Positions 1-64,000 of a stretch of DNA of 64,000 nt are shown in pieces. The stretch is from Acutalibacter sp. (GTDB taxonomy: Bacteria > Bacillota > Clostridia > Oscillospirales > Acutalibacteraceae), in contig JAFLRP010000128.1 in the NCBI GenBank assembly GCA_022511515.1, positions 3,851 to 67,850 on the forward strand, written 5' to 3'. Positions within the stretch are counted from its first letter, which is position 1. Each line of letters begins with the position of its first letter. The notes under the pieces are model-generated. The model saw nothing but the letters and a program-made list of their open reading frames with translations. It was not told the origin of the DNA and made no database searches. Position numbers and translations under genes: made by a program.

Positions 1-1217
1 ACAAGGACCAAAGCAACGAAAACCCGGCCGACCAGCTCCATCAGACCGGCAAACATGGCTACGCGGCTGAAGCCCAGGCCCTGAATGGAGTTGCGGTAGA
101 TCAGTACGATAGCCAGCAGGAACGAAGTGGCCACCATGATATTCAGGTAGTGGGTGGCCATGTCCAGGATCTGCACCTCGCTGCTGTCGATAAACAGCAG
201 CGCGATCCATCTGCCCACAAAGGACTGGACCGCAAAGGCGAAAATGCAGTAGAAGAAAGAAATCAGCGTGATCCTGCGCACGCCCACACGTACCCGGTCA
301 AAGCGGCGCGCTCCCAAATTCTGTCCGCAGTAGGTGGCCATGGTCACGCCCACGGCCTCCAGCGGTGTGGTAAAGACAAATTGCACCTTCGCGCCTGCGC
401 CTACGGCCGCCACTGCCTGAGACCCCAGAGAGTTGACGGAGGCCTGCAAAATGGTGGAACCCACGGCGGTCACAGAGAATTGCAGTCCCATGGGAACGCC
501 GATGCCCAGCAGCCGTCTCATGATCTTGGCGTTGGCAGTCCATTCGTCCTTTTGGATATGCAGAATGTCAAATTTCCAATAAATCATTCCCATGCACAGC
601 AGGCCGGAAACCAACTGTGCCAGCACTGTCGCCGCTGCCGCCCCGGCAATGCCCATGTTGAAGGTCACCACAAACAGCAGGTCGAGAATGATATTCAAAA
701 CCGTACTGCACAACAGCATATAGAGGGACGTGCGGCCGTCTCCCACAGCGCGGAGCACTCCCGAAAGCAGATTGTACAGCACCGTGGCGGGAATGCCGAA
801 AAAGATCAGCCGGATGTAGGTGAGGGAATAGGGAAAGATGTTCTCCGGCGTGCCCATCAACCGGAGAATTTGAGGGGAGAGCAGCCCGGTGACAACCGCC
901 ATCACTGCTGCGATCACGGCAGCCATGATAATGCCGTTGGCAAAGCACCTGCGCATAGCGCTGTAATCTCCCGCGCCGAACTCCTGAGAGACCGGGATCG
1001 CAAAGCCGGAGCACAGCCCCAGCGCAAAGCCCAAAATCAGGAAATTGAGAGACCCCGTGGCGCTGACGCCGGAGAAGGCGTCCACGCCCAAATACCGGGA
1101 AACGATGATGCTGTCCGCCATGCTGTAAAACTGCTGCAGCAGATTTCCCAGCATCACGGGCAGAAAAAATTTCAAAATCCGCTTGATAGGATCGCCGGTG
1201 GTCATATCCATGACCAT
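1..1217 (-). CDS. MATE family efflux transporter (3' end runs off the window)
   Basis: My own minus-strand translation from the ATG at 1217 reads MVMDMTTGDPIKRILKFFLPVMLGNLLQQFYSMADSIIVSRYLG... The frame stays open to position 1 and is multi-TM hydrophobic, as in MatE/NorM proteins. It is missing from the ORF track because no stop lies in the window. The + ORF 150..1346 is its antisense shadow. Confidence 0.85.
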   Translation of the reverse strand, partial: MVMDMTTGDPIKRILKFFLPVMLGNLLQQFYSMADSIIVSRYLGVDAFSGVSATGSLNFLILGFALGLCSGFAIPVSQEFGAGDYSAMRRCFANGIIMAAVIAAVMAVVTGLLSPQILRLMGTPENIFPYSLTYIRLIFFGIPATVLYNLLSGVLRAVGDGRTSLYMLLCSTVLNIILDLLFVVTFNMGIAGAAAATVLAQLVSGLLCMGMIYWKFDILHIQKDEWTANAKIMRRLLGIGVPMGLQFSVTAVGSTILQASVNSLGSQAVAAVGAGAKVQFVFTTPLEAVGVTMATYCGQNLGARRFDRVRVGVRRITLISFFYCIFAFAVQSFVGRWIALLFIDSSEVQILDMATHYLNIMVATSFLLAIVLIYRNSIQGLGFSRVAMFAGLMELVGRVFVALVL

Positions 1218-1388
1218 GATCCATCGCCGCCTTTCTTCCTTGCATTGCCTACAAGTATAGCGCGTTTTTTCCGTTTGTTCCAGTCCTTTTTTAAAATAAG
1301 CGCCAATCTTTTTTGTCCTGCCCCGCAGGGCATTTACAGGATTTGAGAATAAGTGATATAATGGGAACATACTGGGAGGTGAGATCGC

Positions 1389-1961
1389 ATGGACGGCAAA
1401 AAGAATGTATACCGGCGCTTGTTCTTTTCCACTTTGAAATTGAGCGCCTGCACCTTTGGCGGCGGATTTGTCATCATTCCGCTGATGCGAAAAAAGTTTG
1501 TGGAGGAGCTGCATTGGATCGAAGAACAGGAAATGCTGGATCTCACCGCCATTGCTCAGTCCTCGCCCGGCGCTATCGCAGTTAACGCCTCCATCTTAGT
1601 GGGGTATCATGTGGCCGGCATTTTCGGCGCTTTTCTGGCTGTGCTGGGCACGATTCTGCCGCCCCTTGTAATCATTTCGGTCATTTCGTTTTTCTATGCC
1701 GCTGTCCGGGACAACCCCATTATCGACATGGCCATGACCGGTATGCTGGCCGGGGTCGCCGCAGTCATCTGCGATGTGGTCATCACCATGGGGACCGGGA
1801 TCGTCAAACAAAGGAGGGTTCTCCCCATCGTTGTCCTGCTTCTGTCCTTTGTTGCGGTTTGCTTTTTCCACGCCAATATCATGTTGGTCCTTCTGCTCTG
1901 CGGCGTTGTCGGGGCTGTCGACACCTATCTCCGAAGAAAGGGGGGTGTGTCTGCGAAATGA
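1389..1961 (+). CDS. chromate transporter family protein (ChrA half-size, first of pair)
   Basis: The translation ...LKLSACTFGGGFVIIPLMRKKFVEELHWIEEQEMLDLTAIAQSSPGAIAVN... matches the CHR family signature. An ATGA overlap joins it to the next half-size paralogue. Confidence 0.85.
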   Translation: MDGKKNVYRRLFFSTLKLSACTFGGGFVIIPLMRKKFVEELHWIEEQEMLDLTAIAQSSPGAIAVNASILVGYHVAGIFGAFLAVLGTILPPLVIISVISFFYAAVRDNPIIDMAMTGMLAGVAAVICDVVITMGTGIVKQRRVLPIVVLLLSFVAVCFFHANIMLVLLLCGVVGAVDTYLRRKGGVSAK

Positions 1962-2521
1962 TTTATTTAGAGCTTTTCTGGAGCTTTTTTCAAATCGGAC
2001 TTTTCAGCATCGGGGGCGGGTATGCGGCCATGCCGCTGATCCAGCATCAGGCGGTGGATCTGCACCAATGGCTGACGATGACACAGTTCGCGGACATCAT
2101 GACCATCGCGGAAATGACGCCCGGGCCCATCGCCATCAACTCCGCCACTTTTGTGGGGATACAGACAGCGGGGATCCCCGGAGCCATTGTCGCGACAGTC
2201 GGGTGCGTTTTGCCCTCCTGCGGGATCGTCACGGCGCTGGCTTATCTGTATTACCGTTTTCGGGGGCTTGCCATGGTGCAGGGCGTGTTGCAGGGACTTC
2301 GCCCGGCAGTGGTTGCCATGATCGCCTCCGCCGGCATTTCCCTTATCATCCTTTCATTTTTCGGACAGAGGACGATCCCCGGGGATCTCAGCGGGATCAA
2401 CCCCATTTCGGCGGTACTTTTTGGGGCCGGGCTGTTTGTTTTGCGAAAGTGGAAAGTGAATCCCATCTACGTCATGGCGGGAGCGGGGGTCGCCGGGGTG
2501 CTTTTGTATTCCGTCTTTTGA
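1958..2521 (+). CDS. chromate transporter family protein (ChrA half-size, second of pair)
   Basis: The ATG at 1958 overlaps the preceding stop. The translation MIYLELFWSFFQIGLFSIGGGYAAMPLIQHQAVD...FADIMTIAEMTPGPIAINSATF is typical of the CHR family. Confidence 0.85.
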   Translation: MIYLELFWSFFQIGLFSIGGGYAAMPLIQHQAVDLHQWLTMTQFADIMTIAEMTPGPIAINSATFVGIQTAGIPGAIVATVGCVLPSCGIVTALAYLYYRFRGLAMVQGVLQGLRPAVVAMIASAGISLIILSFFGQRTIPGDLSGINPISAVLFGAGLFVLRKWKVNPIYVMAGAGVAGVLLYSVF

Positions 2522-2548
2522 CCGCTTTACCGGAAAGGAAGTCTGTTC

Positions 2549-3667
2549 ATGCCTTCTCTCAATCTCTTACTCAAGCCCGCTTCCGGCGGCTGCAACATGC
2601 GGTGCAGCTACTGTTTTTACCACGACGAGCAAAAGAACCGCGATACCTTCTCCTACGGCTTGATGTCCGAGGAGACGCTGGAAATTTTGATCAAAAAAGC
2701 GCTGCAATACGCCACCCGGGAATGTTCCTTCGGCTTTCAGGGCGGCGAGCCCACTCTGCGGGGGCTGGATTTCTTCCGCAGGGCGGTGGAGCTGCAAAAG
2801 AAATATAATGTTCACGGTGCGAAAATCACCAACGCCCTTCAGACCAACGGATTGCTGATCGACGAGGAATGGGCGGAATTCCTGCGGGAAAATCACTTTC
2901 TGGTGGGGCTTTCCATTGACGGAACGAAAGACGTACACGACCGGAACCGTCTGGACACAGAAGGGAAAGGCACCTATTCCAGAGCCTTGCGGGCCGCTCA
3001 GCTTCTCCGTGCCCATCAGGTAGACTTTAACGTGTTGACGGTCATCACCGGCAAGGCGGCAGATTCCATCACAAAAATCTACAATTTCTACCGGCGCTCC
3101 GGGCTGCTGTACCAGCAGTACATCCCCTGTCTCGATCCGCTGGGGGAGGAGCGGGGCTCGTCTCCGTACTCCCTGACGCCGGAACAATACGGAAAATTCC
3201 TGAAAACGCTGTTTGACCTCTGGTACCGTGACGTGACCGCCGGGAATTTCATCTATATCCGGTATTTTGAGAATTTGCTTGGCATTCTGCTGGGGCACAG
3301 GCCGGAAAGCTGTACGCTGTGGGGGCATTGTACCATCCAGCACGTGTTGGAGTCGGACGGCTCCGTGTATCCCTGCGATTTCTACTGTCTGGATGAGTGG
3401 AAGTTGGGAAATGTACAGGAAGACGAGTTCGGGATATTTCCGGAAAAAAGCACTGCCCGAAGCTTTTTGGAACGGTCGGTGCAGGGCATGGAGGAATGCA
3501 AAGCCTGCCCGTATTTTGCCCTTTGTCGCGGCGGATGCTGCCGTGACCGGGAGCCGCTTCATATGGAAGGGCAAAGCAAAAATTATTTCTGTTCCGCCTA
3601 TCGGGAATTTTTTGAGTACGCCCTGCCCCGGCTGCGGCAAATTGCAGCGGCATTGCAGGCAAGATAA
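2549..3667 (+). CDS. anaerobic sulfatase-maturating enzyme (radical SAM, SPASM domain)
   Basis: It has the CNMRCSYC CxxxCxxC radical-SAM motif. It also has the conserved anSME strings FQGGEPTL, SIDG and ESDGSVYPCDFY, and a C-terminal Cys cluster CKACPYFALCRGGCC. It is convergent with a sulfatase gene. Confidence 0.88.
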   Translation: MPSLNLLLKPASGGCNMRCSYCFYHDEQKNRDTFSYGLMSEETLEILIKKALQYATRECSFGFQGGEPTLRGLDFFRRAVELQKKYNVHGAKITNALQTNGLLIDEEWAEFLRENHFLVGLSIDGTKDVHDRNRLDTEGKGTYSRALRAAQLLRAHQVDFNVLTVITGKAADSITKIYNFYRRSGLLYQQYIPCLDPLGEERGSSPYSLTPEQYGKFLKTLFDLWYRDVTAGNFIYIRYFENLLGILLGHRPESCTLWGHCTIQHVLESDGSVYPCDFYCLDEWKLGNVQEDEFGIFPEKSTARSFLERSVQGMEECKACPYFALCRGGCCRDREPLHMEGQSKNYFCSAYREFFEYALPRLRQIAAALQAR

Positions 3668-3700
3668 AATGACCCTGAGGAGATCCCTCAGGGTCATTTT
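3666..3700. terminator. bidirectional intrinsic terminator between convergent anSME and sulfatase genes
   Basis: AAAATGACCCTGAGG-AGATC-CCTCAGGGTCATTTT forms a perfect stem, with an A-tract on one side and a T-tract on the other. Confidence 0.6.
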
Positions 3701-3703
3701 CAA

Positions 3704-5158
3704 CTACTTCTGATGTCGTACCCGAAGCTTTTCCGCTCCTTCTTTTCTGCCGGTTTCTTCCAGCCGTTTCAGGTATGGTCCTAAATTATTGTTTGAAGCA
3801 TGGAACGGGCCGCCCTCCTTGAGCACGGTGAGCATGGGGTCAACTTGTCCGTCGGTTTTCAACATCTGCTCGTCGTGCCAATCCAGAATGAGCTTGGCGC
3901 CCCGGGCGCAAAGTTCGGGATACTGCCCCTTCATATCGCGCTGTTCGTGGGGGTCCTCCGTAATGTTGAACAACATTTCGTCATCAAAGAGATGGAAGCC
4001 GTCGTGGTAGGTGCGGACATAGAGCCAATCGCCGAACCGGGCGGAGCGCTGGCACACATGGGCCATCTGGGAAAGCACCAGATAGTCTCTGCCGGTCGGA
4101 ATCCCGTCCATGACCGCCTTGGCAAAGCTTTCGCCGTCCCAGTTGCCGCAGCGGGGAACGCCCAATAAATCCGCCGCAGTGGGCAGCAGGTCCAGATTGT
4201 AGTGAAGGGAATTTTCCGAAATGCCCTTTTGGCCCCCCGGCCATTTCATGATGAAGGGGATATGGCAGGTGGCGTGATCCGCCGTACCGTGCTCGCAGTA
4301 AATGCCCAACTCACCCATGTTTTCCCCGTGGTCCGAGGTGATGATAATGGCGGTGTCGTCGTAGATGCCCTGTTCCCGCAGGAGGTCGGCAAGCTGTCCC
4401 ACCAGATGATCCGCATACCGGATACCGGTGTCGTAGCCGTCGATGACCTTGCGGAGACCGGCCATATCGGAGGCGCTGCCGGGCATCCGGGGACAACCGG
4501 GAACCCCGTTGTCATCGTACATGTTCAACTCGTTGAGGGAGTGTGGCCCCACGTGCTTTTTATGCAGCTCCAGCGTTTCTTCATTCAGCCACGCAGGTAG
4601 CGGGTCATCGGCAAAGGGGTCCCCAAAATTCGCCGGGGCACGGTAGGGAGTGTGGGGATCCCAGAAATGCACGTGTAAAAACCAGTTGTCCCGGTCCCTG
4701 TTGCGGTTCAGCCAGTCCATGGCCACCGGGAGCACCGCTTCGCCGGATTCCAGCCCGTGACCGCCTACGTTGTGGCACTCGTTGAACCCGGCGTTGAACC
4801 ACCAGGAGGAATGCCGCTCCGCAAAGGTGCTGACGGAAGCGGTATACATCCCCGCCCTGCGGAAAATGTTGTGGAAATTGTTATCGTCCACCGAATCCCG
4901 GAACCCTCTGCCCGGTCCTGTCAGACGGCGGTCAGCGGCGGTACCGCCGTGGCCCACTGCGCCGTTTCGGATGCCGAACAGCCCGCTGACCAGCGCGGCC
5001 CGGGAGGGCAGACAGGGCGCGTCGCTGCAGTAATAGTTATCAAAGCGCACGCCGTCCCCGCAGATGCGGTCCATGTTGGGGGTGGTGTTCCGGTGGTAGC
5101 CATAGCACCCCATGTGATCCGGGCGCAGCGTGTCGATGTCGATGAACAGGATCCTCAT
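3704..5158 (-). CDS. sulfatase (Cys-type formylglycine motif, no signal peptide)
   Basis: The translation MRILFIDIDTLRPDHMGCYGY...YYCSDAPCLPSRAALVSG carries the C-x-P-x-R FGly motif. SDHGE is also present. The start at 5158 is preferred because AAAGGGG lies upstream; the ORF track start is 5221. Confidence 0.85.
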   Translation of the reverse strand: MRILFIDIDTLRPDHMGCYGYHRNTTPNMDRICGDGVRFDNYYCSDAPCLPSRAALVSGLFGIRNGAVGHGGTAADRRLTGPGRGFRDSVDDNNFHNIFRRAGMYTASVSTFAERHSSWWFNAGFNECHNVGGHGLESGEAVLPVAMDWLNRNRDRDNWFLHVHFWDPHTPYRAPANFGDPFADDPLPAWLNEETLELHKKHVGPHSLNELNMYDDNGVPGCPRMPGSASDMAGLRKVIDGYDTGIRYADHLVGQLADLLREQGIYDDTAIIITSDHGENMGELGIYCEHGTADHATCHIPFIMKWPGGQKGISENSLHYNLDLLPTAADLLGVPRCGNWDGESFAKAVMDGIPTGRDYLVLSQMAHVCQRSARFGDWLYVRTYHDGFHLFDDEMLFNITEDPHEQRDMKGQYPELCARGAKLILDWHDEQMLKTDGQVDPMLTVLKEGGPFHASNNNLGPYLKRLEETGRKEGAEKLRVRHQK

Positions 5159-5309
5159 ATTGCCAAAACCCCTTTCTGTGTTGTCTGAGAATATTGTAAA
5201 AAATGGGCCGTCTGCTGTCAATGGGACGATGATTTATTGCGCCCGGAATTGACAGGAATCTCCGATTTTGCTACGATAAGGGTGAAAATGTTCTCCCTGG
5301 GAAAGGAGT

Positions 5310-6347
5310 GTGGGTGTGGAAAACTCACAGAGAAATAACTGTGTGGACATTTTGCGGATCGTGTCCGCGTTCTGCATCATCAGCCTGCACAATTTCAGCG
5401 GCAGCGGCCACCCTTTGGGGGAAGAACTGACTGCCATGGCCCGGTTCGCAGTGCCCCTGTTTTTTATGGTTTCCGGCTACTTTGCTGCAGCCTTTGACAA
5501 ATCGCGGCGTGTCAGGCAGATCAAAAAGCTGCTGTTTTTGACGGTCGCTTCCAATATCGGGTATTTTCTTTACCGTATGCTGGACGCGGCGGCGGGGCGG
5601 TATCTGCCCGGTTTTTTCGAGGAAAAGTTCACGTTGAACGCCTTTTGGACCTTTTTCTGGTCGGGGGAATCCTCGGTGGCAGGCCATTTATGGTTTTTGT
5701 CTGCGCTGCTGTACGTGGTGATTTTGGACCATCTGCTGCTTTCCCGATTGCAGAAGATGAAACACGGCAGGGCCATTGTTTCGGCCGTGGCCGCAGTGCT
5801 GCTGATAGCGGGACTTTCCTATTACCATATCAACACCACCCTGCTCCACAGGGAGCTTCCCTATCAAAACTACCGAAATTTCCTGCTGATGGGGATGCCG
5901 TTCTACCTGTTCGGCAAACTGTTGCGAGGCAGTAAGCTCTTGGAAATCAAGCTGAATCCCCCGGTGCTGGCAATGCTTCTGGTAGTGCTTTTCGGTATCT
6001 GTCTGGGAGAGTATGGGCTTTTGGGCACGAAAGAGATTTATCTGTCATCTATCGTGACGGCTTTCGTTCTGCTGATTTTCGCCTTACAGCATCCCATGGA
6101 GCACGCCGGTAAAGTTGTCAAAGCCATAGCTGCGGCGGGTAGGAAGTACGCCCTTTCCGTTTACATCGTGCACATCTTCATGCTGGACAAGGTGCGGGGC
6201 GTGTACTTCAGCCATGTGCGGTGGGGCACGGTGGAGCCGGGATTCTACTTCATCCCGCTGGTCACGATGGCCCTTTCCTTACTGGCGGCAGTAGCCTACC
6301 GCGCAGTAAAGACAGCAATTGTGCGCCGCCGGAAATCTCAAAGATAG
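5310..6347 (+). CDS. acyltransferase family 3 integral membrane protein
   Basis: The N-terminus ...NCVDILRIVSAFCIISLHNF... and a ~10-TM hydrophobic profile are typical of Acyl_transf_3 (OatA-like) proteins. Confidence 0.7.
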   Translation: MGVENSQRNNCVDILRIVSAFCIISLHNFSGSGHPLGEELTAMARFAVPLFFMVSGYFAAAFDKSRRVRQIKKLLFLTVASNIGYFLYRMLDAAAGRYLPGFFEEKFTLNAFWTFFWSGESSVAGHLWFLSALLYVVILDHLLLSRLQKMKHGRAIVSAVAAVLLIAGLSYYHINTTLLHRELPYQNYRNFLLMGMPFYLFGKLLRGSKLLEIKLNPPVLAMLLVVLFGICLGEYGLLGTKEIYLSSIVTAFVLLIFALQHPMEHAGKVVKAIAAAGRKYALSVYIVHIFMLDKVRGVYFSHVRWGTVEPGFYFIPLVTMALSLLAAVAYRAVKTAIVRRRKSQR

Positions 6348-6985
6348 GGCTCTAACAAGTCGAGAACGCGCTCGTAGCCCGCAGGAGAGAAGTGGATGTC
6401 GTCCGTGGCGATGGCCGGGTCCATAAAACCGTCGGGGCCGGAGACGGCGGCGTTCAAGTTCAGGAAATCGAGACCCATCTCCCGGGCCAATTTTTCCAAC
6501 CTTTCGTTGGCCAGATTCACGTTTTCCTGGGTTCTGGCAATCATCCCCGGAATGGGCGGCGGCACAGGCGTTCCGGCGGTGCGGGGATAGTAGGCCAGCA
6601 GGGTGATCTTGCAGTCCGGCAGTTGTTCCATGACGATTTGCAGCAGCCGGCGGTACTTGACGATGATATTTCCTATCGTATCCCCCGGCAAGCTCAAGTC
6701 GTTGGTGCCGATGTTGATAAACAGCTTCGAGGGAGCCAAGTCCAGAATGACGGTTTGGACATTCTCAATGTACTGATCCAGCACCATTCCGCCGATCCCC
6801 CGGTTGTAAACGGTTTTCGTATTGCCTCTGGACATCAGCATTTCGTTGACGGGGAAATTCTCCATCAGAGAGCTGCCCGCCAACAATGTTTTTCCCTTGA
6901 TCACATGCTCGTTGAGCTCCCGGTAGCGCCGCAGCTTCGACTGCTGTTCCATTTCCATAAAATCTTGAATAGATAGTTCTGCCAT
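6338..6985 (-). CDS. SGNH/GDSL-type hydrolase
   Basis: Block I LLAGSSLMENFP (G-S-S), block III INIGTNDL, and a C-terminal DDIHFSPAGY (D-x-x-H) are present. Confidence 0.75.
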   Translation of the reverse strand: MAELSIQDFMEMEQQSKLRRYRELNEHVIKGKTLLAGSSLMENFPVNEMLMSRGNTKTVYNRGIGGMVLDQYIENVQTVILDLAPSKLFINIGTNDLSLPGDTIGNIIVKYRRLLQIVMEQLPDCKITLLAYYPRTAGTPVPPPIPGMIARTQENVNLANERLEKLAREMGLDFLNLNAAVSGPDGFMDPAIATDDIHFSPAGYERVLDLLEPYL

Positions 6986-7077
6986 AGTGCGATCATCCTT
7001 TCTCTGTTTTTCCTATCTTCCATATGGAAATTATGCTTGAATTTCTTGTATTTGTCAACTGAAATCCGGCCTTTACG

Positions 7078-7106
7078 GCGGGAGGGTTTGTCCCTCCCGC
7101 TTTTTT
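7078..7106 (+). terminator. intrinsic terminator-like hairpin upstream of sigK
   Basis: GCGGGAGGG-TTTGT-CCCTCCCGC is followed by TTTTTT. Confidence 0.5.
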
Positions 7107-7182
7107 GTTGAGAAAAGTTTGACAGCCGCCCATTCTCCAAAAGGAAAATCCAAGGGTACAGGCAGTTTCCGGCGGGGCGGGT

Positions 7183-7191
7183 CATACATAT
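7183..7191 (+). promoter_or_regulatory. candidate mother-cell sigma (E/K)-type -10 element for sigK
   Basis: CATACATAT lies ~40 nt upstream of the sigK ATG and resembles the CATACA-T / CATA---TA -10 consensus. ACA sits ~20 nt upstream. The match is by eye only. Confidence 0.3.
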
Positions 7192-7230
7192 TGGGAGCAG
7201 TACCACGCACACGGGAAATGGGGGAAAGCT

Positions 7231-7578
7231 ATGTTTTTGACGCAAATTCTGGACTTTCTATCGGGGATCATCTATCTATTCCTGCACGTCACAGGCGGGG
7301 GGACGTTCCCGAAAGCCCTCAGCGCGCAAGAGGAGAAAAAATGTCTGGAAGAAATGGCACAGGGAAACGAAGCCGCCCGGCGCAAGCTGATCGAACACAA
7401 CCTGCGGCTGGTGGCGCATATTATCAAAAAATATTACGCAAATCAGAACGATCAGGAAGACTTAATTTCCATCGGCACCATCGGGCTCATCAAGGCCGTG
7501 GACAGCTTCAACGCCGACAAGGGAATCAAGCTGTCCAGCTACGCGTCAAGGTGTATAGAAAATACTATTCTCACATAG
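7231..7578 (+). CDS. sigK: sigK 5' segment (pro-sequence plus regions 1.2-2.4; spoIVCB-like), truncated by the intervening element
   Basis: MFLTQILDFLSGIIYLFLHVTGGGTFPKALSAQEEKKCLEEMAQGNEAARRKLIEHNLRLVAHIIKKY...DLISIGTIGLIKAVDSF...SYASRCIEN aligns with B. subtilis pro-sigma-K. After the core at 7555..7563 the frame reads TILT-stop. Confidence 0.88.
   Translation: MFLTQILDFLSGIIYLFLHVTGGGTFPKALSAQEEKKCLEEMAQGNEAARRKLIEHNLRLVAHIIKKYYANQNDQEDLISIGTIGLIKAVDSFNADKGIKLSSYASRCIENTILT
7555..7563 (+). repeat. left copy of the 9-bp recombination core (attL) ATAGAAAAT
   Basis: The identical 9-mer recurs at 34418..34426. Joining the two copies restores RCIEN|EILM in frame. Confidence 0.8.
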
Positions 7579-7799
7579 CGGACTTTTTGGAGTCGGAACA
7601 GGGAAAAGATACTCCCTTTTTGACGGAAAAACCGAAATGGCATTTTGCGTACCAAATCAGCGGCGATTCTTATGTGCTTTCCAAGCGGAAAAATGGGCAG
7701 ACAATTTGCACTTTGCTGGCAGTTCACAGTTTTCCATTTCTCCGTCCGAAAAAACTGGTTGATGCCGAGAAGTTCAATCTCCAATATCCCAAACCAGAG

Positions 7800-8222
7800 A
7801 TGCTAACAACCACAGCGGACAAGCTGCGGTATTACCGCTATCAAAAATCCCTGCTCCAGCGGGAAGTGGCGGAATACGCAGGGATCAATGAAAGCACCTA
7901 TATCGACTATGAAAGCGGAAACAGGGACTATTATCCCATCGACAAAATCCGGCGGATCGCCGATCTGCTGGAAATTCCGACAGAGACACTTCTGGACGAG
8001 TACAATCTGTTCCTCTGTAATCAGACCAAAACGCTGAAAGCCCTGCGGGAGCAGTGCGGGTGGACACAAAGCCAGCTTGCCGAAAAACTTTCCATAAGAC
8101 TTCACACCGTCAAACAGTGGGAGCAGGGAAGGGTGAGAATGACAAGGAAAATGTGGGAAAGACTTCAAAACCTCATGCCATCCAAATCGGTACGATCAGG
8201 TTGTTGCTGTCAAAGGCACTGA
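7800..8222 (+). CDS. XRE-family protein with two helix-turn-helix modules (start uncertain; frame open back to the att core at 7563)
   Basis: The two HTH modules are LRYYRYQKSLLQREVAEYAGINESTYIDYESGNR and LKALREQCGWTQSQLAEKLSIRLHTVKQWEQGR. The first ATG is at 7800, but the frame has no stop from 7563 onward. Confidence 0.6.
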   Translation: MLTTTADKLRYYRYQKSLLQREVAEYAGINESTYIDYESGNRDYYPIDKIRRIADLLEIPTETLLDEYNLFLCNQTKTLKALREQCGWTQSQLAEKLSIRLHTVKQWEQGRVRMTRKMWERLQNLMPSKSVRSGCCCQRH

Positions 8223-9402
8223 GCTGTTCTGCCATACAGAGAACAGCGCCTGTGCCAAGCTGCAGAGGGGACTTGTCGATGACGCCGAAAACACGAGTCA
8301 GGCGTTTGTCGGGCGTGGCGGTTTTCTTAATTTCCAGAGGGCAGAGCTTCCCGTCGCTCTCTAAGATCACATCGATTTCCTTAGAATCACGATCACGATA
8401 GAAATAGAGGTACGGCTCCAGTCCTGCGTTCTGATAGCCTTTCATGATCTCCGATATGGCGAAATTCTCAAGCAGAGCGCCGCTCATGGCACCGCTTTCG
8501 GCTACTTCCGGGGAGGACCAGCGGGTCAGATAGCAAACCAGACCAGTGTCGTAAAAATACACTTTCGGAGTTTTGATCGTGCGCTTGAGGATATTGTTGG
8601 AGTAGGGGTGCAGCAGGAAGATGATCCCCAGCGTTTCCAGAATGTTGATCCATGCCTTTGAGGTTGAAATGTCGATATCTGCATCGTCGGCCAATGCTTT
8701 GTAGTTCAAAAGCTGGGAGCAGCGGGCGGCAACGGCAGTGACAAAGCGATTGAACTTCAGAGCGTCTACGCTGCCCGAAAGCTCCCGCACATCTCGCTCC
8801 ATGTAGGTGGAAAGATAGGACGAATAGAAGACATTTCGGTCATCGTACTGTCCGCTGATGAGACCCGGCATAGAACCTTTCCAAATTCGCCGAAACAGTT
8901 CTGGGGTGGTGACGGGTTGGATCTGATTTTTCTCCAAGAGAAGCTGATTTAGATCTGTTGTAAACGGCACACAGGGCGCACCGATAATCTCCCGCTGGGA
9001 CATGGGGGACATATGCAAAAGCGCAACACGACCTGCCAGAGATTCCTGCACGCCGCGCATGAGACGGAACATTTGCGAGCCGGTCAGCCAGAAATCACCG
9101 GGATTGTGATGCCGGTCAATGTGAATTTTGAGATAAGAGAACAGCTCAGGCGCATATTGAACCTCGTCAATGAGAACAGGCGGCTTGTGAAGCTGCAAGA
9201 ACAGGGCAGGGTCATTCTTTGCCATGTCCCGCTCTGCGAGGTCGTCCAGCGTCACATAGCTCCGTCCGATGTTTTCTTTCTCTGCCAGCTCCCGCAGCAT
9301 AGTCGTTTTTCCTGCCTGCCGAGGTCCGGTCAGCAGAATGGCAGAGTAGGATTTGCTCAATTCCAAGATGCGGTTTTCCATATGTCTGCGAATGTATTTC
9401 AT
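8173..9402 (-). CDS. AAA-family ATPase (AAA_14/DUF4143-type)
   Basis: MKYIRRHMENRILELSKSYSAILLTGPRQAGKTTML carries a Walker A motif and VLIDEVQ a Walker B motif. The architecture is common on mobile DNA. Confidence 0.8.
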   Translation of the reverse strand: MKYIRRHMENRILELSKSYSAILLTGPRQAGKTTMLRELAEKENIGRSYVTLDDLAERDMAKNDPALFLQLHKPPVLIDEVQYAPELFSYLKIHIDRHHNPGDFWLTGSQMFRLMRGVQESLAGRVALLHMSPMSQREIIGAPCVPFTTDLNQLLLEKNQIQPVTTPELFRRIWKGSMPGLISGQYDDRNVFYSSYLSTYMERDVRELSGSVDALKFNRFVTAVAARCSQLLNYKALADDADIDISTSKAWINILETLGIIFLLHPYSNNILKRTIKTPKVYFYDTGLVCYLTRWSSPEVAESGAMSGALLENFAISEIMKGYQNAGLEPYLYFYRDRDSKEIDVILESDGKLCPLEIKKTATPDKRLTRVFGVIDKSPLQLGTGAVLCMAEQLSAFDSNNLIVPIWMA

Positions 9403-9712
9403 AAAAGCACCACCTGTAAGATTATTTCGGCAATTTTTGGGTTTATTCATATTATAGCCGAAATGAGCTGTACAGTCAACAAAATTTCGGCAGATTTATG
9501 ATATAGACAAAAACCTGCCGAAATATCACTGATAAACTCTATTCTGTCAGGTAATGGGAGCAGGGAAGGATAAGGATAGCGAAGAAAATGTGGAAGAGAT
9601 TTCTGTGTAACGGTATAGACGAGAGATCGTTCTTGAGAGAAATACCTTGACATTTTTTTCGCGTCAACGATATTCTGATACTAATTGATCCTAATAATTA
9701 TCGGAGGACGGT

Positions 9713-10715
9713 ATGGACATTAAGAAATTCACGGAAATGCTTTGGGACGATAACTTTGCGAATTATTCGAGAATGGAATCTAAATACGAAGAAGTTTTTC
9801 GGACTTTTTGCAGACCTTAGAGGAACTGTATTATATTTCATTACCCCTTTTCGATTTTTGGGGTAAAAATGTTGTCTATCTTGAACCTCGCGGAGCGATC
9901 AGTCAGAGCTCTGTAAAACTGCTGCTGCAACTACAGAATCAGCGTTATGGCATCAAAGCGATTGAGGACGAAATTGTTGCAACCTTGGCGATTGATCACA
10001 TTAACGTCAACCGGGATAGTGTGCGCCGAATTCTCAAGGGAATGGCACCGAAGGACGAACAGGAGAATAGAATTGTCGGGCTCAAAAATGGGTTCGAGTT
10101 TATTGCCGATCCCGCTCACAAAATTACGGAAGAAAATCTGCATCGGCTCTATCTGATGACGGTGAATGATTTTCTGTCCGACGATTTGAAATGGGAGGAA
10201 GACTATCTATACGGACACAAAAAGTTTTACGTTGTCGGCGATCGCTAAAACCATCCCGGAGTGGACCCGGAAACCTTACAGGGGTTCATGAAGGTGCTAC
10301 TTGAGCTCATTCAGTGCGAGGACAAGATTAACGATCTTCTGAAAGCCTCGATTGTTCATTTTTATCTTCAATTTCTTCATCCGTATTTTAGCGGCAACGG
10401 AAGAATGGCTCGGCTGGTTCATCTGTGGTTTTTGATTCAAAAGGGGTATCAGTCAGCATTGTTTATTCTTTTTTCCAGTCAAATCGAAAAAGCCGCAAGG
10501 CATATTATGATGCTCTTGCGGCTGTGGAAGATAACAGGAAGTACAGTGGCAGAATCGATGTGACGCCGTTCCTACTGTATTTCATCGACAATGTTTACAA
10601 CAAGCTGAAGGAAGGTTCGACCCCGCTGGAAACCTTAATCGCATATGAAAAGGCCGTGAAAGATAGCAAGATCACAGGAAAGAAAACAAAGCTCTGGAAA
10701 TCTGTTTTGTCCTAA
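9713..10715 (+). pseudogene. Fic-domain (Fido) gene, decayed
   Basis: The Fic motif HPYFSGNGRMARL lies in the third fragment. The reading frame is broken by a shift near 9800-9810, an in-frame TAA at 10246 and a second shift between ~10440 and 10560, giving four fragments. GGAGGA precedes the ATG at 9713. Confidence 0.7.
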
Positions 10716-10906
10716 AGTTTCAGGACTTAGGTCTTCTCTCTTCCGCAAAGTACGGGGCGAGGATCAAGTATCGGGTAGCGGGATAGAGAGAGGTTCTTTG
10801 CGGACTCACAAATAGTGTGGTCTTCGTATGAGAGAAATTGACGCTAAATATATTCGAAAAGGTCTCCGTTACCGCAAAATTGCTATGATGGACGGGACGG
10901 TAAGCC

Positions 10907-11497
10907 GTGGTGGACATACACAGTATTGTGGGGATTTGCCACCATCGGGCGCATCCGGGATATGTTACGGTGAAGCTGTTTGAAAAGCACAAGTGTCTTG
11001 AGAAAAACTGCCAGTTCCTGAAAAAGTTCGAGGAGTATCCCTTTTGGGTGAAACAAGCAAATAGACAGAGGGATAAAGAAAATAAGCGAGCCAAAGCAAA
11101 CCGTGCAAAAGCAAGGAAAACAGCTGAACAAGCAGCGGTGGAGAGTCGCACTGCGCTTTTGAAAACTGTAGCACAGGAAACAGCCGTCCGCCTGGGATTT
11201 CCTATTATCATCACGAGGGTATCGTCGCAAGCAGATCGAAAGGGCTACTATATCATCAATTATGTATCAGAGGAGCGCCACCCCGATTGGAGCGACTATT
11301 TTGATCTTGCTTTAGAAATGCGAAGACAGTTTGGAGGCAAATACACGCTTCGCCATGTTCGAAGTATATCGGGTCGATTTATGACCATATCCGAATGGGA
11401 AGAGGCGACAGGGAAAATGACGGGAAGAAGTAAAAAACACCGGGAATGGGCAAAGGGTTTGCGGAGGACAATCCTCCCATTGCTTGTATGCCATTAG
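10907..11497 (+). CDS. hypothetical protein (Cys/His-rich N-terminus, basic coiled middle)
   Basis: This is a 196-codon ORF with a GTG start and a protein-like composition. I do not recognise a family. Confidence 0.45.
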   Translation: MVDIHSIVGICHHRAHPGYVTVKLFEKHKCLEKNCQFLKKFEEYPFWVKQANRQRDKENKRAKANRAKARKTAEQAAVESRTALLKTVAQETAVRLGFPIIITRVSSQADRKGYYIINYVSEERHPDWSDYFDLALEMRRQFGGKYTLRHVRSISGRFMTISEWEEATGKMTGRSKKHREWAKGLRRTILPLLVCH

Positions 11498-11526
11498 ATA
11501 TCTTTCTACAAAAATCGACATTCCTC

Positions 11527-11555
11527 TTGAATTTATAAAACCTACAGGTTATAAT
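11527..11555 (+). promoter_or_regulatory. sigma-A-like promoter upstream of the AT-rich operon
   Basis: TTGAAT, a 17-nt spacer, then TATAAT. Such hexamers are frequent in AT-rich DNA, so support is weak. Confidence 0.3.
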
Positions 11556-11648
11556 GTATTTATATTTGTAAAGATATATAATAACAATAATATATAGTAA
11601 AACTATAGTGTATAAAAACTACCATTTTTAAGGGATGCACACAATAAA

Positions 11649-11825
11649 ATGATCAGTCCGTCCCCTTGTTTTTCACAATGGTTTGAAGGCAATATACGGG
11701 TTCTTCCATGCGATGATAACTCTATTGAAAACCTTTTCTATAAAGATGTAACTAGATTTTTGTTTATTCAAAATAAAAAGTTGAATATGTATTTTTTTCA
11801 ACAAAAGGAGAGGTATGTGAAATGA
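11649..11825 (+). CDS. 58-aa small ORF, possibly translationally coupled (ATGA) to the first operon gene
   Basis: My own translation is MISPSPCFSQWFEGNIRVLPCDDNSIENLFYKDVTRFLFIQNKKLNMYFFQQKERYVK. It falls below the ORF-track length cut-off. It stays open for 58 codons in ~30% G+C DNA, and its stop overlaps the ATG at 11822. There is no good RBS. Confidence 0.2.
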   Translation: MISPSPCFSQWFEGNIRVLPCDDNSIENLFYKDVTRFLFIQNKKLNMYFFQQKERYVK

Positions 11826-12472
11826 ATGAAAAAGATATTATATCTTCTGAAACAACAAATATTGCACTGTCTGCGGCTAGCTCTTTGGTAGGTTTTGCAA
11901 TTGGCGGTCCTGTGGGGGCAGTTGTTGGAGGTATCATGACACCTACTGTGAAATTGACTCACCTATTGATTAGTTCATGGTATGAAAGGCGTCAAGCGCG
12001 GATTACAAGTGTTGTAGAAGAAGCATTTGCAAGCTCAGGAAGAGAAGAAGAAGATATACTTCAGGAACTGTTAGAAAAGCCAGAATGGGCAGATTCTGTT
12101 GTCTCTATTATTCAACAATTAGTTTATACCGATCCAGAATTAGATAAATTATTCGCTAAAATTCTGGCTTCAGCTATAAAAACGGATGATGATAATGAGA
12201 GAAATCGATTAATAGTGCTTAACAGTTCTATTAAAGGATTGAATAGTGTTCAAGTTCAGATTGTAAGATGTCTATTTGTAGAAAAAAATGGTACGCTATC
12301 TGCTACAGAAATTTCAAAAAAGGTTAATGTTCCAGAAATAGATTTGAGAAATGCGGTTAGGGACTTGGAGCTAAGAGGGATGATCATTGATAATAGAACG
12401 GAACCCACAGTCTGGAAGCTGAGGGAATTAGGGATCGCTGTAGCAAAAGCAATTGATGTTTTGGAGGTGTAA
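11822..12472 (+). CDS. glycine-zipper (GxxxGxxxGxxxG) protein with C-terminal winged-helix domain
   Basis: SLVGFAIGGPVGAVVGGIM forms a GxxxG ladder. The C-terminal LSATEISKKVNVPEIDLRNAVRDLELRGMIIDNR looks like a MarR/wHTH fold. The RBS is AGGAGAGG. Confidence 0.7.
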   Translation: MNEKDIISSETTNIALSAASSLVGFAIGGPVGAVVGGIMTPTVKLTHLLISSWYERRQARITSVVEEAFASSGREEEDILQELLEKPEWADSVVSIIQQLVYTDPELDKLFAKILASAIKTDDDNERNRLIVLNSSIKGLNSVQVQIVRCLFVEKNGTLSATEISKKVNVPEIDLRNAVRDLELRGMIIDNRTEPTVWKLRELGIAVAKAIDVLEV

Positions 12473-12474
12473 AA

Positions 12475-13617
12475 ATGGAGTATATGTATTTTAATAATGC
12501 AGGCGCAGGAATAATGAGTCCTGCAACCTATAAAACTGTGCTTGATCATATGGCCCTTGAAATGAAGATTGGCGGATATGCAGCCGCTAATGTTAAAAGT
12601 GATGAGGTGAATCAATTTTACTCACTTGCTGCTAATTTATTAAACGCCCGCTCAAAGGACGAAATAGCATTTATTGATAGTGCCAGTCGAGGTTGGAATC
12701 TGGTTATGTACGGGTTAAATATTTCTAAGGCTGATACGATTGTTACTTTAGCGAGTGAGTATGGAACCAATCTACTAACTATCTATGACATTGCAAACAA
12801 GACATGTTGTGGTGTTAAAATTGTTAAGTGTGATGATAAAGGAATCTTCAATCTCGAGGATGTTGAGCAAGCATTAATAAGTGGAGGTACTATTTTGGCT
12901 GTTAGTCATGTTGCAGCTCAAGGTTCTATTGTTAATCCAGTTATTGAACTTGGCGCGCTTGCTAAAAAATACAATGTAACATATATTGTGGATGGATGTC
13001 AGGCAGTAGGGCAGATAAGAGTAGATGTTCAGCAAATAAATTGTTGTGCGTATATTACTGCTGGTCGTAAATGGTTGAGAGGTCCCCGAGGTACTGGTAT
13101 TTTATATGTGAGAAAAGATGCACCGATTCATACCCCACAAATTGACTTGGCATCTGCAGATTTGGTTTTTGATGAATTAGGAGAGGTGATAGATGTTAAA
13201 ATTCGAGAAGATGCGAAACAATTTGAATTATGGGAAAAAAGCACGGCGTCTCTATTAGGCTTGAGGAACGCTATTCAAGAGTATTTAGACTTTGGCATTG
13301 AAAATGCAGAGAAAGAAATATATGAAAAGGCTAATTATATTAGGAAATCTATCGTTAACAATCCTAATCTTTCATTAGTGGGAAGTGAGGTTTCTTCTTC
13401 TGGAGTGGTCGGATTTTATGTAAAAAACCCCCAGAGCGAAAACCTTGTTAAAGAAAGACTTGAAAAGCACAACTTTATTATTTCCTACATTTGCGATTGG
13501 GATTGCCCTATTTTCTTTCCCAAAAATGGAATTCATTATGTCTTCCGAATTTCGCCCCATTATTATACTAGTAAAGAGGAAATCCAAGCCATTTGTCAAT
13601 TAATTCAGGAATTATAA
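12475..13617 (+). CDS. class V aminotransferase-fold PLP-dependent enzyme (cysteine desulfurase/epimerase-like)
   Basis: FNNAGAGIMS, VSHVAAQGSIVNPV and IVDGCQAVGQIRVDV are present. AGRKWLRGPRGTGILYV is the PLP-lysine loop pattern. The RBS is GGAGGTG. Confidence 0.8.
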   Translation: MEYMYFNNAGAGIMSPATYKTVLDHMALEMKIGGYAAANVKSDEVNQFYSLAANLLNARSKDEIAFIDSASRGWNLVMYGLNISKADTIVTLASEYGTNLLTIYDIANKTCCGVKIVKCDDKGIFNLEDVEQALISGGTILAVSHVAAQGSIVNPVIELGALAKKYNVTYIVDGCQAVGQIRVDVQQINCCAYITAGRKWLRGPRGTGILYVRKDAPIHTPQIDLASADLVFDELGEVIDVKIREDAKQFELWEKSTASLLGLRNAIQEYLDFGIENAEKEIYEKANYIRKSIVNNPNLSLVGSEVSSSGVVGFYVKNPQSENLVKERLEKHNFIISYICDWDCPIFFPKNGIHYVFRISPHYYTSKEEIQAICQLIQEL

Positions 13618-13651
13618 ATTGTCTTTTTAATAGACGCAGAGGATAACGAAT

Positions 13652-14698
13652 ATGAACAATTATCAGACAATACTAAGTAGGAATTTGCCACAGTACGCCG
13701 AAAATGAACAGGTTTGTATTACAGGAGTTATTTGTAAAAAATGGGGAAGCAAAAATCATTTTGGCATATCTGTTAAGGATATAACCGGGACTGTTAGTAT
13801 AAGTTTTTTCAATAGTACAAAAGGTTATTCTAAGGAGTTATTTGCTATCGGAAACCGAATACGGATATATGCTAGTGTTTGCATTGATCGCAGAGGTTCT
13901 AAATGTCTTGGTAATGTTGATAACGTGGAATTTCTTGAGGAAATCAGTCAGTTCAATAAAGAATTTGATATTCTTGAACAGGAATCACTCGTAATGCTGA
14001 GCATAATTAGCAATAAGATATGTGCACAATTAGTTAATCTTGGTTATATTGAAGTAAGTACGCGTGTTATATCAAGATTTTTAGGAGAAGAATTACTGGA
14101 GCCCCTTTTTGCAGAGTACCCCGGCTTTGGTACTCCAGCATACTTATCTCCTTCACCCTCATCTCAATTGTCGGAATTTTTAGCTGTCACATTATTACCA
14201 AAAGTGTTTACCGAAACAATTTCTTTTACTACAAGTCATCGTTTTCCGAATGGCTCAACTGAAATGCCAATTATTATGGCAAAAGCTATTAACATGCACA
14301 AGGCCGAAGAAAAAAATGCTGTTCTTCGCATTTCAAAAAGTATCGTTAACTCATTGTCAGATAAGACATTTCAAGTAGATACCATCTTTGGCAATTGGGA
14401 CGATGTATCACCGTTGAACCAAAATCGTACTAATGGCACTTTTACATACGGTATATATTCGTCCAATATTCCAACCGTTGGTCGCAAATGGAATTCCGTG
14501 GTTTGTACCATTTACAGATTTGAGGATGATAAAGGGAATTTATTAGTAGAAGGTTCAACTGAAGCAATAAATGATACTACAAGTATCACTACCTTTACAT
14601 TCTATCCTTCGCAATTTTTGAATTGGATATCAAAGGCACCGAAACGCCAGCTACTCAACTTGTGGAAGATGTATGACGGAGGAAGTATATATGGCTGA
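13652..14698 (+). CDS. class IIb aminoacyl-tRNA synthetase paralogue (Asp/Asn/Lys-RS-like), apparently catalytically degenerate
   Basis: It shows an N-terminal OB-fold pattern VCITGVICKKWGSKNHFGISVKDITGTVSISFF. Motif-1-like LGYIEVSTRVIS and YLSPSPSSQL are present. Motif 2 is replaced by SFTTSHR, and the protein ends at ...DGGSIYG, where motif 3 should lie. It is only 348 aa. Confidence 0.6.
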   Translation: MNNYQTILSRNLPQYAENEQVCITGVICKKWGSKNHFGISVKDITGTVSISFFNSTKGYSKELFAIGNRIRIYASVCIDRRGSKCLGNVDNVEFLEEISQFNKEFDILEQESLVMLSIISNKICAQLVNLGYIEVSTRVISRFLGEELLEPLFAEYPGFGTPAYLSPSPSSQLSEFLAVTLLPKVFTETISFTTSHRFPNGSTEMPIIMAKAINMHKAEEKNAVLRISKSIVNSLSDKTFQVDTIFGNWDDVSPLNQNRTNGTFTYGIYSSNIPTVGRKWNSVVCTIYRFEDDKGNLLVEGSTEAINDTTSITTFTFYPSQFLNWISKAPKRQLLNLWKMYDGGSIYG

Positions 14699-16577
14699 TA
14701 ATTATAGCATTGTAGAGCCGTTAGGTAATCAAGATCGAGACACCAAACTTGAACGATATTGGAAGAGTTTTGAAGGCAAATATGGACTTAGAACATCACG
14801 TATAATTCAATTTGATCCTTACGCTTCAATGTCAAGATCTCCAGTTCAGTATAAACTGGAGAAGTTCAATCTAAATAGGGATATCCCCAGTCAAGAATGG
14901 ATTAGAGACAATTTGAAACAGTTTATTCGAGAAGAGATAATGGTGTCTGCTTCCGAGATACCTCAATATTTTTCTCCCGAAATAGATGGCGAAATAATTC
15001 TTCCAGACGAATATCTTACTGATTTTTTGCATAATAGTGAATGGGATAATTTTTTGAAAGTTGAGCTGCCAAAAGATGATACTGATTCAGAGATGGCTAA
15101 TTGCATTTATAGACTCTTATGCAATCCTCAAATAGGGTCATCGAAAAATGCAGTCAATAACGACGAATCAGAATTTATTAACCACATTCTTCCCTTGATT
15201 GAGCAAAGAAAGCGTCTTCTATTTGTATTACCGGGTTTTCCATTTAAGGACCAGAACAAGTTTCGGGTTCCTTATGATGCGGCTCGCATTGATTTTAGCG
15301 AAATATCTTTCATAATACGTTTGCATAATCTCATTCAATCCTTATATCAAGTTCATCCATTTGGAGCGGAAGCGATCGTACTTTCTGATGGTCGCTTATA
15401 TCAGGATATCTTCTATATAGATCCCATAGAAGTAGAAGAGTACCAATGGAGATTACATGACTATAGAAATAAGCTGAACATTCAGGGGGATGTTTCCATT
15501 ATCGACTTGATGGATTTAATAGAGCGAGCAAATGAAGATGGAGAGATAACAAAATTGATCCAACATCTGGAAACTGTTATTTCAAATGATTATGCGCAAG
15601 AAGATTTTTTTCTTAATCTTATTCAGGGCATGAAATGGAACTTGAATTCAAGAAAGCTTCTCAAAGATTATGATGACATTGATTCATGGAATATAATTAA
15701 GAGTAATCGCTGTGATGTTAGAAGGGATTTGCTTAAAATTTGGAATGATTATCATAATATTGCAAAAGAAGCCGCAGTAAGATATGCGGCTGTTAATCTA
15801 ATGTTGAAGTGGACTGACTTGATTCGGAAATTTTTTCCTGAATCTATTAGGTGTACTGTCCATGCAAAAAAGAATCAATTTGCATTAGCAAAGAGTTACG
15901 CTTGGAATGGTATTGCATGGTCAGAAAGGTGGCCAAAGACATTGAGGGATATTACTACAGTACCATTTTACATGTTAGGAAAGTATGTTAAAGTTAAACT
16001 TGCAACGTTTCAAAGCACGAAGTTTCCTTGCTTTTTTACAACAGAGCGGTATAATCAAAATTTAGATTATGCGAAAAACATTCTTGAAGCAGATGGGTGG
16101 AATGTAGACAATATTTTTGGAAGAGAATTTAACATTTTTGATTTAGCGGAATTTGTTGAACTTGGTAGAGATGATGAAAATTTTGCATGGGAAAAGAAAG
16201 AAATGTCTGAAGAGTACTATAAAGCGCTACTTCAATTCCGCATTGGCCATTATAAAAAGTACGGTTTCGGTGTACATGCTATATTTATGGATGGTAATCT
16301 TATAGGCCAGATGGGATTACAGGTATTAGATGAGCAGAAAAACCAGATAGAATATGTAATCTTTCTCGGAAAAGATTATGTGCATAAGGGAATTGGCTCT
16401 AAACTATTGAAATATTTATTTTCTAGGTGCAAGGAAGAAGGTCTTACGACTGTGTTTGGCGTGATTCGTAGTGATAACGATATTTCAAGACACATTGTGG
16501 AGAAATTCGGAGGGAAAATGGTTAGGACAATGGCTCATTATCATCAATCTGGAGTTTTATATGAGATCGAACTATGA
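14691..16577 (+). CDS. DIT1/PvcA-family (isonitrile synthase / N-formyl-tyrosine family) domain fused to a C-terminal GNAT acetyltransferase
   Basis: LLFVLPGFPFKDQNKF...LYQVHPFGAEAIVLSDGRLYQDIF...EVEEYQ aligns by eye with PvcA IHFVLPAFPAKSPN...YAPGARLTICSDGRVFSD. FPESIRCTVHAKKNQ matches FP..LRLSIHPQ. The GNAT motif A is YVHKGIGSKLL. The start at 14691 has GGAGG 7 nt upstream and overlaps the previous stop by 8 nt. Confidence 0.7.
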   Translation: MADNYSIVEPLGNQDRDTKLERYWKSFEGKYGLRTSRIIQFDPYASMSRSPVQYKLEKFNLNRDIPSQEWIRDNLKQFIREEIMVSASEIPQYFSPEIDGEIILPDEYLTDFLHNSEWDNFLKVELPKDDTDSEMANCIYRLLCNPQIGSSKNAVNNDESEFINHILPLIEQRKRLLFVLPGFPFKDQNKFRVPYDAARIDFSEISFIIRLHNLIQSLYQVHPFGAEAIVLSDGRLYQDIFYIDPIEVEEYQWRLHDYRNKLNIQGDVSIIDLMDLIERANEDGEITKLIQHLETVISNDYAQEDFFLNLIQGMKWNLNSRKLLKDYDDIDSWNIIKSNRCDVRRDLLKIWNDYHNIAKEAAVRYAAVNLMLKWTDLIRKFFPESIRCTVHAKKNQFALAKSYAWNGIAWSERWPKTLRDITTVPFYMLGKYVKVKLATFQSTKFPCFFTTERYNQNLDYAKNILEADGWNVDNIFGREFNIFDLAEFVELGRDDENFAWEKKEMSEEYYKALLQFRIGHYKKYGFGVHAIFMDGNLIGQMGLQVLDEQKNQIEYVIFLGKDYVHKGIGSKLLKYLFSRCKEEGLTTVFGVIRSDNDISRHIVEKFGGKMVRTMAHYHQSGVLYEIEL

Positions 16578-16589
16578 AAGGAGCATATA

Positions 16590-17009
16590 ATGCCTGTTTG
16601 CTATATAACATTATCAGAAATCAAACCAGAACTAACTAACGAAGAAATTCAATGTATAAGAAAAATAGTAGCAAAGGGATTGGATTCGACTTCCAAAAAA
16701 CTTGATGAGACACATATTGTTACACGTACGCATTATTCAAGTCGAGAATCTATGCTAGGTGATATCGAGATTGATATTTTTTCGCAATTATATTTAAGGC
16801 GACTATTCTCAAGAGATAAACGAGCAAACTATATTTCAAAGCAAATTTCGGAATTTTTAGGATGTTGCTGCGCAACTTGGATAAATATGGAGATTGTTGG
16901 TTATTCAAGGGTTGCACTCGACGGTAATGTTTTCTATTCGGACTCCGATAATTTTTTCGTTCGTCTTTTTCAAAGGGTTAGAGGTGTATCTACACACAAG
17001 AACAAGTAG
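16590..17009 (+). CDS. 139-aa protein; possible tautomerase-superfamily member (N-terminal Pro1, two beta-alpha-beta units)
   Basis: MPVCYITLSEIKPELTNEEIQCIRKIVAKGL resembles the 4-OT-type MPxxxIxL...helix pattern. The RBS is AAAGGAG. The functional call is weak. Confidence 0.55.
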   Translation: MPVCYITLSEIKPELTNEEIQCIRKIVAKGLDSTSKKLDETHIVTRTHYSSRESMLGDIEIDIFSQLYLRRLFSRDKRANYISKQISEFLGCCCATWINMEIVGYSRVALDGNVFYSDSDNFFVRLFQRVRGVSTHKNK

Positions 17010-17353
17010 TGAAATTGCATGTCTGGAGATATCTTTCTTTGTGCGCAGTTTTTCTGCATCAACTTATATAAGTCATCTTAATGTTCTAAACTACGAAAAG
17101 TGCTTTTGCTTATCTGCAATAAGAAAAAATGATCCTATGTCTCGGTTTACCAAAAGCGAAGTCCTTCTATTCCTTCTTAAGAATTGCGCAATTCAGATCA
17201 TTTCCCCTATTATTTCTTTGAACAGTATCTATATGAAGATCAATTATTGGAAAAGTCAATGCGTACAATTTATCTGTTCTTTTTGAACCATTTTCTTCAC
17301 CGCTGGTTAGGCCAATTATTTACGTGATGTTAAGTCCTTTCCAAAAACTATAC

Positions 17354-17375
17354 AGGTGGTAGTACACTACCACCT
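17354..17375. repeat. perfect 22-bp palindrome AGGTGGTAGTACACTACCACCT
   Basis: I read it directly from the sequence. It lies in the non-coding tract between the AT-rich operon and the tyrosine integrase. Confidence 0.6.
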
Positions 17376-17558
17376 AGCAAAACTTTGATATACTGTCTTT
17401 GTTGTCTATGTCCATTCTGACCAAGGCAGAGCACCTATTCCGGGTATCATTTCTTACTTTGTCACCCATCGGCTGAGGTTTCTGTTTTTTCCAGAGCGTT
17501 ATACTCTCACACTTTCCTGTTTCGTGCCATTAGCCAGTCACAGAAAATGGTCATTTAC

Positions 17559-17601
17559 AAAAAGATCCGGGGTTTTGATGTTCAAAACCCCGGATCTTTT
17601 T
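17559..17601. terminator. strong bidirectional terminator hairpin
   Basis: AAAAAGATCCGGGGTTTTGA-TGT-TCAAAACCCCGGATCTTTTT has ~20-bp perfect arms flanked by A and T tracts. Confidence 0.65.
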
Positions 17602-17723
17602 GCATTATTACATTACCCGCTCCTCCAACATTTTGAAAGATATCATACGGCTTACATCTGTATGTTCTTCACCTGTGCAAAAACTGTACAGTTTATTGAT
17701 TTTTGACTAAGATGAAGTCTTAT

Positions 17724-17894
17724 CTATTCTTGCGAATGTTCCTCAAGTCTTTGCAACAGCTTTCCTTTTTGTTCCTGCGAACAGTCCATTTTTTGCAGAA
17801 AATACGAAATCACCTCCGCGTGGACGGTAGCCACCCGTTTTTGCAGTTCCTGCTGACCTTTTCCCGTCTTGGGCAAGTGAAAAATCAAATTCAA
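17724..17894 (-). CDS. 56-aa small ORF immediately downstream of the integrase (below track cut-off)
   Basis: My own translation is LNLIFHLPKTGKGQQELQKRVATVHAEVISYFLQKMDCSQEQKGKLLQRLEEHSQE. It looks protein-like. It has a TTG start with no clear RBS. Confidence 0.3.
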   Translation of the reverse strand: MNLIFHLPKTGKGQQELQKRVATVHAEVISYFLQKMDCSQEQKGKLLQRLEEHSQE

Positions 17895-17977
17895 CGGATC
17901 ACTGTCCTCCCGATTGCTTCAAGATAGAAATACTTACGGGGGAGGCTTTGTCCCGTATGTTTGAATGGGAGAAAATT

Positions 17978-18919
17978 TTACGCATCGTGCGAATCCCCCT
18001 TTTCTACTCCGGCCAGATAAATGCGCGTCACATCCAATCGCTCGTGCCCCAGCCACTTGGAAACCTGAAGGCGAGCGTGATTGTCGCTGAAACCCTGCCG
18101 AATCAGAGATTTGTACCACTCCGCCGCACAGGTATGCCTGAGACCGTGAAAGGTCAGCGGACTTGTAGAGTCGGGATCTCGAATCTCCTCCCGATGTACT
18201 GAAATGAAATTCTGCAACTCTCGGATGGCAATGTGGGTATCCTTGCCCTCTGGAACAAAAAGTTTCTGCCCCTGCGGGGTATGGTGCAGAGCGTTTTTCA
18301 GTGTCGTCTTGACCTTTTTGTTGATCGGAATCTCCCGGACTTTTCCGCCTTTTCCTTTGACGGTGATAATCCCGGAGCGCAAAGCCAACCGCGCCGCTGC
18401 GGTGTCGAGCCTCATGCACTCGTGAATTCGCAGCCCGGCGTACCGTGCCATTTTGGCGCAGCCGAGATACTCGTAGTGCTTTCTTTCCTGGCATAAGTCC
18501 AGTAGCTTGACAAATTCCGTCTCACTCCATGTACGGTTCACGCCCCCAAAGCTACGGCGCTCTAACTGGAATTCGTCGTTGCCCGGCACTTCATACCGGG
18601 CGCCTGGGATTTTGTCGTGCCAAAAACGGATCGCTGCCAAATCGGTCTTGATCGTGCTCGCAGCCAGTCCCTTTTCTTGCATTTGGGCGATGTATGCGGA
18701 AAGGTGTCTGCCGGAGAGATTGGAGAGCTTTTGCACTCCGTAGTTTTCTCCGACAAATTTCAGAAAGCGGCAGTAAGCTTCAAAGTACCGCTCCTTTGTC
18801 TTGAAGCTGCCCTGACGGTTGTGCCGGAACAGCTTCTTGGCTTGCTCATAAAGCGTCTGATATCTGTTGCTGATAAAGGTACCTCCTTTTTGATTATGGC
18901 GCACTTTCCCCAGTGACAC
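17978..18919 (-). CDS. tyrosine-type site-specific recombinase/integrase
   Basis: ARYAGLRIHECMRL (Arg I), HGLRHTCAAEW (H-x-x-R) and LGHERLDVTRIYL (His, Tyr nucleophile) are present. Confidence 0.88.
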   Translation of the reverse strand: MSLGKVRHNQKGGTFISNRYQTLYEQAKKLFRHNRQGSFKTKERYFEAYCRFLKFVGENYGVQKLSNLSGRHLSAYIAQMQEKGLAASTIKTDLAAIRFWHDKIPGARYEVPGNDEFQLERRSFGGVNRTWSETEFVKLLDLCQERKHYEYLGCAKMARYAGLRIHECMRLDTAAARLALRSGIITVKGKGGKVREIPINKKVKTTLKNALHHTPQGQKLFVPEGKDTHIAIRELQNFISVHREEIRDPDSTSPLTFHGLRHTCAAEWYKSLIRQGFSDNHARLQVSKWLGHERLDVTRIYLAGVEKGDSHDA

Positions 18920-19755
18920 CGGGACGCCGTTTCCGCCCGGTTTCTGCCGCTGCCCGTTCTGAAATCAGAGGATTTCCCGCTGCTTTTCAGTTGTTTTTCG
19001 GCTCTATCTCTGTCATGACCACCCGGGCGATGTGAAATTGTGAGCTGTTCAGTAAGTACCCCGCCGGGACTTGAAAAAGCCCCTGACCTGTGCGGTCTGC
19101 GGACAGCGCAGCCGGGTGAACCCGGTGATGGGGTGCGCCTTGATGTCCCCTTCGGCGGAAAGGGGACAGGTGGTGATTGCGGACCGAAGCCGCCGCTTCG
19201 GTGCGGATCTGCTGCCAAACAGACCCTATTGATTTTCCGTCCGTCGCGCCTCGCCTGGCACGCAGGGACTTCTTCATAGAAAAGATTTTCATTACTTATC
19301 ACTCCATTCGATTTCTTTCCCGTTCCGAATTGGCAGTTCGGAACACTCGGGACACATAGCAACGCCCCGTACTTCTCAAAAGCACAGGGGCGTTTTTGCG
19401 GAAACTGCACCGTCGTCTGCGAAAATGCGATTCCCTTTCCCACAACAGGCAAGGCGACAGGAGTTTTTCTCGGGTCTAACGATGCGGACGGAGACTCAGA
19501 TTGGCCGGGGAGCGAAAAGGAAACATTCCAGAGGGCGATCCAGTGCCGTGGGTTTCTGCTTTCAGTTCTTGCCGCCAAAAGGCAATTTCATCCGCATATC
19601 ATATCCACTTCTTTCTGCGCAGAAAACAAATTTTGCATTTCCACGCAGCACTTTAGAAAAACAAAAAAGCGCCAGTATCCTGCCGCCAAGGCATAGGTAT
19701 ACTAACGCTTATCTACTAACTTACATGGGCTGCGCAAAAGACACTTCGTGCCTTC

Positions 19756-19841
19756 CTGAAAAAGCCTGCGGCTTTTTCTCATGCAAAACATCTCCTCAGG
19801 ATACTCCGCATTTCTCTGAAAAGCCATGCAGCCTTTTCTCA
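19756..19841 (+). repeat. two 26-nt related inverted-repeat units exactly 60 bp apart
   Basis: CTGAAAAAGCCTGCGGCTTTTTCTCA (19756..19781) and CTGAAAAGCCATGCAGCCTTTTCTCA (19816..19841) share 21/26 positions. The first has a perfect 9-bp dyad GAAAAAGCC/GGCTTTTTC. Confidence 0.5.
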
Positions 19842-20019
19842 GGACGAATGTGCCTCCGCCCTTGCGAGGGGCTTGCGTAATCGCGGTTTTACAATGTCAT
19901 TATAGCAATCGGTTGTTTTTCCGTCAACAAAAATCGTTCGACACAAAATGACTGATCTAGGCTAATGAGGAATTTATGTCTGTATGATTTCATGTAAGAA
20001 CTCGTTTAATCCAATGTTT

Positions 20020-22950
20020 TTATTCCTCAAATTCGCTGAAAGCTTTTATCTGTGTCGAGCCTTGTTCCGTGGGGACGTGAATTGGCGGAGGAACAATTCC
20101 TGAGGAGAAAGCCTGTGCTGTCTTTGGGCAGACACGTCTCACGTCACAATTATCGCACTTCTCTCGACAGGGCCGCATCGGAAAATCATTATCAAGTATG
20201 CAGTCAACTGCCCAGCTAATATTTTCAATTGCTGCTGAAACTGCGGTATCATTAACCGGGATGTTTATTCGGGCGCTTGGACCGCTTTCTTTCAGCAAAT
20301 GGACCGAACCGGTTTTTGCATCTTCTCCTAGAACCTGATTAGCCGCATATGCATATAATTGTACCTGTAAGGACAAATCAATCCAGTCATTGGGAGTATC
20401 ATCGTCTGGGGCATCTAGCGACTTAAAGTCAATAACATGAGAATCGACAATATTACCATGTTCATCGCGTTTGAGTAATAAATCAATGGCACCGGAAACC
20501 ATAGCTTGTCCTATAGTTATCTCAAATCTCGCTTCGTCCTCACGCAATCGCTCAAAATCTGGTGAAAAAGCTGATACATAATTTTGTGCAATTTCCAATG
20601 CACTATTGTATGCCCGTTCATAGGGACCAAGACGCTGAGTTGGATCATTGCTCGGGAAAATGTGCTTAAGATGGAATGTCGATTCAACCAAGGCTGCCAC
20701 TTCTTGCTGTGAGGGGACACTGTCTGGATGCTGCTGGTGTAGACGTTCAATAATGGTGTGCGTTGTAAGACCAAAACCGAACAATTCCGGGACGGCCGGA
20801 TTAAAACCAAATAGCTTCTTCAATTTATATCCCATTGGGCAAACAAGATATTCCTTTATATCTGAATAACTTGTCGGCAGGATCGTTTCATCAATTCTAC
20901 GCTTTTGAACGATATACTCAATATTTTTCGGTAATGCTGGATCAGATGGTACTCCTAAATTATCAATTCTTCTCTTAAAATCAGAGGGAGTCTTAGGTTT
21001 TTGTGCATCAGGTTGCTGGGCTGCACCTGTAATGTATAAGAATCGTTCTGCGCGGGTCATGGCAGTATAAAAGAGTCGCGCTTCATCCTGACGGGTTGTA
21101 CAGTAGGCACCGCGGTCAATCGGGTCAGTCATTAGGGCTGCCGGCAACCAGCCGGAATATGTGCTTCTATCTGATGGGAAACGCCGATTGACAACATCGA
21201 CAATAAATACGACCGGGTACTCCAAGCCTTTCATTTTGTGAATAGTAGAAATCGTGACGGCATCTGGCCGCGCCATCACATCTAAAGTGCTTACATCATA
21301 GCCTGTTTCCGCAACATTTGATAGGAAGTTTAGAATTTCTACATATCTGGATGGAGAATCAATGCTTACATAGACCTTCTCAACATCAAGTATTATTTTA
21401 CTAAACACACCCAAATCACGTAAAACCACATCATCAAAGTGAGATCTCTCTACTCCAAATGCATTTAGGATTTGGTGCAACAATTCTTGCGGATAGACCT
21501 TCCTCCTAGCACCACCAGCGGGAGTATGTATCAACAAGTTCCAATCTGAGATGACCCGTGATAATTTGGTAAAGTCTGCTCTTGGAAAACAATCAATGAT
21601 TTCACTGTCAAATAGTGAGCGCATCGCTTCTCTTGTTGGAGACGGCTCTCGCAATAATTCCATTGTATTGCGTATTGCAACAGCATGAGGCCGCTCAAAT
21701 ATTCCGCCCTCCGCTTCAAGGGTATATGGAATTCCGGCAGCTCTAAGCGCGTTTGAAAATTCAACGTGACGATGGGGAAGATTGTGCGGATTATAACTTC
21801 GCTTAATGGACCGAAATAGTATAGCAAAATCTGCCGGCGTTAATCCTCGTTCCTCACGAACGGTTCCGTCAGCATTATATTCTGTATATTTTGTGCCCAA
21901 TAAATCATGAATCCTTTGGGCCACCCACGATGCCTCTTCGTCCCTTGTTGTAAACCACAAAGAACGAAAGTCTTGGATATTACCATCGCTATGTGAGGAT
22001 GGATTCTTAGTGTACCGGGCCGTGCTTAACTCTTGCTGGATAAATTGATCGGATGCTCTAACGATAGCAGTTGTACTTCGAAAATTGGTACTCAGTATAT
22101 GAATGCTGCTTTGGGGATAACGAGTTTGGAAACTCAAAATGTTGTTTACATCGGCTCCGCGCCATGCGTAAATTGATTGATCATCATCGCCAACAACCAT
22201 GAGTGTGTCTGAGCGATCACGCAGTTGGCGGATAAGGCGTTCCTGCATTGGATTAATATCTTGATATTCATCCACAAATATATGGCGTATGCCATGGAGT
22301 GCCTGATCTATCGCTGGGGAAGCTTGCTCCAATTTCTCAACTGCAAGACGAATCATAAGCGAAAAATCAATGTATTGATCATGATCCAAACTTGTATATA
22401 TTCTTTTCAGCAAGTTGCCAAGCGTTGCATTCTCATGCACTATGTCATCATAGTTCAATGCTTCATCGTTCGCTGTACTCCATGCACTTGAGACTTCACG
22501 TATTGTCGTAAACATTTTAGAATTTCGCTCTGCCCTAATAACACTGAGGCCAAGGGAACGATAACGGGACAGCAAGTACAGTTTTAAGCCATTTTCATCC
22601 AATACTTCAAATTGGCGATATCTAGCATCAACATTTCCTAGTAGATGCTGGCAATATGAATGTATTGTGCCAATATACATTGCTCCCACCAGTGTTTGGG
22701 GTAAGCCGAATTTAGATAGCGCCTCCGATACACGACGTTTAATTGATTCTGCAGCTTTGTCAGTAAATGTAAATGCTACGATTGAATCTGCCGGACACCC
22801 CGTGGCAATAAGGTAGGCTATCCTGAATGCTAATGTTCGCGATTTTCCAGATCCGGCACAAGCTAAACATAGGATATCACGATGGTCATCAAGGACAGCA
22901 AGCCGCTGCTCATCGGTTAAGTAGTGTTCCAAAACTTGCGTTATATCCAT
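20020..22950 (-). CDS. UvrD/Rep-family SF1 helicase fused to a C-terminal Cas4/AddB-type Fe-S PD-(D/E)xK nuclease
   Basis: The helicase motifs are ACAGSGKSRT (I), VDEYQD (II), VGDDDQSIYAWRGA (III), TIHKMKGLEYPVVF (V) and YTAMTRAERFLYI (VI). The nuclease part has GAIDLL, VIDFKS and QVQLYAYA. Cys at LVCPMGY plus CREKCDNCDVRRVC forms a four-Cys staple. Confidence 0.85.
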   Translation of the reverse strand: MDITQVLEHYLTDEQRLAVLDDHRDILCLACAGSGKSRTLAFRIAYLIATGCPADSIVAFTFTDKAAESIKRRVSEALSKFGLPQTLVGAMYIGTIHSYCQHLLGNVDARYRQFEVLDENGLKLYLLSRYRSLGLSVIRAERNSKMFTTIREVSSAWSTANDEALNYDDIVHENATLGNLLKRIYTSLDHDQYIDFSLMIRLAVEKLEQASPAIDQALHGIRHIFVDEYQDINPMQERLIRQLRDRSDTLMVVGDDDQSIYAWRGADVNNILSFQTRYPQSSIHILSTNFRSTTAIVRASDQFIQQELSTARYTKNPSSHSDGNIQDFRSLWFTTRDEEASWVAQRIHDLLGTKYTEYNADGTVREERGLTPADFAILFRSIKRSYNPHNLPHRHVEFSNALRAAGIPYTLEAEGGIFERPHAVAIRNTMELLREPSPTREAMRSLFDSEIIDCFPRADFTKLSRVISDWNLLIHTPAGGARRKVYPQELLHQILNAFGVERSHFDDVVLRDLGVFSKIILDVEKVYVSIDSPSRYVEILNFLSNVAETGYDVSTLDVMARPDAVTISTIHKMKGLEYPVVFIVDVVNRRFPSDRSTYSGWLPAALMTDPIDRGAYCTTRQDEARLFYTAMTRAERFLYITGAAQQPDAQKPKTPSDFKRRIDNLGVPSDPALPKNIEYIVQKRRIDETILPTSYSDIKEYLVCPMGYKLKKLFGFNPAVPELFGFGLTTHTIIERLHQQHPDSVPSQQEVAALVESTFHLKHIFPSNDPTQRLGPYERAYNSALEIAQNYVSAFSPDFERLREDEARFEITIGQAMVSGAIDLLLKRDEHGNIVDSHVIDFKSLDAPDDDTPNDWIDLSLQVQLYAYAANQVLGEDAKTGSVHLLKESGPSARINIPVNDTAVSAAIENISWAVDCILDNDFPMRPCREKCDNCDVRRVCPKTAQAFSSGIVPPPIHVPTEQGSTQIKAFSEFEE

Positions 22951-22968
22951 ACTATTCCCGCCTCCATC

Positions 22969-24402
22969 CTACTGCAAAAAATCAACGAGCTGCGATTTAA
23001 GATCTTCTACATTAGAAGTTTTTATGTCGCATTGCCATATGACAAGATATTGCCACCCTTTTTTTGTGCATTCATCATAATTTCGTTGATCTCTTGCAAC
23101 ATTACTTTGTATTTTTTCGGTCCAAAATTCCTTATTGGTTTCCGGCAAATGACCTCGTTTGCAATTATGCCCATGCCAAAAGCAACCATTAACAAATATG
23201 GCTTTTTTCCTCGAAGGAAAAACTATGTCAGGATGGCAACTAAGTTTCTTAGTTGAAAGACGATATCTATACCCAAGAATAGTCAACAACTTTCGAATAA
23301 ACAACTCTGGAGAGGTGTCTTTGTTTCTGACCCTTTTCATTATTTCAGAGCGCTTTTCCGAATCAAATATATCAGACATAAACACCTCGTCTAACTTTTG
23401 GCGTATTTGGACACTTTGAGCAGAGCAAAAAATCGGAGGCAAAGCGTTGCCAATCATCAGTGCTAAGTTTGTAAGGGGAATGTCTTCAGGGAAAATATAA
23501 TTTTTCCTAAACGTTTGCAATAGAGCAGCCTCTCTGGCCGTAATGCATCTGTTTTCCACAGGATGAAGGAATCGACCTTTAGATGGGTTTAGACATCCGC
23601 CAGTAATGGTTGATGAGACGTCATTCCAACGAAGTCTCCCATATACATCATTAAACCCGACCCCCTCTTTGCGATGGCACTCAAGAGTATATGCATCTGG
23701 AAGATCGCATCGGCTCCCGCCATCAATAGGAATAAGCCGTATTCTTTCCATAACCGCTTCTGAATGATGTGGATACCGGCGATGAACCGGATCAGTGGTC
23801 TCATCAACACTCTGCATTTTTCCAATATAATCTTTAACCGTGTAAAGCTTTGAATTGCCATCTGCAATAGATATATTTCCCAAAAGCGACCCAGTCATGA
23901 CCAGTCGCTTCCTTCGCTGAGGAACCCCATAATTCGCAACATTTACTATCTTATATTGCGGATTGTATCCAAGTTTTTTTAATCGAGTAAACACCCGCTT
24001 AAATAGTGTGTAGTTTTCTATGCCCGGCACGTTTTCCAGCATGATGCAAAGTGGTTGCAATTCCTCAACCATCCTACAATATTCAAGGATAAGACTATTC
24101 CTTGGATCCTTTGATGATTTTTTTCTATTCTTTTTTCTCAGTGATGAAAAACCCTGACAAGGTGGACAGCCTGCCAATAAATGTAAGGGTTCTCCATTTA
24201 GCAACTGAAGGATCTCATCAGACTGCAGTTGTCGAATATCGGTTTCAAACAAGGTGACCCCATTTTGTTCATGGTTAGCGCGGTATGTCTTAGCAGCAAA
24301 ATTATCTATTTCAACAGCAGCGACAACATGAAAGCCAGCGTTTATTAGCCCTTCGGTCATACCACCACAACCTGAGAACAAATCAACAGCATTATATGGC
24401 AT
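22969..24402 (-). CDS. DNA (cytosine-5)-methyltransferase fused to a Vsr-type very-short-patch repair endonuclease
   Basis: The m5C motifs are DLFSGCGG (I), GCPPCQGFS (IV), ENV (VI), QRRKR (VIII) and GNALPP (X). The C-terminal ~140 aa SEKRSEIMKRVRNKDTSPE...PDIVFPSRKKAIFVNGCFWHGH is Vsr-like. It lies 18 nt upstream of the helicase-nuclease, with GGAGG in the gap. Confidence 0.85.
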   Translation of the reverse strand: MPYNAVDLFSGCGGMTEGLINAGFHVVAAVEIDNFAAKTYRANHEQNGVTLFETDIRQLQSDEILQLLNGEPLHLLAGCPPCQGFSSLRKKNRKKSSKDPRNSLILEYCRMVEELQPLCIMLENVPGIENYTLFKRVFTRLKKLGYNPQYKIVNVANYGVPQRRKRLVMTGSLLGNISIADGNSKLYTVKDYIGKMQSVDETTDPVHRRYPHHSEAVMERIRLIPIDGGSRCDLPDAYTLECHRKEGVGFNDVYGRLRWNDVSSTITGGCLNPSKGRFLHPVENRCITAREAALLQTFRKNYIFPEDIPLTNLALMIGNALPPIFCSAQSVQIRQKLDEVFMSDIFDSEKRSEIMKRVRNKDTSPELFIRKLLTILGYRYRLSTKKLSCHPDIVFPSRKKAIFVNGCFWHGHNCKRGHLPETNKEFWTEKIQSNVARDQRNYDECTKKGWQYLVIWQCDIKTSNVEDLKSQLVDFLQ

Positions 24403-24719
24403 GGTTTCACCTCCCCCCGTTTTTTTTACTTAGCGCAAAAATCAAAATAATTATACCACATCTATAGTCCAATGCATAGACTTTTTTGAATTATCTGAGT
24501 TATGGCGATTTTCAACCCTCTTTGCTACATTTAAGATGGGGATGGGTCGAGAAAGGAGGTCATTCTTCAACAGTGGTTCAATGTGGATAGGTTTTTGTGA
24601 AGCCAAAAATGCTATCCGAAAGCTAAAACGATTGGTATTACGGGATTATTAACAAGTTCCTTAAAAAAATCAATGTCCCTCTTGCTTTTTACAGCCCGTG
24701 AATAGGGCCCCTTTTGACC

Positions 24720-25775
24720 TTACAGTGGCCCCTTGTTATGCTTTCGCATGGCAAAAATAACAATAACCGCGGTGTAAAGCAGGACGACACTGAGTGGCAA
24801 AAATAAGGGAATGCCGTTTCCCAGCCAGAGCAGCAGTTTGCTCCCGCAGAGCAGTCCGCTGTGGGTGAAGGACAGGAACGGGGCGTTCCACAGCATGGGA
24901 ACGACTAAGACGCACAACCCGAGGAAAATCATATTGGAGACATTTTTGCCCCAAACGGAACAGCCGAACACCAAGGCGGCAAACAGCAGAGCGGCGGCGC
25001 TGCGATGGAGCAAGCTGAACAGGTATCCCTGCAAAAGGGAAACATCCAAAGTACATTCTGTCATGGCGCTGACAGAATAGATGGGGACATGGGGATCGTT
25101 CAGCCAGCCCCGTAGGGAAAACACGGCAAGTTCCAGTCCGCCGAAAATCAGAGCGGCCATGAGACTTGTCAGCAGCAGGGCAAAGAGCTTTGCCCTGAAA
25201 AGCCGCCCTCTCCCGTTTCTTGCAGACAGCAGTACGGGAAGCATTCCGGCAGAAACTTCCATAGAAAAGCACTGGGCACTGAGCAATAATAAACCGGCGA
25301 TCAGGAAAATATCCGGGAATTGCTGGAGCGTGAAAACCGTCTGCCAGCCGTATTCGTAACTGTAATGAGCGGGGGGCAATTCCGAGGATTGTTCCGAAAA
25401 CTGATCTGCTTTTTCATAGAAAATTTCCGTGGCGTTTTTGTGGAGATAGGCGAGGCTTAATTTCTCCATATAGGCAGACCATTCCTCCTCGGCCAATTCG
25501 CCCCGCCGGTACTGATCTTCCATAAATTCCTGGTTGTTGATGACCGCCTTGCAGTTTTCGTATTCCGCTGTGATCCACGCCGTTTTCTCCGGCGTGTTTT
25601 CCCCTTGAAGCTCCGCAAGGTACTTGTCGTACTGCTTTTGGGAAAGGGCGATTCGGGAATCCTTTATCTCCGGAAAACAGTCCAGAAACAATGCTTTTAG
25701 AAGTAGACACACCAGCAGAATGAGAAGTCCCTTTTGGGTAAGAAGTAGTTTCTTTAATTCGGAACGAAACAGCAT
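24720..25775 (-). CDS. ABC-2-type transporter permease-like membrane protein
   Basis: It has an N-terminal TM, a ~130-aa extracytoplasmic loop and five or more further TMs. It overlaps the upstream permease gene and follows an ABC ATPase gene. Confidence 0.6.
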   Translation of the reverse strand: MLFRSELKKLLLTQKGLLILLVCLLLKALFLDCFPEIKDSRIALSQKQYDKYLAELQGENTPEKTAWITAEYENCKAVINNQEFMEDQYRRGELAEEEWSAYMEKLSLAYLHKNATEIFYEKADQFSEQSSELPPAHYSYEYGWQTVFTLQQFPDIFLIAGLLLLSAQCFSMEVSAGMLPVLLSARNGRGRLFRAKLFALLLTSLMAALIFGGLELAVFSLRGWLNDPHVPIYSVSAMTECTLDVSLLQGYLFSLLHRSAAALLFAALVFGCSVWGKNVSNMIFLGLCVLVVPMLWNAPFLSFTHSGLLCGSKLLLWLGNGIPLFLPLSVVLLYTAVIVIFAMRKHNKGPL

Positions 25776-27025
25776 TATACCACCCGGTCTTTCCGATGGT
25801 ACACCTTAGTTGTAACAATTGCCATTGCCACTGCAAAGATGCTCCATACCAGCGCCAGCACCACAACCCATGGTACGGAAAAGCCGAAAATGTTCGCGTC
25901 ATAGTACCGCTCAAAAAACCGCAGAGGAGAAGATAGTACCAGCGGACCAGCCAGCCATTCCGTTCTCGGTGGAAAGTAGACCGGCAAAAGGAAAAGACCC
26001 AGCAGGAGCGCACCGATACCACAAGAAATGAAACTAGGGCGGCTGAAAGCCGAAACAGACGTTAAGATGGTAGAGAAAAGCATTGCCGTGAAAATCTGAC
26101 AGCAAATGGACAGTAGGAAATATTGCCAAACTTGTATTGAATACGGACACAGAATCAATTGCTCAATCGCTGTCACGGGTTGATCGAATCCTAAAGTACC
26201 CCCCTTAAAATAATATGCGAGTATCGAGAAGACTTGAAGAATCACAGTCAGCACCATGCCAATGAGCCAACCGGAAATGTACTTTGCCAGCAGAGTTTTT
26301 CCCTTACCGTACTTTGCGGTATGTAACAGTAACCAAGTGCGGCGATCATGTTCTCCTGCTACACTTCTGGAAGCAGTCAACAATAGTAGCAGGAATACCA
26401 GCAACATGGCGGGAGATTCAAAAAACAAATCTCCGCCATAACGAATGTAAGTAGTAATTGCTTGTCGGGGAATCGAGTATAGCTGCTCAATACTCTCATT
26501 TTTGCGGACGCCATAGATGTCTTTTTCTAACTCCGCCTCTTGTCGAAAAGATTCAGCCGATTTTAGAACGTTAGATATTTTCTGGTTTGCGGAAGAGTTG
26601 ATTTTTTCTAACATTTCAATATTGGTGAGATACTCATAGTCACTTAGATTGGCAAGCACCCCTGGAACCTGGCGTATTGCATCTGATTCCAGAAAGGTAT
26701 AGTCACTTAACACTGTTTCTCCGTATTTCTCTTTGAGAGCGGCTACGGCTTCAGCATGTTCTTCTTCTGACATAAATTCTATAGAGGCGGATACCTCGCT
26801 CATAATACGGGTAACATTACGTTCTCCGCCCACATATTCAAAAAAAGTTTCAATGTGAGTAGGAGCCTCGTCGCCGACAGAGCGCATGGCATACAAATAT
26901 CCCTGATATTCCGCAATTCCACATTGAGTCAGGAAATTCACTAAAATCGCAACACAGAATACCAGCAGAAAAAATCGGCTTCTCACGGCCTTCTTTAACT
27001 CAAAACAAACTAGAGTTCCCATCAT
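25775..27025 (-). CDS. ABC-2-type transporter permease-like membrane protein with large external loop
   Basis: It has the same topology as the neighbouring permease. It overlaps the ATPase gene by 4 nt. Confidence 0.6.
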   Translation of the reverse strand: MMGTLVCFELKKAVRSRFFLLVFCVAILVNFLTQCGIAEYQGYLYAMRSVGDEAPTHIETFFEYVGGERNVTRIMSEVSASIEFMSEEEHAEAVAALKEKYGETVLSDYTFLESDAIRQVPGVLANLSDYEYLTNIEMLEKINSSANQKISNVLKSAESFRQEAELEKDIYGVRKNESIEQLYSIPRQAITTYIRYGGDLFFESPAMLLVFLLLLLTASRSVAGEHDRRTWLLLHTAKYGKGKTLLAKYISGWLIGMVLTVILQVFSILAYYFKGGTLGFDQPVTAIEQLILCPYSIQVWQYFLLSICCQIFTAMLFSTILTSVSAFSRPSFISCGIGALLLGLFLLPVYFPPRTEWLAGPLVLSSPLRFFERYYDANIFGFSVPWVVVLALVWSIFAVAMAIVTTKVYHRKDRVV

Positions 27026-27912
27026 ACCGCCGCCTCCTTTGAGGTCTCTCGGAAATGGTAGAGGTACAAATCTTCCAGATTGGGTTGGACGGGTACGCCA
27101 AGGGGACAGGAATCCCCCACAATTCGTAGTAGGACTTGTTCTCCCTGACTCTGCACATTGCCCACTAGAGCCTTAGCCTGCCAAGCGGTGACCTCCTTGG
27201 GCGCAACTGCAAGGGAAAATACCTTTCCCACCATGCTTTCCCGCAACGCTTGCGGTGTATCCCGGGCAATGAGCTTTCCCGCCCGCAGCATCAGAATGTC
27301 CTTGGCGATAAATTCAATGTCCGAGACAATGTGGGTGGTCCAGATCACGATTTTGTCCAGCGCCACCGTGGCGATAGTGTTTCTGAGCCGTACCCGCTCC
27401 TGGGGGTCCAGCCCTGCGGTGGGTTCGTCCAAAATCAGGAGCTTCGGGTCGTTTAAGAGGGCTTGGGCAATGCCCAATCTTTGGCGCATGCCGCCGGAAA
27501 ATTCCCCGATCTTCCGCCGTGCGTCCCCTTGGAGGTTTACCGTTTCCAGCAACCGGTCCACGGTAATTCCCAGTTCCTTCTTGCTCAGCTTCATGCCCTT
27601 TACCGCCGCCATATAGCAAAGAAATTCGTCCGCCCGGAAAGATTTGTACAGGGAGGGCGTCTGGGGCTGAAAGCCTAAGATATCCCGAAATCTCCAGTCA
27701 AGAACGGAAATGTCCTCTCCGTCCCATAACACTCTGCCACCAGTGGGTCGCAAAATGCCCGCAATGATATTCACCAGCGTGGTTTTCCCCGCGCCGTTTG
27801 GTCCAAGTAATCCGTGTACGCCCTCGTTTAGGGAGAAAGATACCGTATTAAGCGCCTTACAATTCCGATAGTCCTTTGTGATTTTCTCTACAGAAAGTTC
27901 CATATATAACAT
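27022..27912 (-). CDS. ABC transporter ATP-binding protein
   Basis: Walker A GPNGAGKTT, the signature FSGGMRQR and Walker B LLILDEPTAGLD are present. Confidence 0.9.
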   Translation of the reverse strand: MLYMELSVEKITKDYRNCKALNTVSFSLNEGVHGLLGPNGAGKTTLVNIIAGILRPTGGRVLWDGEDISVLDWRFRDILGFQPQTPSLYKSFRADEFLCYMAAVKGMKLSKKELGITVDRLLETVNLQGDARRKIGEFSGGMRQRLGIAQALLNDPKLLILDEPTAGLDPQERVRLRNTIATVALDKIVIWTTHIVSDIEFIAKDILMLRAGKLIARDTPQALRESMVGKVFSLAVAPKEVTAWQAKALVGNVQSQGEQVLLRIVGDSCPLGVPVQPNLEDLYLYHFRETSKEAAV

Positions 27913-28958
27913 TATCCTTTCCCATCATTCTTGATAAGCTGTATTTTTGCAGAAGCCATTGTATCAGGGGAAATGTTTTCCAGATCAAGCGGAACTGAAA
28001 CAGTATAAAAACTAACACTCTTTGCAGCTTCTAAATCAATCTGAATCGGCAACTGTAGCATTTCTTCCTCTTTTGACACCCAATCGCAATAACGGTAAAC
28101 ATTGCCGTTATATGTAAATGGTGTAAGAACCCCGTCTAGGAGGAGAATAGTCCGATACATTCCGGGTTTCGATGCAACAGCTTCAAAAAGGAAAGAATGA
28201 TTATTATTTATAAGTAATTCTCTTGACCCAATAGAATCGTTTTCTAATACGACATAATTATCTTCCCACAGCCAAGCGTTATAAGCTCCATCTGTATACA
28301 AGCCCTGAAGACCATTTCTTTGCACAACTGTCCCACATAAAGGGTCTGGTACAAGTGGAGTCTTTTCACTTTCATTCTGTATAATTTTTACTGTGTAGCT
28401 GGTCATGTGATAGTCAGACAGAGGGTCCTCATCGTAAAACAATAGAAAATCTAATCTCCCTATGTTTTCACAAAATTCAGGTTCCATTTTAACATCTAAT
28501 TCAGTTTGTTGGTTCGATAGCAAAAGCGGATATTTTGTATAACTGTCGCCATCTATGTCAAAAGCGGTAGGGATTCCATCTGCCAGTATAATCATGTAAT
28601 AGGCCTGTGATTGGTTCAGCCCATTTTGAATAACGACTCTTGCGTTTACTTCCCTACCGTTAATTTTGTATGTATCGCTCTGCAAGTTTTCGGAAGACCA
28701 TTGCTGTTCGTATTCTGAAAGGCTAACCCATATCCCTGCCATCCATTGTACCGCCGGATTTTGAGCTAATTTTCCCATGCCATCTGGCATTCTAAGACCA
28801 CTTTCAGATTCTGAATCATTATTTTTTCCTTCGGTTAGAAAATCCTTGGAAGATGTGACCGAAATTCTTGAAATCGCATTTGTACCTATCGCAATTATTG
28901 CAAAAGAAATGATGAAAACAAAGGTCCAAATCAATATGCTTTCTATTGCTCTTTTCAT
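27912..28958 (-). CDS. membrane-anchored extracytoplasmic protein, unknown function
   Basis: It has a single N-terminal TM (ILIWTFVFIISFAIIAIG). The rest is hydrophilic and beta-rich. It sits in an operon with the ABC genes. Confidence 0.55.
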   Translation of the reverse strand: MKRAIESILIWTFVFIISFAIIAIGTNAISRISVTSSKDFLTEGKNNDSESESGLRMPDGMGKLAQNPAVQWMAGIWVSLSEYEQQWSSENLQSDTYKINGREVNARVVIQNGLNQSQAYYMIILADGIPTAFDIDGDSYTKYPLLLSNQQTELDVKMEPEFCENIGRLDFLLFYDEDPLSDYHMTSYTVKIIQNESEKTPLVPDPLCGTVVQRNGLQGLYTDGAYNAWLWEDNYVVLENDSIGSRELLINNNHSFLFEAVASKPGMYRTILLLDGVLTPFTYNGNVYRYCDWVSKEEEMLQLPIQIDLEAAKSVSFYTVSVPLDLENISPDTMASAKIQLIKNDGKG

Positions 28959-28962
28959 AATG

Positions 28963-30045
28963 TCAATACCCTAACAAATCCACTCTTGATCCGGTCTTGG
29001 AAACATAATAAACAGCGTTTTCTGTATTGTTTTCCTCACTTATGCTTATGACAATCATTTCGTCTGCGTCGGGTTCAAGCATATAAATTTGATATACAGG
29101 AACCGGAAATTCCACAAGTTTCTCTATTTTGGTCGGATCATCTTTTGGGAATCGATAAATGTCATGGCTGTCCGCATTTGTCATATTGTTGTCCGTATAG
29201 TATCGGAAATAGAAATAATCTTTGTCAAAATTCCAACTTGCAACTAAAACAGGTCGATCTGTGATCTGTTCAGGATTGCTTCCGTCCATCTGACAACGAT
29301 ACAACAAGCCGTCGCCGTATTTTGCATAATAAAGATACTTTCCATCTGTTATATAATCCGCATTCTCGATAAGCGTTTCAGGTTCAGCTCCTTCCTCTGA
29401 TAAGTTTAGCCTATGTATGCCTCCATATTGGTAGTATAAATAATCGTCACAGATTGCCTCCCAATAGCCGGTATACTCCTCAATCAGAGTTCGGGAATTC
29501 TGTTGATTACCATCCTCAAAGACCACGAGCGAAGAATCCGTTGTTGCTACAAAAAGATCGTCTCTGCCGTGGAAAAAGTGGGAAACTCCGCCATTGATTA
29601 GGGGTTCAAAGCGTCCATCGTTCAACTTCATGACCCGACCTGCCTTCTGCTCGCTTTTTCCATATACCTCCCCATTAAAGAACTCCAAATTTGATTCTAC
29701 CCTTCCTGCTATGCAAGTATCTGATACGTGGTCACAAGTGGCATCCTTACAAAAATTTGTCACAGTATTCGTTGCCATATCATAACTTAACAGGTCTATA
29801 CGCCCCTGCTCTTGATTAGTTTTCGTGAAAATGAGTTTTCCGTCTACAGTAACGAAGTTGCCGGAAGGAACATTTTTTTGCATATTTCCGTTTTGAATAT
29901 CTAGATTATGGTGTTTAGCAATAGTTTCGTTATTTGTAGCAGAAAAGTCTTCCGAACTAGCGGATGGTTCTTTACTTGTTGTAGAACACGCCGTCATCAT
30001 ACCAATAATCACAAAGATAATTAGTGCACTCCATGTCTTTTTCAC
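28963..30045 (-). CDS. lipoprotein, beta-propeller-like (DUF5050-like repeats)
   Basis: The signal peptide carries the lipobox MMTAC. Repeated YLYY/YFYF-type blades occur (KYLYYAKYGDGLLYRCQMDGSNPEQI). Confidence 0.6.
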   Translation of the reverse strand: MKKTWSALIIFVIIGMMTACSTTSKEPSASSEDFSATNNETIAKHHNLDIQNGNMQKNVPSGNFVTVDGKLIFTKTNQEQGRIDLLSYDMATNTVTNFCKDATCDHVSDTCIAGRVESNLEFFNGEVYGKSEQKAGRVMKLNDGRFEPLINGGVSHFFHGRDDLFVATTDSSLVVFEDGNQQNSRTLIEEYTGYWEAICDDYLYYQYGGIHRLNLSEEGAEPETLIENADYITDGKYLYYAKYGDGLLYRCQMDGSNPEQITDRPVLVASWNFDKDYFYFRYYTDNNMTNADSHDIYRFPKDDPTKIEKLVEFPVPVYQIYMLEPDADEMIVISISEENNTENAVYYVSKTGSRVDLLGY

Positions 30046-30124
30046 AATTATCCCCCCAAAAAGTTAAAAAGGAACAAAGAGATTTAATCACACCAAATTT
30101 CTTTGTTCCTTTTTTATTCCTCGA

Positions 30125-30529
30125 CTACGCGTAGACCTTCAAATTAGTCGACCAGTTCCCCCATCTTGTACCTCCCTCAACTTTATGCTGAGAGGTGGCA
30201 TAATAGCCGGATCTTGTCGAGGTTGCTGAATAAGCAGAACTTGTGCCCCTGACGGTAGGATTTGTGTGTTCTAAGCCCGTCGAAGGCACGATGTAAGTAA
30301 AGGTGACATATGTCGTCAGAGATACCCCATCAGTCGTTCCAGCAGTTGTTGTGGCAGTTGCGGAATTTGGATCGACAGTCAAAGAGGCCCAAACGTTTAG
30401 TGTGCCGGATGTTCCAGTAGTGGTGCCGCTTTTTGAGGTGGATCCAGCAAAGGCAGACATGCTGAACGTCAAACAAATAGCGGCTGCCAGAACAGCAGAA
30501 ATAATCCTTTTTGCCATATTCATATGCAT
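30125..30529 (-). CDS. small secreted Thr/Ser/Gly-rich protein
   Basis: The signal peptide AKRIISAVLAAAICLTFSMSAFAGS is clear. Alternative starts lie at 30523 and 30517. I do not recognise a family. Confidence 0.55.
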   Translation of the reverse strand: MHMNMAKRIISAVLAAAICLTFSMSAFAGSTSKSGTTTGTSGTLNVWASLTVDPNSATATTTAGTTDGVSLTTYVTFTYIVPSTGLEHTNPTVRGTSSAYSATSTRSGYYATSQHKVEGGTRWGNWSTNLKVYA

Positions 30530-30780
30530 CTCTCCTCTTTTGAAAAAAGTAATTATTCCGGTTCTTCACCAACCGCAGTACCGGCTGCCTGCGTTCCTTT
30601 CAGAAAAAGGGCTCGGTTGATCATTCCGTTCCCCTGCGGGCTTGTACCCGACCGGCGTCGGCAATCCGCCGATCATATCATAAATGCTTGCCGTGCATTT
30701 ACGAACAACTAGAAAGGTTCATTTTGCAAAGAGAACGTTTCTAAGTCACTATAGATTACCTCTCTAAGCATATATTTTTA

Positions 30781-30805
30781 TTTTTATAATAATTTATTAT
30801 AAAAA
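30781..30805. promoter_or_regulatory. 25-bp palindrome (12-bp perfect arms) in the divergent control region; candidate operator
   Basis: TTTTTATAATAA-T-TTATTATAAAAA sits between the divergent secreted-protein/ABC operon and the padR operon. Confidence 0.35.
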
Positions 30806-30822
30806 ATTTGTCAAGAAAAATC

Positions 30823-30851
30823 TTTACATTCCCAATTTTTTTTGGTATAAT
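30823..30851 (+). promoter_or_regulatory. sigma-A-type promoter of the padR operon
   Basis: TTTACA, a 17-nt spacer, then TGgTATAAT (extended -10). Confidence 0.5.
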
Positions 30852-30883
30852 ACCTAATGGCAAGTGACGAAAGGATTTTTTCC

Positions 30884-31222
30884 ATGGGTTTACGAGACAG
30901 CTTCAAAAAGGGATCGTTGGAAATGCTGGTTTTGGCACTTCTGAAAAGCGGCGATAAATACGGATATGAGATTTCCCATCTGATTGGCGAGCGCGGCTCA
31001 AATGTTCTTGCCGTCCCGGAGGGGTCTCTTTATCCTACTTTTTACCGACTGGAAAACGAGAAATACATCAGTTCCTATAAAAAGCTGGTGGGGGAACGCC
31101 GTACTCGGGTGTATTATCATTTGGAGCCTAGCGGTGAACAACGACTTGATCTTTTGGTCAAAGAGTATCAAATTGTCAGTCAGTCTATTCAAAAAATACT
31201 GACCGGACTTGTAGAAGAATAG
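30884..31222 (+). CDS. PadR-family transcriptional regulator
   Basis: LEMLVLALLKSGDKYGYEISHLIGERG...VPEGSLYPTFYRLENEKYISSY...RVYYHLEPSG is present. The ATG at 30884 has GAAAGGA upstream. The track start at 30857 sits on the predicted transcription start. Confidence 0.85.
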   Translation: MGLRDSFKKGSLEMLVLALLKSGDKYGYEISHLIGERGSNVLAVPEGSLYPTFYRLENEKYISSYKKLVGERRTRVYYHLEPSGEQRLDLLVKEYQIVSQSIQKILTGLVEE

Positions 31223-31234
31223 AGGAGGATCACA

Positions 31235-31645
31235 GTGGAAAATGCCATCGCTTGTGAGTATTTGAAAGAGATCAAGCGTACTTTGCCTGAGACTATTGCC
31301 GACAGGCGTAAATTCCTTGAAGACTTTGAAGAAAATCTGGAATCCTACTTACAGGAAAATCCCAATGCGGTTCGGGAAGACCTCGTTCATAGATTTGGTT
31401 CTCCCGAAGTCATTGTGGAATCTTTTCTGCCGGAAGCCCCCACAGGGGAAGTGCTGAGGACGGAGAAACAAAAGAAATTGCGCAAAAGGCTTATCATCGC
31501 CTTTTTTGCCATTTGTGCGATCATTCTGATTGCGCTGTTCGCATATCGCGTGTGGGATATGCATGGTTTCTATCATGGATATGCTGCGACAACTGGTGGG
31601 GAAGGAGAGCCCCCCGAAGATACTTCCGCCCTAGTTATCTTTTGA
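31235..31645 (+). CDS. PadR-associated membrane protein (DUF1700-like)
   Basis: The N-terminal helix YLKEIKRTLPE... and the C-terminal TM LIIAFFAICAIILIALFAY fit the family. It has a GTG start with GAGGAGGA upstream. Confidence 0.6.
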   Translation: MENAIACEYLKEIKRTLPETIADRRKFLEDFEENLESYLQENPNAVREDLVHRFGSPEVIVESFLPEAPTGEVLRTEKQKKLRKRLIIAFFAICAIILIALFAYRVWDMHGFYHGYAATTGGEGEPPEDTSALVIF

Positions 31646-31695
31646 AGAGCTTCTACTTATATATAGAAACAAAAAATTAAAAGGAGTCTTATATT

Positions 31696-32154
31696 ATGAA
31701 ACGGGTTTTTACTCTTGCCTTGTCTGTCTTGTTGCTTCTAAGTGCCATCCCTGTGGCAGCGACCGCTGCATCAGTAGACAAACTGGTGTCCACTTCCACG
31801 GAGTATTTTGACGACGGCAGTTATGCAATCATCGATGTGTACGAATCAGCGATTCAACCGAGGACAGGAAAAACTGGCTATGCCGAAACAACATACTATT
31901 CCGCAAACGGAACTCGGATTTTTAAGGTTACTGTTACTGGTTCCTTTGAATATACCTACGGTGTAAGTGCTTCCGCCACCAGTGCAACGGTTTCTGTGGC
32001 TATATATAATTCCAATACGTCCTTTGTCAGTAAAAACGCCTATACCAGCGGGGCATCCGCCGTTGGAAGCGGAACGGTAAGTTATTCTGGTAGTACCATT
32101 ACCAAGACAGCAAGAGTTACTTGCGATAAGTATGGTACTCTTTCCTACAGTTGA
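31696..32154 (+). CDS. small secreted Ser/Thr-rich protein
   Basis: The signal peptide is MKRVFTLALSVLLLLSAIPVAATAAS. The RBS is AAAGGAG. Confidence 0.55.
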   Translation: MKRVFTLALSVLLLLSAIPVAATAASVDKLVSTSTEYFDDGSYAIIDVYESAIQPRTGKTGYAETTYYSANGTRIFKVTVTGSFEYTYGVSASATSATVSVAIYNSNTSFVSKNAYTSGASAVGSGTVSYSGSTITKTARVTCDKYGTLSYS

Positions 32155-32715
32155 CTATTTACATCTCGAAAGAGTGCATTATGAGGACCCTATCTTCCCG
32201 GCTGCCAAGAATTTAAGAACAGTGTGAATCTGAAGGTAGGACTGGAAGCACGTATGGTAGTGTGAGCGTAAAGCATGGAAGTGTAACTGCTTCCAAAATG
32301 TCAGATTTAACATGCAACGGTTACGATGACCTGTTGTAATTCGGTTGCAGCATGGGGTGTGTCTGATTGAATTGGTCTGAACATGAGACAAGTTACCAAA
32401 ACAGTTTACAGAATAATCTCCCGGTAGTCGAGTAGTATTAAGGCTGCCGGGTTTTGTTTATTGTTTGGGGGTTCAAAATCTGCTTTTCCCGTTTTGCGGA
32501 GACCTCATTGTGAGTCGCTGTAGTCGAAAGGCTCATATCCCGATATCTCTTTATTCTAAAACATCCGTTTATTTTAGCTAGATATCCCAGCTGAGCTTTT
32601 ACTTTTCTCACTAACGCCATTGCTTTTTCTCTTCATCTATTTTATAATAAACCATCATCAATCCAAAACGTGACATTAAATTTTAATTTATAACATTTGA
32701 AAGGGGGAGATCACC

Positions 32716-34428
32716 ATGAAACAACCAGACACCCGCAGTTTTGCCATCTATTCCCGGAAATCGAAGTTTACGGGGAGAGGGGAGAGCATCGAAAATCAAA
32801 TTGAGCTGTGCAGACAGCGGCTGCGGTCCATGGAAGTGCCGGAGGAGCAGATCGTTGTGTTCGAGGACGAGGGCTTTTCCGGCGGCAACACCCAGCGCCC
32901 GCAGTTTCAGGCAATGATGCGGGAGATCCGGGTGGGGAACATTCAGGGCGTGATCTGCTACCGTTTAGACCGCATCAGCCGCAACGTGCTGGATTTTGCG
33001 GAGATGCAAAAGGAGTTCGGCGAGCATGGGGTGGATTTCATTTCTCTGCGGGACAATTTCGACACTACCACCCCCACGGGCCGCGCCATGATGCTCATGT
33101 CCTCCGTCTTTGCCCAGTTGGAGCGGGAGACCATCGCAGAGCGGATCCGGGATAACATGTACGAGCTGGCGAAAAGCGGCAGATGGCTGGGCGGGCGCAC
33201 GCCCACCGGGTACAGGAGCATTCCGGTCACGGGCAGCGTGACGGTGGACGGGAAAGTCCGCAGGGCGTATCGGCTGGAAACGATCCCGGAGGAAGCGGAG
33301 ATCGTGCAGCTCATTTACCGCAAATTTTTGGAGACCTACTCTCTTACCAAGGTGGACGCCTATCTGCTGGAGCAGGGGATCAAAACGAAAAATGGCAGGG
33401 AGTTTACCCGCTTCTCCATCGGCAATATTCTCCGCAACCCGGTCTATGCGGTGGCGGACGAGGCGGCGTGGGAATACTTTGAGCAAAATCAAGTGGAGGT
33501 CTACGCGCAGCGCGGAGATTTTGACGGAAACTGCGGCGTGATGGCATACAACAAGACCTCCCAGAAGCCGGGGAAAACCAACCAGACGCGGGCCATGGAG
33601 GATTGGATCGTCTCGGTGGGCAGGCACCAAGGGTTGATCTCCGGCGCGGACTGGGTGCGGGTGCAGGAAATCCTGGACCGGAACAAATCGAAATCCTACC
33701 GAAAGCCGAAAAGCAATGTGGCGCTGCTGTCTGGTTTGCTGTTCTGCGGAAACTGCGGCAGCTATATGCGCCCCAAGTTGACCATTCGACAGAACGCCGC
33801 GGGCGAGTACATTTACACCTATCTGTGCGAAAAGAAGGAACGCAGCCACGGATCGGTATGCAAACAAAAGAACATAAACGGCAACGAGCTGGATAAAGCG
33901 GTTTGCAAGCAAATTTGTGCGTTGACGGAAGACACCTCCGAGTTTCAGAAACAGATGAAAAAGGTCAGGACGGCGTTTGAGGGCAGTAACAGCGGGCATA
34001 GGAGCCGCTTGGACGCGCTGATGAAAGAGAGCAAGGAAAACGAGGTGAAGATCAAAAATCTGGTGGCAAGTCTGGAAACCGCGGCGGGGACGGCTTCCGC
34101 CGAGTATATCACCGGGCAGATCAACGAGCTGCATGAAAAGCAGCAGAAGCTGGAAAGCCGGATCGCCGAACTGGAAAGCCTGACTTGGGACACCGCGTAT
34201 TCCGACGCCGATTTTGCCGTGCTGCAGGAGGCTCTGGAAAACTTCAGCGTTGCCTTTGACACCATGACCGTGGAACAGAAGCGGGCGGCGCTGCGGGTGT
34301 TCGTGCGGAAAATCGTCTGGGACGGGGAAAATATCCATGTCTATCTCTTCGGCGACCCGGAGGGAGAAGTCGATTTCAGCAGCTTTCCGGCGGAATGTGT
34401 AGAGCCGATCGGCACGGATAGAAAATGA
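32716..34428 (+). CDS. large serine recombinase (SpoIVCA-like) of the sigK intervening element
   Basis: FAIYSRKSKF...ESIENQ carries the Ser nucleophile region. VICYRLDRISRN, the zinc-ribbon cysteines CGNCGSYM...YLCEKK...SVCKQ and a C-terminal coiled coil are present. The stop TGA spans the core/sigK boundary. Confidence 0.9.
   Translation: MKQPDTRSFAIYSRKSKFTGRGESIENQIELCRQRLRSMEVPEEQIVVFEDEGFSGGNTQRPQFQAMMREIRVGNIQGVICYRLDRISRNVLDFAEMQKEFGEHGVDFISLRDNFDTTTPTGRAMMLMSSVFAQLERETIAERIRDNMYELAKSGRWLGGRTPTGYRSIPVTGSVTVDGKVRRAYRLETIPEEAEIVQLIYRKFLETYSLTKVDAYLLEQGIKTKNGREFTRFSIGNILRNPVYAVADEAAWEYFEQNQVEVYAQRGDFDGNCGVMAYNKTSQKPGKTNQTRAMEDWIVSVGRHQGLISGADWVRVQEILDRNKSKSYRKPKSNVALLSGLLFCGNCGSYMRPKLTIRQNAAGEYIYTYLCEKKERSHGSVCKQKNINGNELDKAVCKQICALTEDTSEFQKQMKKVRTAFEGSNSGHRSRLDALMKESKENEVKIKNLVASLETAAGTASAEYITGQINELHEKQQKLESRIAELESLTWDTAYSDADFAVLQEALENFSVAFDTMTVEQKRAALRVFVRKIVWDGENIHVYLFGDPEGEVDFSSFPAECVEPIGTDRK
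34418..34426 (+). repeat. right copy of the 9-bp recombination core (attR) ATAGAAAAT
   Basis: It is identical to 7555..7563 and is read in the same codon phase (xAT AGA AAA T). Confidence 0.8.
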
Positions 34429-34786
34429 AATCCTCATGTTTTTCCGCAGCGGGAAAAAGAGCGCGCAGGATATTTCCATCAACGAGCCTATTGAGACGGA
34501 CAAATCAGGGAACACGCTGACGCTGATGGATACCATGGCGGTGGACGACACCATCATCGACAATCTGGATATCAAGATGAAAAGCGAGAAGCTGTACGGG
34601 CTTCTGGACAGCGTGCTGACCCGGCGGGAAAGGAGCATCATCTGGCTGCGGTACGGCTTGGGCGGCGGAAAACCCTTGCCCCAGCGGGTGGTGGCGAAGA
34701 AACTGGGCATTTCCCGGAGCTATGTATCCCGCATCGAAAAAAAGGCCCTGCAAAAGCTGCGGGGGCAGTTTGATGAGGAAGAATGA
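34427..34786 (+). CDS. sigK: sigK 3' segment (regions 3-4; spoIIIC-like)
   Basis: EILMFFRSGKKSAQDISINEPIETDKSGNTLTLMD...RERSIIWLRYGLGGGKPLPQRVVAKKLGISRSYVSRIEKKALQKL contains the region 4.2 HTH. It continues the RCIEN frame of the 5' segment. Confidence 0.88.
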   Translation, partial: EILMFFRSGKKSAQDISINEPIETDKSGNTLTLMDTMAVDDTIIDNLDIKMKSEKLYGLLDSVLTRRERSIIWLRYGLGGGKPLPQRVVAKKLGISRSYVSRIEKKALQKLRGQFDEEE

Positions 34787-34804
34787 AAAGGGAGCGGCAA
34801 AAAA

Positions 34805-35476
34805 CTACCGCTCCTTTGGCACAATGTGATACTGCCCGTCCGAGCGGGCGGTCATGAGGAACACTTCCGACTGGGTGAGTCCCGCAGCCTTGACACGGCT
34901 GCGCACCCAGTCTTTGTCTTTGCCGCAGAGCTTTAGGGAACTTTCCGAGAGCTCCCCGTCGCTGACTACCACCAATTCCAAAAATTCCGGCTTTACCTTG
35001 ACTCCCGCCTGTTTTGGGGTGAGGGGGTCGTCCTTCACGTGGCGCGTCACGCTCATCATGCCGTTGGTCTCGATGACCGCGTAGGCCACCTCCTCCAAAA
35101 AGAACACACCGTTCTGCCGGAGCTGCTCGAATAAATCCTCGGTGCTCATGCGGAGCTTGCGCATCTGGTCCTGTAAAATTTTCCCGTTTTCGATGACGAG
35201 AATAGGCTTGCCGCAAATGAGCTGCCGGAATTTCCCGCTTTTCAGCATGAAAAAGGACACAATGATTTCGCAGACGATCAGCGTCAGCATGGGGACAATG
35301 CCGTTCCACAGGGGCTCGTCGTGCTCCTGAATGGGCATGACCGCCAGTTCGGAAATCAGCAGGGTCACCACCAGCTCGGAGGTTTGCAGTTGGCTGATCT
35401 GCCGTTTGCCCATAATGCGAACGCCCAGCAGGATGATGGCATACATCAAGAGGGTGCGAAGCAAGGAAATCACCAT
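34805..35476 (-). CDS. DUF421 (YetF-like) membrane protein
   Basis: LLGVRIMGKRQISQLQTSELVVTLLISE is the typical N-terminal signature. A C-terminal soluble domain follows. Confidence 0.8.
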   Translation of the reverse strand: MVISLLRTLLMYAIILLGVRIMGKRQISQLQTSELVVTLLISELAVMPIQEHDEPLWNGIVPMLTLIVCEIIVSFFMLKSGKFRQLICGKPILVIENGKILQDQMRKLRMSTEDLFEQLRQNGVFFLEEVAYAVIETNGMMSVTRHVKDDPLTPKQAGVKVKPEFLELVVVSDGELSESSLKLCGKDKDWVRSRVKAAGLTQSEVFLMTARSDGQYHIVPKER

Positions 35477-35705
35477 AAGGCACGCTCCTTTTTGCGTTTC
35501 ATATTGGGAATATTTTTCTCAGCACGGGAAAAAATATCAGCGTGTCAAAAAGTTTTTTGCCACGCTGAAAGGTTTCCCAAACTTTGAAAAGTTTGGGAAA
35601 ACCGTTGATTGAAACGCGAAAGACAACCCTGACGGTTTTCTTTCACACTATCTTTCCCTCCGAGCTCTCTGGTTTGCAGGTTTTTGACAGGCTGAGATCG
35701 AAAAA

Positions 35706-37187
35706 ATGAAGAAAGGAAGTGGGCAGGTGGAGGAGCTGAAGAAGGTTTCCGCCCTTGCGGCGGTGAATAAGAAATTTTTCCAGGATCAATTTCAAAATTC
35801 CATGGACTTTATGGCAAGAGATATGGATCTTTCCGGTGTCAAGGCGGTGCTCTTTGCGCTGGACGGTCTGGTGAGCAAGCAGAGCATCACCCTGAGTATT
35901 CTGAATCCCCTCATGCAAAGCGAAATGCCCAAGCACGTGGAGGACAGGCTGGCCTTTATCGAGGAGACCGTGCTGGGCACCATGGAGCAGAAGCGGGAAG
36001 ATAAAATGGACACTCTGCTGGTGCTCCTGATGAGCGGCTTTGCCGTGCTGTGTGTGGACGGCTGCCAGGAGGCGGTGGTGTTCGGGGTGCAGGGCTTCGA
36101 GAGCCGGGGACCGGAAGAACCCCAAAACGAAGTGATGCAGCGGGGGGCCAAGGACGGCTTCACCGAAAGCTACCAGAACAACATGGCCATGATCCGCCGG
36201 CGCATGAAGACCACTGCCCTGAAATTTGAAAAGGCGGAGGTGGGATCCCAAAGCCGCACGCCCCTGGCCTTGTGCTATTTGGAGGGTATCGCATCGGAGG
36301 AGATCTTAGAGCAGGTGCGGAAGCGGCTGCAGGAATGCGACTTGAAAACCGCCCTCGGCGCGGGGTATCTCACCAGCTTTTTGGAGCAGGGCGGGATGTT
36401 CAGCGGCGTGGGCATGACCGAGCGCCCGGATGTGGTCTGCGGGAAAATCGAGGAGGGCAGGATCGCCATTCTGGTGGAGGGCACGCCCAGCGTGCTCTTG
36501 GTGCCGTTCCTATTCGTGGAGAATTTCCAGACGCTGGACGATTACCTGACCCGGCCCTTTTACGCCGCCTTTGTCCGGTGGCTGAAGTACATTGCCTTTT
36601 TCGTCAGCATTCTGCTTTCCGGACTTTACGTGGCCATCACGTCCCACCACCCGGAGCTGCTGCCGGAAAGTCTCATGCTGAAAATCGCTCAAGCGGAAGC
36701 GGAAACACCTTTTCCCGTGCTGGCGGAAACGCTGCTGCTGTTCTTCCTCTACGAAATGCTGCGGGAAGCGGGACTCCGGGCGCCCGGGTCTCTCAGCACC
36801 ACGGTGAGCATCGTGGGAGGTCTTGTCATCGGCGACACGGCGGTTTCGGCAGGGCTGGTCAGCGCGCCGTCTCTCATGGTGGTGGCCCTCACCGCCATTG
36901 CGGGCTACGCCGTGCCGAGACTCTATGAGCCCCTGTCTCTTTTGCGATTAGGATTTCTGCTGGCAGGGGGATTTTTCGGCGTGTGGGGCGTGATGATCGG
37001 CTTTGCCCTGCTGCTCATGGACCTGTGCGGCACGGTGAGTTTCGGCGTGCCGCTGCTCACTCCCGTTTCCCCCTATCGGGGACGGCTTATCAGACGTGAC
37101 GTGGCGGGCAGAGAGGGCTGGAGCAGATTATCCCGCTGGGACGCAAAAGTGCAGGACATGCCCGGCAGCAGAGAGATAGGACAATAA
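35706..37187 (+). CDS. spore germination protein, GerA family A subunit
   Basis: The length and the conserved GerA-family blocks fit (LDGLVSKQSI, TPSVLLVPFLF, membrane C-terminal half). B and C subunit genes follow. Confidence 0.85.
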   Translation: MKKGSGQVEELKKVSALAAVNKKFFQDQFQNSMDFMARDMDLSGVKAVLFALDGLVSKQSITLSILNPLMQSEMPKHVEDRLAFIEETVLGTMEQKREDKMDTLLVLLMSGFAVLCVDGCQEAVVFGVQGFESRGPEEPQNEVMQRGAKDGFTESYQNNMAMIRRRMKTTALKFEKAEVGSQSRTPLALCYLEGIASEEILEQVRKRLQECDLKTALGAGYLTSFLEQGGMFSGVGMTERPDVVCGKIEEGRIAILVEGTPSVLLVPFLFVENFQTLDDYLTRPFYAAFVRWLKYIAFFVSILLSGLYVAITSHHPELLPESLMLKIAQAEAETPFPVLAETLLLFFLYEMLREAGLRAPGSLSTTVSIVGGLVIGDTAVSAGLVSAPSLMVVALTAIAGYAVPRLYEPLSLLRLGFLLAGGFFGVWGVMIGFALLLMDLCGTVSFGVPLLTPVSPYRGRLIRRDVAGREGWSRLSRWDAKVQDMPGSREIGQ

Positions 37188-37201
37188 CAGAGAGGAAAAC
37201 A

Positions 37202-38284
37202 ATGGAAACAGTAAAACACCGAATCAGCTCGTCCCAGTTTTTCATCATGATGTTCGTGTCCCGGGCGGTGGTGACAATCGCCCTGAACGCCCGGTATCTG
37301 GGCGGAGAAAATATGCTGGAAGCTATTCTTTCCTGCGGGCTTGCCATGCTGCTGGGAATAGCCATTGCCCTGCCCATTTGGGGACTGCACCGGGCATATC
37401 CCACTGATACCGTAGGGGACGCTGCCCAGCTCGCTTTGGGCAAGGCGGGGAAAATCGTGCCCCTGTGCTATATTCTGTATTTTATTCTGATCAACGGTTC
37501 GGCACTGGGGCTCTTTCACATCTTTCTGCTGGACACGGTGAACCCGGAGTTTTCCTCTCTGCTGACCATCACAGCGGTGCTGGCGGTGGCGGTGTACGGG
37601 GCGTACCGGGGAATCGAAACGGTGGCCCGGTGCGCCGTGTGCGTGTTTGCCATCTTGCTTCTGAGCACCGGGCTGACTTTTTTTCTTGTGGCGTTTCGGT
37701 TCGACCCGGAAAACTTAGAGCCCCTGTTCTACAACGGCTGGAAGCAGACATTTCAGGGCACAGCGCTGTTTCTGTCGAGAACTTCCGCCTTTGCGGATAT
37801 GGCGGTGCTGCTGCCCATGGTAAACGGCAAAAAAAGGAGAAGTTTTTTCTGCTGGGCAGGGGGGACATTCCTGTTTATCAGCGTGCTGCTTCTGCTGCTG
37901 GCGGGCTGTCTCGGCCCATACGCCGCCACCCAGAATTTTCCCGTCTTTGTGCTGTCATCCCTGACGGAAATCCGCTCCATGCAGCGGATGGACGCAGTGT
38001 TCGTGGGCGTTTGGATGACGGGTATGATCATCAAATTGGCCTGTGACCTGTACGCCTGCCGGGTGTGCTTTTCTTCCCTTACGGGGAAGCGCTGCCCCAA
38101 AACCGCCCTGTCTTTGGCGAGCATTGCCGTTTTGGCACTGGCTCTGTGGGCAACTGCAAGTCCGGAAGCGCAGAAGATGTTATTGGACACGGGACTGCTG
38201 TTCGGCGCTACGGTGGTTATCGGCGGCGGAGTTCCGCTGATTCTGTGGGTCATCAGCAGGCTTCGGAAAAGGAGAGGACAATGA
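37202..38284 (+). CDS. spore germination permease, GerAB-type B subunit
   Basis: ISSSQFFIMMFVSR and a 10-TM APC-like profile are present. Confidence 0.8.
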   Translation: METVKHRISSSQFFIMMFVSRAVVTIALNARYLGGENMLEAILSCGLAMLLGIAIALPIWGLHRAYPTDTVGDAAQLALGKAGKIVPLCYILYFILINGSALGLFHIFLLDTVNPEFSSLLTITAVLAVAVYGAYRGIETVARCAVCVFAILLLSTGLTFFLVAFRFDPENLEPLFYNGWKQTFQGTALFLSRTSAFADMAVLLPMVNGKKRRSFFCWAGGTFLFISVLLLLLAGCLGPYAATQNFPVFVLSSLTEIRSMQRMDAVFVGVWMTGMIIKLACDLYACRVCFSSLTGKRCPKTALSLASIAVLALALWATASPEAQKMLLDTGLLFGATVVIGGGVPLILWVISRLRKRRGQ

Positions 38285-39369
38285 GAAAAAGAGCGTTTTG
38301 CCTGCTGCTGTGCGGCATTCTTATCCTAACCCTCACCGGCTGCACCGGCAGAGAACTGTACGAGCGGCTGCTGATCCACGGTATCGGCGTGGACAAAGAA
38401 CCCGACGGCAGCTATACCGTTACGGTGCGCTCCTCCGTTTCGACGGAAGACGCGGGGGAAGAATATTTCAAATGTCAGGGCAAAACCGTGCTGGAGGCCC
38501 TCAACAGTCTTTCTTTATCTACCGGGCGGAAGCCCTTTTATGCTCACAATTATCTGGTGGTGTTCGGAAAAAGCTGCGCTGAGCAAGGACTGGACGGATG
38601 TCTGGATTTTTTTGTGCGGTACTATAACACCCGTCCCGCGGTACAGATGTATCTGGCGGAGGGAAAAGCGGAGGATATCCTGAGTTTTCAAAAGGATGGA
38701 AAATATCTGAAAATGGGAGAACTTCAGCAGTTGGGGGACAGCAGCCGGGACACCGGACGCACAGTAGGCACGGAAATCCTTGACTTCGTAGCAGGTGTAA
38801 AGCGTCAGGGCTTTTCACCTGTTCTGCCGGTACTGCGGGCGGAGGAGGACGGCGTCAAAATCGTCTCCACCGCCTATTTTGACAACTACGCCCTCAAGGG
38901 CTTTTTGACCTTGGACGAAACAAGGGGATATTTGGCCATCAAGGAAAAACTGAAAAACGGGGAAGCTGTGGTGGAGGCCGGAGGCAATCTGGGGACGGTG
39001 ACCCTGTCCCTTTCCGACGGCTGCGGGAAGATATCCTGCCCAAAAAAGAAAGACAACCCGCCCGGATTTTTTTTGCAGGTGCAGGTGACCGGAGACGTCA
39101 GCGCCGTGTCCGGCGGAAAAGAACTGCTGACAGAGGAGGATTATCTCAGGCTGGAAAAGCTGCTCGCCGAGGAATTGCGGCAGGAGATCGAGGGGGCGCT
39201 TGACAAAACTGTGCGCACCGATTCCTGCGACATTTTCGGCTTTGGGGCCTTGCTGTACCGGGAAGAACCGGACACCTGGCGGCAGATCTCCGGAGAATGG
39301 AAAACCCTGATGACCCAATGCAGCTATGAAATAGAGGTAACGGCAAAGGTCTGCCGGTTGGCGCAATAG
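38281..39369 (+). CDS. Ger(x)C family germination lipoprotein
   Basis: MRKRAFCLLLCGILILTLTGC provides the lipobox, followed by RELYERLLIHGIGVDKE. An ATGA overlap joins it to the B subunit gene. Confidence 0.8.
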   Translation: MRKRAFCLLLCGILILTLTGCTGRELYERLLIHGIGVDKEPDGSYTVTVRSSVSTEDAGEEYFKCQGKTVLEALNSLSLSTGRKPFYAHNYLVVFGKSCAEQGLDGCLDFFVRYYNTRPAVQMYLAEGKAEDILSFQKDGKYLKMGELQQLGDSSRDTGRTVGTEILDFVAGVKRQGFSPVLPVLRAEEDGVKIVSTAYFDNYALKGFLTLDETRGYLAIKEKLKNGEAVVEAGGNLGTVTLSLSDGCGKISCPKKKDNPPGFFLQVQVTGDVSAVSGGKELLTEEDYLRLEKLLAEELRQEIEGALDKTVRTDSCDIFGFGALLYREEPDTWRQISGEWKTLMTQCSYEIEVTAKVCRLAQ

Positions 39370-39449
39370 TTGACAAAGCGTTCCCTTCGCCAACTACGCA
39401 AAAAGGCGAAACTCCCTGTTTCGCCTTTTCATGGGAAATTGTGCTTCAT

Positions 39450-39944
39450 TTACGGGTTGTCCGCACGGGGCGGAACGACAAATGCGTAAAAAGTCAGCTT
39501 GTCTGTGAAAACACCTGCAGCAGGATGATCGGCCAAGGTAAAGACCATCGTTGCGGACAGATTTTCCGGTTCTGTCTCGTTCGTTACCCGAAGCACATCT
39601 TGGTAAGTTGAGGAAAGCGGTACACCGTCAACCGTTGCGGTATAGGCAAGGGTGGTGTCGCTGTTGTCAGAGGACAAGAGCCAGTTACCCTCACTGATAG
39701 CCGCCACTATCAGCGTAAAGCCGTCCTCAAGGGAAAGATCGCTGACGGTGACTGTGCCCGCAACACTCTCACCCTTCGGTTTGAGCTTGATCTCTGTCGG
39801 AATGGAGACCGTATAGCTGTCGGCAAAATCCGCAATAACAGTGGTCTCGTAAATGTCGTTTTTGAATTTCCCGTCCACGGCTGTAGAAGCTGTCATCATG
39901 GTGAAAAAGGCAGCGATCGCCGAGATCACAGACAGTATCTTCAT
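39450..39944 (-). CDS. secreted hypothetical protein
   Basis: The signal peptide is MKILSVISAIAAFFTMMTAST and the body is beta-rich. GGAGGGG lies upstream of the ATG at 39944. Confidence 0.5.
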   Translation of the reverse strand: MKILSVISAIAAFFTMMTASTAVDGKFKNDIYETTVIADFADSYTVSIPTEIKLKPKGESVAGTVTVSDLSLEDGFTLIVAAISEGNWLLSSDNSDTTLAYTATVDGVPLSSTYQDVLRVTNETEPENLSATMVFTLADHPAAGVFTDKLTFYAFVVPPRADNP

Positions 39945-39997
39945 CAAAGTGATCCCCTCCTTTCCAAATAGAATGGCTGCAAATCAGCCCTTTGAAG

Positions 39998-40543
39998 CTA
40001 CTCGACTTTGAGGACCGTTTGCATATCGGCGTTGTTGGTCGGGGTCAGATTGCCGTCCATTCGGTAGGGCTGAACGTGTATCACAGCGTTGTATGCGCCC
40101 GACGCAAGTCCGTGGGAGAGCGTGGCCGTTTTGACGTGCTTCCCCGGCTCGATGAACTGCGAGGTGTACAAGACCTCATAGCCCTGTTCGCTGTCGTCAA
40201 GAAGCCGAAGTTCAAATGTCAGATAACAGAATCCGCCGTTTTCCTCCGGGTTGTAAAAGTCTACAGCTATTTTGTCGGTATCCGCGGGGATCGTGATCGA
40301 ACCCCATCCGGGGATCGTCACACTCCGTATACCGGGCTTTTCAGGCGGCTGCAGGGCGGCGTCAGGGTCGAGGATCAGTTCAATTCCACCTGCCGGCGGT
40401 GAAGCGGCCTCAGGCGGGCCAAACGCCGATGTAAACGCGGCTATGCTCGCAGCCAGAAGAAAGATTGCCAGTATTAATATGATAATCAAATGTTTTGTCA
40501 CTCTACCCGGCTTGGTATCGGGAGAGGCAGTGTTTTGATTCAA
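39998..40543 (-). CDS. membrane-anchored hypothetical protein
   Basis: It has a single TM LIIILILAIFLLAASIAAF and an extracytoplasmic domain. It has a TTG start. Confidence 0.5.
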   Translation of the reverse strand: MNQNTASPDTKPGRVTKHLIIILILAIFLLAASIAAFTSAFGPPEAASPPAGGIELILDPDAALQPPEKPGIRSVTIPGWGSITIPADTDKIAVDFYNPEENGGFCYLTFELRLLDDSEQGYEVLYTSQFIEPGKHVKTATLSHGLASGAYNAVIHVQPYRMDGNLTPTNNADMQTVLKVE

Positions 40544-40624
40544 TGTGTCTCATCGCCTTTCACGTAGATGTATCAGAGGACAACCTTATTGTATGCCAAT
40601 ATGCCCCCGGGTGTTACGGGGCAT

Positions 40625-40657
40625 AAAAAACCGCCCTGCGCATCGTGCGCAGGGCGG
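40625..40657 (-). terminator. intrinsic terminator of asnB (copy 1)
   Basis: On the minus strand, CCGCCCTGCGCA-CGA-TGCGCAGGGCGG is followed by TTTTTT. Confidence 0.7.
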
Positions 40658-40695
40658 GACAAGGTCATATTTTCTTTCAGGACGAAGCGGGCGGG

Positions 40696-42552
40696 TCAGT
40701 TTTTCACAAAGAACTGCTCGTACCACACGATAAAGGTGTAGAAAGACCAGATTTTTTGCATGTTTAAGGCTTTGCCGGCCTTGTGGTCGTCGAGAAGCTT
40801 CATCAGCTCCCCGGTGACGAAGAATTTCTCCGCGATATCGCTTTGAAATGCTTCTTTCACTTTGTTGTAGTATTTGTCCTCCCTGAGCCAGTCGGACAGC
40901 GGCACGGGGAAGCCCAATTTCTTTTTGTTGGCTGTGCGCTCCGGCAGTTGCTTGATGGCGGCGCTGCGCAGGGCTTTTTTGGTGGTTTCCGTCTGGCAGT
41001 CCGCCCGGAAACGGGTGGGAATGCGGGTGGAAAGCTCCAGCATTTTCCTATCTAAAAAAGGCACCCGCAGCTCTAAGGAATTGGCCATGCTCATGCGGTC
41101 GGCTTTTAAGAGAATGTCATAAATCATCCAAGTGTGCATGTCCACATACTGAAGCTGGGTGGGCTCGTCCAGGTGGGAGACTTCATCGAAATAGCGCTTG
41201 CTGTATTCTTCCGGCAGTTTGGAAGTGATGGGGCGCTTCAAATACTTTTGGCGCTCACGGCTGTCGGTGAACACATAATTGGCCCGCATGAACCGCTGCC
41301 AGGGCTCTTTCGCTCCACGCACCAAAAAGTGCTTCCCCTTGAATTCCGGCAGCACGCCGGCCACCGCACCTGCCAGCCTCCGCAGGGGACGGGGCACTTT
41401 CCGGGTATATTCCGCAAAATGACCGCCCTGCAAATACATGGGATAGCCGCCGAACAGCTCGTCCGCACCCTCGCCGGACAGCACCACCTTTACGTAGTTT
41501 CGGGCGTTCTTCGCCAGAAAATACAGGGGTATCTCCGAGGGGTTGGGCAGGGGCTCGTCCATGAAATACTGGATTTCCGGCATAGCGTCGAAGAATTCGT
41601 CGGCGGAGACCTTGTTGGAAATGTTGGGCACGCCCACCACTTGAGAGAAATCCTGGGCGTAGGGCAGCTCACTGTACTTTTCCTCCTCGTAACCAACGGA
41701 GAAAGTCTTGACCTTCTTGGTGCCCTTGGAGATTTCCTTCACCACATAGCTGGAATCCACGCCGGAAGACAGGAAGCAGCCCACTTCCACGTCGCTGATC
41801 TGGTGCATTGCCACAGATTCGGTGAATTCCTTTGTAATTTCCTCCTCCCAGTATTCCAGGGATTTGTCCTCCTCCGGCTTATACTGGATGCGATAGTACC
41901 GCTCAGTGGTCAATTTTCCGTTTTGATATTCAAAGCAATGGGCGCCGGGAAGCTTGAACACATTCTTGAAAATGGTGGTTTCATTGGGAATGTATTCGTA
42001 GGAAAGATATTCGGGAATGCGTTCCTCATCCAGTTCTTTGTGAAAGCCGGGATGGGAAAGAAAACTCTTGATCTCCGAGCCGAACAGGAAAGTTTTGCCG
42101 TCCAGGTAGTAGTAAAAGGGCTTGATTCCGAAAATGTCCCGAGCGCCGAAGAGCTTTTTCGTTTCCTTGTCCCAAATGGCAAAAGCAAACATGCCCCGAA
42201 GCTTTTGCAAAATCCCCTTGCCGTATTCCTCAAATCCATGGAGGATCGTCTCGGAATCGGAACGGGTGGTAAAGGTGTGCCCGGCTTTGATCAGCTCCTC
42301 CCGCAGGGACTGATAGTTGTAGATTTCGCCGTTAAAGAGCAGGGCTTTTGTGCCGTCCTCATTGAGGATCGGCTGCCTGCCGCCCTCCAAATCGATGATG
42401 GACAGCCGCCGGAAGCCCAGAGAAATGTCCTCGTCCACATAATAGTGGGCGTCGTCCGGCCCCCGGTGGATAATTCGATTCGCCATATCGTGGATGACCT
42501 TTTCGGGGTCGCCCACCTCCGGGGTGTTAAAAAAACCTGCAAATCCGCACAT
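40696..42552 (-). CDS. asnB: asparagine synthase (glutamine-hydrolysing), copy 1
   Basis: MCGFAGF carries the Cys2 nucleophile. RGPDD and the SGGVDSS-like PP-loop LSSGVDSS are present. The length is 618 aa. Confidence 0.9.
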   Translation of the reverse strand: MCGFAGFFNTPEVGDPEKVIHDMANRIIHRGPDDAHYYVDEDISLGFRRLSIIDLEGGRQPILNEDGTKALLFNGEIYNYQSLREELIKAGHTFTTRSDSETILHGFEEYGKGILQKLRGMFAFAIWDKETKKLFGARDIFGIKPFYYYLDGKTFLFGSEIKSFLSHPGFHKELDEERIPEYLSYEYIPNETTIFKNVFKLPGAHCFEYQNGKLTTERYYRIQYKPEEDKSLEYWEEEITKEFTESVAMHQISDVEVGCFLSSGVDSSYVVKEISKGTKKVKTFSVGYEEEKYSELPYAQDFSQVVGVPNISNKVSADEFFDAMPEIQYFMDEPLPNPSEIPLYFLAKNARNYVKVVLSGEGADELFGGYPMYLQGGHFAEYTRKVPRPLRRLAGAVAGVLPEFKGKHFLVRGAKEPWQRFMRANYVFTDSRERQKYLKRPITSKLPEEYSKRYFDEVSHLDEPTQLQYVDMHTWMIYDILLKADRMSMANSLELRVPFLDRKMLELSTRIPTRFRADCQTETTKKALRSAAIKQLPERTANKKKLGFPVPLSDWLREDKYYNKVKEAFQSDIAEKFFVTGELMKLLDDHKAGKALNMQKIWSFYTFIVWYEQFFVKN

Positions 42553-42574
42553 AAACCGTCACTCCTCATTTGAG

Positions 42575-43198
42575 CTATATTGATTTCTCTAAAGTCAACA
42601 GTCCCGCGCAATGGGAAATCTGCTGGAATTCCATTTGGGGAAAAGCCTCTTTCAGTTCGTCAAACACGAAGTAGATTTCATCGCTGTCCCAACCATCGCC
42701 CACTTGAGCTTTACACTGCTCCAGCTCCCTGCGGGTCTGAAACGCCACATCTCCGATACAGATGCAGCCGCCCTCATTTAGCAGCGGCCAAAGCTCTTTC
42801 AGAAAATCGACTTTCTGCGGGTCTGTCAGGTGGTGCAGAGAATAGGTGGCGATTACCGCGTCGTAGCGATTCTGCTTCAATTCCTCCGCCAAGCCTTGAG
42901 AAAAATCTCCGAGATACAGATGTGCCTCCGGTATTTTCTCCTGTGCCAGCCGAAGCATCTCCGGGGAAAAATCCTGCCCGAAAATGTGACAGCCCTGCTC
43001 GTACAGCTTCGCGGTGAGAGTTCCCGTGCCGAAGCCAATATCCAGTACGGTTTTTCCGGGGAGAGAAAGCACCCGGTTATAAATTTCATTCAAAATATCC
43101 CGATATCCGGCAAAGGGATAGGTTCCATCTTCGTCGGAGAGACCGACGCTTTTGTCATATCCATTTGCCCATAAATCGAAACCTTTACTACTTAGCAT
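42575..43198 (-). CDS. class I SAM-dependent methyltransferase
   Basis: VLDIGFGTGTLTAKL is motif I. The start at 43198 has AGGAGG upstream; the track start is 43219. Confidence 0.8.
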   Translation of the reverse strand: MLSSKGFDLWANGYDKSVGLSDEDGTYPFAGYRDILNEIYNRVLSLPGKTVLDIGFGTGTLTAKLYEQGCHIFGQDFSPEMLRLAQEKIPEAHLYLGDFSQGLAEELKQNRYDAVIATYSLHHLTDPQKVDFLKELWPLLNEGGCICIGDVAFQTRRELEQCKAQVGDGWDSDEIYFVFDELKEAFPQMEFQQISHCAGLLTLEKSI

Positions 43199-43215
43199 GG
43201 TTCCTCCTGCAATTA

Positions 43216-43929
43216 TCAAATCAGCTTTTTGTACTCCTGCTTTAAGGGCGCGCCGCAGACCTCCACCGCACGCTTGGAAAGGACCTCCAACGCGTCCAGA
43301 TATTCCGGTCCCAGCCCGGCGGCTTTTTTGATAAGGGAAAGCTCCGTGCAGCCCAGCACGATGCAGTCGCAGCCGTTTTGATGCAGCGCTTCCGACACTT
43401 CCCGGAATTTCTCAGGATCGGCGGGCTTTCCCGCCTTGATATCGTCGTAAATCAAGCTCATCACAAGCTTTTGCCCCTGCTCATCGGGCAGGACAGCGGT
43501 AAGCCCCTGGGCTTCAAAAGCCGATTGGAACAGCCCGGTGCTCACCGTGCCGGTGGTGGCCAAAATGCCGGGATGTTTCTTCCCGGCGACTTTTAACTCT
43601 TTCGCCGTTTCCTCCACCATATTGAGGAAAGGGACGGAAACGGAATCCGCCAGCTCCCGGTAAAAATAGTGGGAAGTGACGCAGGGGGCGCAGAGACAGC
43701 CCGCCCCCAACTGCTCCAGCGTTTTCGCCGTGGCGGTCATGGAGGGCAGGGGAGAGGGTTTTTGGGGATCTAAAATATGGGCGGTGCGGTCCGGCACATT
43801 GGGACGGTCAAACACGATCACGTCCAAGTGTTCCTGATCGGTTTTCGCGTCGGTCATTTCGATAATAAGCTGTAAAAGATAAGCGGTAGCCATGGGCCCC
43901 AGCCCGCCGATAATGCCCAATGTTTTCAT
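43216..43929 (-). CDS. aspartate racemase family protein
   Basis: MKTLGIIGGLGPMATAYLLQLII is present. The two catalytic-Cys regions are CAPCVTSH and VLGCTELS. Confidence 0.85.
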   Translation of the reverse strand: MKTLGIIGGLGPMATAYLLQLIIEMTDAKTDQEHLDVIVFDRPNVPDRTAHILDPQKPSPLPSMTATAKTLEQLGAGCLCAPCVTSHYFYRELADSVSVPFLNMVEETAKELKVAGKKHPGILATTGTVSTGLFQSAFEAQGLTAVLPDEQGQKLVMSLIYDDIKAGKPADPEKFREVSEALHQNGCDCIVLGCTELSLIKKAAGLGPEYLDALEVLSKRAVEVCGAPLKQEYKKLI

Positions 43930-43961
43930 ACGCGCACCCCCTTTTTAGTCTGCAATCAAAA

Positions 43962-45197
43962 TTAATCCCGTAGCCCTTTATTTCCAAAATAGCGCCTGTA
44001 TTTCTCAAAATAGTGGAACTGATTTTTCATAAAGTTGACCCAGCGCTTCAGGGAACGGTCGCCCTTGTAATAGTAGGACTGGCAGTACTTCCCCTGCCGG
44101 ATCAGCTCCTTGGCCTCCGCTTTGCGGGCGGGGTCTTTCACATACTGGAAAATGATGCGCTTCGGAATAATGGACCACAGCACTTTTTTATCTGCCACCG
44201 TGCAAGGCATATCCTTGTGGTAAATCACATCATCGACAAGCCACTTTGCTAAATTGTACCCGGCGGCGGTCACAAAGAAGCTGCTTCTGCCCTGCCGCAG
44301 GTTCATTTCAAAGAGTTTATACGAGCCGTCCCGGGAATCGTACTTCATGTCGAAATTGGCAAAGCCCACGTAGCCGATGCCTTCCAAAAAGCCCTTCATC
44401 ATGTCACTGAGCTTTTCGTCGTACCCGTTGATGATGGCGGCATAGCTGCCGATGCCCTCGGGGGAATGCTCCTCCAGCAGGGCATTGCCCAAGGCAATGA
44501 GCTTGACCTTTTTATCCCTGCCGCAATAGCAGTTCATCACCCGCATATTGCTGTCGTCCCCGGGAATGTATTCCTGGAGGATCAAGTGGTCGTGGTAGGA
44601 GGAAGAATAGATGGCCTTGAGAATGGCTTCAAATTCCTCTCTGGTTTCCGCTACAAACACCTTTTTCTTGTGGGGGAAGCGGCAGTTCCAGTAGGCCACG
44701 GAATTGGAGGGCTTTATGATGACAGGAAAGTCAAAGGGAAGCTCCAGATTTTCGTGATTTTCATAGGAGCAGGTAGTGGTTTTCGGGAAAGAAAATCCGT
44801 GTTCGGTGCAGACCTGATAGAAGCTCTCCTTGATGGACAGCTTCATCAGCAGATCTTCGCTGATGCATTCAAATTCGTAAACGCCCCGCAATTTCTCCTG
44901 ATTGCGCACCAAGAGCTTGATGTAATTATCCCCGCAGGGCACGAGGAGCAGTTTTTTGCCGCTGTTTTCATACCGCTTCGCAAACTCCAAAAGGGTGGAG
45001 ACAAACACCTCATCGTCTTCCAGATTCGGTTCCACGACCTCCACCGTCACGATCTTGCTGGCGGTGCAGGGGCCCAAAATCCCCTTGCCGACGGCAACGG
45101 AGGAAATCCCGTACTCCTCGTGAAAGGAACGGGCCATGCCGTACACGTTGATATCGCTGCCCAGCAGCACTGGAATAAACTCAATTTTCTCTGCCAT
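43962..45197 (-). CDS. ATP-grasp carboxylate-amine ligase (candidate D-aspartate ligase)
   Basis: The ATP-grasp core pattern is VIIKPSNS...LILQEYIPG...FANFDMKYD...KLFEMNLRQGRS. An Asp racemase gene is adjacent. Confidence 0.7.
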   Translation of the reverse strand: MAEKIEFIPVLLGSDINVYGMARSFHEEYGISSVAVGKGILGPCTASKIVTVEVVEPNLEDDEVFVSTLLEFAKRYENSGKKLLLVPCGDNYIKLLVRNQEKLRGVYEFECISEDLLMKLSIKESFYQVCTEHGFSFPKTTTCSYENHENLELPFDFPVIIKPSNSVAYWNCRFPHKKKVFVAETREEFEAILKAIYSSSYHDHLILQEYIPGDDSNMRVMNCYCGRDKKVKLIALGNALLEEHSPEGIGSYAAIINGYDEKLSDMMKGFLEGIGYVGFANFDMKYDSRDGSYKLFEMNLRQGRSSFFVTAAGYNLAKWLVDDVIYHKDMPCTVADKKVLWSIIPKRIIFQYVKDPARKAEAKELIRQGKYCQSYYYKGDRSLKRWVNFMKNQFHYFEKYRRYFGNKGLRD

Positions 45198-47037
45198 GGG
45201 ATACTGCCTCCGGGAAGAATTGCCTGTACCAAATGAGGAAGGTGTACACCGTCCAGACTCGCCGGCTGTTGTCGGCCTTGCCGTTTTTGTGGTCGTCCAA
45301 AAGTTTTACCAAAGCGGCGGTGTGGAAGAATTGTTCCGCTACTTCGCTCTGAAATTCCTGCTTCACGATGTCGTAATACTTGTCCTCTTTCAGCCACACT
45401 CTGGTGGGCACGGGGAAGCCCAGTTTTTTCTTGCCCGCCCACTTTTCCGGCATTCTCCGGAGGGCCGCTTTCCGCATGGCGAATTTGGTGTTTTCCGAAT
45501 TGACCCGATGCTTCGTCGGAATGCGCTCTGCCAGCGCCATGATTTCCTTGTCTAAGAACGGCACCCGCAGCTCCAGCGAATTTGCCATGCTCATTTTGTC
45601 GGCTTTTAAGAGGATATCGCCCACCATCCACATATTCAGGTCCACAAATTGCATTTTCGTTACAGCGTCCTTGTCCTGCACCATGTCGTAGTAGGGCTTG
45701 ACCATGGCGGCGGGGGAGAGGGCGTCCGTGGGATTTTTGAGAAGCGCTTTGCGTTCCTTTTCCGTGAACATATAGGCGTTGCCGATAAAGCGGTCTTCCA
45801 GCTTCTTGCCTCTGCGCACCAGGAAATTCAGTCCCCGATGAGCGGGCAGCAGTCCGGCAATTTTGCCGATGAGCTTTCGGATGGGGAAGGGGATCTTGTC
45901 GTACCAGGGCAGCTCCAACGGCTCTTTGTAGATGTTATAGCCGCCGAAAATCTCGTCCGCGCCCTCGCCGGACAGCACCACCTTTAAATGCTGAGAGGCG
46001 GTGTTACACACAAAGTATAGCGCCACAGCGGAGGGGTCGGCCAAGGGCTCGTCCATGTGGTACTGGATTTTCGGGAACGTGCCCCAGAATTCTTCCGGGG
46101 TGATGACCTTGCTGATATTCTTGACCGGAATTTGCTCGGAAAGCTCCTGGGCGTAGCTGATCTCGTTGTATTTCGTACCGTTGTCAAAGCCCACGGTAAA
46201 GGTCTTGTCCACATGGGCGGAGCAGGCCACGTAGCTGGAATCCACGCCGGAGGACAGGAACGAGCCCACTTCCACGTCGCTGACCTTGTGGGCTTCCACC
46301 GAATCGTCAAAGACTTTTTCGATTTCATCCACCCAATAGTCCAGAGATTTATCTTCTTCCCCGTGGAATTCCGGGATCCAGTATCTTGTCAATTCCAGCT
46401 TGCCGTTTTGATATTCAAAATAGTGGGCGGGGGGCATTTTGTACACGTTTTTGAAAAAAGTCTCCGGGCCGGGAGAATACTGGAAGGACAGGTAATGCTC
46501 CAGCGCCCGTTGGTTCAGTTCCTTCTTGAAATCGGGATGGTGCAGAAAGCTTTTGATCTCCGAGCCGAAGAGAAACGTGCCGTCCATCTCCGCGTAGTAC
46601 AGGGGCTTGATGCCGAAGAAATCCCTTGCGCCGAACAGCTTCTTTGCCGTCTTATCCCAAATCACAAAGGCAAACATGCCCCGAAGTTTCTTGAACAGCT
46701 CTGTGCCGTACTCTTCGTATCCGTGGAGGACGACTTCGGAATCGGCCTTAGTGGTAAAGGTGTGCCCGGCCTTGAGGAGTTCCTCCCGCAGGGACTTGTA
46801 ATTATAGATTTCGCCGTTAAAGAGCAGGGCTTTCGTGCCGTCTTCATTCAAAATCGGCTGCCGGCCGCCCTCCAAATCGATGATGGACAGCCGCCGGAAG
46901 CCCAGAGAGATAGAATCGTCCACATAGTAGTGGGCGTCATCGGGCCCTCTGTGCCGGATCGCGTCCGTCATGGAGCGCAGGACGCCGTCATCGTGCCGGA
47001 CGCCGTCCCTGTCGATAAAGCCAACAAAGCCACACAT
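45181..47037 (-). CDS. asnB: asparagine synthase (glutamine-hydrolysing), copy 2
   Basis: MCGFVGF is at 47037 and LSSGVDSS is present. It is clearly paralogous to copy 1 along its whole length. Confidence 0.9.
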   Translation of the reverse strand: MCGFVGFIDRDGVRHDDGVLRSMTDAIRHRGPDDAHYYVDDSISLGFRRLSIIDLEGGRQPILNEDGTKALLFNGEIYNYKSLREELLKAGHTFTTKADSEVVLHGYEEYGTELFKKLRGMFAFVIWDKTAKKLFGARDFFGIKPLYYAEMDGTFLFGSEIKSFLHHPDFKKELNQRALEHYLSFQYSPGPETFFKNVYKMPPAHYFEYQNGKLELTRYWIPEFHGEEDKSLDYWVDEIEKVFDDSVEAHKVSDVEVGSFLSSGVDSSYVACSAHVDKTFTVGFDNGTKYNEISYAQELSEQIPVKNISKVITPEEFWGTFPKIQYHMDEPLADPSAVALYFVCNTASQHLKVVLSGEGADEIFGGYNIYKEPLELPWYDKIPFPIRKLIGKIAGLLPAHRGLNFLVRRGKKLEDRFIGNAYMFTEKERKALLKNPTDALSPAAMVKPYYDMVQDKDAVTKMQFVDLNMWMVGDILLKADKMSMANSLELRVPFLDKEIMALAERIPTKHRVNSENTKFAMRKAALRRMPEKWAGKKKLGFPVPTRVWLKEDKYYDIVKQEFQSEVAEQFFHTAALVKLLDDHKNGKADNSRRVWTVYTFLIWYRQFFPEAVSHGREN

Positions 47038-47153
47038 AATATCACTACCTTCTTTCGGTTTTGCAAAAGAAAAGCAGGGCAGCAATCGATACCCTGCTGG
47101 TATTTAGTATTGTACCATGAGAAGCAAAAAATGACAATTTATATTTTCCCTCA

Positions 47154-47897
47154 CTAAAACCCTGCCTTTTCGGATTGTTCTACCGCCTTGATCAGCGTCA
47201 TCAGCGCCGGCGTGCTTTGGGGAAATTCCTTGATGAGCCCGTCCAGAGTCACGGAGGGCAGAGATTCTTTTTTTACGCCGATGCTGTCTCCGATGGTTTG
47301 TCCGCTGAGAATGTACCGAATTTTCGTTTCCGCCATGGACCTTGCCGAAGTCATGGCAGCGCCGAACAGAAAAGCGTCCAGACCGAAAATATCCTGAGGA
47401 TTCTCGGGATTGGAAGAATAGAGCAGCCTGAGCACCGTATACACCGAAGTGTACAAATAGGCGGCGGTCTGCTCCGTCAAGCTTTCACTGTTGATTTTTT
47501 TCAAAATACCGAATACAATATTGAGGGAATGGGAAATGACCCGGCGTTCGTATTCCACGGAAGACTTGTCTGCGGCAGCTTTGGCCTCTTGTCCTTTGCG
47601 GGACAAGTCATCACTGGGAAGGTCCTGTATGGCGAGTACTGCCCCGGTGCGGTGGAGCGTGCGGCCCAAGAGGTAATCGCAGGAGACGTTGTAATAATCC
47701 GCCGCCCGCAGGACAAAATCCAGCCCGCATTCCCGGATGCCCTTTTCATAATGGGAAAGCAGGGCTTGGGAAATGCCCAGCTCAGCGGCAACCTTTTTCT
47801 GGCTGTAACCTCTTTCTTTTCGCAGAAGCGTCAGGATGCGGGGAAAATCCTTGTTCAGCTTCAACTTGCCATGATGCCTGCCGTTGTCGGTGGCCAT
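47154..47897 (-). CDS. XRE-family helix-turn-helix protein with extended C-terminal domain
   Basis: LLRKERGYSQKKVAAELGISQALLSHYEKGIRE is the HTH. The start is probably MATDNG at 47897. Confidence 0.75.
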   Translation of the reverse strand: MATDNGRHHGKLKLNKDFPRILTLLRKERGYSQKKVAAELGISQALLSHYEKGIRECGLDFVLRAADYYNVSCDYLLGRTLHRTGAVLAIQDLPSDDLSRKGQEAKAAADKSSVEYERRVISHSLNIVFGILKKINSESLTEQTAAYLYTSVYTVLRLLYSSNPENPQDIFGLDAFLFGAAMTSARSMAETKIRYILSGQTIGDSIGVKKESLPSVTLDGLIKEFPQSTPALMTLIKAVEQSEKAGF

Positions 47898-48128
47898 GAA
47901 AAACTCTCCTTGTCTCCCCCGAATTTCCATGCCGCGTGAAATCCGGGTGTGGTGTTGCTTGAAGTATACAATAAGTAAATTGGAAAGTAAAGGGAAAAAC
48001 CGGGAAAAATCTCGATATTTTCAAAATATTTCCGGTTTTTTGTGCTTTTTTTGCTCCACGAGAGGCAGAACCAGCCACAATTTCCGTAGAAAGGAGGCTT
48101 TCGCAAAAGCGAAAGAAATGATAAAAAT

Positions 48129-48845
48129 ATGAAATCCTATGTGATTCACCTGCTTCGCAATATGCCCTGCGAGGGGAATTTGGAGGGCAGGTACATCGGG
48201 CGGACGGAATCGCCCTTGGCAGAAAGCTCCATCGCCCAGCTTTTGGACCTGAAGCGCCAATACAATTATCCCACTGCCGGGGCTTTTTACGCCAGTCCGT
48301 CTACCCGATGTGTGGATACCTTACGGCTGTTGTATCCCCGGTCCGACCCGGAAGTCATTCTGGAAATGGCGGAATGTGATTTCGGCGACTGGGAAAACAA
48401 GACGGCGGAGGAACTCCGGGAAGAACCCGCCTTTACCGAATGGATGGCAAGCGGCGGGCAGACGGCTCCGCCAAACGGCGAAAGCGGCAGCGTGTTTGTG
48501 CAGCGGGTCTGCCGGGGCTTTGAAATGCTGGTGCAGAATCTGATGGCTCAGGGGAAAACTTCCGCTGTGCTGGTGACCCACGCGGGAGTGTTGTCAACTA
48601 TTTTGGCGGCGTACGGCCTGCCCAGAGCCGATCCCTTTGAATGGATGTGCGCTCCCGGCTGCGGCTACACGGTGCGGATCACTCCCAGCCTGTGGATGCG
48701 TTCCGGGGTAATGGAAGTGGTGGACACCCTGCCCGAAGGCGAGGACAAGACCCGCCCTGACCACTATGTGGTGGACGTGGCAAGAGAAGCCGCCAACCGG
48801 GCTTACGGAAACGGGCAACCGGACAAAGAAGATGGGGAAGAATGA
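48129..48845 (+). CDS. histidine phosphatase superfamily protein (non-canonical N-terminal motif)
   Basis: ...GRYIGRTESPLAE... and VLVTHAGVL fit the fold, but the RHG motif position reads LLRNMPCEG. Confidence 0.65.
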   Translation: MKSYVIHLLRNMPCEGNLEGRYIGRTESPLAESSIAQLLDLKRQYNYPTAGAFYASPSTRCVDTLRLLYPRSDPEVILEMAECDFGDWENKTAEELREEPAFTEWMASGGQTAPPNGESGSVFVQRVCRGFEMLVQNLMAQGKTSAVLVTHAGVLSTILAAYGLPRADPFEWMCAPGCGYTVRITPSLWMRSGVMEVVDTLPEGEDKTRPDHYVVDVAREAANRAYGNGQPDKEDGEE

Positions 48846-49408
48846 AAATGGGATTATTCGGGGAAATCAAAAAATATGAACCGTGTAACGAGCAGGAGGA
48901 GCAGGACAAAGAGGTCATGCTTCGATTCATGGAGCGCGGCGAAAACTGTCTGGTGCGGGAGAATCAAATCGCCCATTTCACCACATCCATCTGGACGGTG
49001 AACCGGGAACGCACCAAGACGCTGCTGGTCTACCACAATATTTTCGATTCCTGGACGTGGATCGGCGGCCATGCCGACGGAGAAGAAAATCTCCGCGCTG
49101 TGGCCCTGCGGGAATTACAGGAAGAAACCGGCGTAAAAAATGCCGTTCTTCTCACTCCGGATATGGTCAGTCTGGAGATCCTCACCGTGGACGGCCATGT
49201 GAAGCGGGGGGCTTATGTGCCCAGCCACCTGCACCTGAACATCACCTATTTGGCGGAGGCAGAGGAAAGCGAGGAGCTGCTCATCAATCCCGAGGAAAAT
49301 ACCGGCGTGAAATGGTGGACCTTTGAGGAAGCGCTGCAGGCGTCCAAAGAGCCCTGGTTCGTGGAGAGGATCTATCCGAAGCTGATTGAGAAATGTAAAT
49401 TGTGGTAG
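48842..49408 (+). CDS. NUDIX hydrolase
   Basis: The Nudix box is GGHADGEENLRAVALRELQEETGV. Confidence 0.8.
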   Translation: MKMGLFGEIKKYEPCNEQEEQDKEVMLRFMERGENCLVRENQIAHFTTSIWTVNRERTKTLLVYHNIFDSWTWIGGHADGEENLRAVALRELQEETGVKNAVLLTPDMVSLEILTVDGHVKRGAYVPSHLHLNITYLAEAEESEELLINPEENTGVKWWTFEEALQASKEPWFVERIYPKLIEKCKLW

Positions 49409-49417
49409 GCGAAATGC

Positions 49418-49446
49418 TTGACAAAGCGGGCCTCGTGGCCTATAAT
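49418..49446 (+). promoter_or_regulatory. consensus sigma-A promoter of leuA
   Basis: TTGACA, a 17-nt spacer, then TATAAT. Confidence 0.6.
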
Positions 49447-49534
49447 CCCAGATAAGAATGACCTCTTCGCCCCGGATGCTTGAGGAAAGTGTCCAGGGCG
49501 TTTTTCCACTTTGTTTTGCGAAAGGAAGATTTCT

Positions 49535-51226
49535 ATGAATCAAGGCTTCAAAAAATACAGGCCGTTTGCGCCTATCGCCTTGCCGGACCGCACCTGGCCC
49601 GACAAGGTCATCACCAAAGCGCCTGTGTGGTGCAGCGTGGACCTGCGGGACGGCAATCAGGCTCTGGTGAATCCCATGAATCTGGAGCAGAAGCTGGAAT
49701 TTTTCCAATTGCTCTGCGACATCGGCTTCAAGGAGATTGAGGTTGGTTTTCCCTCGGCCTCTGAGACAGAATATGAAATTCTCCGGGCGCTGATCGAGCA
49801 GGACCTGATTCCCGATGACGTGACGGTGCAGGTGCTGGTCCAGGCCAGAGAACACCTGATCCGCCGGACCTTTGAAGCCATCGACGGGGCGAAAAATGTC
49901 ATCGTCCACTTCTACAATTCCACTTCCACGCTCCAGCGGAAGGTGGTGTTTGAAACGGATATGCAGGGCGTCATCGACATTGCCGTCAGCGGTGCAAAAC
50001 TCATTCGGGAGCTGACCGAGGAGATCACCAAAAACAGCGATATCAATATCCGCTACGAGTATTCTCCGGAAAGCTTTTCCGGCACGGAGATGGAAAACGC
50101 CGTGCTCATCTGCGACCGGGTCTTAGAGGAGTTAGGCGCTACCCCGGAGAACAAGGTCATCATCAATCTGCCCAACACCGTGGAGATGTGTACGCCCAAC
50201 ACCTACGCCGACCAGGTGGAATACTGCCACAGAAATATGAAGCACCGGGACTGTGCAGTACTGAGTATCCATCCCCACAACGACCGGGGAACCTGCACCG
50301 CCGCCACCGAGCTTGGCGTGATGGCCGGCGCGGAGCGGGTAGAGGGCACACTGTTCGGCAACGGCGAGCGTACCGGCAACGCGGACATCATGAATCTCGC
50401 CATGAATCTATACTCTCAGGGCGTGGACCCGGAGCTGGATTTCACCCACATGAACCATATCCGAAAGGTCTACGAAGAATGCACCCAGATGAAGGTACAC
50501 CAACGCCATCCCTATGCGGGAGAGCTGGTGTTCACCGCCTTTTCCGGCTCCCATCAGGACGCCATCAACAAGGGGATCAACTATATCCATAAGGAGAATT
50601 CTCCCTACTGGGAAGTTCCCTATCTGCCCATCGACCCGGCGGATTTGGGGCGGCAGTACGAGCCCATTATCCGCATTAACAGCCAGTCCGGCAAGGGCGG
50701 CGCGGCGTTTGTCATGCGGCAGAGCTTCGGCTACGACCTGCCCAAGGCCATGCACCCGGAGTTTGGCACGCTGGTCAAGCAGGCCTGCGACAGTTGCGGC
50801 AGGGAGCTGACCCCCGGCGAGGTGTTTGAAATCTTTAAGAAGGAATATTTAGAGGTCTCCCAGCCCTATCACCTGCTGACCTATAAAATCTTTGAAGAAA
50901 ACACCGGCAGCGAGCAGGTGTTGGTGGACTTTGAGGGCACCGTCCGCTACGATCACAGCACCCATGCAGTGTCCGGCAAGGGCAACGGTCCCATCGATGC
51001 TTTCTTCAATGCCCTGTCTACCATTGGGCTGACGGAGTACGAATTTGTCTCCTACAGCGAGCATGCGGTGTCCACCGGCGCGGATTCCAAGGCGGTGTCC
51101 TATATCCAGCTCCGCCACAGGGGAGAGACGATTTTCGGCGTGGGCATGGACAGCAATATCAGCATCGCTTCCGTCAAGGGCATCATCTGTGCCATCAACC
51201 GTTGGGAGAAGAAGAATAGAAAATAA
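49535..51226 (+). CDS. leuA: 2-isopropylmalate synthase (long form)
   Basis: MNQGFKKYRPFAPIALPDRTWPDKVITKAPVWCSVDLRDGNQAL... is present, with HPHNDRG and a C-terminal regulatory domain. Confidence 0.92.
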   Translation: MNQGFKKYRPFAPIALPDRTWPDKVITKAPVWCSVDLRDGNQALVNPMNLEQKLEFFQLLCDIGFKEIEVGFPSASETEYEILRALIEQDLIPDDVTVQVLVQAREHLIRRTFEAIDGAKNVIVHFYNSTSTLQRKVVFETDMQGVIDIAVSGAKLIRELTEEITKNSDINIRYEYSPESFSGTEMENAVLICDRVLEELGATPENKVIINLPNTVEMCTPNTYADQVEYCHRNMKHRDCAVLSIHPHNDRGTCTAATELGVMAGAERVEGTLFGNGERTGNADIMNLAMNLYSQGVDPELDFTHMNHIRKVYEECTQMKVHQRHPYAGELVFTAFSGSHQDAINKGINYIHKENSPYWEVPYLPIDPADLGRQYEPIIRINSQSGKGGAAFVMRQSFGYDLPKAMHPEFGTLVKQACDSCGRELTPGEVFEIFKKEYLEVSQPYHLLTYKIFEENTGSEQVLVDFEGTVRYDHSTHAVSGKGNGPIDAFFNALSTIGLTEYEFVSYSEHAVSTGADSKAVSYIQLRHRGETIFGVGMDSNISIASVKGIICAINRWEKKNRK

Positions 51227-51250
51227 TACTGTAAAGGGGAATTGCTTCAC

Positions 51251-52327
51251 ATGAAAAGCTATCAAATTGCTGTATTGGAGGGGGACGGCATCGGCCCGGA
51301 GATTGTGGGGGAAGCCGTCAAGGTATTGAAAAAAGCCGGAGAACGTTTCGGTTTCAATGTGGAGCTCACCCGCGCATTGCTGGGCGGCGCGGCCATTGAC
51401 GAGACCGGCGTACCCCTGCCCGAGGAGACCGTAACGGTCTGCAAAGCTGCCGACGCCGTGCTGCTGGGTGCGGTGGGCGGCCCGAAGTGGGATTCCCAGC
51501 CCGGTGCGAACCGCCCGGAGAAGGGGCTCTTGGGCATTCGCAAGGCACTGAATCTGTATGCCAATCTCCGCCCCGCCGTGATTTTTGCCCCCCTGCGGGA
51601 CGCTTCCCCGCTGAAACCAGAGATCATCGGGGAGAGCATGGATATTCTGATCGTCCGGGAGCTCACCGGCGGCATCTACTTCGGCGAGCATACCACCGGC
51701 GAGGAAAACGGCGTGCCTGCCGCTTGGGACGTGGAAAAATACAGCTTGCCGGAAATTGAACGCATTGCCCGAGTGGCGTTTGCCATGGCGCAGAAGCGGA
51801 ACAAGCGCCTTTGCAGCGTGGACAAGTCCAATGTGCTGGACACCTCCCGGCTGTGGAGAAAGACCGTGACGGAAATGGCCAAAGAGTACCCGGACGTGGA
51901 GGTCACCCACATGTATGTGGACAACTGCGCCATGCAGTTAGTGCGGAATCCCGCCCAGTTCGACGTGATCGTCACCTCCAACATGTTCGGCGATATCCTG
52001 TCCGACGAAGCTTCCATGATCAGCGGTTCCATCGGTATGCTGGCTTCCGCCAGTCTGGGAGACAGCGGATTCGGGCTGTACGAGCCCATTCACGGCTCTG
52101 CCCCCGACATTGCCGGGCAGAACGTGGCAAATCCCCTTGCCACCATTCTTTCCGTCGCCATGATGCTCCGCTATTCTCTGGACGAGCCCGCTGCCGCCGA
52201 CGCCATCGAAGCCGCCTGCGCTAAAGCGCTGGAGACTGCCCGCACCCCGGACATCTACACCCCGGATTGTGGGGCGGCCAAGGTGACCTGCACCGAAATG
52301 GGCGACTTGGTGACAAAGCTGCTCTAA
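51251..52327 (+). CDS. leuB: 3-isopropylmalate dehydrogenase
   Basis: [19 protein letters not shown] and [26 protein letters not shown] are present. Confidence 0.92.
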
Positions 52328-52357
52328 TGGATAACTGCCGGTAAAAAAAGAAAACAA

Positions 52358-52392
52358 GGGACAAGCACCCCACAGGTGCTTGTCCCTTTTCT
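52358..52392 (+). terminator. intrinsic terminator after leuB
   Basis: GGGACAAGCAC-loop-GTGCTTGTCCC is followed by TTTTCTGTTT. Confidence 0.65.
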
Positions 52393-52417
52393 GTTTCTGA
52401 ACCGAAGCAGGTATCAG

Positions 52418-53179
52418 TTATCCTGCGATGTACCGCGCCAATTCCAACGCGATATCAAAATGACCTGTATCGTGCTGAGTACCCTCGTTTTCTCCCGCCT
52501 TGTGCCGTTCGTCCCATTCGGGGGCATCGAGCAGATCGCCGCTTGTAAAAAATGCGTATAAGTTCAGTCCCCTGAAATCGCACATCGCTTGCAAAGCGGC
52601 ACATTCCATCTCAACGGAGATGCAGCCGTCCGCCTTATGTTTATTGAAGTTGTTGACGGTTTCCCTGTAAAAAGAATCGGTCGTCCATGTTTTCCCTGTC
52701 ACATAAGGAATCCCGTTTTCTTTCATAAAGCTCTCAACAATATTTGCGTTTTTTACGGTGATATAATCCGACGCAGGCGCGTAATGGTAAGAAGTTCCCT
52801 CGTCACGATAAGCCTCGGTTGGAATCATGACCTTGCCGTGGGCGATTTCCTTATCGAGACAGCCCGCGCCGCCAAAGACAACATATTTGTCGGTTTTGAT
52901 TTCCGACAAAGTATCTTCCACCGTACCGACACACGCGGGAGCGCCCACATAGGTTTTATAAAACGCAAAGGTTTTTCCCTGATACTCAATACGATAGATC
53001 GGAGTTTCGCCCGTTGCAAACCAAAAAGAAGCGATTTGTTTACAATCGTAATTTTTCAGAACAAAATCCTCGATCACATGGGAAAAGGTCAAAATGCACG
53101 CATCGACTTTCGGCGCATTTTCTTTGATCTGTGGATTTATTATTGCAGCGGACTGATTATCAAAACTGTCGGTTATCAT
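52418..53179 (-). CDS. nucleoside phosphorylase family protein (PNP/UDP-1 fold)
   Basis: GAPACVGTVEDL-like, VVFGGAGCL and ISVEMECAAL are present. Confidence 0.7.
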   Translation of the reverse strand: MITDSFDNQSAAIINPQIKENAPKVDACILTFSHVIEDFVLKNYDCKQIASFWFATGETPIYRIEYQGKTFAFYKTYVGAPACVGTVEDTLSEIKTDKYVVFGGAGCLDKEIAHGKVMIPTEAYRDEGTSYHYAPASDYITVKNANIVESFMKENGIPYVTGKTWTTDSFYRETVNNFNKHKADGCISVEMECAALQAMCDFRGLNLYAFFTSGDLLDAPEWDERHKAGENEGTQHDTGHFDIALELARYIAG

Positions 53180-53198
53180 TTTTTGTACCCTTTTTAGT

Positions 53199-54890
53199 TT
53201 ACATAACTTCCGGCGCGCTCACTTGGAACAGCGCCAGCCCGTTTTCCAGCACCGTCTTTGTGGCGACACAGAGATTCAGCCGGGCAGCGGTCAAGGCTTC
53301 GTTGTCGCCCTTGACCCGGCAGTTGTTGTAGAATTTGTGGAACAGGGTGGAGACGTTTGTCACGTACCGGGTGATGCGGGAGGGCTCCATGGCCTTGGCG
53401 GCTCCGGCGATCTCTCCGGTAAAGTTGGACAGCAACCGGATCAGCTCGATCTCCTCCGGAGAGGAAAGGAGCAGCAATTCCTCCGGCGTGCAGTCTCTGA
53501 CCTCAATGCCGTCCGCCTTGAGATTCTTCAAAATGCTGCAAATTCTGGCGTGGGCGTACTGCACGTAGTACACGGGGTTCTGAGCGTCCTGCTGCACTGC
53601 CAGGTCCAGATCGAAATCCATTCTGGTGTTGGGTTCCAAGGAATTGAACAGGAAGCGGGCGGCGTCCACCGGCACTTCCTCTAAGAGGGTCACCAGCGTG
53701 ATGGCCTTGCCGCTGCGCTTGCTGGCCTTGACGATTTCCCCGTCCCGCACCAGCCGGACCATCTGCATCATGACCACTTGCAGCCGGGTGGCGTCCACGC
53801 CCAAGGCGGTAAGGGCTGCCTTCAGCCGGGGCACGTAGCCGTGGTGGTCAGCGCCCAGCACGTCGATAGCAATGTCAAAATTTCTGGTCACCAGCTTGTC
53901 GTAATGGTAGGCAATGTCCGGCACCACGTAGGTGGGCACGCCGTTGGAGCGCACCAGCACGAAATCTTCCGAGCCGTATTCCTCGCCCTTAAACCATACC
54001 GCGCCGTCCTTTTCATAGGTGGCGCCTTTTTCCTGGAACAGCTTGACAACTTGCTGTACCGCGCCGTTTTCGTGGAGGGTGGATTCCTTGAACCAGTTGT
54101 CGTATTCCACCCGGTAGCGGAGAAGGTCATCGTGGAGTCCCTGAATGTTCAGGGGCAGGGCATAATCCACCAACGCCTGCCGGCGGGTTTCCGAATCTTT
54201 GTTTACATAACTATCGCCGTACTTCTCCGCGAAGCCCTTGGCATTTTCAATCACGTCAGGTCCGAGATAGCCGTCTTCCGGGAATTCCACTGCGTCCTCG
54301 CCAAGATAAATCTGGAGATACCGGGCTTCCAGAGACAGGCCGTAACGATTGACCTGATTGCCTGCATCGTTTACATAAAATTCCCGCTCCACCTGATACC
54401 CGGCGGCGCTGAGCAGGTTGGAAAGGGCGTCGCCCAGCACGCCGCCCCGGGCGTTGCCGATATGCATAGGGCCGGTGGGATTGGCGGAAACGTACTCCAC
54501 TAACACCCGCTTGTTTTCTCCCACACTGCTTTTGCCGTAATCGTCGCCTAAACGGCGGATATCCTGCAGAACTTCCCCGTAAAACCGGGGGTCGTAGGTG
54601 AAATTCAAAAAGCCCGGTCCGGCGATTTCGCAGGACTGGAACCAGGTGTTTTCCAAATCCAGCTTGTCCGTGATGGCCTCGGCGATTTTTCTCGGCGCGG
54701 CATGAAAGGCTTTCGCCCCGGCCATGGCGGCGTTGCAGGCCCAGTCGCCGTGAGAGCGGTCGGCGGGGACTTCCAATACAAATTCCGGCAGGGGGGCTTC
54801 CGGCAGAATGCCGTCCTCGATCGCCGCATTCAAGGCGTTTGTGACCGCCTCCCGCAGTTGCTGTTGAGCTTTTTCCACAAGTTGAGACAT
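53199..54890 (-). CDS. argS: arginine--tRNA ligase
   Basis: EYVSANPTGPMHIGNARGG is the HIGH region. The length is 563 aa and the protein has a C-terminal DALR domain ending ...APEVM. Confidence 0.93.
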   Translation of the reverse strand: MSQLVEKAQQQLREAVTNALNAAIEDGILPEAPLPEFVLEVPADRSHGDWACNAAMAGAKAFHAAPRKIAEAITDKLDLENTWFQSCEIAGPGFLNFTYDPRFYGEVLQDIRRLGDDYGKSSVGENKRVLVEYVSANPTGPMHIGNARGGVLGDALSNLLSAAGYQVEREFYVNDAGNQVNRYGLSLEARYLQIYLGEDAVEFPEDGYLGPDVIENAKGFAEKYGDSYVNKDSETRRQALVDYALPLNIQGLHDDLLRYRVEYDNWFKESTLHENGAVQQVVKLFQEKGATYEKDGAVWFKGEEYGSEDFVLVRSNGVPTYVVPDIAYHYDKLVTRNFDIAIDVLGADHHGYVPRLKAALTALGVDATRLQVVMMQMVRLVRDGEIVKASKRSGKAITLVTLLEEVPVDAARFLFNSLEPNTRMDFDLDLAVQQDAQNPVYYVQYAHARICSILKNLKADGIEVRDCTPEELLLLSSPEEIELIRLLSNFTGEIAGAAKAMEPSRITRYVTNVSTLFHKFYNNCRVKGDNEALTAARLNLCVATKTVLENGLALFQVSAPEVM

Positions 54891-54908
54891 AATGATGATT
54901 CCCTTCTT

Positions 54909-55340
54909 TTAAGACTGATAAGGCTTGATTTCCACTTCGATCTCGTTGCGGCTGGACAAATTGGAATCGATGTCCAGCGTGTATTTGACCTTGAGCCTGC
55001 CGCCCTCTCTGCGGAGAGAGGAGCGCAGTTCGCTGGTGAACACGCCTACGGAAAGGGTGCCAAACCCGGTGTCGTAGAGGCACAGATGTCGTCGCCCCTG
55101 TTCCAGGATCAGACGGGTGGAGGAGCCGGAACGCATCATGGTCACCCTGCCCGGTTCCACCTTCAAAACGGAGGTGTAGGTGATCTTCGGGTCATCCTCG
55201 TCGTATTCCTTGTAGGCGATAAATCCCGCGCCGCCCCGTTCCGTATAGGTACCGGTGGTGTTTAGCGTGATTTCCCCCGGTTCTTCCTCGTCGTAAAACT
55301 GTTTGCCGACGATGTTGATTTTGTAATCTTCCTTTAACAT
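54909..55340 (-). CDS. DUF1934 (YwiB-like) protein
   Basis: Its conserved position upstream of argS in Firmicutes and the beta-barrel-like sequence MLKEDYKINIVGKQ... support the call. Confidence 0.7.
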   Translation of the reverse strand: MLKEDYKINIVGKQFYDEEEPGEITLNTTGTYTERGGAGFIAYKEYDEDDPKITYTSVLKVEPGRVTMMRSGSSTRLILEQGRRHLCLYDTGFGTLSVGVFTSELRSSLRREGGRLKVKYTLDIDSNLSSRNEIEVEIKPYQS

Positions 55341-55352
55341 AACTCTATCCTT

Positions 55353-56165
55353 TTAGATTTTTTCGATGTTGATCCGCTCCGTACGGCCCTCGATGCTGTG
55401 TCCGAGAAAAAGTCCTGCCACAGAGGTGAAGCCTTCGGGATCGTCCGTCACAAAATAGCTTGCTTTTCTGGGGACATTCCCGTCGCAGAGCAGCCCCTGC
55501 TCCTGTAAGGCGGAAGCCAGCGCCAGCGCCGCTTCCCGGCCACTGTCGATCAGAGTGACGGATTTGCCCATCACAGAGCCGATGGTGGCGCTGATGATGG
55601 GGTAATGGGTGCAGCCCAAAATCAGTGTATCCACACCCTTTTCCCGAATGGGGGCAAGGTATCGCTCCGCCACCAAGCGAGTGATCTCCTCCTGCGGGGA
55701 GATAAAGGCGTTTTCCACCAGGGGCACAAACAGGGGACAGGCCTGGGGGTAGACCTCCAATTCGGAATGGATCGCCAAAAGCGCCTGACGGTAGGAATCG
55801 CTGTGAATGGTGGCGCTTGTGCCGATAATGCCGATTTTTCCGTTTTTGGTGGCGGCGGCCGCGGCCTTGGCGGTGGGGACGACCACGTCAAAATAGGGGA
55901 CGGGCAAACTTGCGCCGATGTCTGCGGCAGTGGAGCTGACTGTGCCGCAGGCGGCAAGGACCGCCTTCACATTTTGCCCGATGAGGAAGTCCATATCCTG
56001 TTTCGCGTAGGTCCGAACTGTCTCCCGGCTGCGGGTGCCGTAGGGGACACGCCCCGTGTCGCCGAAATAGACGATGCTCTCCTTTGGCAGCGCCAGTTCC
56101 AGTTCCTTCACGGCGGTGAGCCCGCCCAGCCCGGAATCAAATACGCCGATGGGACGGTTATCCAT
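55353..56165 (-). CDS. murI: glutamate racemase
   Basis: IGVFDSGLGGLT, ACGTVS and LGCTHYP are present. Confidence 0.92.
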   Translation of the reverse strand: MDNRPIGVFDSGLGGLTAVKELELALPKESIVYFGDTGRVPYGTRSRETVRTYAKQDMDFLIGQNVKAVLAACGTVSSTAADIGASLPVPYFDVVVPTAKAAAAATKNGKIGIIGTSATIHSDSYRQALLAIHSELEVYPQACPLFVPLVENAFISPQEEITRLVAERYLAPIREKGVDTLILGCTHYPIISATIGSVMGKSVTLIDSGREAALALASALQEQGLLCDGNVPRKASYFVTDDPEGFTSVAGLFLGHSIEGRTERINIEKI

Positions 56166-57261
56166 TTGCTTTCAGCGACCTTTCCTTTTTCTGAAACGCC
56201 AGTTCCACCAGCCGATCTAACAATTCGCTGTAGCTCATGCCGGCGTGCATCCACAGCTTGGGATACATGCTGATGGAGGTGAAGCCCGGCAAGGTATTGA
56301 TCTCGTTCAAAATCACCCGGTGGTCGCCCTCGGTGACAAAAAAGTCTACGCGGGCAAGGCCGGAGCACCCCAGCCAGCGGTAGGCCCGCACGGCCGTCTG
56401 CCGGATTTTTTCCGCTGTTTCCTCATCGATCCTTGCGGGAATAAACAACTGGCTGGTGCCGTTGATGTATTTGTCCTCATAGTCGTAGAAAGCAGCGGAA
56501 GCCCCGATCTCTCCCACGGGGGAGGCATCTGCTTCCCGGTTGCCCAGCACGGCGCATTCTACTTCCTGCCCGACAATGCCCTCTTCCACCACGATCTTGG
56601 AATCTTCTTTCATGGCCTTGCGGATGGCCTCGTCCAAGTCCTCCTTGCGGTCCACCTTGCTGACGCCGACAGAAGAACCGGCGTTGGCGGGCTTGACGAA
56701 CACGGGGAAGTTGAGGCGGGCTTCGATCTTAGCTTTAATCGTATCTGCCGCCACGTCGAAGCGGTCGGCGTAGAACCACAAATAATGGGCCTGCTCAATA
56801 TTGGCGGCAGACAGCAGAGTGTGGGTGACGGCTTTGTCCATGCACACGGCAGAGGACAAGGTGTTGCAGCCCACGTAGGGAATGCCGGAGAGCTGGAACA
56901 GCCCCTGAATGGTGCCGTCCTCGCCGTTCTTTCCGTGGAGGGCGGGGAAGATACAATCCAGCGGGATGATCTGCGCCCCGGTGTCTTTCAGGATTACCAG
57001 CCCGTGAACGGTGGGATCGGGGGACAAAAAGGCGGGGGTGGTGAGTTCCGGCGTTTCCCATTCTCCGGCGGACAGCATTTTCGTGTCCCCGGTGTAGAGC
57101 AGCCATTTTCCCTCTTTGGTGATACCCACCCGATAGATTTCGTACTTTTCGGCGTCCAAATTGTCAATGATGGACGCGGCGGACATGAGGGAGACCTCGT
57201 GCTCGGAAGAGACCCCGCCGAAAATCACGGCGATTTTGATTTTTTGCCCTGTGGAAGTCAT
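56158..57261 (-). CDS. ddl: D-alanine--D-alanine ligase
   Basis: KIAVIFGGVSSEHEVSL, HGKNGEDGTIQGL and NEINTLPGFTSISMYPKLW are present. The start is probably MTSTGQ at 57261. Confidence 0.9.
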   Translation of the reverse strand: MTSTGQKIKIAVIFGGVSSEHEVSLMSAASIIDNLDAEKYEIYRVGITKEGKWLLYTGDTKMLSAGEWETPELTTPAFLSPDPTVHGLVILKDTGAQIIPLDCIFPALHGKNGEDGTIQGLFQLSGIPYVGCNTLSSAVCMDKAVTHTLLSAANIEQAHYLWFYADRFDVAADTIKAKIEARLNFPVFVKPANAGSSVGVSKVDRKEDLDEAIRKAMKEDSKIVVEEGIVGQEVECAVLGNREADASPVGEIGASAAFYDYEDKYINGTSQLFIPARIDEETAEKIRQTAVRAYRWLGCSGLARVDFFVTEGDHRVILNEINTLPGFTSISMYPKLWMHAGMSYSELLDRLVELAFQKKERSLKANG

Positions 57262-57362
57262 GCTGTGATCACATCCCGGTTTCAAAATTTATTTAGTAAT
57301 ATAAAGATCGCGTAGAGTCAAATCCCAAACATTATACAGTATGAAGGAAAAATTATCAACCA

Positions 57363-58535
57363 CTAAGAATTCTTCCCGGAGAAAAAAGTGTTGAGCCGTT
57401 CGCAGAAGACGGTCATCAGGCCGATGGTCAGCAGCAAAAACCAAGGAAAAATGGAGATGGAAGTCCGCACCGCTAAAAAACCCAGCAGCGGCGGCATGAC
57501 GGTGGAGCCGAAATATTGTATCGCCATTTGCAGCCCCATGACCGTCTGGGAAGCGGATCTGCCGAAGCGGACAGGGGTCTCCCGGAGCATGGCGGGGTAC
57601 AGCGGCGCGCACCCCAGTCCGAACAGCGTGAGCCCTGTTACCGTCACCGGCAGGGGGAAGGGCAGCAGCAGGAAAACCGCCCCCACGCCGCAAAGTCCCT
57701 GTCCTATGCGGGTGAGCAGCCTGCCGGAGAGCTTTTCGGAAAGCAGTCCGGATAAAAATCTGCCTGCGGCAATTCCGCCGTAAAACAGAGAGGTGCACAA
57801 GGCCGCGTCCTCTGCCGGCACGCCCCGCTGCTCCGCCAGAAAACTGCTGGCCCAGAGCCCGGTGGAGATTTCCAGCGAGCAATAGCAGAACAGGGCGATC
57901 AGCGATGTCCTGACCCCCGGCAGCTTCAGGGCAAACAGGTTTCCCATGGGCTTTTCCCGTTCTTTTTCGCTGCTCTGCACCACGATTTCCTGACGCTTCC
58001 ACAGCGGCAGAGAAACTCCCAAGATCAGCACCAGTCCAAATTGAAGGAACGCCACGGTGCGGTAGCCCATGCGCCAGCTTTCCCCCTGTGCCAGCCAGAA
58101 GGACATGATGACAGGCCCGCTCATGGCTCCCAAGCCCCAAAAACAATGGAGAAAATTCATGTGGCAAGGCTTGTAATGGAGCGCCACGAAATTGTTGAGC
58201 CCCGCGTCCACTGCCCCCGCCCCCAAGCCCAGAGGGACAGCGGGCAGAAGCAGCCAGAAAAACCGATGGGAGCAGGAAAAGCCCAGCAGCGACAAGGCGG
58301 TGAGCAGCACGCTGAAAAAGGCCACTTTTCCCGTGCCGAAGCGGTGCAGCAGCCGGCTGCTGAGCAGGCTGGAAACCATAGTTCCCAGAGAGATCACCAA
58401 AGAGACCGCCCCCGCCATGTCCAGTCCCACGCCCAAGTCGCTCCGCATGGCGGGCCAGCCCGCGCCCAGCATGGTGTCCGGCAGCCCCAGACTGACAAAG
58501 GCAAGATAAATCACAAGCAGCAAAGCGGTAGTCAT
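57363..58535 (-). CDS. MFS transporter
   Basis: It has a 12-TM profile and MFS loop motifs (GRLLTRIG-like). Confidence 0.8.
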   Translation of the reverse strand: MTTALLLVIYLAFVSLGLPDTMLGAGWPAMRSDLGVGLDMAGAVSLVISLGTMVSSLLSSRLLHRFGTGKVAFFSVLLTALSLLGFSCSHRFFWLLLPAVPLGLGAGAVDAGLNNFVALHYKPCHMNFLHCFWGLGAMSGPVIMSFWLAQGESWRMGYRTVAFLQFGLVLILGVSLPLWKRQEIVVQSSEKEREKPMGNLFALKLPGVRTSLIALFCYCSLEISTGLWASSFLAEQRGVPAEDAALCTSLFYGGIAAGRFLSGLLSEKLSGRLLTRIGQGLCGVGAVFLLLPFPLPVTVTGLTLFGLGCAPLYPAMLRETPVRFGRSASQTVMGLQMAIQYFGSTVMPPLLGFLAVRTSISIFPWFLLLTIGLMTVFCERLNTFFSGKNS

Positions 58536-58627
58536 GGTATTCCTCCCAGATTTGTGTTAGGTTTTTTCCCTAGTGATACCCGTTGCGCAGGCCAGTGTGT
58601 GCCTATTTTCAGTGTCATAGTTGGGCG

Positions 58628-58675
58628 GAAGATAGCCCAAAGGCTATCTTCTCGAAGTTTCCTTTCGGAAACTTC
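58628..58675 (-). promoter_or_regulatory. two tandem perfect hairpins in the 5' leader of the MFS gene
   Basis: GAAGATAGCC-CAAA-GGCTATCTTC (58628..58651) and GAAGTTTCC-TTTC-GGAAACTTC (58654..58675) lie 2 nt apart, ~100 nt upstream of the MFS start. Confidence 0.35.
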
Positions 58676-58963
58676 CCTTCATTTGGAATGTGGGCTTCGC
58701 CCCCTATGAACCCTTTTTTCAAAGCAGATAGTTTGCGACCTTCCGTGGGTCTTTTAGGGAGCGGAGCTCCCTGAAAGCGTCCTCGCACGCGGCACTACTG
58801 ACGAAAGAGTAGAGATTGGAACGTGCGAAAGCAGGAAGCAGGGGAAAGAATTTTCAACGGCAAATGCAGGTCAACTCAGTCGTCCTGTGGAAAAAAAGAT
58901 AGACTTTTTCCCGGCGCCGTGTTATACTGTTAGCCGAAAAAAGCTAATGGAGTTGATTTCATT

Positions 58964-59746
58964 TTGGATTTTCAAGCGTTTACTTTGATACAGGATGGGT
59001 TGGCGGAAGAGCTTCAAAAACAGGGCTTCCACGGTCCTGAGCCGTTGGAGTTTGAAAAGGGCACAGCGGTATCCTACGCCACGGAAGAAGTGGCGTACTG
59101 TCTGCGGTATGACAATTCCGCTCAGCGCTTTGAGCTCTGCTCCGCTCTGATCTCCCCCTCCGGCGAAGTGGGAGACTGGCGCAGCCTTTCCCTGTGGCTC
59201 TTTGACGAAAAAGAGGGAGACCGCCGGGACGCGGAAAGCATTTTGAACGATTTTCTGGATGTGGTGCGCGGCCCGAAGCGGGTCGCCGTGGTGCAGCAAA
59301 AGCGCAAGCGGGGCAAGGATGACGAGAGAAATGTAGATCCCATGTTCTTCATAAACCGCCTGGCAGGCCTGTTTCCTGAGCTGAAAAACGACCTGAACGA
59401 GGAAAGGATCCTGTACGGGCAGGTGCGGTATGTCACATTCGTCAAGCAGAAGGTTTCGCCTCTCTGTGAGGAGCTGGCGGCGAAGAATCCCGACAGCGAC
59501 CTTTGCAAAAAGCTCTGTGCCCTCTTAGACGATATGTACAAGAACGGCGATCTGAACGTGCGCTCCATCGTCACCTGTTCCCTCCTTAATACTATGAGCG
59601 ACGGGGCCTTTGCGTCACTGCAGGACAGGCTGGGCGAAGAGCTGCAGAAGGATATCAAACACACCAGAAAGCTGAAAGATAAGAAAATCAAGCCCGAAAA
59701 GCCCAAGAAGGAAAAGAAAAAGGTGCAGGCCCGTTTAGGAGGCTAA
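58964..59746 (+). CDS. hypothetical protein with Lys-rich C-terminal tail
   Basis: This is a 260-codon ORF with a TTG start and host-like composition. I do not recognise a family. Confidence 0.5.
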   Translation: MDFQAFTLIQDGLAEELQKQGFHGPEPLEFEKGTAVSYATEEVAYCLRYDNSAQRFELCSALISPSGEVGDWRSLSLWLFDEKEGDRRDAESILNDFLDVVRGPKRVAVVQQKRKRGKDDERNVDPMFFINRLAGLFPELKNDLNEERILYGQVRYVTFVKQKVSPLCEELAAKNPDSDLCKKLCALLDDMYKNGDLNVRSIVTCSLLNTMSDGAFASLQDRLGEELQKDIKHTRKLKDKKIKPEKPKKEKKKVQARLGG

Positions 59747-59829
59747 AGATTGCAAACGCTGGGGAGGATATCCCCAGCGTTTCAGCGCAACGCCTTTTTT
59801 GCACATAGGAAAAGTTTTGAAAAAATATA

Positions 59830-59858
59830 TTGACAGACTGGACAGACCATGGTATACT
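59830..59858 (+). promoter_or_regulatory. sigma-A promoter upstream of rpmG-secE-nusG
   Basis: TTGACA, a 17-nt spacer, then TGgTATACT (extended -10). Confidence 0.5.
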
Positions 59859-59958
59859 TGCCTTACCTCGGAAAAGAGGTTCTTTTTTTGCTACGGATTT
59901 TTCGCAGCCCGAGGGAGGCAAGCAAGAAAAAAATATCCGAGTAACGGAGGTGCCGACA

Positions 59959-60108
59959 ATGAGAGTGAAGATCGTTTTGGCCTGCACGGAATGCAAGCAG
60001 AGAAACTATCTGAGCAAGAAGGAAAAGAAAAACAATCCCGACAGACTGGAAATGAACAAGTATTGCAGATTCTGCCGGAAGCACACCCTGCACAGGGAAA
60101 CCAAGTAA
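59959..60108 (+). CDS. rpmG: 50S ribosomal protein L33
   Basis: The translation is [54 protein letters not shown] lies upstream. Confidence 0.92.
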
Positions 60109-60120
60109 GGAGCGGAGAAC

Positions 60121-60357
60121 ATGGCAGAGAATGAGAAGAAGACCAATGCCGTTGTCAAATTCTTTCAGCGTGTCATCAAGTTTTTCCGTGACTGCAAGGG
60201 CGAACTGAAGAAGATCGTGTGGCCTACCCCCAAGTCGGTATTTAAAAGCACCGGCGTTGTGTTGGTCACCATCGTGATCCTGGGTCTGTTCGTCTTTCTC
60301 CTGGACACGGGCTTCATGAACCTGTTGGGTTTGGTAATGGACGTCGCCAAAGTCTAA
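60121..60357 (+). CDS. secE: preprotein translocase subunit SecE
   Basis: ...FFRDCKGELKKIVWPTPKSV... is followed by a single TM. The position between rpmG and nusG is conserved. Confidence 0.85.
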   Translation: MAENEKKTNAVVKFFQRVIKFFRDCKGELKKIVWPTPKSVFKSTGVVLVTIVILGLFVFLLDTGFMNLLGLVMDVAKV

Positions 60358-60449
60358 AAATGATCGCAAAGCAATCATTTTTGACGGCGCGAAACGCGCC
60401 AATGATAATTTGGCGGCAATTCCGTTTGACTTGAAACGGAGGGTACAAA

Positions 60450-60971
60450 GTGGCAGACGAAGCGAAATGGTATGTGGTGCATACCTATTCCGGTTACGAA
60501 AACAAGGTGGCTTCCAATCTGGAGAAGACGGTGGAAAACCGGCAGCTCCAGGACTTGATTCAGGAAATTCGCGTGCCCACTGAGACGGTGACGGAGATCA
60601 CTGAGGCGGGCAAGCGCAAGGAAGTGGAGCGCAAAATTTTCCCCGGCTATGTCATCGTCAAGATGATCATGACCGATGAATCCTGGTACGCGGTCCGGAA
60701 TATCCGGGGCTGCACCGGGTTCGTGGGCCCCTCCTCCAAGCCCGTCCCCCTGACGGAGGACGAGGTGGAGAGATTGGGTATCGAGCAGCGCAGCGTGGAA
60801 GTCAGCTATCAGGTGGGCGATTCCGTGAACATCGTAGACGGTCCTCTGGAGGGCTTTATCGGCACTGTGGAGGAGATGGACGTGGCGAAGAACCGTGTCC
60901 GCGTGGTGGTTTCCATGTTCGGACGGGACACCCCGGTGGAATTGGAGCTGGATCAGGCAGAGCCTGTGTAA
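60450..60971 (+). CDS. nusG: transcription termination/antitermination factor NusG
   Basis: KWYVVHTYSGYENKV and the KOW region GDSVNIVDGPLEGFIGTVEEMD are present. Confidence 0.93.
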   Translation: MADEAKWYVVHTYSGYENKVASNLEKTVENRQLQDLIQEIRVPTETVTEITEAGKRKEVERKIFPGYVIVKMIMTDESWYAVRNIRGCTGFVGPSSKPVPLTEDEVERLGIEQRSVEVSYQVGDSVNIVDGPLEGFIGTVEEMDVAKNRVRVVVSMFGRDTPVELELDQAEPV

Positions 60972-61176
60972 CGGCGAAATTCCGCAAGACAAAAGTTCCA
61001 GTCAAAAGGTTTCCGCAAGGAAACTTTGAGAAGGTCGTCCGCAGGACGAACTTTTGCGGTTTATCCGCTTTGAGCCGGGACGGTTTCAATGAGACTTGTC
61101 CCCTTGTGGGAGGCGCAGACGAAATCTTATCTCACGGCTGTGCCGCAATTACCACGTTTTTTGGAGGTGCAAAAAC

Positions 61177-61602
61177 ATGGCACAAAAGGTTGTGGGCTTC
61201 ATTAAGCTCCAGATCCCTGCCGGAAAAGCGACCCCGGCACCGCCTGTCGGTCCTGCACTGGGTCAGCACGGCGTAAACATCATGGCATTCACGAAGGAAT
61301 TCAACGAGCGCACCAAGAATGACATCGGGCTTATCATCCCCGTGGTCATCACCGTGTACGCCGATCGTTCCTTCACCTTTATCACCAAGACGCCCCCTGC
61401 CGCCGTTCTCATCAAGAAGGCCTGCGGCATTGAGACTGCCTCCGGTGAGCCCAACAAGAAGAAAGTTGCAAAGATCACCCGTGAGCAGGTGCAGAAGATC
61501 GCCGAGCAGAAAATGCCCGACTTGAACGCTGCTACCCTTGAAACGGCGATGAGCATGATCGCAGGTACTGCCCGCAGCATGGGCGTTGAAGTAGAAGACT
61601 GA
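61177..61602 (+). CDS. rplK: 50S ribosomal protein L11
   Basis: The translation begins [43 protein letters not shown]. Confidence 0.95.
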
Positions 61603-61655
61603 TCCCTTGGTGGGAGGAAATACTTCATCCGATATTTACCACTGGAGGAAATACT

Positions 61656-62348
61656 ATGAAACACGGAAAGAAATATGTGGAAGGCGCGAAGCAGATTGAT
61701 CGCGCCAAGCTCTATGATACCAACGAGGCTCTGGACCTCTGCATCAAGACCGGCACGGCGAAGTTCGACGAGACCGTGGAGCTTCACGTCAAGCTGGGCG
61801 TTGACGGCCGTCACGCCGACCAGCAGGTCCGCGGCGCTCTGGTGCTGCCCAACGGCACCGGCAAAAACGTGCGTGTGCTGGCCATTTGCAAGGGCGATAA
61901 TATCGACGCCGCAACGGCTGCCGGTGCGGATTACGCCGGCGCTGAAGAAATGGTACAGAAGATCCAGTCCGAGGGCTGGATGGACTTCGACGTGCTGATC
62001 ACCACGCCCGACATGATGGGTCTGGTAGGCCGTCTCGGTAAGGTCCTTGGCCCCCGGGGCCTGATGCCCAACCCCAAGGCCGGTACCGTGACCCCCGACA
62101 TTGCCAAGGCCGTTCAGGAAGCCAAGGCCGGTAAGATCGAGTACCGTCTGGACAAGACCAACATCATCCATTGCTCCATCGGCAAGGTATCCTTCGGCGC
62201 TGAAAAGCTCCAGGAGAACTTCGACGCCGTTATGGACGCCATCGTGAAGGCAAAGCCCTCCGCAGCGAAAGGACAGTACGTCCGCTCCTGCGTGGTCAGC
62301 TCCACCATGGGCCCCGGCGTGAAGATCAACCCCGCCAAGTTTGTCTGA
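61656..62348 (+). CDS. rplA: 50S ribosomal protein L1
   Basis: ...[34 protein letters not shown]... is present. Confidence 0.95.
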
Positions 62349-62429
62349 TTTTTTGAAAGAATGCATACCCGCCGGATTTTCACTCGGCGGGTATTTTCTC
62401 TTTTCATGAAAGAAAAATGCGAAAAAGGA

Positions 62430-62458
62430 TTGACAACCTGTATCCTTTATGATATGAT
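62430..62458 (+). promoter_or_regulatory. sigma-A promoter of rplJ-rplL
   Basis: TTGACA, a 17-nt spacer, then TGaTATGAT (extended -10). Confidence 0.5.
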
Positions 62459-62761
62459 ACTTTCGCTGTCCAACCAAAGACAGCAGGCGTCCGCAGGCGG
62501 GCTGAGCAAGGGAACCGAATACGGGAACCGTGCTAAGGGACCGAAATGGAACCTGTCCGCAGTGGACTGAAATGGGAAACCGGCCTGCCGAGGAAAGAAT
62601 AGCGCATGGAAAAGGGGGGGGGCGCTCGTTTAGAGCATACCCTGAGGAATATCTCAGAAGTCCCTCTGCCAATAGCTTGCATTCCAGCGTCTTTCCCGGT
62701 CTTTCCGGCGGAAAGACGCTTTTTGATTTGGACAATCCCATCTTATCGGAGGTGAAACGAT
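62459..62761 (+). ncRNA. probable L10(L12)4 autoregulatory leader of rplJL
   Basis: A ~300-nt structured, GC-rich untranslated leader lies between the promoter and the rplJ start, as in other Firmicutes. I did not verify the structure. Confidence 0.35.
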
Positions 62762-63292
62762 TTGCCCAGCGAGAAGGTTCTGGAACAAAAGAAGCAGCAT
62801 GTGGCCGATTTGGCGGAAGCCTTCAAGAATGCCAACGTAGGCGTATTGGTCAACTACAAAGGCATCACCGTGGAGGAAGACACCAAGCTGAGAAAGCAGT
62901 TGCGCGAGGCCGGATGCCAGTATAAGGTGATCAAGAACACCCTGCTGCACCGCGCTTTTGAGAAGGCTGAGATCGACGGCATGGACGAGTACCTGACCGG
63001 TACCACCGCCGTGGCTTACAGCGAGAACGGCTACACCGAGGCCCCTAAGATCCTGTCCGACTATGCGAAGGGTCACGAGGATTTCCAGATCAAGTCCGGC
63101 TTTATCGACGGCAGTGCAGTGGATGCCGCAGGCATCAACGAACTGGCTAAGCTGCCCTCTAAGGAAGTCCTTATTGCTCAGGTTCTGGGCGGCTTCAATG
63201 CCCCGATTCAGGGCTTCGCCAATGTGCTCAGCGGCACTGTGCGCGGTCTGGTCATTGCCCTGAATGCCATCGCGGAAAAGCAGTCTGCTTGA
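62762..63292 (+). CDS. rplJ: 50S ribosomal protein L10
   Basis: (M)PSEKVLEQKKQHVADLAEAFKNANVGVLVNYKGITVEEDTKLRKQLREAG is present. It has a TTG start. Confidence 0.92.
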   Translation: MPSEKVLEQKKQHVADLAEAFKNANVGVLVNYKGITVEEDTKLRKQLREAGCQYKVIKNTLLHRAFEKAEIDGMDEYLTGTTAVAYSENGYTEAPKILSDYAKGHEDFQIKSGFIDGSAVDAAGINELAKLPSKEVLIAQVLGGFNAPIQGFANVLSGTVRGLVIALNAIAEKQSA

Positions 63293-63386
63293 TTTTCCGC
63301 CCATCATTGATCGTCAAAAGCAAGTAAAAAACATTTGGGATTTTTGAAATGGATCCCACATCTAAACAAAACGGAGGTTTTTTATC

Positions 63387-63770
63387 ATGTCTGAGAAGGT
63401 AACCAATCTGATTGAAGAAGTTAAGGCTCTTACTGTTCTGGAACTGTCCGAGCTGGTCAAGGCTCTGGAAGAGGAGTTCGGCGTTTCCGCCGCTGCTCCC
63501 GCCGCTGTTGCTGTTGCTGCTCCCGCTGCCGGTGGCGCTGCCCCCGCTGCTGAGGAGAAGTCCGAGTTCGACGTGATCCTGAAGTCCGCCGGCGCCAACA
63601 AGATCAACGTGATCAAGGTTGTCAAGGAAGCCACCGGCCTGGGCCTGAAGGAAGCCAAGGCTCTGGTCGACGAGGCCCCCAAGACCGTCAAGGAAGGCGC
63701 TTCCAAGGACGACGCGGAAGCCCTGAAGAAGTCTCTGGAAGAGGCCGGCGCAGAGGTCGAGCTGAAGTAA
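63387..63770 (+). CDS. rplL: 50S ribosomal protein L7/L12
   Basis: [24 protein letters not shown] is followed by an Ala/Pro hinge, then [28 protein letters not shown]. Confidence 0.95.
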
Positions 63771-63792
63771 TTTCACGCCCCGTAAAAAATCA

Positions 63793-63825
63793 GATGGACT
63801 GCCAAAAGGCAGCCCATCTTTTTTT
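63793..63825 (+). terminator. intrinsic terminator after rplL
   Basis: GATGGACTGCC-AAAA-GGCAGCCCATC (one mismatch) is followed by TTTTTTT. Confidence 0.6.
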
Positions 63826-64000
63826 ATTCGTCTGCTTCCGGAAAAACCGGCTGCGGGTCTTCCAGCCAATAGCGGCTGCCGTTTGCTTCCCGGTCCAAAA
63901 AGCGGTTATTGTACAGCTCGCGGCGCAGAGTGGCGGGGTCCCCAAACAGGTGCCACCGGTTCAAAAGTTCGTTGACTTCCTGCTCCGTGTAGACTTTCCC
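63824..64000 (-). CDS. C-terminal end of a DUF2087-like protein (5' part outside the window)
   Basis: My own minus-strand translation is ...GKVYTEQEVNELLNRWHLFGDPATLRRELYNNRFLDREANGSRYWLEDPQPVFPEADE-stop. Confidence 0.5.
   Translation of the reverse strand, partial: GKVYTEQEVNELLNRWHLFGDPATLRRELYNNRFLDREANGSRYWLEDPQPVFPEADE

Follow-up and report, generated by a model that had tools for sequence, protein, structure and literature searches.

To our knowledge, isonitrile synthases occur only as stand-alone enzymes or as fungal multidomain proteins that act on free tyrosine or tryptophan and are followed by an oxygenase, and every characterised PvcA, IsnA or Dit1 enzyme uses a free amino acid. 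Yeast Dit1, which forms N-formyl-tyrosine for the spore wall, belongs to the same Pfam family as the protein we describe here. So do the fungal multi-domain isocyanide synthases (ICSs), such as the ICS-dioxygenase XanB and the ICS-NRPS-like CrmA (PMC5974471, bioRxiv 10.1101/2023.04.17.537281), in which the ICS domain is followed, in one and the same protein, by a tailoring domain. The fungal fusion partners are TauD-type dioxygenases or NRPS-like modules, whereas the partner in our protein is a GNAT, and no aminoacyl-tRNA synthetase (aaRS)-like, SufS-like or tautomerase partners have been described for the fungal fusions. Our literature search found no paper describing an ICS-GNAT fusion, nor any on the PIsnA structures 9dhm and 9dh4.

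Such a fusion is encoded by gene D (14691..16577, + strand) of an Acutalibacter sp. contig, in a window (the whole stretch of DNA that was analysed) of 64,000 nucleotides. The protein has 628 residues when read from 14691, or 634 if the start lies at 14673. From sequence and a structure model, we read it as a three-part enzyme that joins a novel N-terminal domain (14694..15086, +; residues ~8-138 in the 634-aa numbering), a complete PvcA/IsnA (DIT1_PvcA) fold (15087..16043, +; residues 139-457), and a RimL/RimJ/MccE-type N-acetyltransferase with its acetyl-CoA motif (16074..16574, +; residues 468-634). Both catalytic domains keep their family motifs intact, and the full-length model, linker included, has a pLDDT of 94.6. 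The preliminary description had proposed a covalent fusion of an isonitrile-synthase-family domain with a GNAT behind an extension of no recognised family, and this proposal holds: Pfam profile, fold and motif matches were obtained for both halves, and the conserved alpha/beta N-terminal domain has no Pfam, NCBIfam or PDB-profile match and lies outside every listed fold match of the full-length model. That domain is confidently modelled and is present in fused and GNAT-less homologues alike. The family is conserved and comprises at least 150 clusters, more than 100 of which, independent and from many samples, share an uninterrupted fused architecture of 628-652 aa. The preliminary description had also allowed that the likeness to PvcA might find no profile support, or that the fusion might be widespread and already assigned; the profile match is significant, as detailed below, and the family is rare, unnamed and without an assigned function.

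Against PF05141 (DIT1_PvcA), D scores 76.8 bits over residues 175-401 (gathering cut-off 26.4; E 2.6e-21), and its structure model contains the PvcA/IsnA three-dimensional fold. The family motifs FPxK..N, PDxAE, SDG..DIF, FPxAIRxS/TxH and WxGVA align to PIsnA and to an annotated family member from B. thuringiensis (hhalign probability 99.5%, E 1.8e-22), with K192, N195, D207, D239, G240, R393 and T395 conserved in at least 90% of 92 homologues. The NCBIfam equivalog for PvcA (NF045653) gave 42.1 bits, against a cut-off of 600. These scores make D a member of the DIT1_PvcA family and not an orthologue of PvcA. Compared with PvcA, IsnA and PIsnA (PDB 3e59, 9dhm, 9dh4), to which it is about 20% identical, D adds the N-terminal domain of ~130 aa and the C-terminal GNAT and, unlike the canonical enzymes, invariably comes with an aaRS-like protein. 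It also has invariant residues of its own (D193, Q194, R198, Y243, Y257, R265, N323, Y371, N375, K399 and Q402), suggesting a substrate other than that of PvcA or IsnA; the constancy of the aaRS-like partner likewise makes a shift away from plain tyrosine or tryptophan likely. As the preliminary description had remarked, D lacks an oxygenase partner: neither an Fe(II)/2-oxoglutarate oxygenase (PvcB/IsnB) nor a P450 (Dit2) is found among the four conserved neighbours, and the 25 families most often seen in the flanks include no oxygenase.

In the C-terminal part of D, the Acetyltransf_3 (RimJ/RimL branch) profile, the GNAT fold and the acetyl-CoA motif Q/R-x-x-G-x-G/A were all found. The score against the rimI equivalog is 27.3 bits (cut-off 86.4), below the level of a RimI, RimJ or RimL equivalog. 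Among the structures closest to it are MccE, the enzyme of microcin C immunity, and acetyltransferases of the phosphinothricin/arsinothricin type. Identity to RimL and to the C-terminal domain of MccE is only 15-18%, with scores below every NCBIfam equivalog cut-off, and unlike those enzymes the D GNAT is fused to, or encoded beside, a PvcA-like enzyme. It is plausible that the two halves of D channel a single substrate, or else offer two alternative N-modifications.

Searching for homologues of the fusion and recording their genomic contexts, as the preliminary description had recommended, brought out a recurring five-gene cassette, A to E, of which the fusion gene is the core and which has so far gone unstudied. 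A single-sequence query of genome contigs returned nothing; an alignment-based query found the cassette loci. A-B-C-D-E recur in the same order in about 40 loci, taking in L001-L009 and about 25 metagenome loci, and D never occurs alone. Hosts include Firmicutes, Actinobacteria (Acidimicrobiia, Leucobacter), Ignavibacteria, Armatimonadota (Fimbriimonas) and a Thermoplasmatales archaeon. The cassette is 5.2 kb long, with 2 nt between A and B, 34 nt between B and C, an 8-nt overlap of C and D, and 12 nt between D and E. The ATG of D at 14691 overlaps the last codons and TGA stop (14696-14698) of C, and its Shine-Dalgarno sequence, GGAGGAAG (14678..14685, +), lies within the 3' end of C; the overlap suggests that C and D are translationally coupled, as in nearly all loci. 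In L009/L030, L031 and L032/33, D is split into a DIT1 gene and a GNAT gene, the stop codon of one overlapping the start codon of the next. Because the two halves occur elsewhere as separate, coupled genes of the same cassette, the fusion points to a real functional link. The C-D pair is kept even in distant loci that are GNAT-less or differently organised (L010, L036, L037, L042 and L044). One of these, L042, is a variant cassette in which a Dabb barrel replaces E and a PIG-L de-N-acetylase is added beside a separate GNAT, by analogy a pattern of N-acetyl protection followed by deprotection.

Gene C (13652..14698, +; 348 aa) is a candidate class IIb pseudo-synthetase in which an OB domain is kept and the core is shortened. 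Over the OB domain and the region of motif 1 it matches an archaeal-type AspRS (1wyd, E 1.8e-7), and it aligns with the AspRS of its own host (hhalign probability 95%, E 6e-9); a Kribbella homologue matches Pfam tRNA_anti-codon (E 2e-10). Both features expected of class IIb are thus present, an OB domain at the N-terminus and a class II core homologous to theirs. In alignments to the host AspRS and AsnRS, the F-R-x-E of motif 2 is replaced by F-T-x-S/T. For motif 3 (G-x-G-x-G-x-x-R), we find no conserved counterpart of the arginine in a C-terminal alignment of low confidence, and hhalign of C against single AsnRS or LysRS sequences is unreliable in that half, so that we are less sure of the loss of motif 3 than of the loss of motif 2. 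Having lost the Arg and Glu of motif 2 and apparently the Arg of motif 3, C probably does not function as a synthetase. Its family has 97 clusters, of which only one is named, by JGI, as 'Truncated, possibly inactive, lysyl-tRNA synthetase', an old EpmA-type COG name. C resembles AsnA, EpmA/PoxA and the archaeal AsnRS-like asparagine synthetase in being a short AspRS/AsnRS/LysRS-like protein in what would be a non-translational role. Those paralogues keep their catalytic motifs and are not known to have an OB domain; C is their opposite, with the OB domain kept and the catalytic residues lost. Protein-atlas look-ups gave leads below a reliable score.

The roles of A, B and E are suggested by family resemblance. 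Gene A (11822..12472, +; 216 aa), the first gene in nearly all complete cassettes, has an N-terminal glycine zipper that is invariant in the alignment (G24, G28, G29, G32, G36 and P41), a helical middle and a C-terminal winged helix, with weak matches to TrmB (E 4.5e-5) and Abi_alpha (E 4.6e-4), both under the Pfam cut-offs. Gene B (12475..13617, +; 380 aa) encodes a SufS-like class V PLP enzyme (Aminotran_5, E 1.7e-43) whose best PDB matches are cysteine desulfurases (E 7.7e-27); its matches to SufS/EgtE-type NCBIfam models fall far below the equivalog cut-offs (SufS subfamily, 119.6 bits against 475). Its PLP lysine, K199 (GRKW), is invariant, as is Cys344 (DWDC344P), which in a pairwise alignment stands two residues from the position of the SufS catalytic Cys. 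Gene E (16590..17009, +; 139 aa, with a conserved core of about 118 aa) encodes a Pro1 tautomerase-superfamily protein, from a family confined to the cassette. Sequence-profile searches of PDB and Pfam, the Pfam tautomerase families included, gave no match, and its fold was revealed by structure only: the model has the beta-alpha-beta fold with an N-terminal proline of the catalytic type. Like the cis-CaaD/Cg10062/MIF branch, E has two beta-alpha-beta units and an N-terminal proline aligned to Pro1; its invariant Arg71, Arg75 and Tyr105 lie near what we take to be the positions of Arg70, Arg73 and Tyr103 of cis-CaaD.

The cassette is horizontally mobile among distant bacteria and archaea, usually amid anti-phage defence genes. 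Its G+C content is 36%, against 55% for the chromosome. Of 17 other loci that were compared, 13 have a cassette poorer in G+C than its flanks. Searches of 24 genomes of the same genus and 16 of the same order did not find it. A tyrosine recombinase with XerC/XerD-type matches adjoins it here (17978..18919, - strand) and is not conserved with the cassette in other loci. Across loci, the flanks hold LmuB, DrmMI/type IIG RM, Hma, Uzume, PDC-S02, reverse transcriptases, AbiEii-like ATPases, GmrSD, a STAND NTPase and recombinases, and 121 flanking proteins matched 171 PADLOC families, against one family from a small, crude control of 33 proteins. Within the cassette, C, D and E have no match in PADLOC-DB 2.0.0 (2023), A has only weak wHTH matches and B only generic DndA/SspA ones. 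This setting suggests a role in conflict, and it is from neighbourhood association only that a defence role may be proposed. A phage or plasmid origin is not supported, with no fusion homologue in phage genomes, IMG/VR viral contigs or plasmids; the plasmid searches returned only canonical isonitrile synthases (~23% identity) on two Bacillus plasmids and two Embleya replicons.

What might such an assembly do? We tentatively favour a reading that falls somewhat short of probable, in which the cassette produces a small molecule derived from an amino acid, an isonitrile or N-formyl compound, for use in conflict or defence, and the GNAT serves as a protective N-acetylase. The SufS-like B and the tautomerase E would make or reshape a non-standard amino acid, which the degenerate AspRS-like C would bind or present to D, probably by docking on the N-terminal domain of D. 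The PvcA-like domain would then turn the alpha-amino group into an isonitrile (or an N-formyl group after hydration), with a sugar phosphate as carbon donor as in PvcA and IsnA, and the GNAT would acetylate the same amine on an unconverted or toxic intermediate as a protecting or self-immunity step. MccE offers a precedent, since it confers immunity by N-acetylating processed microcin C. The product might act in chemical anti-phage defence or against competitors; given that recombinases accompany the cassette and defence genes surround it, such a use seems most likely to us. A could be a regulator or a membrane-acting partner. B, E and the Dabb and PIG-L proteins of L042 all fit a small-molecule pathway. 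The cassette has no exporter and its flanks no conserved transporter, which would be unusual for a secreted metabolite, and the OB nucleic-acid-binding domain of C is not obviously needed in a purely small-molecule pathway.

We also entertain, as a somewhat unlikely possibility, a new anti-phage or inter-microbial conflict system in which an aminoacyl substrate presented by the pseudo-synthetase is capped by an isonitrile, N-formyl or N-acetyl group, with a new isonitrile antimetabolite, produced on demand, or N-blocked aminoacyl-tRNA as the outcome. If so, isonitrile-synthase chemistry would for the first time be linked to immunity, and an OB-bearing, catalytically dead class IIb synthetase paralogue would have its first known function. 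More broadly, the joining of an isonitrile-synthase fold to a putative alpha-amine acetyltransferase, in the company of an apparently dead AspRS/AsnRS look-alike, a PLP enzyme and a Pro1 tautomerase, on a mobile cassette shared by distant bacteria and archaea and mostly found amid defence genes, makes this a good candidate for new amino-group chemistry in microbial conflict. Were that chemistry borne out, isonitrile biosynthesis would have a wider range of substrates and of biological roles, and a new pseudo-synthetase family would have a function. A small-molecule or tRNA-directed mechanism might also be added to those of prokaryotic immunity. Being only 5.2 kb long and self-contained, the cassette is directly testable by heterologous expression.

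The main rival to a small-molecule product, which we consider unlikely, is an abortive-infection-type toxin that caps aminoacyl-tRNA: C would hold charged tRNA through its OB domain and remnant class II core, and D would block the aminoacyl alpha-amine by acetylation, by isonitrile or formyl formation, or by both, so that EF-Tu rejects the tRNA and translation stops. The class IIb architecture of C, its coupling to D, the extra conserved N-terminal domain of D, which could dock on C, and the defence-island setting all suit such a scheme, as does the match of the GNAT fold to MccE. RimL- and MccE-type GNATs act on alpha-amino groups of aminoacyl moieties, and TacT, AtaT and ItaT, which block the aminoacyl alpha-amine from mobile elements, are a possible analogy. 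These are two-gene toxin-antitoxin pairs with RHH antitoxins, however; none is among the best 50 structural matches of the D GNAT, a result still compatible with relatedness, and the cassette has no RHH-type antitoxin. In AspRS structures, a Phe and a Gln of the class IIb OB domain contact U35 in reading the anticodon, and, by eye, neither is conserved in the C-family alignment or the alignment to 1wyd. Capping of tRNA would also leave the SufS-like enzyme, the tautomerase and the Dabb and PIG-L proteins of the variant cassette without a role, and it departs from the free amino acid used by the characterised enzymes. Nor does a tRNA gene travel with the cassette; the sole case, tRNA-Thr and tRNA-Tyr beside L006, is probably an integration site.

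The cassette could instead belong to ordinary accessory secondary metabolism, for example making a stress metabolite, or an isonitrile that binds metal in the manner of a chalkophore or siderophore, its place in defence islands reflecting merely the gathering of mobile cargo at the same integration hot spots. The bacterial isonitriles paerucumarin, rhabduscin and SF2768 do have parts in the handling of metals or in virulence (PMC3639982, PMC7949033). Small-molecule enzymes accompany D too, and the defence neighbourhood is associative, measured against a small control set. We nevertheless think this decidedly unlikely: neither the cassette nor the recurring flanking genes include a transporter, a receptor or a gene regulated by metal; the cassette is scattered very patchily, strain by strain, and in most hosts has a G+C content under that of its flanks; and PADLOC matches in the flanks are far above those of ordinary genes.

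A nucleic-acid modification module like Dnd/Ssp phosphorothioation, with B giving sulfur, the OB protein C binding DNA or RNA, and D and E tailoring a base or tRNA nucleoside, seems very improbable. B keeps a loop cysteine and, over its N-terminal half only, matches the models for DndA and SspA (E ~1e-24), an OB fold is present in C, and restriction-modification and other defence genes lie nearby; but those matches are generic to all class V desulfurases, SufS scores better, and DndC/D/E, SspB/C/D and nuclease or ATPase partners are absent from the cassette. We know of no PvcA-family or tautomerase enzyme that acts on nucleic acids. Finally, that the D fusion is a frameshift, assembly error or chance ORF in AT-rich DNA might be argued from the lineages in which its halves are separate genes, but is effectively refuted by the cluster count, the alignment and the structure model, the split forms showing clean overlapping stop and start codons, not breaks.

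The non-coding DNA on both sides of the cassette is not conserved across loci. We rejected as a gene a 58-codon ORF upstream of A (11649-11825), which is conserved in no locus and lacks its own ribosome-binding site. In an AT-rich region that gives 37 sigma-70-like promoter matches where 25 are expected, the best one upstream of the cassette is, as a consensus match only, TTGAAT-17-TATAAT (11527..11555, +; 10 of 12 positions).

The fusion gene, D, lies in a 634-codon frame at 14673-16577 (+) in the ORF list of the window, and residue numbers here follow that reading. The preliminary description placed its start at ATG 14691, which is indeed the likely start, since a Shine-Dalgarno sequence (GGAGGAAG) lies 5 nt 5' of it and most homologues, at 628 aa, begin with the equivalent methionine; the ATG sits among the final codons of gene C, which lies upstream. 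The PvcA-like core and C-terminal GNAT proposed there are both borne out. Pfam places DIT1_PvcA (PF05141) on residues 175-401 (E 2.6e-21, 76.8 bits against a cut-off of 26.4) and two GNAT families, Acetyltransf_1 and Acetyltransf_3, on residues 484-614. An AlphaFold2 model built from an alignment of 92 sequences (mean pLDDT 94.6, pTM 0.83) is matched in Foldseek by PIsnA (9dhm, 9dh4) and PvcA (3e59) at E ~1e-12, and profile-profile comparison with an isonitrile-synthase-family protein annotated on a Bacillus thuringiensis plasmid (probability 99.5%, E 1.8e-22) finds the motifs FPFKxxN, PDxAE, DGxxYxDIF, FPxAIRxTVHxKxxQ and WxGVA intact in D. By profile, fold and motifs, then, D belongs to the DIT1_PvcA family. 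G573 and G575, the glycines of its acetyl-CoA motif, are invariant in the homologue alignment, and with both motif sets intact the two catalytic domains look functional. D is nevertheless not an orthologue of PvcA: its match to the NCBIfam PvcA equivalog reaches 42 bits against a threshold of 600, and the canonical oxygenase partner is missing, none being present in the cassette, as had been noted. Its GNAT falls in the RimJ/RimL branch yet lies outside the ribosomal-protein acetyltransferases, and the match to the RimI equivalog is likewise sub-threshold. The N-terminal extension described as lacking a recognised family keeps that status; residues ~8-138 form an alpha/beta domain, modelled confidently within full-length D, that no Pfam, NCBIfam or PDB-sequence profile spans and that none of the Foldseek matches listed covers.

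A search of 5.8 billion proteins finds 151 clusters of the D family, mostly metagenomic, nearly all sharing one architecture at 628-652 aa and carrying only automatic names such as 'Dit1/RimJ/RimL'. An exhaustive search of 50%-identity representatives gave 113 proteins at E <= 1e-30 to D. This shared architecture, the homologue alignment and the full-length model exclude an artefactual fusion. GNAT-less proteins of ~460 aa match residues ~10-457 (N-terminal domain plus PvcA fold) and stand-alone GNATs of ~175 aa match residues ~460-634. In Leucobacter, as in some other loci of high G+C, D is split into a PvcA-like and a GNAT gene whose stop and start codons overlap. Fused and split forms are equivalent, and their occurrence inside the same cassette argues that the two activities work together. 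On the B. thuringiensis plasmid pLM1 (L048:3635-4873), a 412-aa annotated isonitrile-synthase-family protein has its own ~120-residue N-terminal extension. Its neighbours are just IS elements and a HAD-like fragment; lacking an oxygenase, it is another orphan family member.

D is an obligate member of a five-gene cassette. We collected 43 loci by scanning metagenome contigs and a single genome for each species, and read their gene content by tblastn with the window genes neighbouring D; at every locus with a long enough contig all five genes, A to E, are present in unchanged order. Hosts include Firmicutes (Catenibacillus, Eubacterium, Oscillospiraceae), Ignavibacteria, Acidimicrobiia, Leucobacter, Fimbriimonas and a Thermoplasmatales archaeon. 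A (11822-12472, +) combines an invariant glycine zipper with a helical region and, at its C-terminus, a winged helix. B (12475-13617, +) is a class V PLP enzyme nearest SufS-type cysteine desulfurases, in which the PLP lysine and the cysteine of DWDCP, close to the SufS catalytic cysteine, are invariant; it scores far under every NCBIfam equivalog cut-off. C (13652-14698, +) is an AspRS/AsnRS/LysRS-like protein, and E (16590-17009, +) a tautomerase-superfamily protein. The gaps between genes measure 2 nt (A-B), 34 nt (B-C) and 12 nt (D-E), and C and D overlap by 8 nt. At 97 and 205 clusters, the families of C and E are about as large as that of D and their members are otherwise unnamed, so both appear specific to the cassette. 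No gene outside A-E is consistently linked to it in the flanks of the loci. A 58-codon ORF upstream of A was rejected as a gene, not being conserved. Between E and the integrase, a palindrome at 17353-17376 (10-bp, GC-containing stem, then a T-run on the minus strand) may be a terminator for the convergent genes; its sequence is not conserved in other loci.

C matches a PDB profile at E 1.8e-7 and the host's own AspRS with a probability of 95% (hhalign). Aligned to the host AspRS and AsnRS, it has F-T-x-S/T in place of the motif 2 F-R-x-E and, where the C-terminal alignment is weak, no conserved arginine at motif 3. Class IIb enzymes touch the anticodon through a Phe and a Gln, as in AspRS structures; by eye, in the alignment of C homologues and the PDB profile alignment, C does not conserve the matching positions. 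C thus has the look of a pseudo-enzyme for binding a ligand rather than of an adenylating enzyme. Its most conserved part is the segment between motifs 1 and 2 (YPGFG...SPxxQ). The most distant relatives (Kribbella L010 and loci L036, L037, L042 and L044) retain only a C-like/D-like pair, which is therefore the ancestral core. In Kribbella, Pfam tRNA_anti-codon recognises the protein upstream of the D-like one. At L042 (13-9964) a variant cassette adjoining an RHS-repeat protein encodes a C-like protein and a 460-aa D without the GNAT, plus a Dabb barrel, a free-standing GNAT, a PIG-L de-N-acetylase and a PLP enzyme resembling B. At L044, C and D are accompanied by a separate Acetyltransf_3 GNAT, and a serine recombinase lies next to them. 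The N-terminal domain of D occurs exactly where C occurs and has no counterpart in PvcA, which makes it the obvious candidate for contact with C.

The cassette resides in defence islands, and its tie to defence is one of neighbourhood. The flanks of about 25 loci supply 121 non-redundant proteins, which at E <= 1e-10 match 171 PADLOC models, including LmuB, DrmMI/type IIG RM, HmaB/C, UzuA, PDC-S02, mad3, reverse transcriptases and PtuA; 33 ordinary window genes match 1, a large contrast, though the control is small and the metric crude. Searched against Pfam, the flanks also yield serine recombinases, integrases, AbiEii-type ATPases, MvaI/BcnI, GmrSD, HEPN-DUF499 and a 1559-aa STAND-like NTPase. 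C, D and E are matched by no PADLOC model.

We tentatively suggest, with somewhat less than even confidence, that the cassette makes an amino-acid-derived small molecule for defence or antagonism, with the GNAT protective. B and E would make or reshape a non-standard amino acid and C would hold it; the PvcA-like domain would, most likely, turn its alpha-amine into an isonitrile or formamide, and the GNAT of D would supply protective N-acetylation. Given the cassette's neighbourhood, the product would probably serve defence or antagonism. To our knowledge, all characterised PvcA/IsnA/Dit1 enzymes use a free amino acid. Structurally, the GNAT of D is closest to MccE, RimL and phosphinothricin/arsinothricin acetyltransferases, which acetylate alpha-amines of aminoacyl compounds or toxic amino acids. 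The acetylase/deacetylase pair of L042 suggests protect-and-release chemistry, a logic that its de-N-acetylase fits. The main rival is that C presents aminoacyl-tRNA whose amine D caps, like GNAT toxins; this would account for the OB domain kept in C, but leaves unexplained B and E, as well as L042's Dabb and PIG-L enzymes, all from families acting on small molecules, and we consider it unlikely. Ordinary metal-binding secondary metabolism strikes us as quite unlikely, and a Dnd-like nucleic-acid modification as very improbable. We found no literature on an isonitrile-synthase/GNAT fusion, nor on one with an aaRS-like protein, desulfurase-like enzyme or tautomerase; D is an enzyme of known kind, set in a system without described counterpart.

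The cassette is horizontally mobile. Its G+C in the window is 36%, compared with 46% in the remainder of the element and 55% in the chromosome, and is below that of the flanks in 13 of 17 other loci examined. The fusion was not found in the 24 same-genus and 16 same-order genomes searched, and is absent from the phage genomes, viral contigs and plasmids searched. In the window, an XRE-type gene and a serine recombinase delimit the mobile element that contains the cassette; neighbouring the cassette there are a tyrosine integrase, a split Fic gene, an AAA_14/DUF4143 ATPase and a methylase/helicase-nuclease pair. The ATPase (8173-9450, -; E 1.7e-47), within the element, belongs to a family common on mobile DNA. 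The Fic/DOC-family gene (9808-10715, +), immediately 5' of the cassette, seems to be broken into three overlapping ORFs (9808-10248, 10261-10563 and 10425-10715), of which the middle one matches Pfam Fic at E 5.4e-9 and carries the motif HPYFSGNGRMAR; frameshifting has probably made the gene a pseudogene. A five-gene operon at 24720-30045 (-), encoding an ABC ATPase, an ABC-2 permease, a DUF5050 protein and two family-less proteins, shares the element but is unlinked to the cassette in other loci. In an Oscillospiraceae locus (L006:3987-4152), tRNA-Thr(TGT) and tRNA-Tyr(GTA) lie ~860 bp upstream of A; since 19 other loci examined have no tRNA gene, these probably mark an island integration site and are not a functional partner. 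Finally, two loci look like decayed copies: in one (L029:7001-8192) only E and the C-terminal 256 residues of D survive, with unrelated genes upstream, and in the other (L046:4189-8892) all five genes are broken into many short fragments, so the cassette is apparently not just gained but also lost through decay.

What the first reader, a model, noticed from the sequence alone, without database searches (positions are those of the whole stretch)
20020..24402. Two-gene module pairing a Dcm-Vsr fusion with a UvrD-type helicase fused to a Cas4/AddB-like Fe-S nuclease: candidate atypical restriction or defence system
The m5C methyltransferase-Vsr gene and the 976-aa helicase-nuclease gene are co-oriented. 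Only 18 nt separates them, and that gap contains a GGAGG. They lie in a lower-G+C block with no conventional type II endonuclease nearby. The helicase has a full set of SF1 motifs. The C-terminal domain has the RecB-family D / D-x-K / QxxxY motifs plus the four-Cys iron-staple arrangement (one upstream Cys and CxxxCxxCxxxxxC). Single-polypeptide helicase-nucleases do act as stand-alone anti-phage or anti-plasmid effectors; Nhi-type proteins and AddAB/AdnAB-like enzymes degrade foreign DNA. Pairing with a methyltransferase suggests self/non-self discrimination by cytosine methylation, with an ATP-dependent translocating nuclease as the restriction arm. I do not recognise this as a named system. 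Alternatively the two genes are independent: an orphan MTase plus an Nhi-like effector.
Basis: partly seen in the sequence, partly recalled or inferred. Interest (0 to 1): 0.7.

Follow-up and report, generated by a model that had tools for sequence, protein, structure and literature searches.

The report
Cytosine methylase plus helicase-nuclease defence cassette
Two adjacent genes, a DNA cytosine methylase fused to a mismatch-repair nickase and a RecB/AddA-like helicase-nuclease, form a horizontally transferred cassette that is probably an ATP-driven restriction-modification-type defence; the pairing was predicted by comparative genomics in 2017 but I found no experimental test of it.

Summary
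On the minus strand, a 477-aa Dcm-Vsr fusion (22969-24402) lies 18 nt upstream of a 976-aa UvrD-type helicase fused to a Cas4/AddB-like Fe-S PD-(D/E)XK nuclease (20020-22950). A GGAGG sits in the gap, and all catalytic motifs are intact.

The two genes are not independent:
- In 35 of 38 loci encoding close relatives of the helicase-nuclease (46-86% identity, several phyla), an m5C methyltransferase lies directly adjacent. The other 3 contigs are too short or break off beside the gene.
- None of 80 control loci around other UvrD-family helicases has one.
- Nucleotide homology to the nearest relatives covers only the two ORFs.
- The two proteins co-diverge (Spearman 0.92).

Vsr is fused, separate or absent, so the helicase-nuclease partners the methylase rather than Vsr. 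The same methylase family (62-66% identical, similarly conserved target-recognition region) also sits beside DISARM-like helicase+DUF1998 pairs and MORC-like ATPases. It looks like a shared self-marking module with interchangeable ATPase effectors.

This matches the UvrD-Cas4 + Dcm (+Vsr) neighbourhood described by Hudaiberdiev et al. 2017 (PMC5704561). I found no experimental study, and PADLOC gave no system-level match. It is a new member of a predicted but uncharacterised kind. Restriction activity is inferred, not shown.

The parts
22969..24402 (-). Dcm-Vsr fusion gene (477 aa + stop): m5C DNA methyltransferase fused to a very-short-patch-repair endonuclease
   Evidence: Pfam DNA_methylase 2.3e-56; TIGR00675 dcm 156 bits (cutoff 100.65); TIGR00632 vsr 145 bits (cutoff 97.85). 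Motifs I (FSGCGG), IV (PPCQGFS), VI (ENV), VIII (QRRKR), IX and X (GNALPP) are read directly from the translation.
23383..24402 (-). Methyltransferase domain (aa 1-340), including the putative target-recognition region at about aa 173-270
   Evidence: The target-recognition region aligns without indels and is 32-85% identical across 35 relatives (46-85% in 33 of them). These relatives include methylases from DISARM-like and MORC-like contexts.
22972..23376 (-). Vsr endonuclease domain (aa 343-477)
   Evidence: Matches E. coli Vsr structure 1cw0 at 8e-25. The FVNGCFWHGHNC motif is present.
22951..22968 (-). 18-nt intergenic spacer with a GGAGG ribosome-binding site (22961-22965), 10 nt before the ATG of the helicase-nuclease
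   Evidence: In relatives the M-to-helicase gap is -4 to +57 nt in 34 of 35 loci.
20020..22950 (-). Helicase-nuclease gene (976 aa + stop): SF1A UvrD/AddA-type helicase fused to a Cas4/AddB-like Fe-S PD-(D/E)XK nuclease
   Evidence: AF2 pLDDT 83.9, pTM 0.81. Best PDB fold match is AddA 4cej_A (E 7.9e-31), followed by UvrD, PcrA, RecB and AdnAB.
21016..22950 (-). Helicase core (aa 1-645; 1A/1B/2A plus a helical 2B at about 380-550)
   Evidence: Motifs I, Ia, II, III, V and VI are invariant.
20116..20883 (-). PD-(D/E)XK nuclease domain with four Cys ligands (aa 690-945)
   Evidence: D823, D841-x-K843, Q862xxxY866, and C704/C932/C935/C941 are invariant in 33 sequences.
20023..20115 (-). Conserved C-terminal tail (aa 946-976, ...PPxIxIP...RAFSxxE), function unknown
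   Evidence: P954 and P960 invariant, F971 and S972 at least 90% conserved. Modelled with pLDDT 85-91.
24403..24417 (-). Upstream edge of the transferred cassette. Nucleotide homology to the closest relatives stops here; the downstream edge is the helicase-nuclease stop codon at 20020-20027.
   Evidence: six related contigs, 74-76% nt identity, matching only window 20020/27 to 24414/17.

Best explanation
The two genes form a self-contained, horizontally mobile modification-restriction-type defence cassette. The Dcm-type enzyme methylates C5 of cytosine in a short motif on host DNA and so marks it as self. Its fused Vsr domain nicks T:G mismatches caused by deamination of those 5-methylcytosines, which limits the mutational cost. 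The RecB/AddA-like helicase-nuclease is the ATP-dependent effector that unwinds and degrades DNA lacking the mark. The helicase-nuclease has no spare DNA-reading domain. The same methylase family, with a similarly conserved target-recognition region, also serves unrelated ATPase effectors. I therefore favour a Type I/III-like logic in which the methylase, bound to an unmodified site, supplies target recognition and recruits or licenses the motor-nuclease. A second possibility is entry at DNA ends or nicks, with methylated motifs acting as an off-signal. Shown here: domain composition and intact catalytic motifs, obligate adjacency, co-divergence, transfer as a two-gene unit, and modular exchange of effector partners. 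Inferred: anti-phage or anti-plasmid function, sensitivity to methylation, and any physical complex.
For: (1) Adjacency. 35 of 38 loci encoding close relatives of the helicase-nuclease have an m5C methyltransferase immediately adjacent. The 3 exceptions are contigs too short or broken beside the gene. None of 80 control loci (926 kb) around other UvrD-family helicases has Dcm or Vsr. Fisher p = 2.5e-30.
(2) Spacing. The gap is -4 to +57 nt in 34 of 35 loci, and many are 4-nt overlaps or abutting genes, which suggests translational coupling.
(3) Co-divergence. Spearman 0.92 over 435 pairs.
(4) Transfer unit. Nucleotide homology to the nearest relatives covers only the two ORFs, and the flanks are unrelated.
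(5) Composition and setting. Cassette G+C is 0.425 against about 0.54 for the host-like parts of the window, and a tyrosine integrase lies 1.1 kb away. Other copies sit beside a relaxase and T4SS coupling protein (L120), serine recombinases, PcfJ/PcfK, IS66, and scattered defence genes such as ThsB, HerA, Mrr and methyl-directed REases.
(6) Asymmetry. The helicase-nuclease clade had the methylase beside it wherever the flanks could be read. Methylases 62-66% identical to this one also sit next to a ~1200-aa helicase + DUF1998/MZB (DISARM DrmA/DrmB-like; L119, L122, L124) or next to MORC-like HATPase_c_3 proteins (L121, L123). Their target-recognition region is about as conserved as the catalytic core.
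(7) Wider family. Distant full-length relatives (about 25% identity) lie in operons with a Mod-like methylase and a DEAD helicase.
(8) Literature. The same neighbourhoods were read as defence-related in PMC5704561 and PMC2292703.
(9) Vsr is fused, separate or absent, so the conserved partner is the methylase.
Against: There is no functional data for any member. PADLOC gave only generic methylase and GajB/helicase hits and no system-level match. SF1A UvrD/RecB-type motors normally need a nick, a 3' tail or a DNA end, and nothing here explains how intact unmethylated duplex DNA would be attacked. No methyl-sensing or sequence-reading domain is visible in the helicase-nuclease. The fused Vsr and the known UvrD role downstream of nicking enzymes fit a repair reading equally well for this particular locus. 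The family was not found in IMG/VR viral contigs or on plasmids at close identity, which is neutral. Hudaiberdiev et al. themselves proposed only an 'ancillary' role for the fusion.
Confidence: 0.6

Rival explanations
1. Dedicated repair module. The helicase-nuclease is the excision arm of very-short-patch repair or a related methylation-linked repair pathway. Vsr nicks 5' of the mismatched T, the UvrD-type motor loads at the nick, and its nuclease removes the strand. The cassette would then carry a methylase together with the full means of coping with its mutagenic side-effect.
For: Vsr is fused to the methylase here and is present in about 55% of related loci. UvrD-type SF1A helicases load at nicks and act downstream of MutH/MutL, and Vsr interacts with MutL (established knowledge, summarised in PMC2292703). 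The fold is closest to repair enzymes: AddA, UvrD, RecB, AdnAB.
Against: Vsr is absent from 17 of the 38 loci, including ones with more than 4 kb of flank on both sides (L081, L084, L097, L100), whereas the methylase was beside the gene wherever the flanks could be read. The same methylase family partners DISARM-like and MORC-like modules. The wider UvrD-Cas4 family sits in Type III-like R-M operons that lack Vsr. The cassette is mobile and patchily distributed rather than core.
Confidence: 0.13
2. Ancillary processor. The helicase-nuclease does not discriminate self from non-self. It degrades or resects DNA already broken by another nuclease encoded elsewhere, which amplifies restriction or feeds recombination or spacer acquisition. 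It travels with methylases only because it is useful to R-M systems in general.
For: Hudaiberdiev et al. proposed an ancillary role because the fusion occurs with both Type III Mod/Res and Dcm. In the Type III context a complete Res nuclease is already present. RecB/AddA-like architecture implies entry at DNA ends.
Against: In the Dcm-linked clade no other nuclease gene recurs. Clustering of all neighbouring ORFs found only the methylase, Vsr and the helicase-nuclease, and the transferred unit is just the two genes. A generic accessory would not be expected to co-diverge with one methylase lineage at rho 0.92.
Confidence: 0.15
3. Independent genes: an orphan Dcm-Vsr methylase that happens to lie next to a stand-alone Nhi-like helicase-nuclease effector.
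For: Neither protein matches a named multi-gene system in PADLOC. Stand-alone helicase-nuclease defence proteins do exist (general knowledge).
Against: Adjacency is 35 of 35 assessable loci against 0 of 80 controls. The two genes co-diverge, are tightly coupled in spacing, and share exact transfer boundaries.
Confidence: 0.03

Closest known systems
UvrD-Cas4 fusion + Dcm (+Vsr) gene neighbourhood (Hudaiberdiev, Shmakov, Wolf, Terns, Makarova, Koonin 2017, BMC Evol Biol 17:232; PMC5704561, section on pfam12705, Fig. 6)
   Same: The architecture is the same: a UvrD-like SF1 helicase fused to a PF12705 Cas4-like nuclease, encoded next to a DNA-cytosine methylase, with Vsr in several loci. A defence role was predicted.
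   Different: Here Vsr is fused to the methylase. That paper gave no name, no statistics for the Dcm context and no experiments. This analysis adds strict adjacency, co-divergence, exact cassette boundaries, and the sharing of one methylase family with DISARM-like and MORC-like partners.
AddAB / RecBCD / AdnAB helicase-nucleases
   Same: They share the SF1A UvrD-type motor with a C-terminal RecB-family nuclease. The best structural match is AddA (4cej_A). The Fe-S 'iron staple' Cys pattern resembles that of the AddB nuclease.
   Different: This is a single polypeptide of 976 aa with no partner subunit nearby. Scores are far below the NCBIfam equivalog cutoffs (addA 158 vs 708; recB 107 vs 696). 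It is linked to a methylase, not to recombination genes.
Type III (and Type I) restriction-modification systems
   Same: The logic is the same: a methylase marks self and an ATP-dependent helicase-like protein with a PD-(D/E)XK nuclease acts on unmarked DNA. Distant UvrD-Cas4 relatives are encoded inside Type III-like operons.
   Different: The motor here is SF1, not SF2. The methylase is an m5C enzyme, not an N6A/N4C Mod or HsdM. There is no S subunit, and the nuclease carries an Fe-S cluster motif.
Class 2 DISARM (DrmA, DrmB, DrmC, DrmE, DrmMII)
   Same: DISARM uses an m5C methylase (DrmMII) as the self-mark for helicase-based effectors. Methylases 62-66% identical to the one here lie next to helicase + DUF1998 pairs. 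The window methylase hits DrmMII models (1.8e-43).
   Different: No DrmA/B/C genes are present. The effector is an SF1 helicase-nuclease instead.
MORC/paraMORC + Dcm + Vsr predicted R-M systems (Iyer, Abhiman, Aravind 2008; PMC2292703)
   Same: They use the same Dcm(+Vsr) modification cassette. Methylases 62% identical to this one sit beside HATPase_c_3 proteins.
   Different: The effector there is a GHKL ATPase, often with SF2 helicases, not a UvrD-type helicase-nuclease.
CglI / NgoAVII ATP-dependent restriction systems (from my own knowledge; not checked with a tool)
   Same: An m5C methylase plus Vsr is combined with an ATP-hydrolysing helicase-like restriction component.
   Different: Those systems use a PLD-family nuclease with a B3-like DNA-binding domain and a separate SF2-type ATPase. 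No such proteins are present here.
Gabija GajB and Nhi
   Same: Both are UvrD/SF1 helicase-based defence proteins. The helicase half hits GajB models (4.7e-53).
   Different: There is no GajA partner. The hits cover only the helicase part. Nhi was not among the best PADLOC hits, and from my own knowledge its nuclease is N-terminal.

Membership tests
UvrD-Cas4 / Dcm / Vsr neighbourhood (PMC5704561) | UvrD-like SF1 helicase fused to a PF12705 Cas4-like nuclease | tested here: met
   Pfam UvrD-helicase 8e-54, UvrD_C 2.2e-26, PDDEXK_1 (PF12705) 8.3e-20; TIGR00372 cas4 matches 809-942 at 1.9e-7.
UvrD-Cas4 / Dcm / Vsr neighbourhood (PMC5704561) | Four conserved Cys of the Cas4/AddB Fe-S cluster plus RecB nuclease motifs | tested here: met
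   C704, C932, C935, C941, D823, D841, K843, Q862 and Y866 are invariant in 33 sequences. Cluster binding itself cannot be tested here.
UvrD-Cas4 / Dcm / Vsr neighbourhood (PMC5704561) | Adjacent DNA-cytosine methylase, often with Vsr | tested here: met
   The window has an 18-nt gap. 35 of 35 assessable related loci have an adjacent methylase, and Vsr is present in 21 of 38.
AddAB / RecBCD / AdnAB | Orthology to AddA/RecB (NCBIfam equivalog cutoff) and a partner subunit gene (AddB, RecC/RecD, AdnA/B) | tested here: not met
   addA_Gpos 157.7 bits vs cutoff 707.65; recB 106.5 vs 696. No partner gene is present in the window or recurs in relatives.
Type III R-M | Mod (N6A/N4C beta-class methylase) plus Res (SF2 helicase-nuclease) | tested here: not met
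   The methylase is PF00145 m5C and the motor is SF1. No Mod or Res is adjacent. Only distant relatives at about 25% identity have that context.
DISARM class 2 | drmA (helicase), drmB (DUF1998) and drmC (PLD) together with drmMII | tested here: not met
   Only the methylase hits DrmMII models. Neighbouring genes are ABC-2 transporter components, a membrane protein and an integrase.
Druantia type II | DruM together with DruE, DruF and DruG | tested here: not met
   The methylase hits a DruM model at 5.5e-80, but no DruE/F/G-like genes are adjacent.
Gabija | GajA (ATPase-TOPRIM/OLD nuclease) adjacent to GajB (UvrD helicase) | tested here: not met
   GajB-model hits are restricted to the helicase part. 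No GajA-like neighbour is present.
Nhi | Match to Nhi profiles and Nhi domain order | tested here: inconclusive
   No Nhi model is among the 25 best of 60 PADLOC hits, but the remaining 35 were not displayed. The statement about domain order rests on my own knowledge.
Classical Type II R-M | A separate sequence-specific endonuclease next to the methylase | tested here: not met
   No REase profile hit in neighbours. The upstream ORF is a membrane protein. The cassette boundary excludes the neighbours. Caveat: Type II REases are too diverse for a negative profile search to be conclusive.
Functional restriction-modification system (any type) | Methylation of a defined motif protects DNA from cleavage by the partner nuclease | not testable with these tools
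   This needs methylome data and in vivo or in vitro restriction assays.

The most novel reading that the evidence does not exclude
The cassette may be the minimal form of a distinct class of ATP-dependent restriction-modification system. In it, a C5-cytosine methyltransferase would act as the target-recognition subunit for an SF1 (RecB/AddA-like) helicase carrying an Fe-S PD-(D/E)XK nuclease. That would be the first restriction enzyme built on an SF1 motor and an iron-sulfur nuclease. It would also be one of at least three interchangeable effector modules (with DISARM-like DrmAB and MORC-like ATPases) that plug into the same Dcm(+Vsr) self-marking module.
Probability: 0.3. Interest if true: 0.7.

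Novelty: new member of a known kind. Interest (0 to 1): 0.42.

Why it matters
If the prediction holds, this two-gene cassette would be a very compact, tractable model for an open question. That question is how methylase-linked ATPase defence systems (DISARM, BREX, MORC-type) tell unmethylated from methylated DNA and convert that into DNA destruction. It would also give a function to many 'orphan' Dcm-Vsr genes, and it would add an SF1-motor, Fe-S nuclease enzyme to the restriction enzyme repertoire. One methylase family with a similarly conserved target-recognition region serves three unrelated effector modules, which points to a plug-and-play organisation of modification-based immunity that can be tested directly. 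The association itself has been published as a computational observation since 2017, so the value lies in the experimental opportunity rather than in the discovery of the pairing.

Tried and rejected
- The genome-contig scan with the full-length alignment chose generic UvrD motifs and returned only relatives at 30% identity or less. It was useless for the close family but I reused it as a negative control.
- Megablast of the cassette against E. coli genomes and plasmids found nothing. tblastn against plasmids found only distant relatives at about 25% identity.
- The IMG/VR viral scan with the nuclease-domain alignment found nothing, so there is no evidence that the cassette is phage-borne.
- PADLOC gave only generic methylase, DruM, DrmMII and GajB hits.
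- I could not infer the methylase target. PDB sequence matches (DNMT1, HaeIII, HhaI) cover mainly the catalytic core, and E. coli-type Dcm matches only residues 3-171. k-mer analysis of the window shows CCWGG (O/E 0.38), CGCG, GGCC and CAGCTG depleted, but none of this can be tied to this methylase.
- The promoter and terminator scan was not clearly above shuffled background. No tRNA marks an integration site.
- Clustering all neighbouring ORFs for a third conserved gene found only shadow ORFs.
- In 5 loci the helicase-nuclease ORF is split while the methylase is intact. I considered this a sign of toxicity, but it is not statistically distinguishable from assembly errors given the gene lengths.
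- One look-up (P0217) returned no record.
- Four literature searches for an experimental characterisation found none.

Full report
**Observation**

Both genes lie on the minus strand of the window. The upstream ORF (22969-24402, 477 aa) is a C5-cytosine DNA methyltransferase fused to a Vsr mismatch endonuclease. Pfam gives DNA_methylase 2.3e-56 over residues 4-323 and Vsr 2.4e-29 over 343-416. NCBIfam dcm and vsr both exceed their curated cutoffs.

Its TAG stop is followed by the 18-nt spacer 'gatggaggcgggaatagt' and then the ATG of a 976-aa ORF at 20020-22950. That protein has a UvrD/PcrA-type SF1 helicase N-terminal part (UvrD-helicase 8e-54, UvrD_C 2.2e-26). Its C-terminus is a PF12705 PD-(D/E)XK domain (8.3e-20) that also matches Cas4 weakly.

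In an alignment of 33 homologues at 56-88% identity, the following are invariant:
- Helicase: motifs I, Ia, II, III, V and VI.
- Nuclease: D823, D841-x-K843 and Q862xxxY866.
- Cysteines: C704, C932, C935 and C941.

The cassette has 42.5% G+C against about 54% in the host-like parts of the window. The 100%-identical database protein is annotated as coming from an Acutalibacter sp. MAG. No restriction endonuclease profile matches any neighbour. The ORF directly upstream is a multi-pass membrane protein of an ABC-2 transporter operon.

**Are the two genes a unit?**

I collected loci that encode close relatives of the helicase-nuclease in two ways. One was exact look-up of diverse homologues: Brevibacillus, Pedobacter and an unnamed 4.3-Mb genome. 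The other was a metagenome scan seeded with an alignment of the family-specific nuclease domain, which gave 34 loci at 46-83% identity.

Profile searches of all ORFs in these 38 loci gave the following:
- An m5C methyltransferase lies immediately next to the helicase-nuclease in 35 loci.
- The other three contigs are too short or break off beside the gene.
- The methylase is usually upstream on the same strand. It is sometimes divergent and sometimes downstream.
- The gap is -4 to +57 nt in 34 of 35 cases.

As a control I used the 80 loci from a scan that had latched onto generic UvrD motifs. These cover 926 kb around other UvrD-family helicases and contain no Dcm or Vsr gene. Fisher's exact test gives p = 2.5e-30.

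Three further results point the same way:
- Methylase and helicase-nuclease identities co-vary (Spearman 0.92 over 435 pairs).
- The six closest relatives are 74-76% identical at the nucleotide level. Homology to the window runs only from 20020/20027 to 24414/24417, which is the two ORFs and nothing else. The flanks are unrelated.
- Clustering of all neighbouring ORFs found no further recurrent gene.

The pair is a unit of inheritance and of horizontal transfer.

**Which partner matters?**

Vsr varies across the family. It is fused to the methylase in the clade containing the window. It is a separate small gene in Pedobacter-like and several metagenomic loci. It is absent from 17 of the 38 loci, including some with several kilobases of flank on both sides. 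The conserved partner of the helicase-nuclease is thus the methylase, not Vsr.

The reverse test was informative. I started from the methylase domain alone and looked up six homologues at 62-66% identity that carried no information about the helicase:
- One lies beside a UvrD-PDDEXK gene on a conjugative element (L120).
- Three lie beside a ~1200-aa helicase plus a DUF1998/MZB protein, the DrmA/DrmB-like core of DISARM (L119, L122, L124).
- Two lie beside MORC-like HATPase_c_3 proteins (L121, L123).

Across all these contexts the putative target-recognition region (residues 173-270) aligns without indels and is about as conserved as the catalytic core. This suggests one shared or very similar specificity. 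The pattern is asymmetric. The effector had the methylase beside it wherever the flanks could be read, whereas the methylase has several alternative effectors. That is what one expects if the methylase is a self-marking module and the helicase-nuclease is one of several dangerous effectors that cannot be carried without it.

**The helicase-nuclease itself**

An AlphaFold2 model built from 33 sequences is confident (pLDDT 83.9, pTM 0.81). Its best PDB matches are AddA of AddAB (4cej_A, E 7.9e-31), then UvrD, PcrA, RecB, AdnA/B and AddB. Sequence-based PDB search gives the same set.

The chain is fully accounted for:
- Helicase core, including a helical 2B domain (1-645).
- Nuclease domain (690-945).
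- A short conserved C-terminal tail.

No spare domain is left that could read a DNA sequence or a methyl group. The protein is not an orthologue of AddA or RecB, because its scores fall far below the NCBIfam equivalog cutoffs.

A full-library search with the nuclease domain found only 32 representatives at E <= 1e-30 among 1.84 billion 50%-identity clusters. Only a few of those were full-length at 44% identity or more. The Dcm-linked clade is therefore small and tight, yet it occurs in Bacillota, Bacteroidota and others. That fits recent horizontal spread.

Distant full-length relatives at about 25% identity, on Blastomonas and Athalassotoga plasmids and in a deltaproteobacterial MAG, lie in operons with a Mod-like methylase. 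The two plasmid operons also carry a DEAD-box helicase.

**Context**

In the window a tyrosine integrase lies 1.1 kb downstream (17978-18919). A census of 80 neighbouring proteins from 12 other loci found serine recombinases, PcfJ/PcfK and an IS66 transposase. It also found scattered defence genes (ThsB-like TIR, HerA, methyl-directed REases, a Type I S subunit) and ordinary housekeeping genes. L084 has an Mrr-like nuclease and a large SF2 helicase nearby. This fits a mobile cassette that inserts in varied places, often in defence or mobile-element neighbourhoods.

**Comparison with what is known**

The literature search found that this pairing has already been described computationally. Hudaiberdiev et al. 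2017 (PMC5704561) reported the following:
- The largest branch of PF12705 is a monophyletic UvrD-Cas4 fusion.
- It occurs in two conserved contexts: Type III Mod/Res, and Dcm, often with Vsr.
- They concluded that the fusion is a component of 'multiple microbial defense systems', perhaps in an ancillary role.

Iyer, Abhiman and Aravind 2008 (PMC2292703) had described Dcm + Vsr recurring with MORC/paraMORC ATPases and SF2 helicases in predicted R-M systems.

I found no paper with experiments on the UvrD-Cas4/Dcm pair. PADLOC gave only generic methylase and GajB-type hits. The locus fails the membership tests for AddAB/RecBCD, Type III R-M, DISARM, Druantia II, Gabija and classical Type II R-M. 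It meets every defining feature of the 2017 neighbourhood.

**Mechanism**

The best-supported explanation (confidence 0.6) is an ATP-dependent, R-M-type defence. Dcm marks self, and the fused Vsr repairs T:G mismatches arising from deamination of the marks. The RecB/AddA-like Fe-S helicase-nuclease destroys unmarked DNA.

Within that explanation I favour the methylase acting as the recognition or recruitment subunit, as in Type I/III systems. My reasons are that the effector has no reading domain, that one methylase specificity serves three unrelated effectors, and that the genes are often translationally coupled. The alternative is entry at DNA ends or nicks with methylated motifs acting as an off-signal. 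For DISARM, methylation as an 'off switch' has experimental support (bioRxiv 10.1101/2021.12.28.474362).

Rival explanations are a dedicated excision arm for VSP repair (0.13), a non-discriminating post-cleavage processor (0.15) and independent genes (0.03). None of the functional steps is shown. The weak point of the favoured model is that SF1A motors normally need a nick or an end to load.

**Verdict**

The feature is real and robustly linked, and it is probably a defence cassette. It is an instance of a neighbourhood already published as a prediction, here with Vsr fused to the methylase. It is worth experimental follow-up as a minimal model of methylase-guided ATPase immunity, but the pairing is not new. 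Interest 0.42; novelty: new member of a known (predicted, uncharacterised) kind.

Noticed in passing
L119 3132-6437, L122 2944-6452, L124 3070-6023; L121 3332-6441, L123 2603-6038: Methylases 62-66% identical to the window's Dcm, with a similarly conserved target-recognition region, sit next to a ~1200-aa helicase plus DUF1998/MZB (DISARM DrmA/B-like) or next to MORC-like HATPase_c_3 proteins. One methylase family appears to serve at least three different effector modules.
   Followed up: partly
L082 8929-10431 and L120 9132-10635: An unannotated 343-aa protein plus a ~155-aa Fic-domain protein follows the helicase-nuclease in both a Pedobacter genome and an unrelated conjugative-element contig. 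This may be an accessory pair or a linked toxin module.
   Followed up: no
L085, L103, L114, L115, L116: The helicase-nuclease reading frame is split into 2-3 ORFs while the adjacent methylase is intact. This could be decay of a toxic restriction gene or an assembly error. It is not statistically separable from chance given the gene lengths.
   Followed up: partly
window 1-64000: Several short palindromes are strongly under-represented relative to a maximal-order Markov expectation: CCWGG (O/E 0.38), CGCG (0.52), GGCC (0.59), CAGCTG (0.09, 2 observed vs 23 expected). This is consistent with past or present R-M pressure but was not assigned to any enzyme.
   Followed up: partly
window 8173-9450 (-): A DUF4143/AAA_14 ATPase matches the PADLOC candidate defence family PDC-S01 at 1e-108.
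   Followed up: no
window ~9000-17300: A low-G+C island (35-39%) encodes a class-V aminotransferase (12475-13617), a PvcA/DIT1-like domain fused to a GNAT acetyltransferase (14673-16577), a TrmB/Abi_alpha-like protein (11822-12472) and several ORFs with no family match. This may be a horizontally acquired small-molecule biosynthesis cluster.
   Followed up: no
window 17978-18919 (-) and 18920-20019: A tyrosine recombinase/integrase lies 1.1 kb downstream of the cassette. The stretch between them has no convincing ORF (the 151-aa ORF at 19425-19880 looks non-coding). No tRNA gene is present anywhere in the window.
   Followed up: partly
window 24720-31645: An ABC-2-type transporter operon (ATPase 27022-27912, permeases 25775-27025 and 24720-25775, DUF5050 protein 28963-30045) lies next to a divergent PadR regulator (30857-31222) and a DUF6120/HAAS protein (31235-31645). 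It is also of lower G+C than the rest of the window.
   Followed up: no
L125 6947-14363 (Blastomonas pBSY18_4), L126 6191-15052 (Athalassotoga pATS1) and L001 4585-9977: Distant UvrD-PDDEXK fusions (about 25% identity) head operons that continue with a Mod-like methyltransferase. In L125 and L126 a DEAD/DEAH helicase follows as well. This three-gene arrangement is also uncharacterised experimentally as far as I could find.
   Followed up: partly
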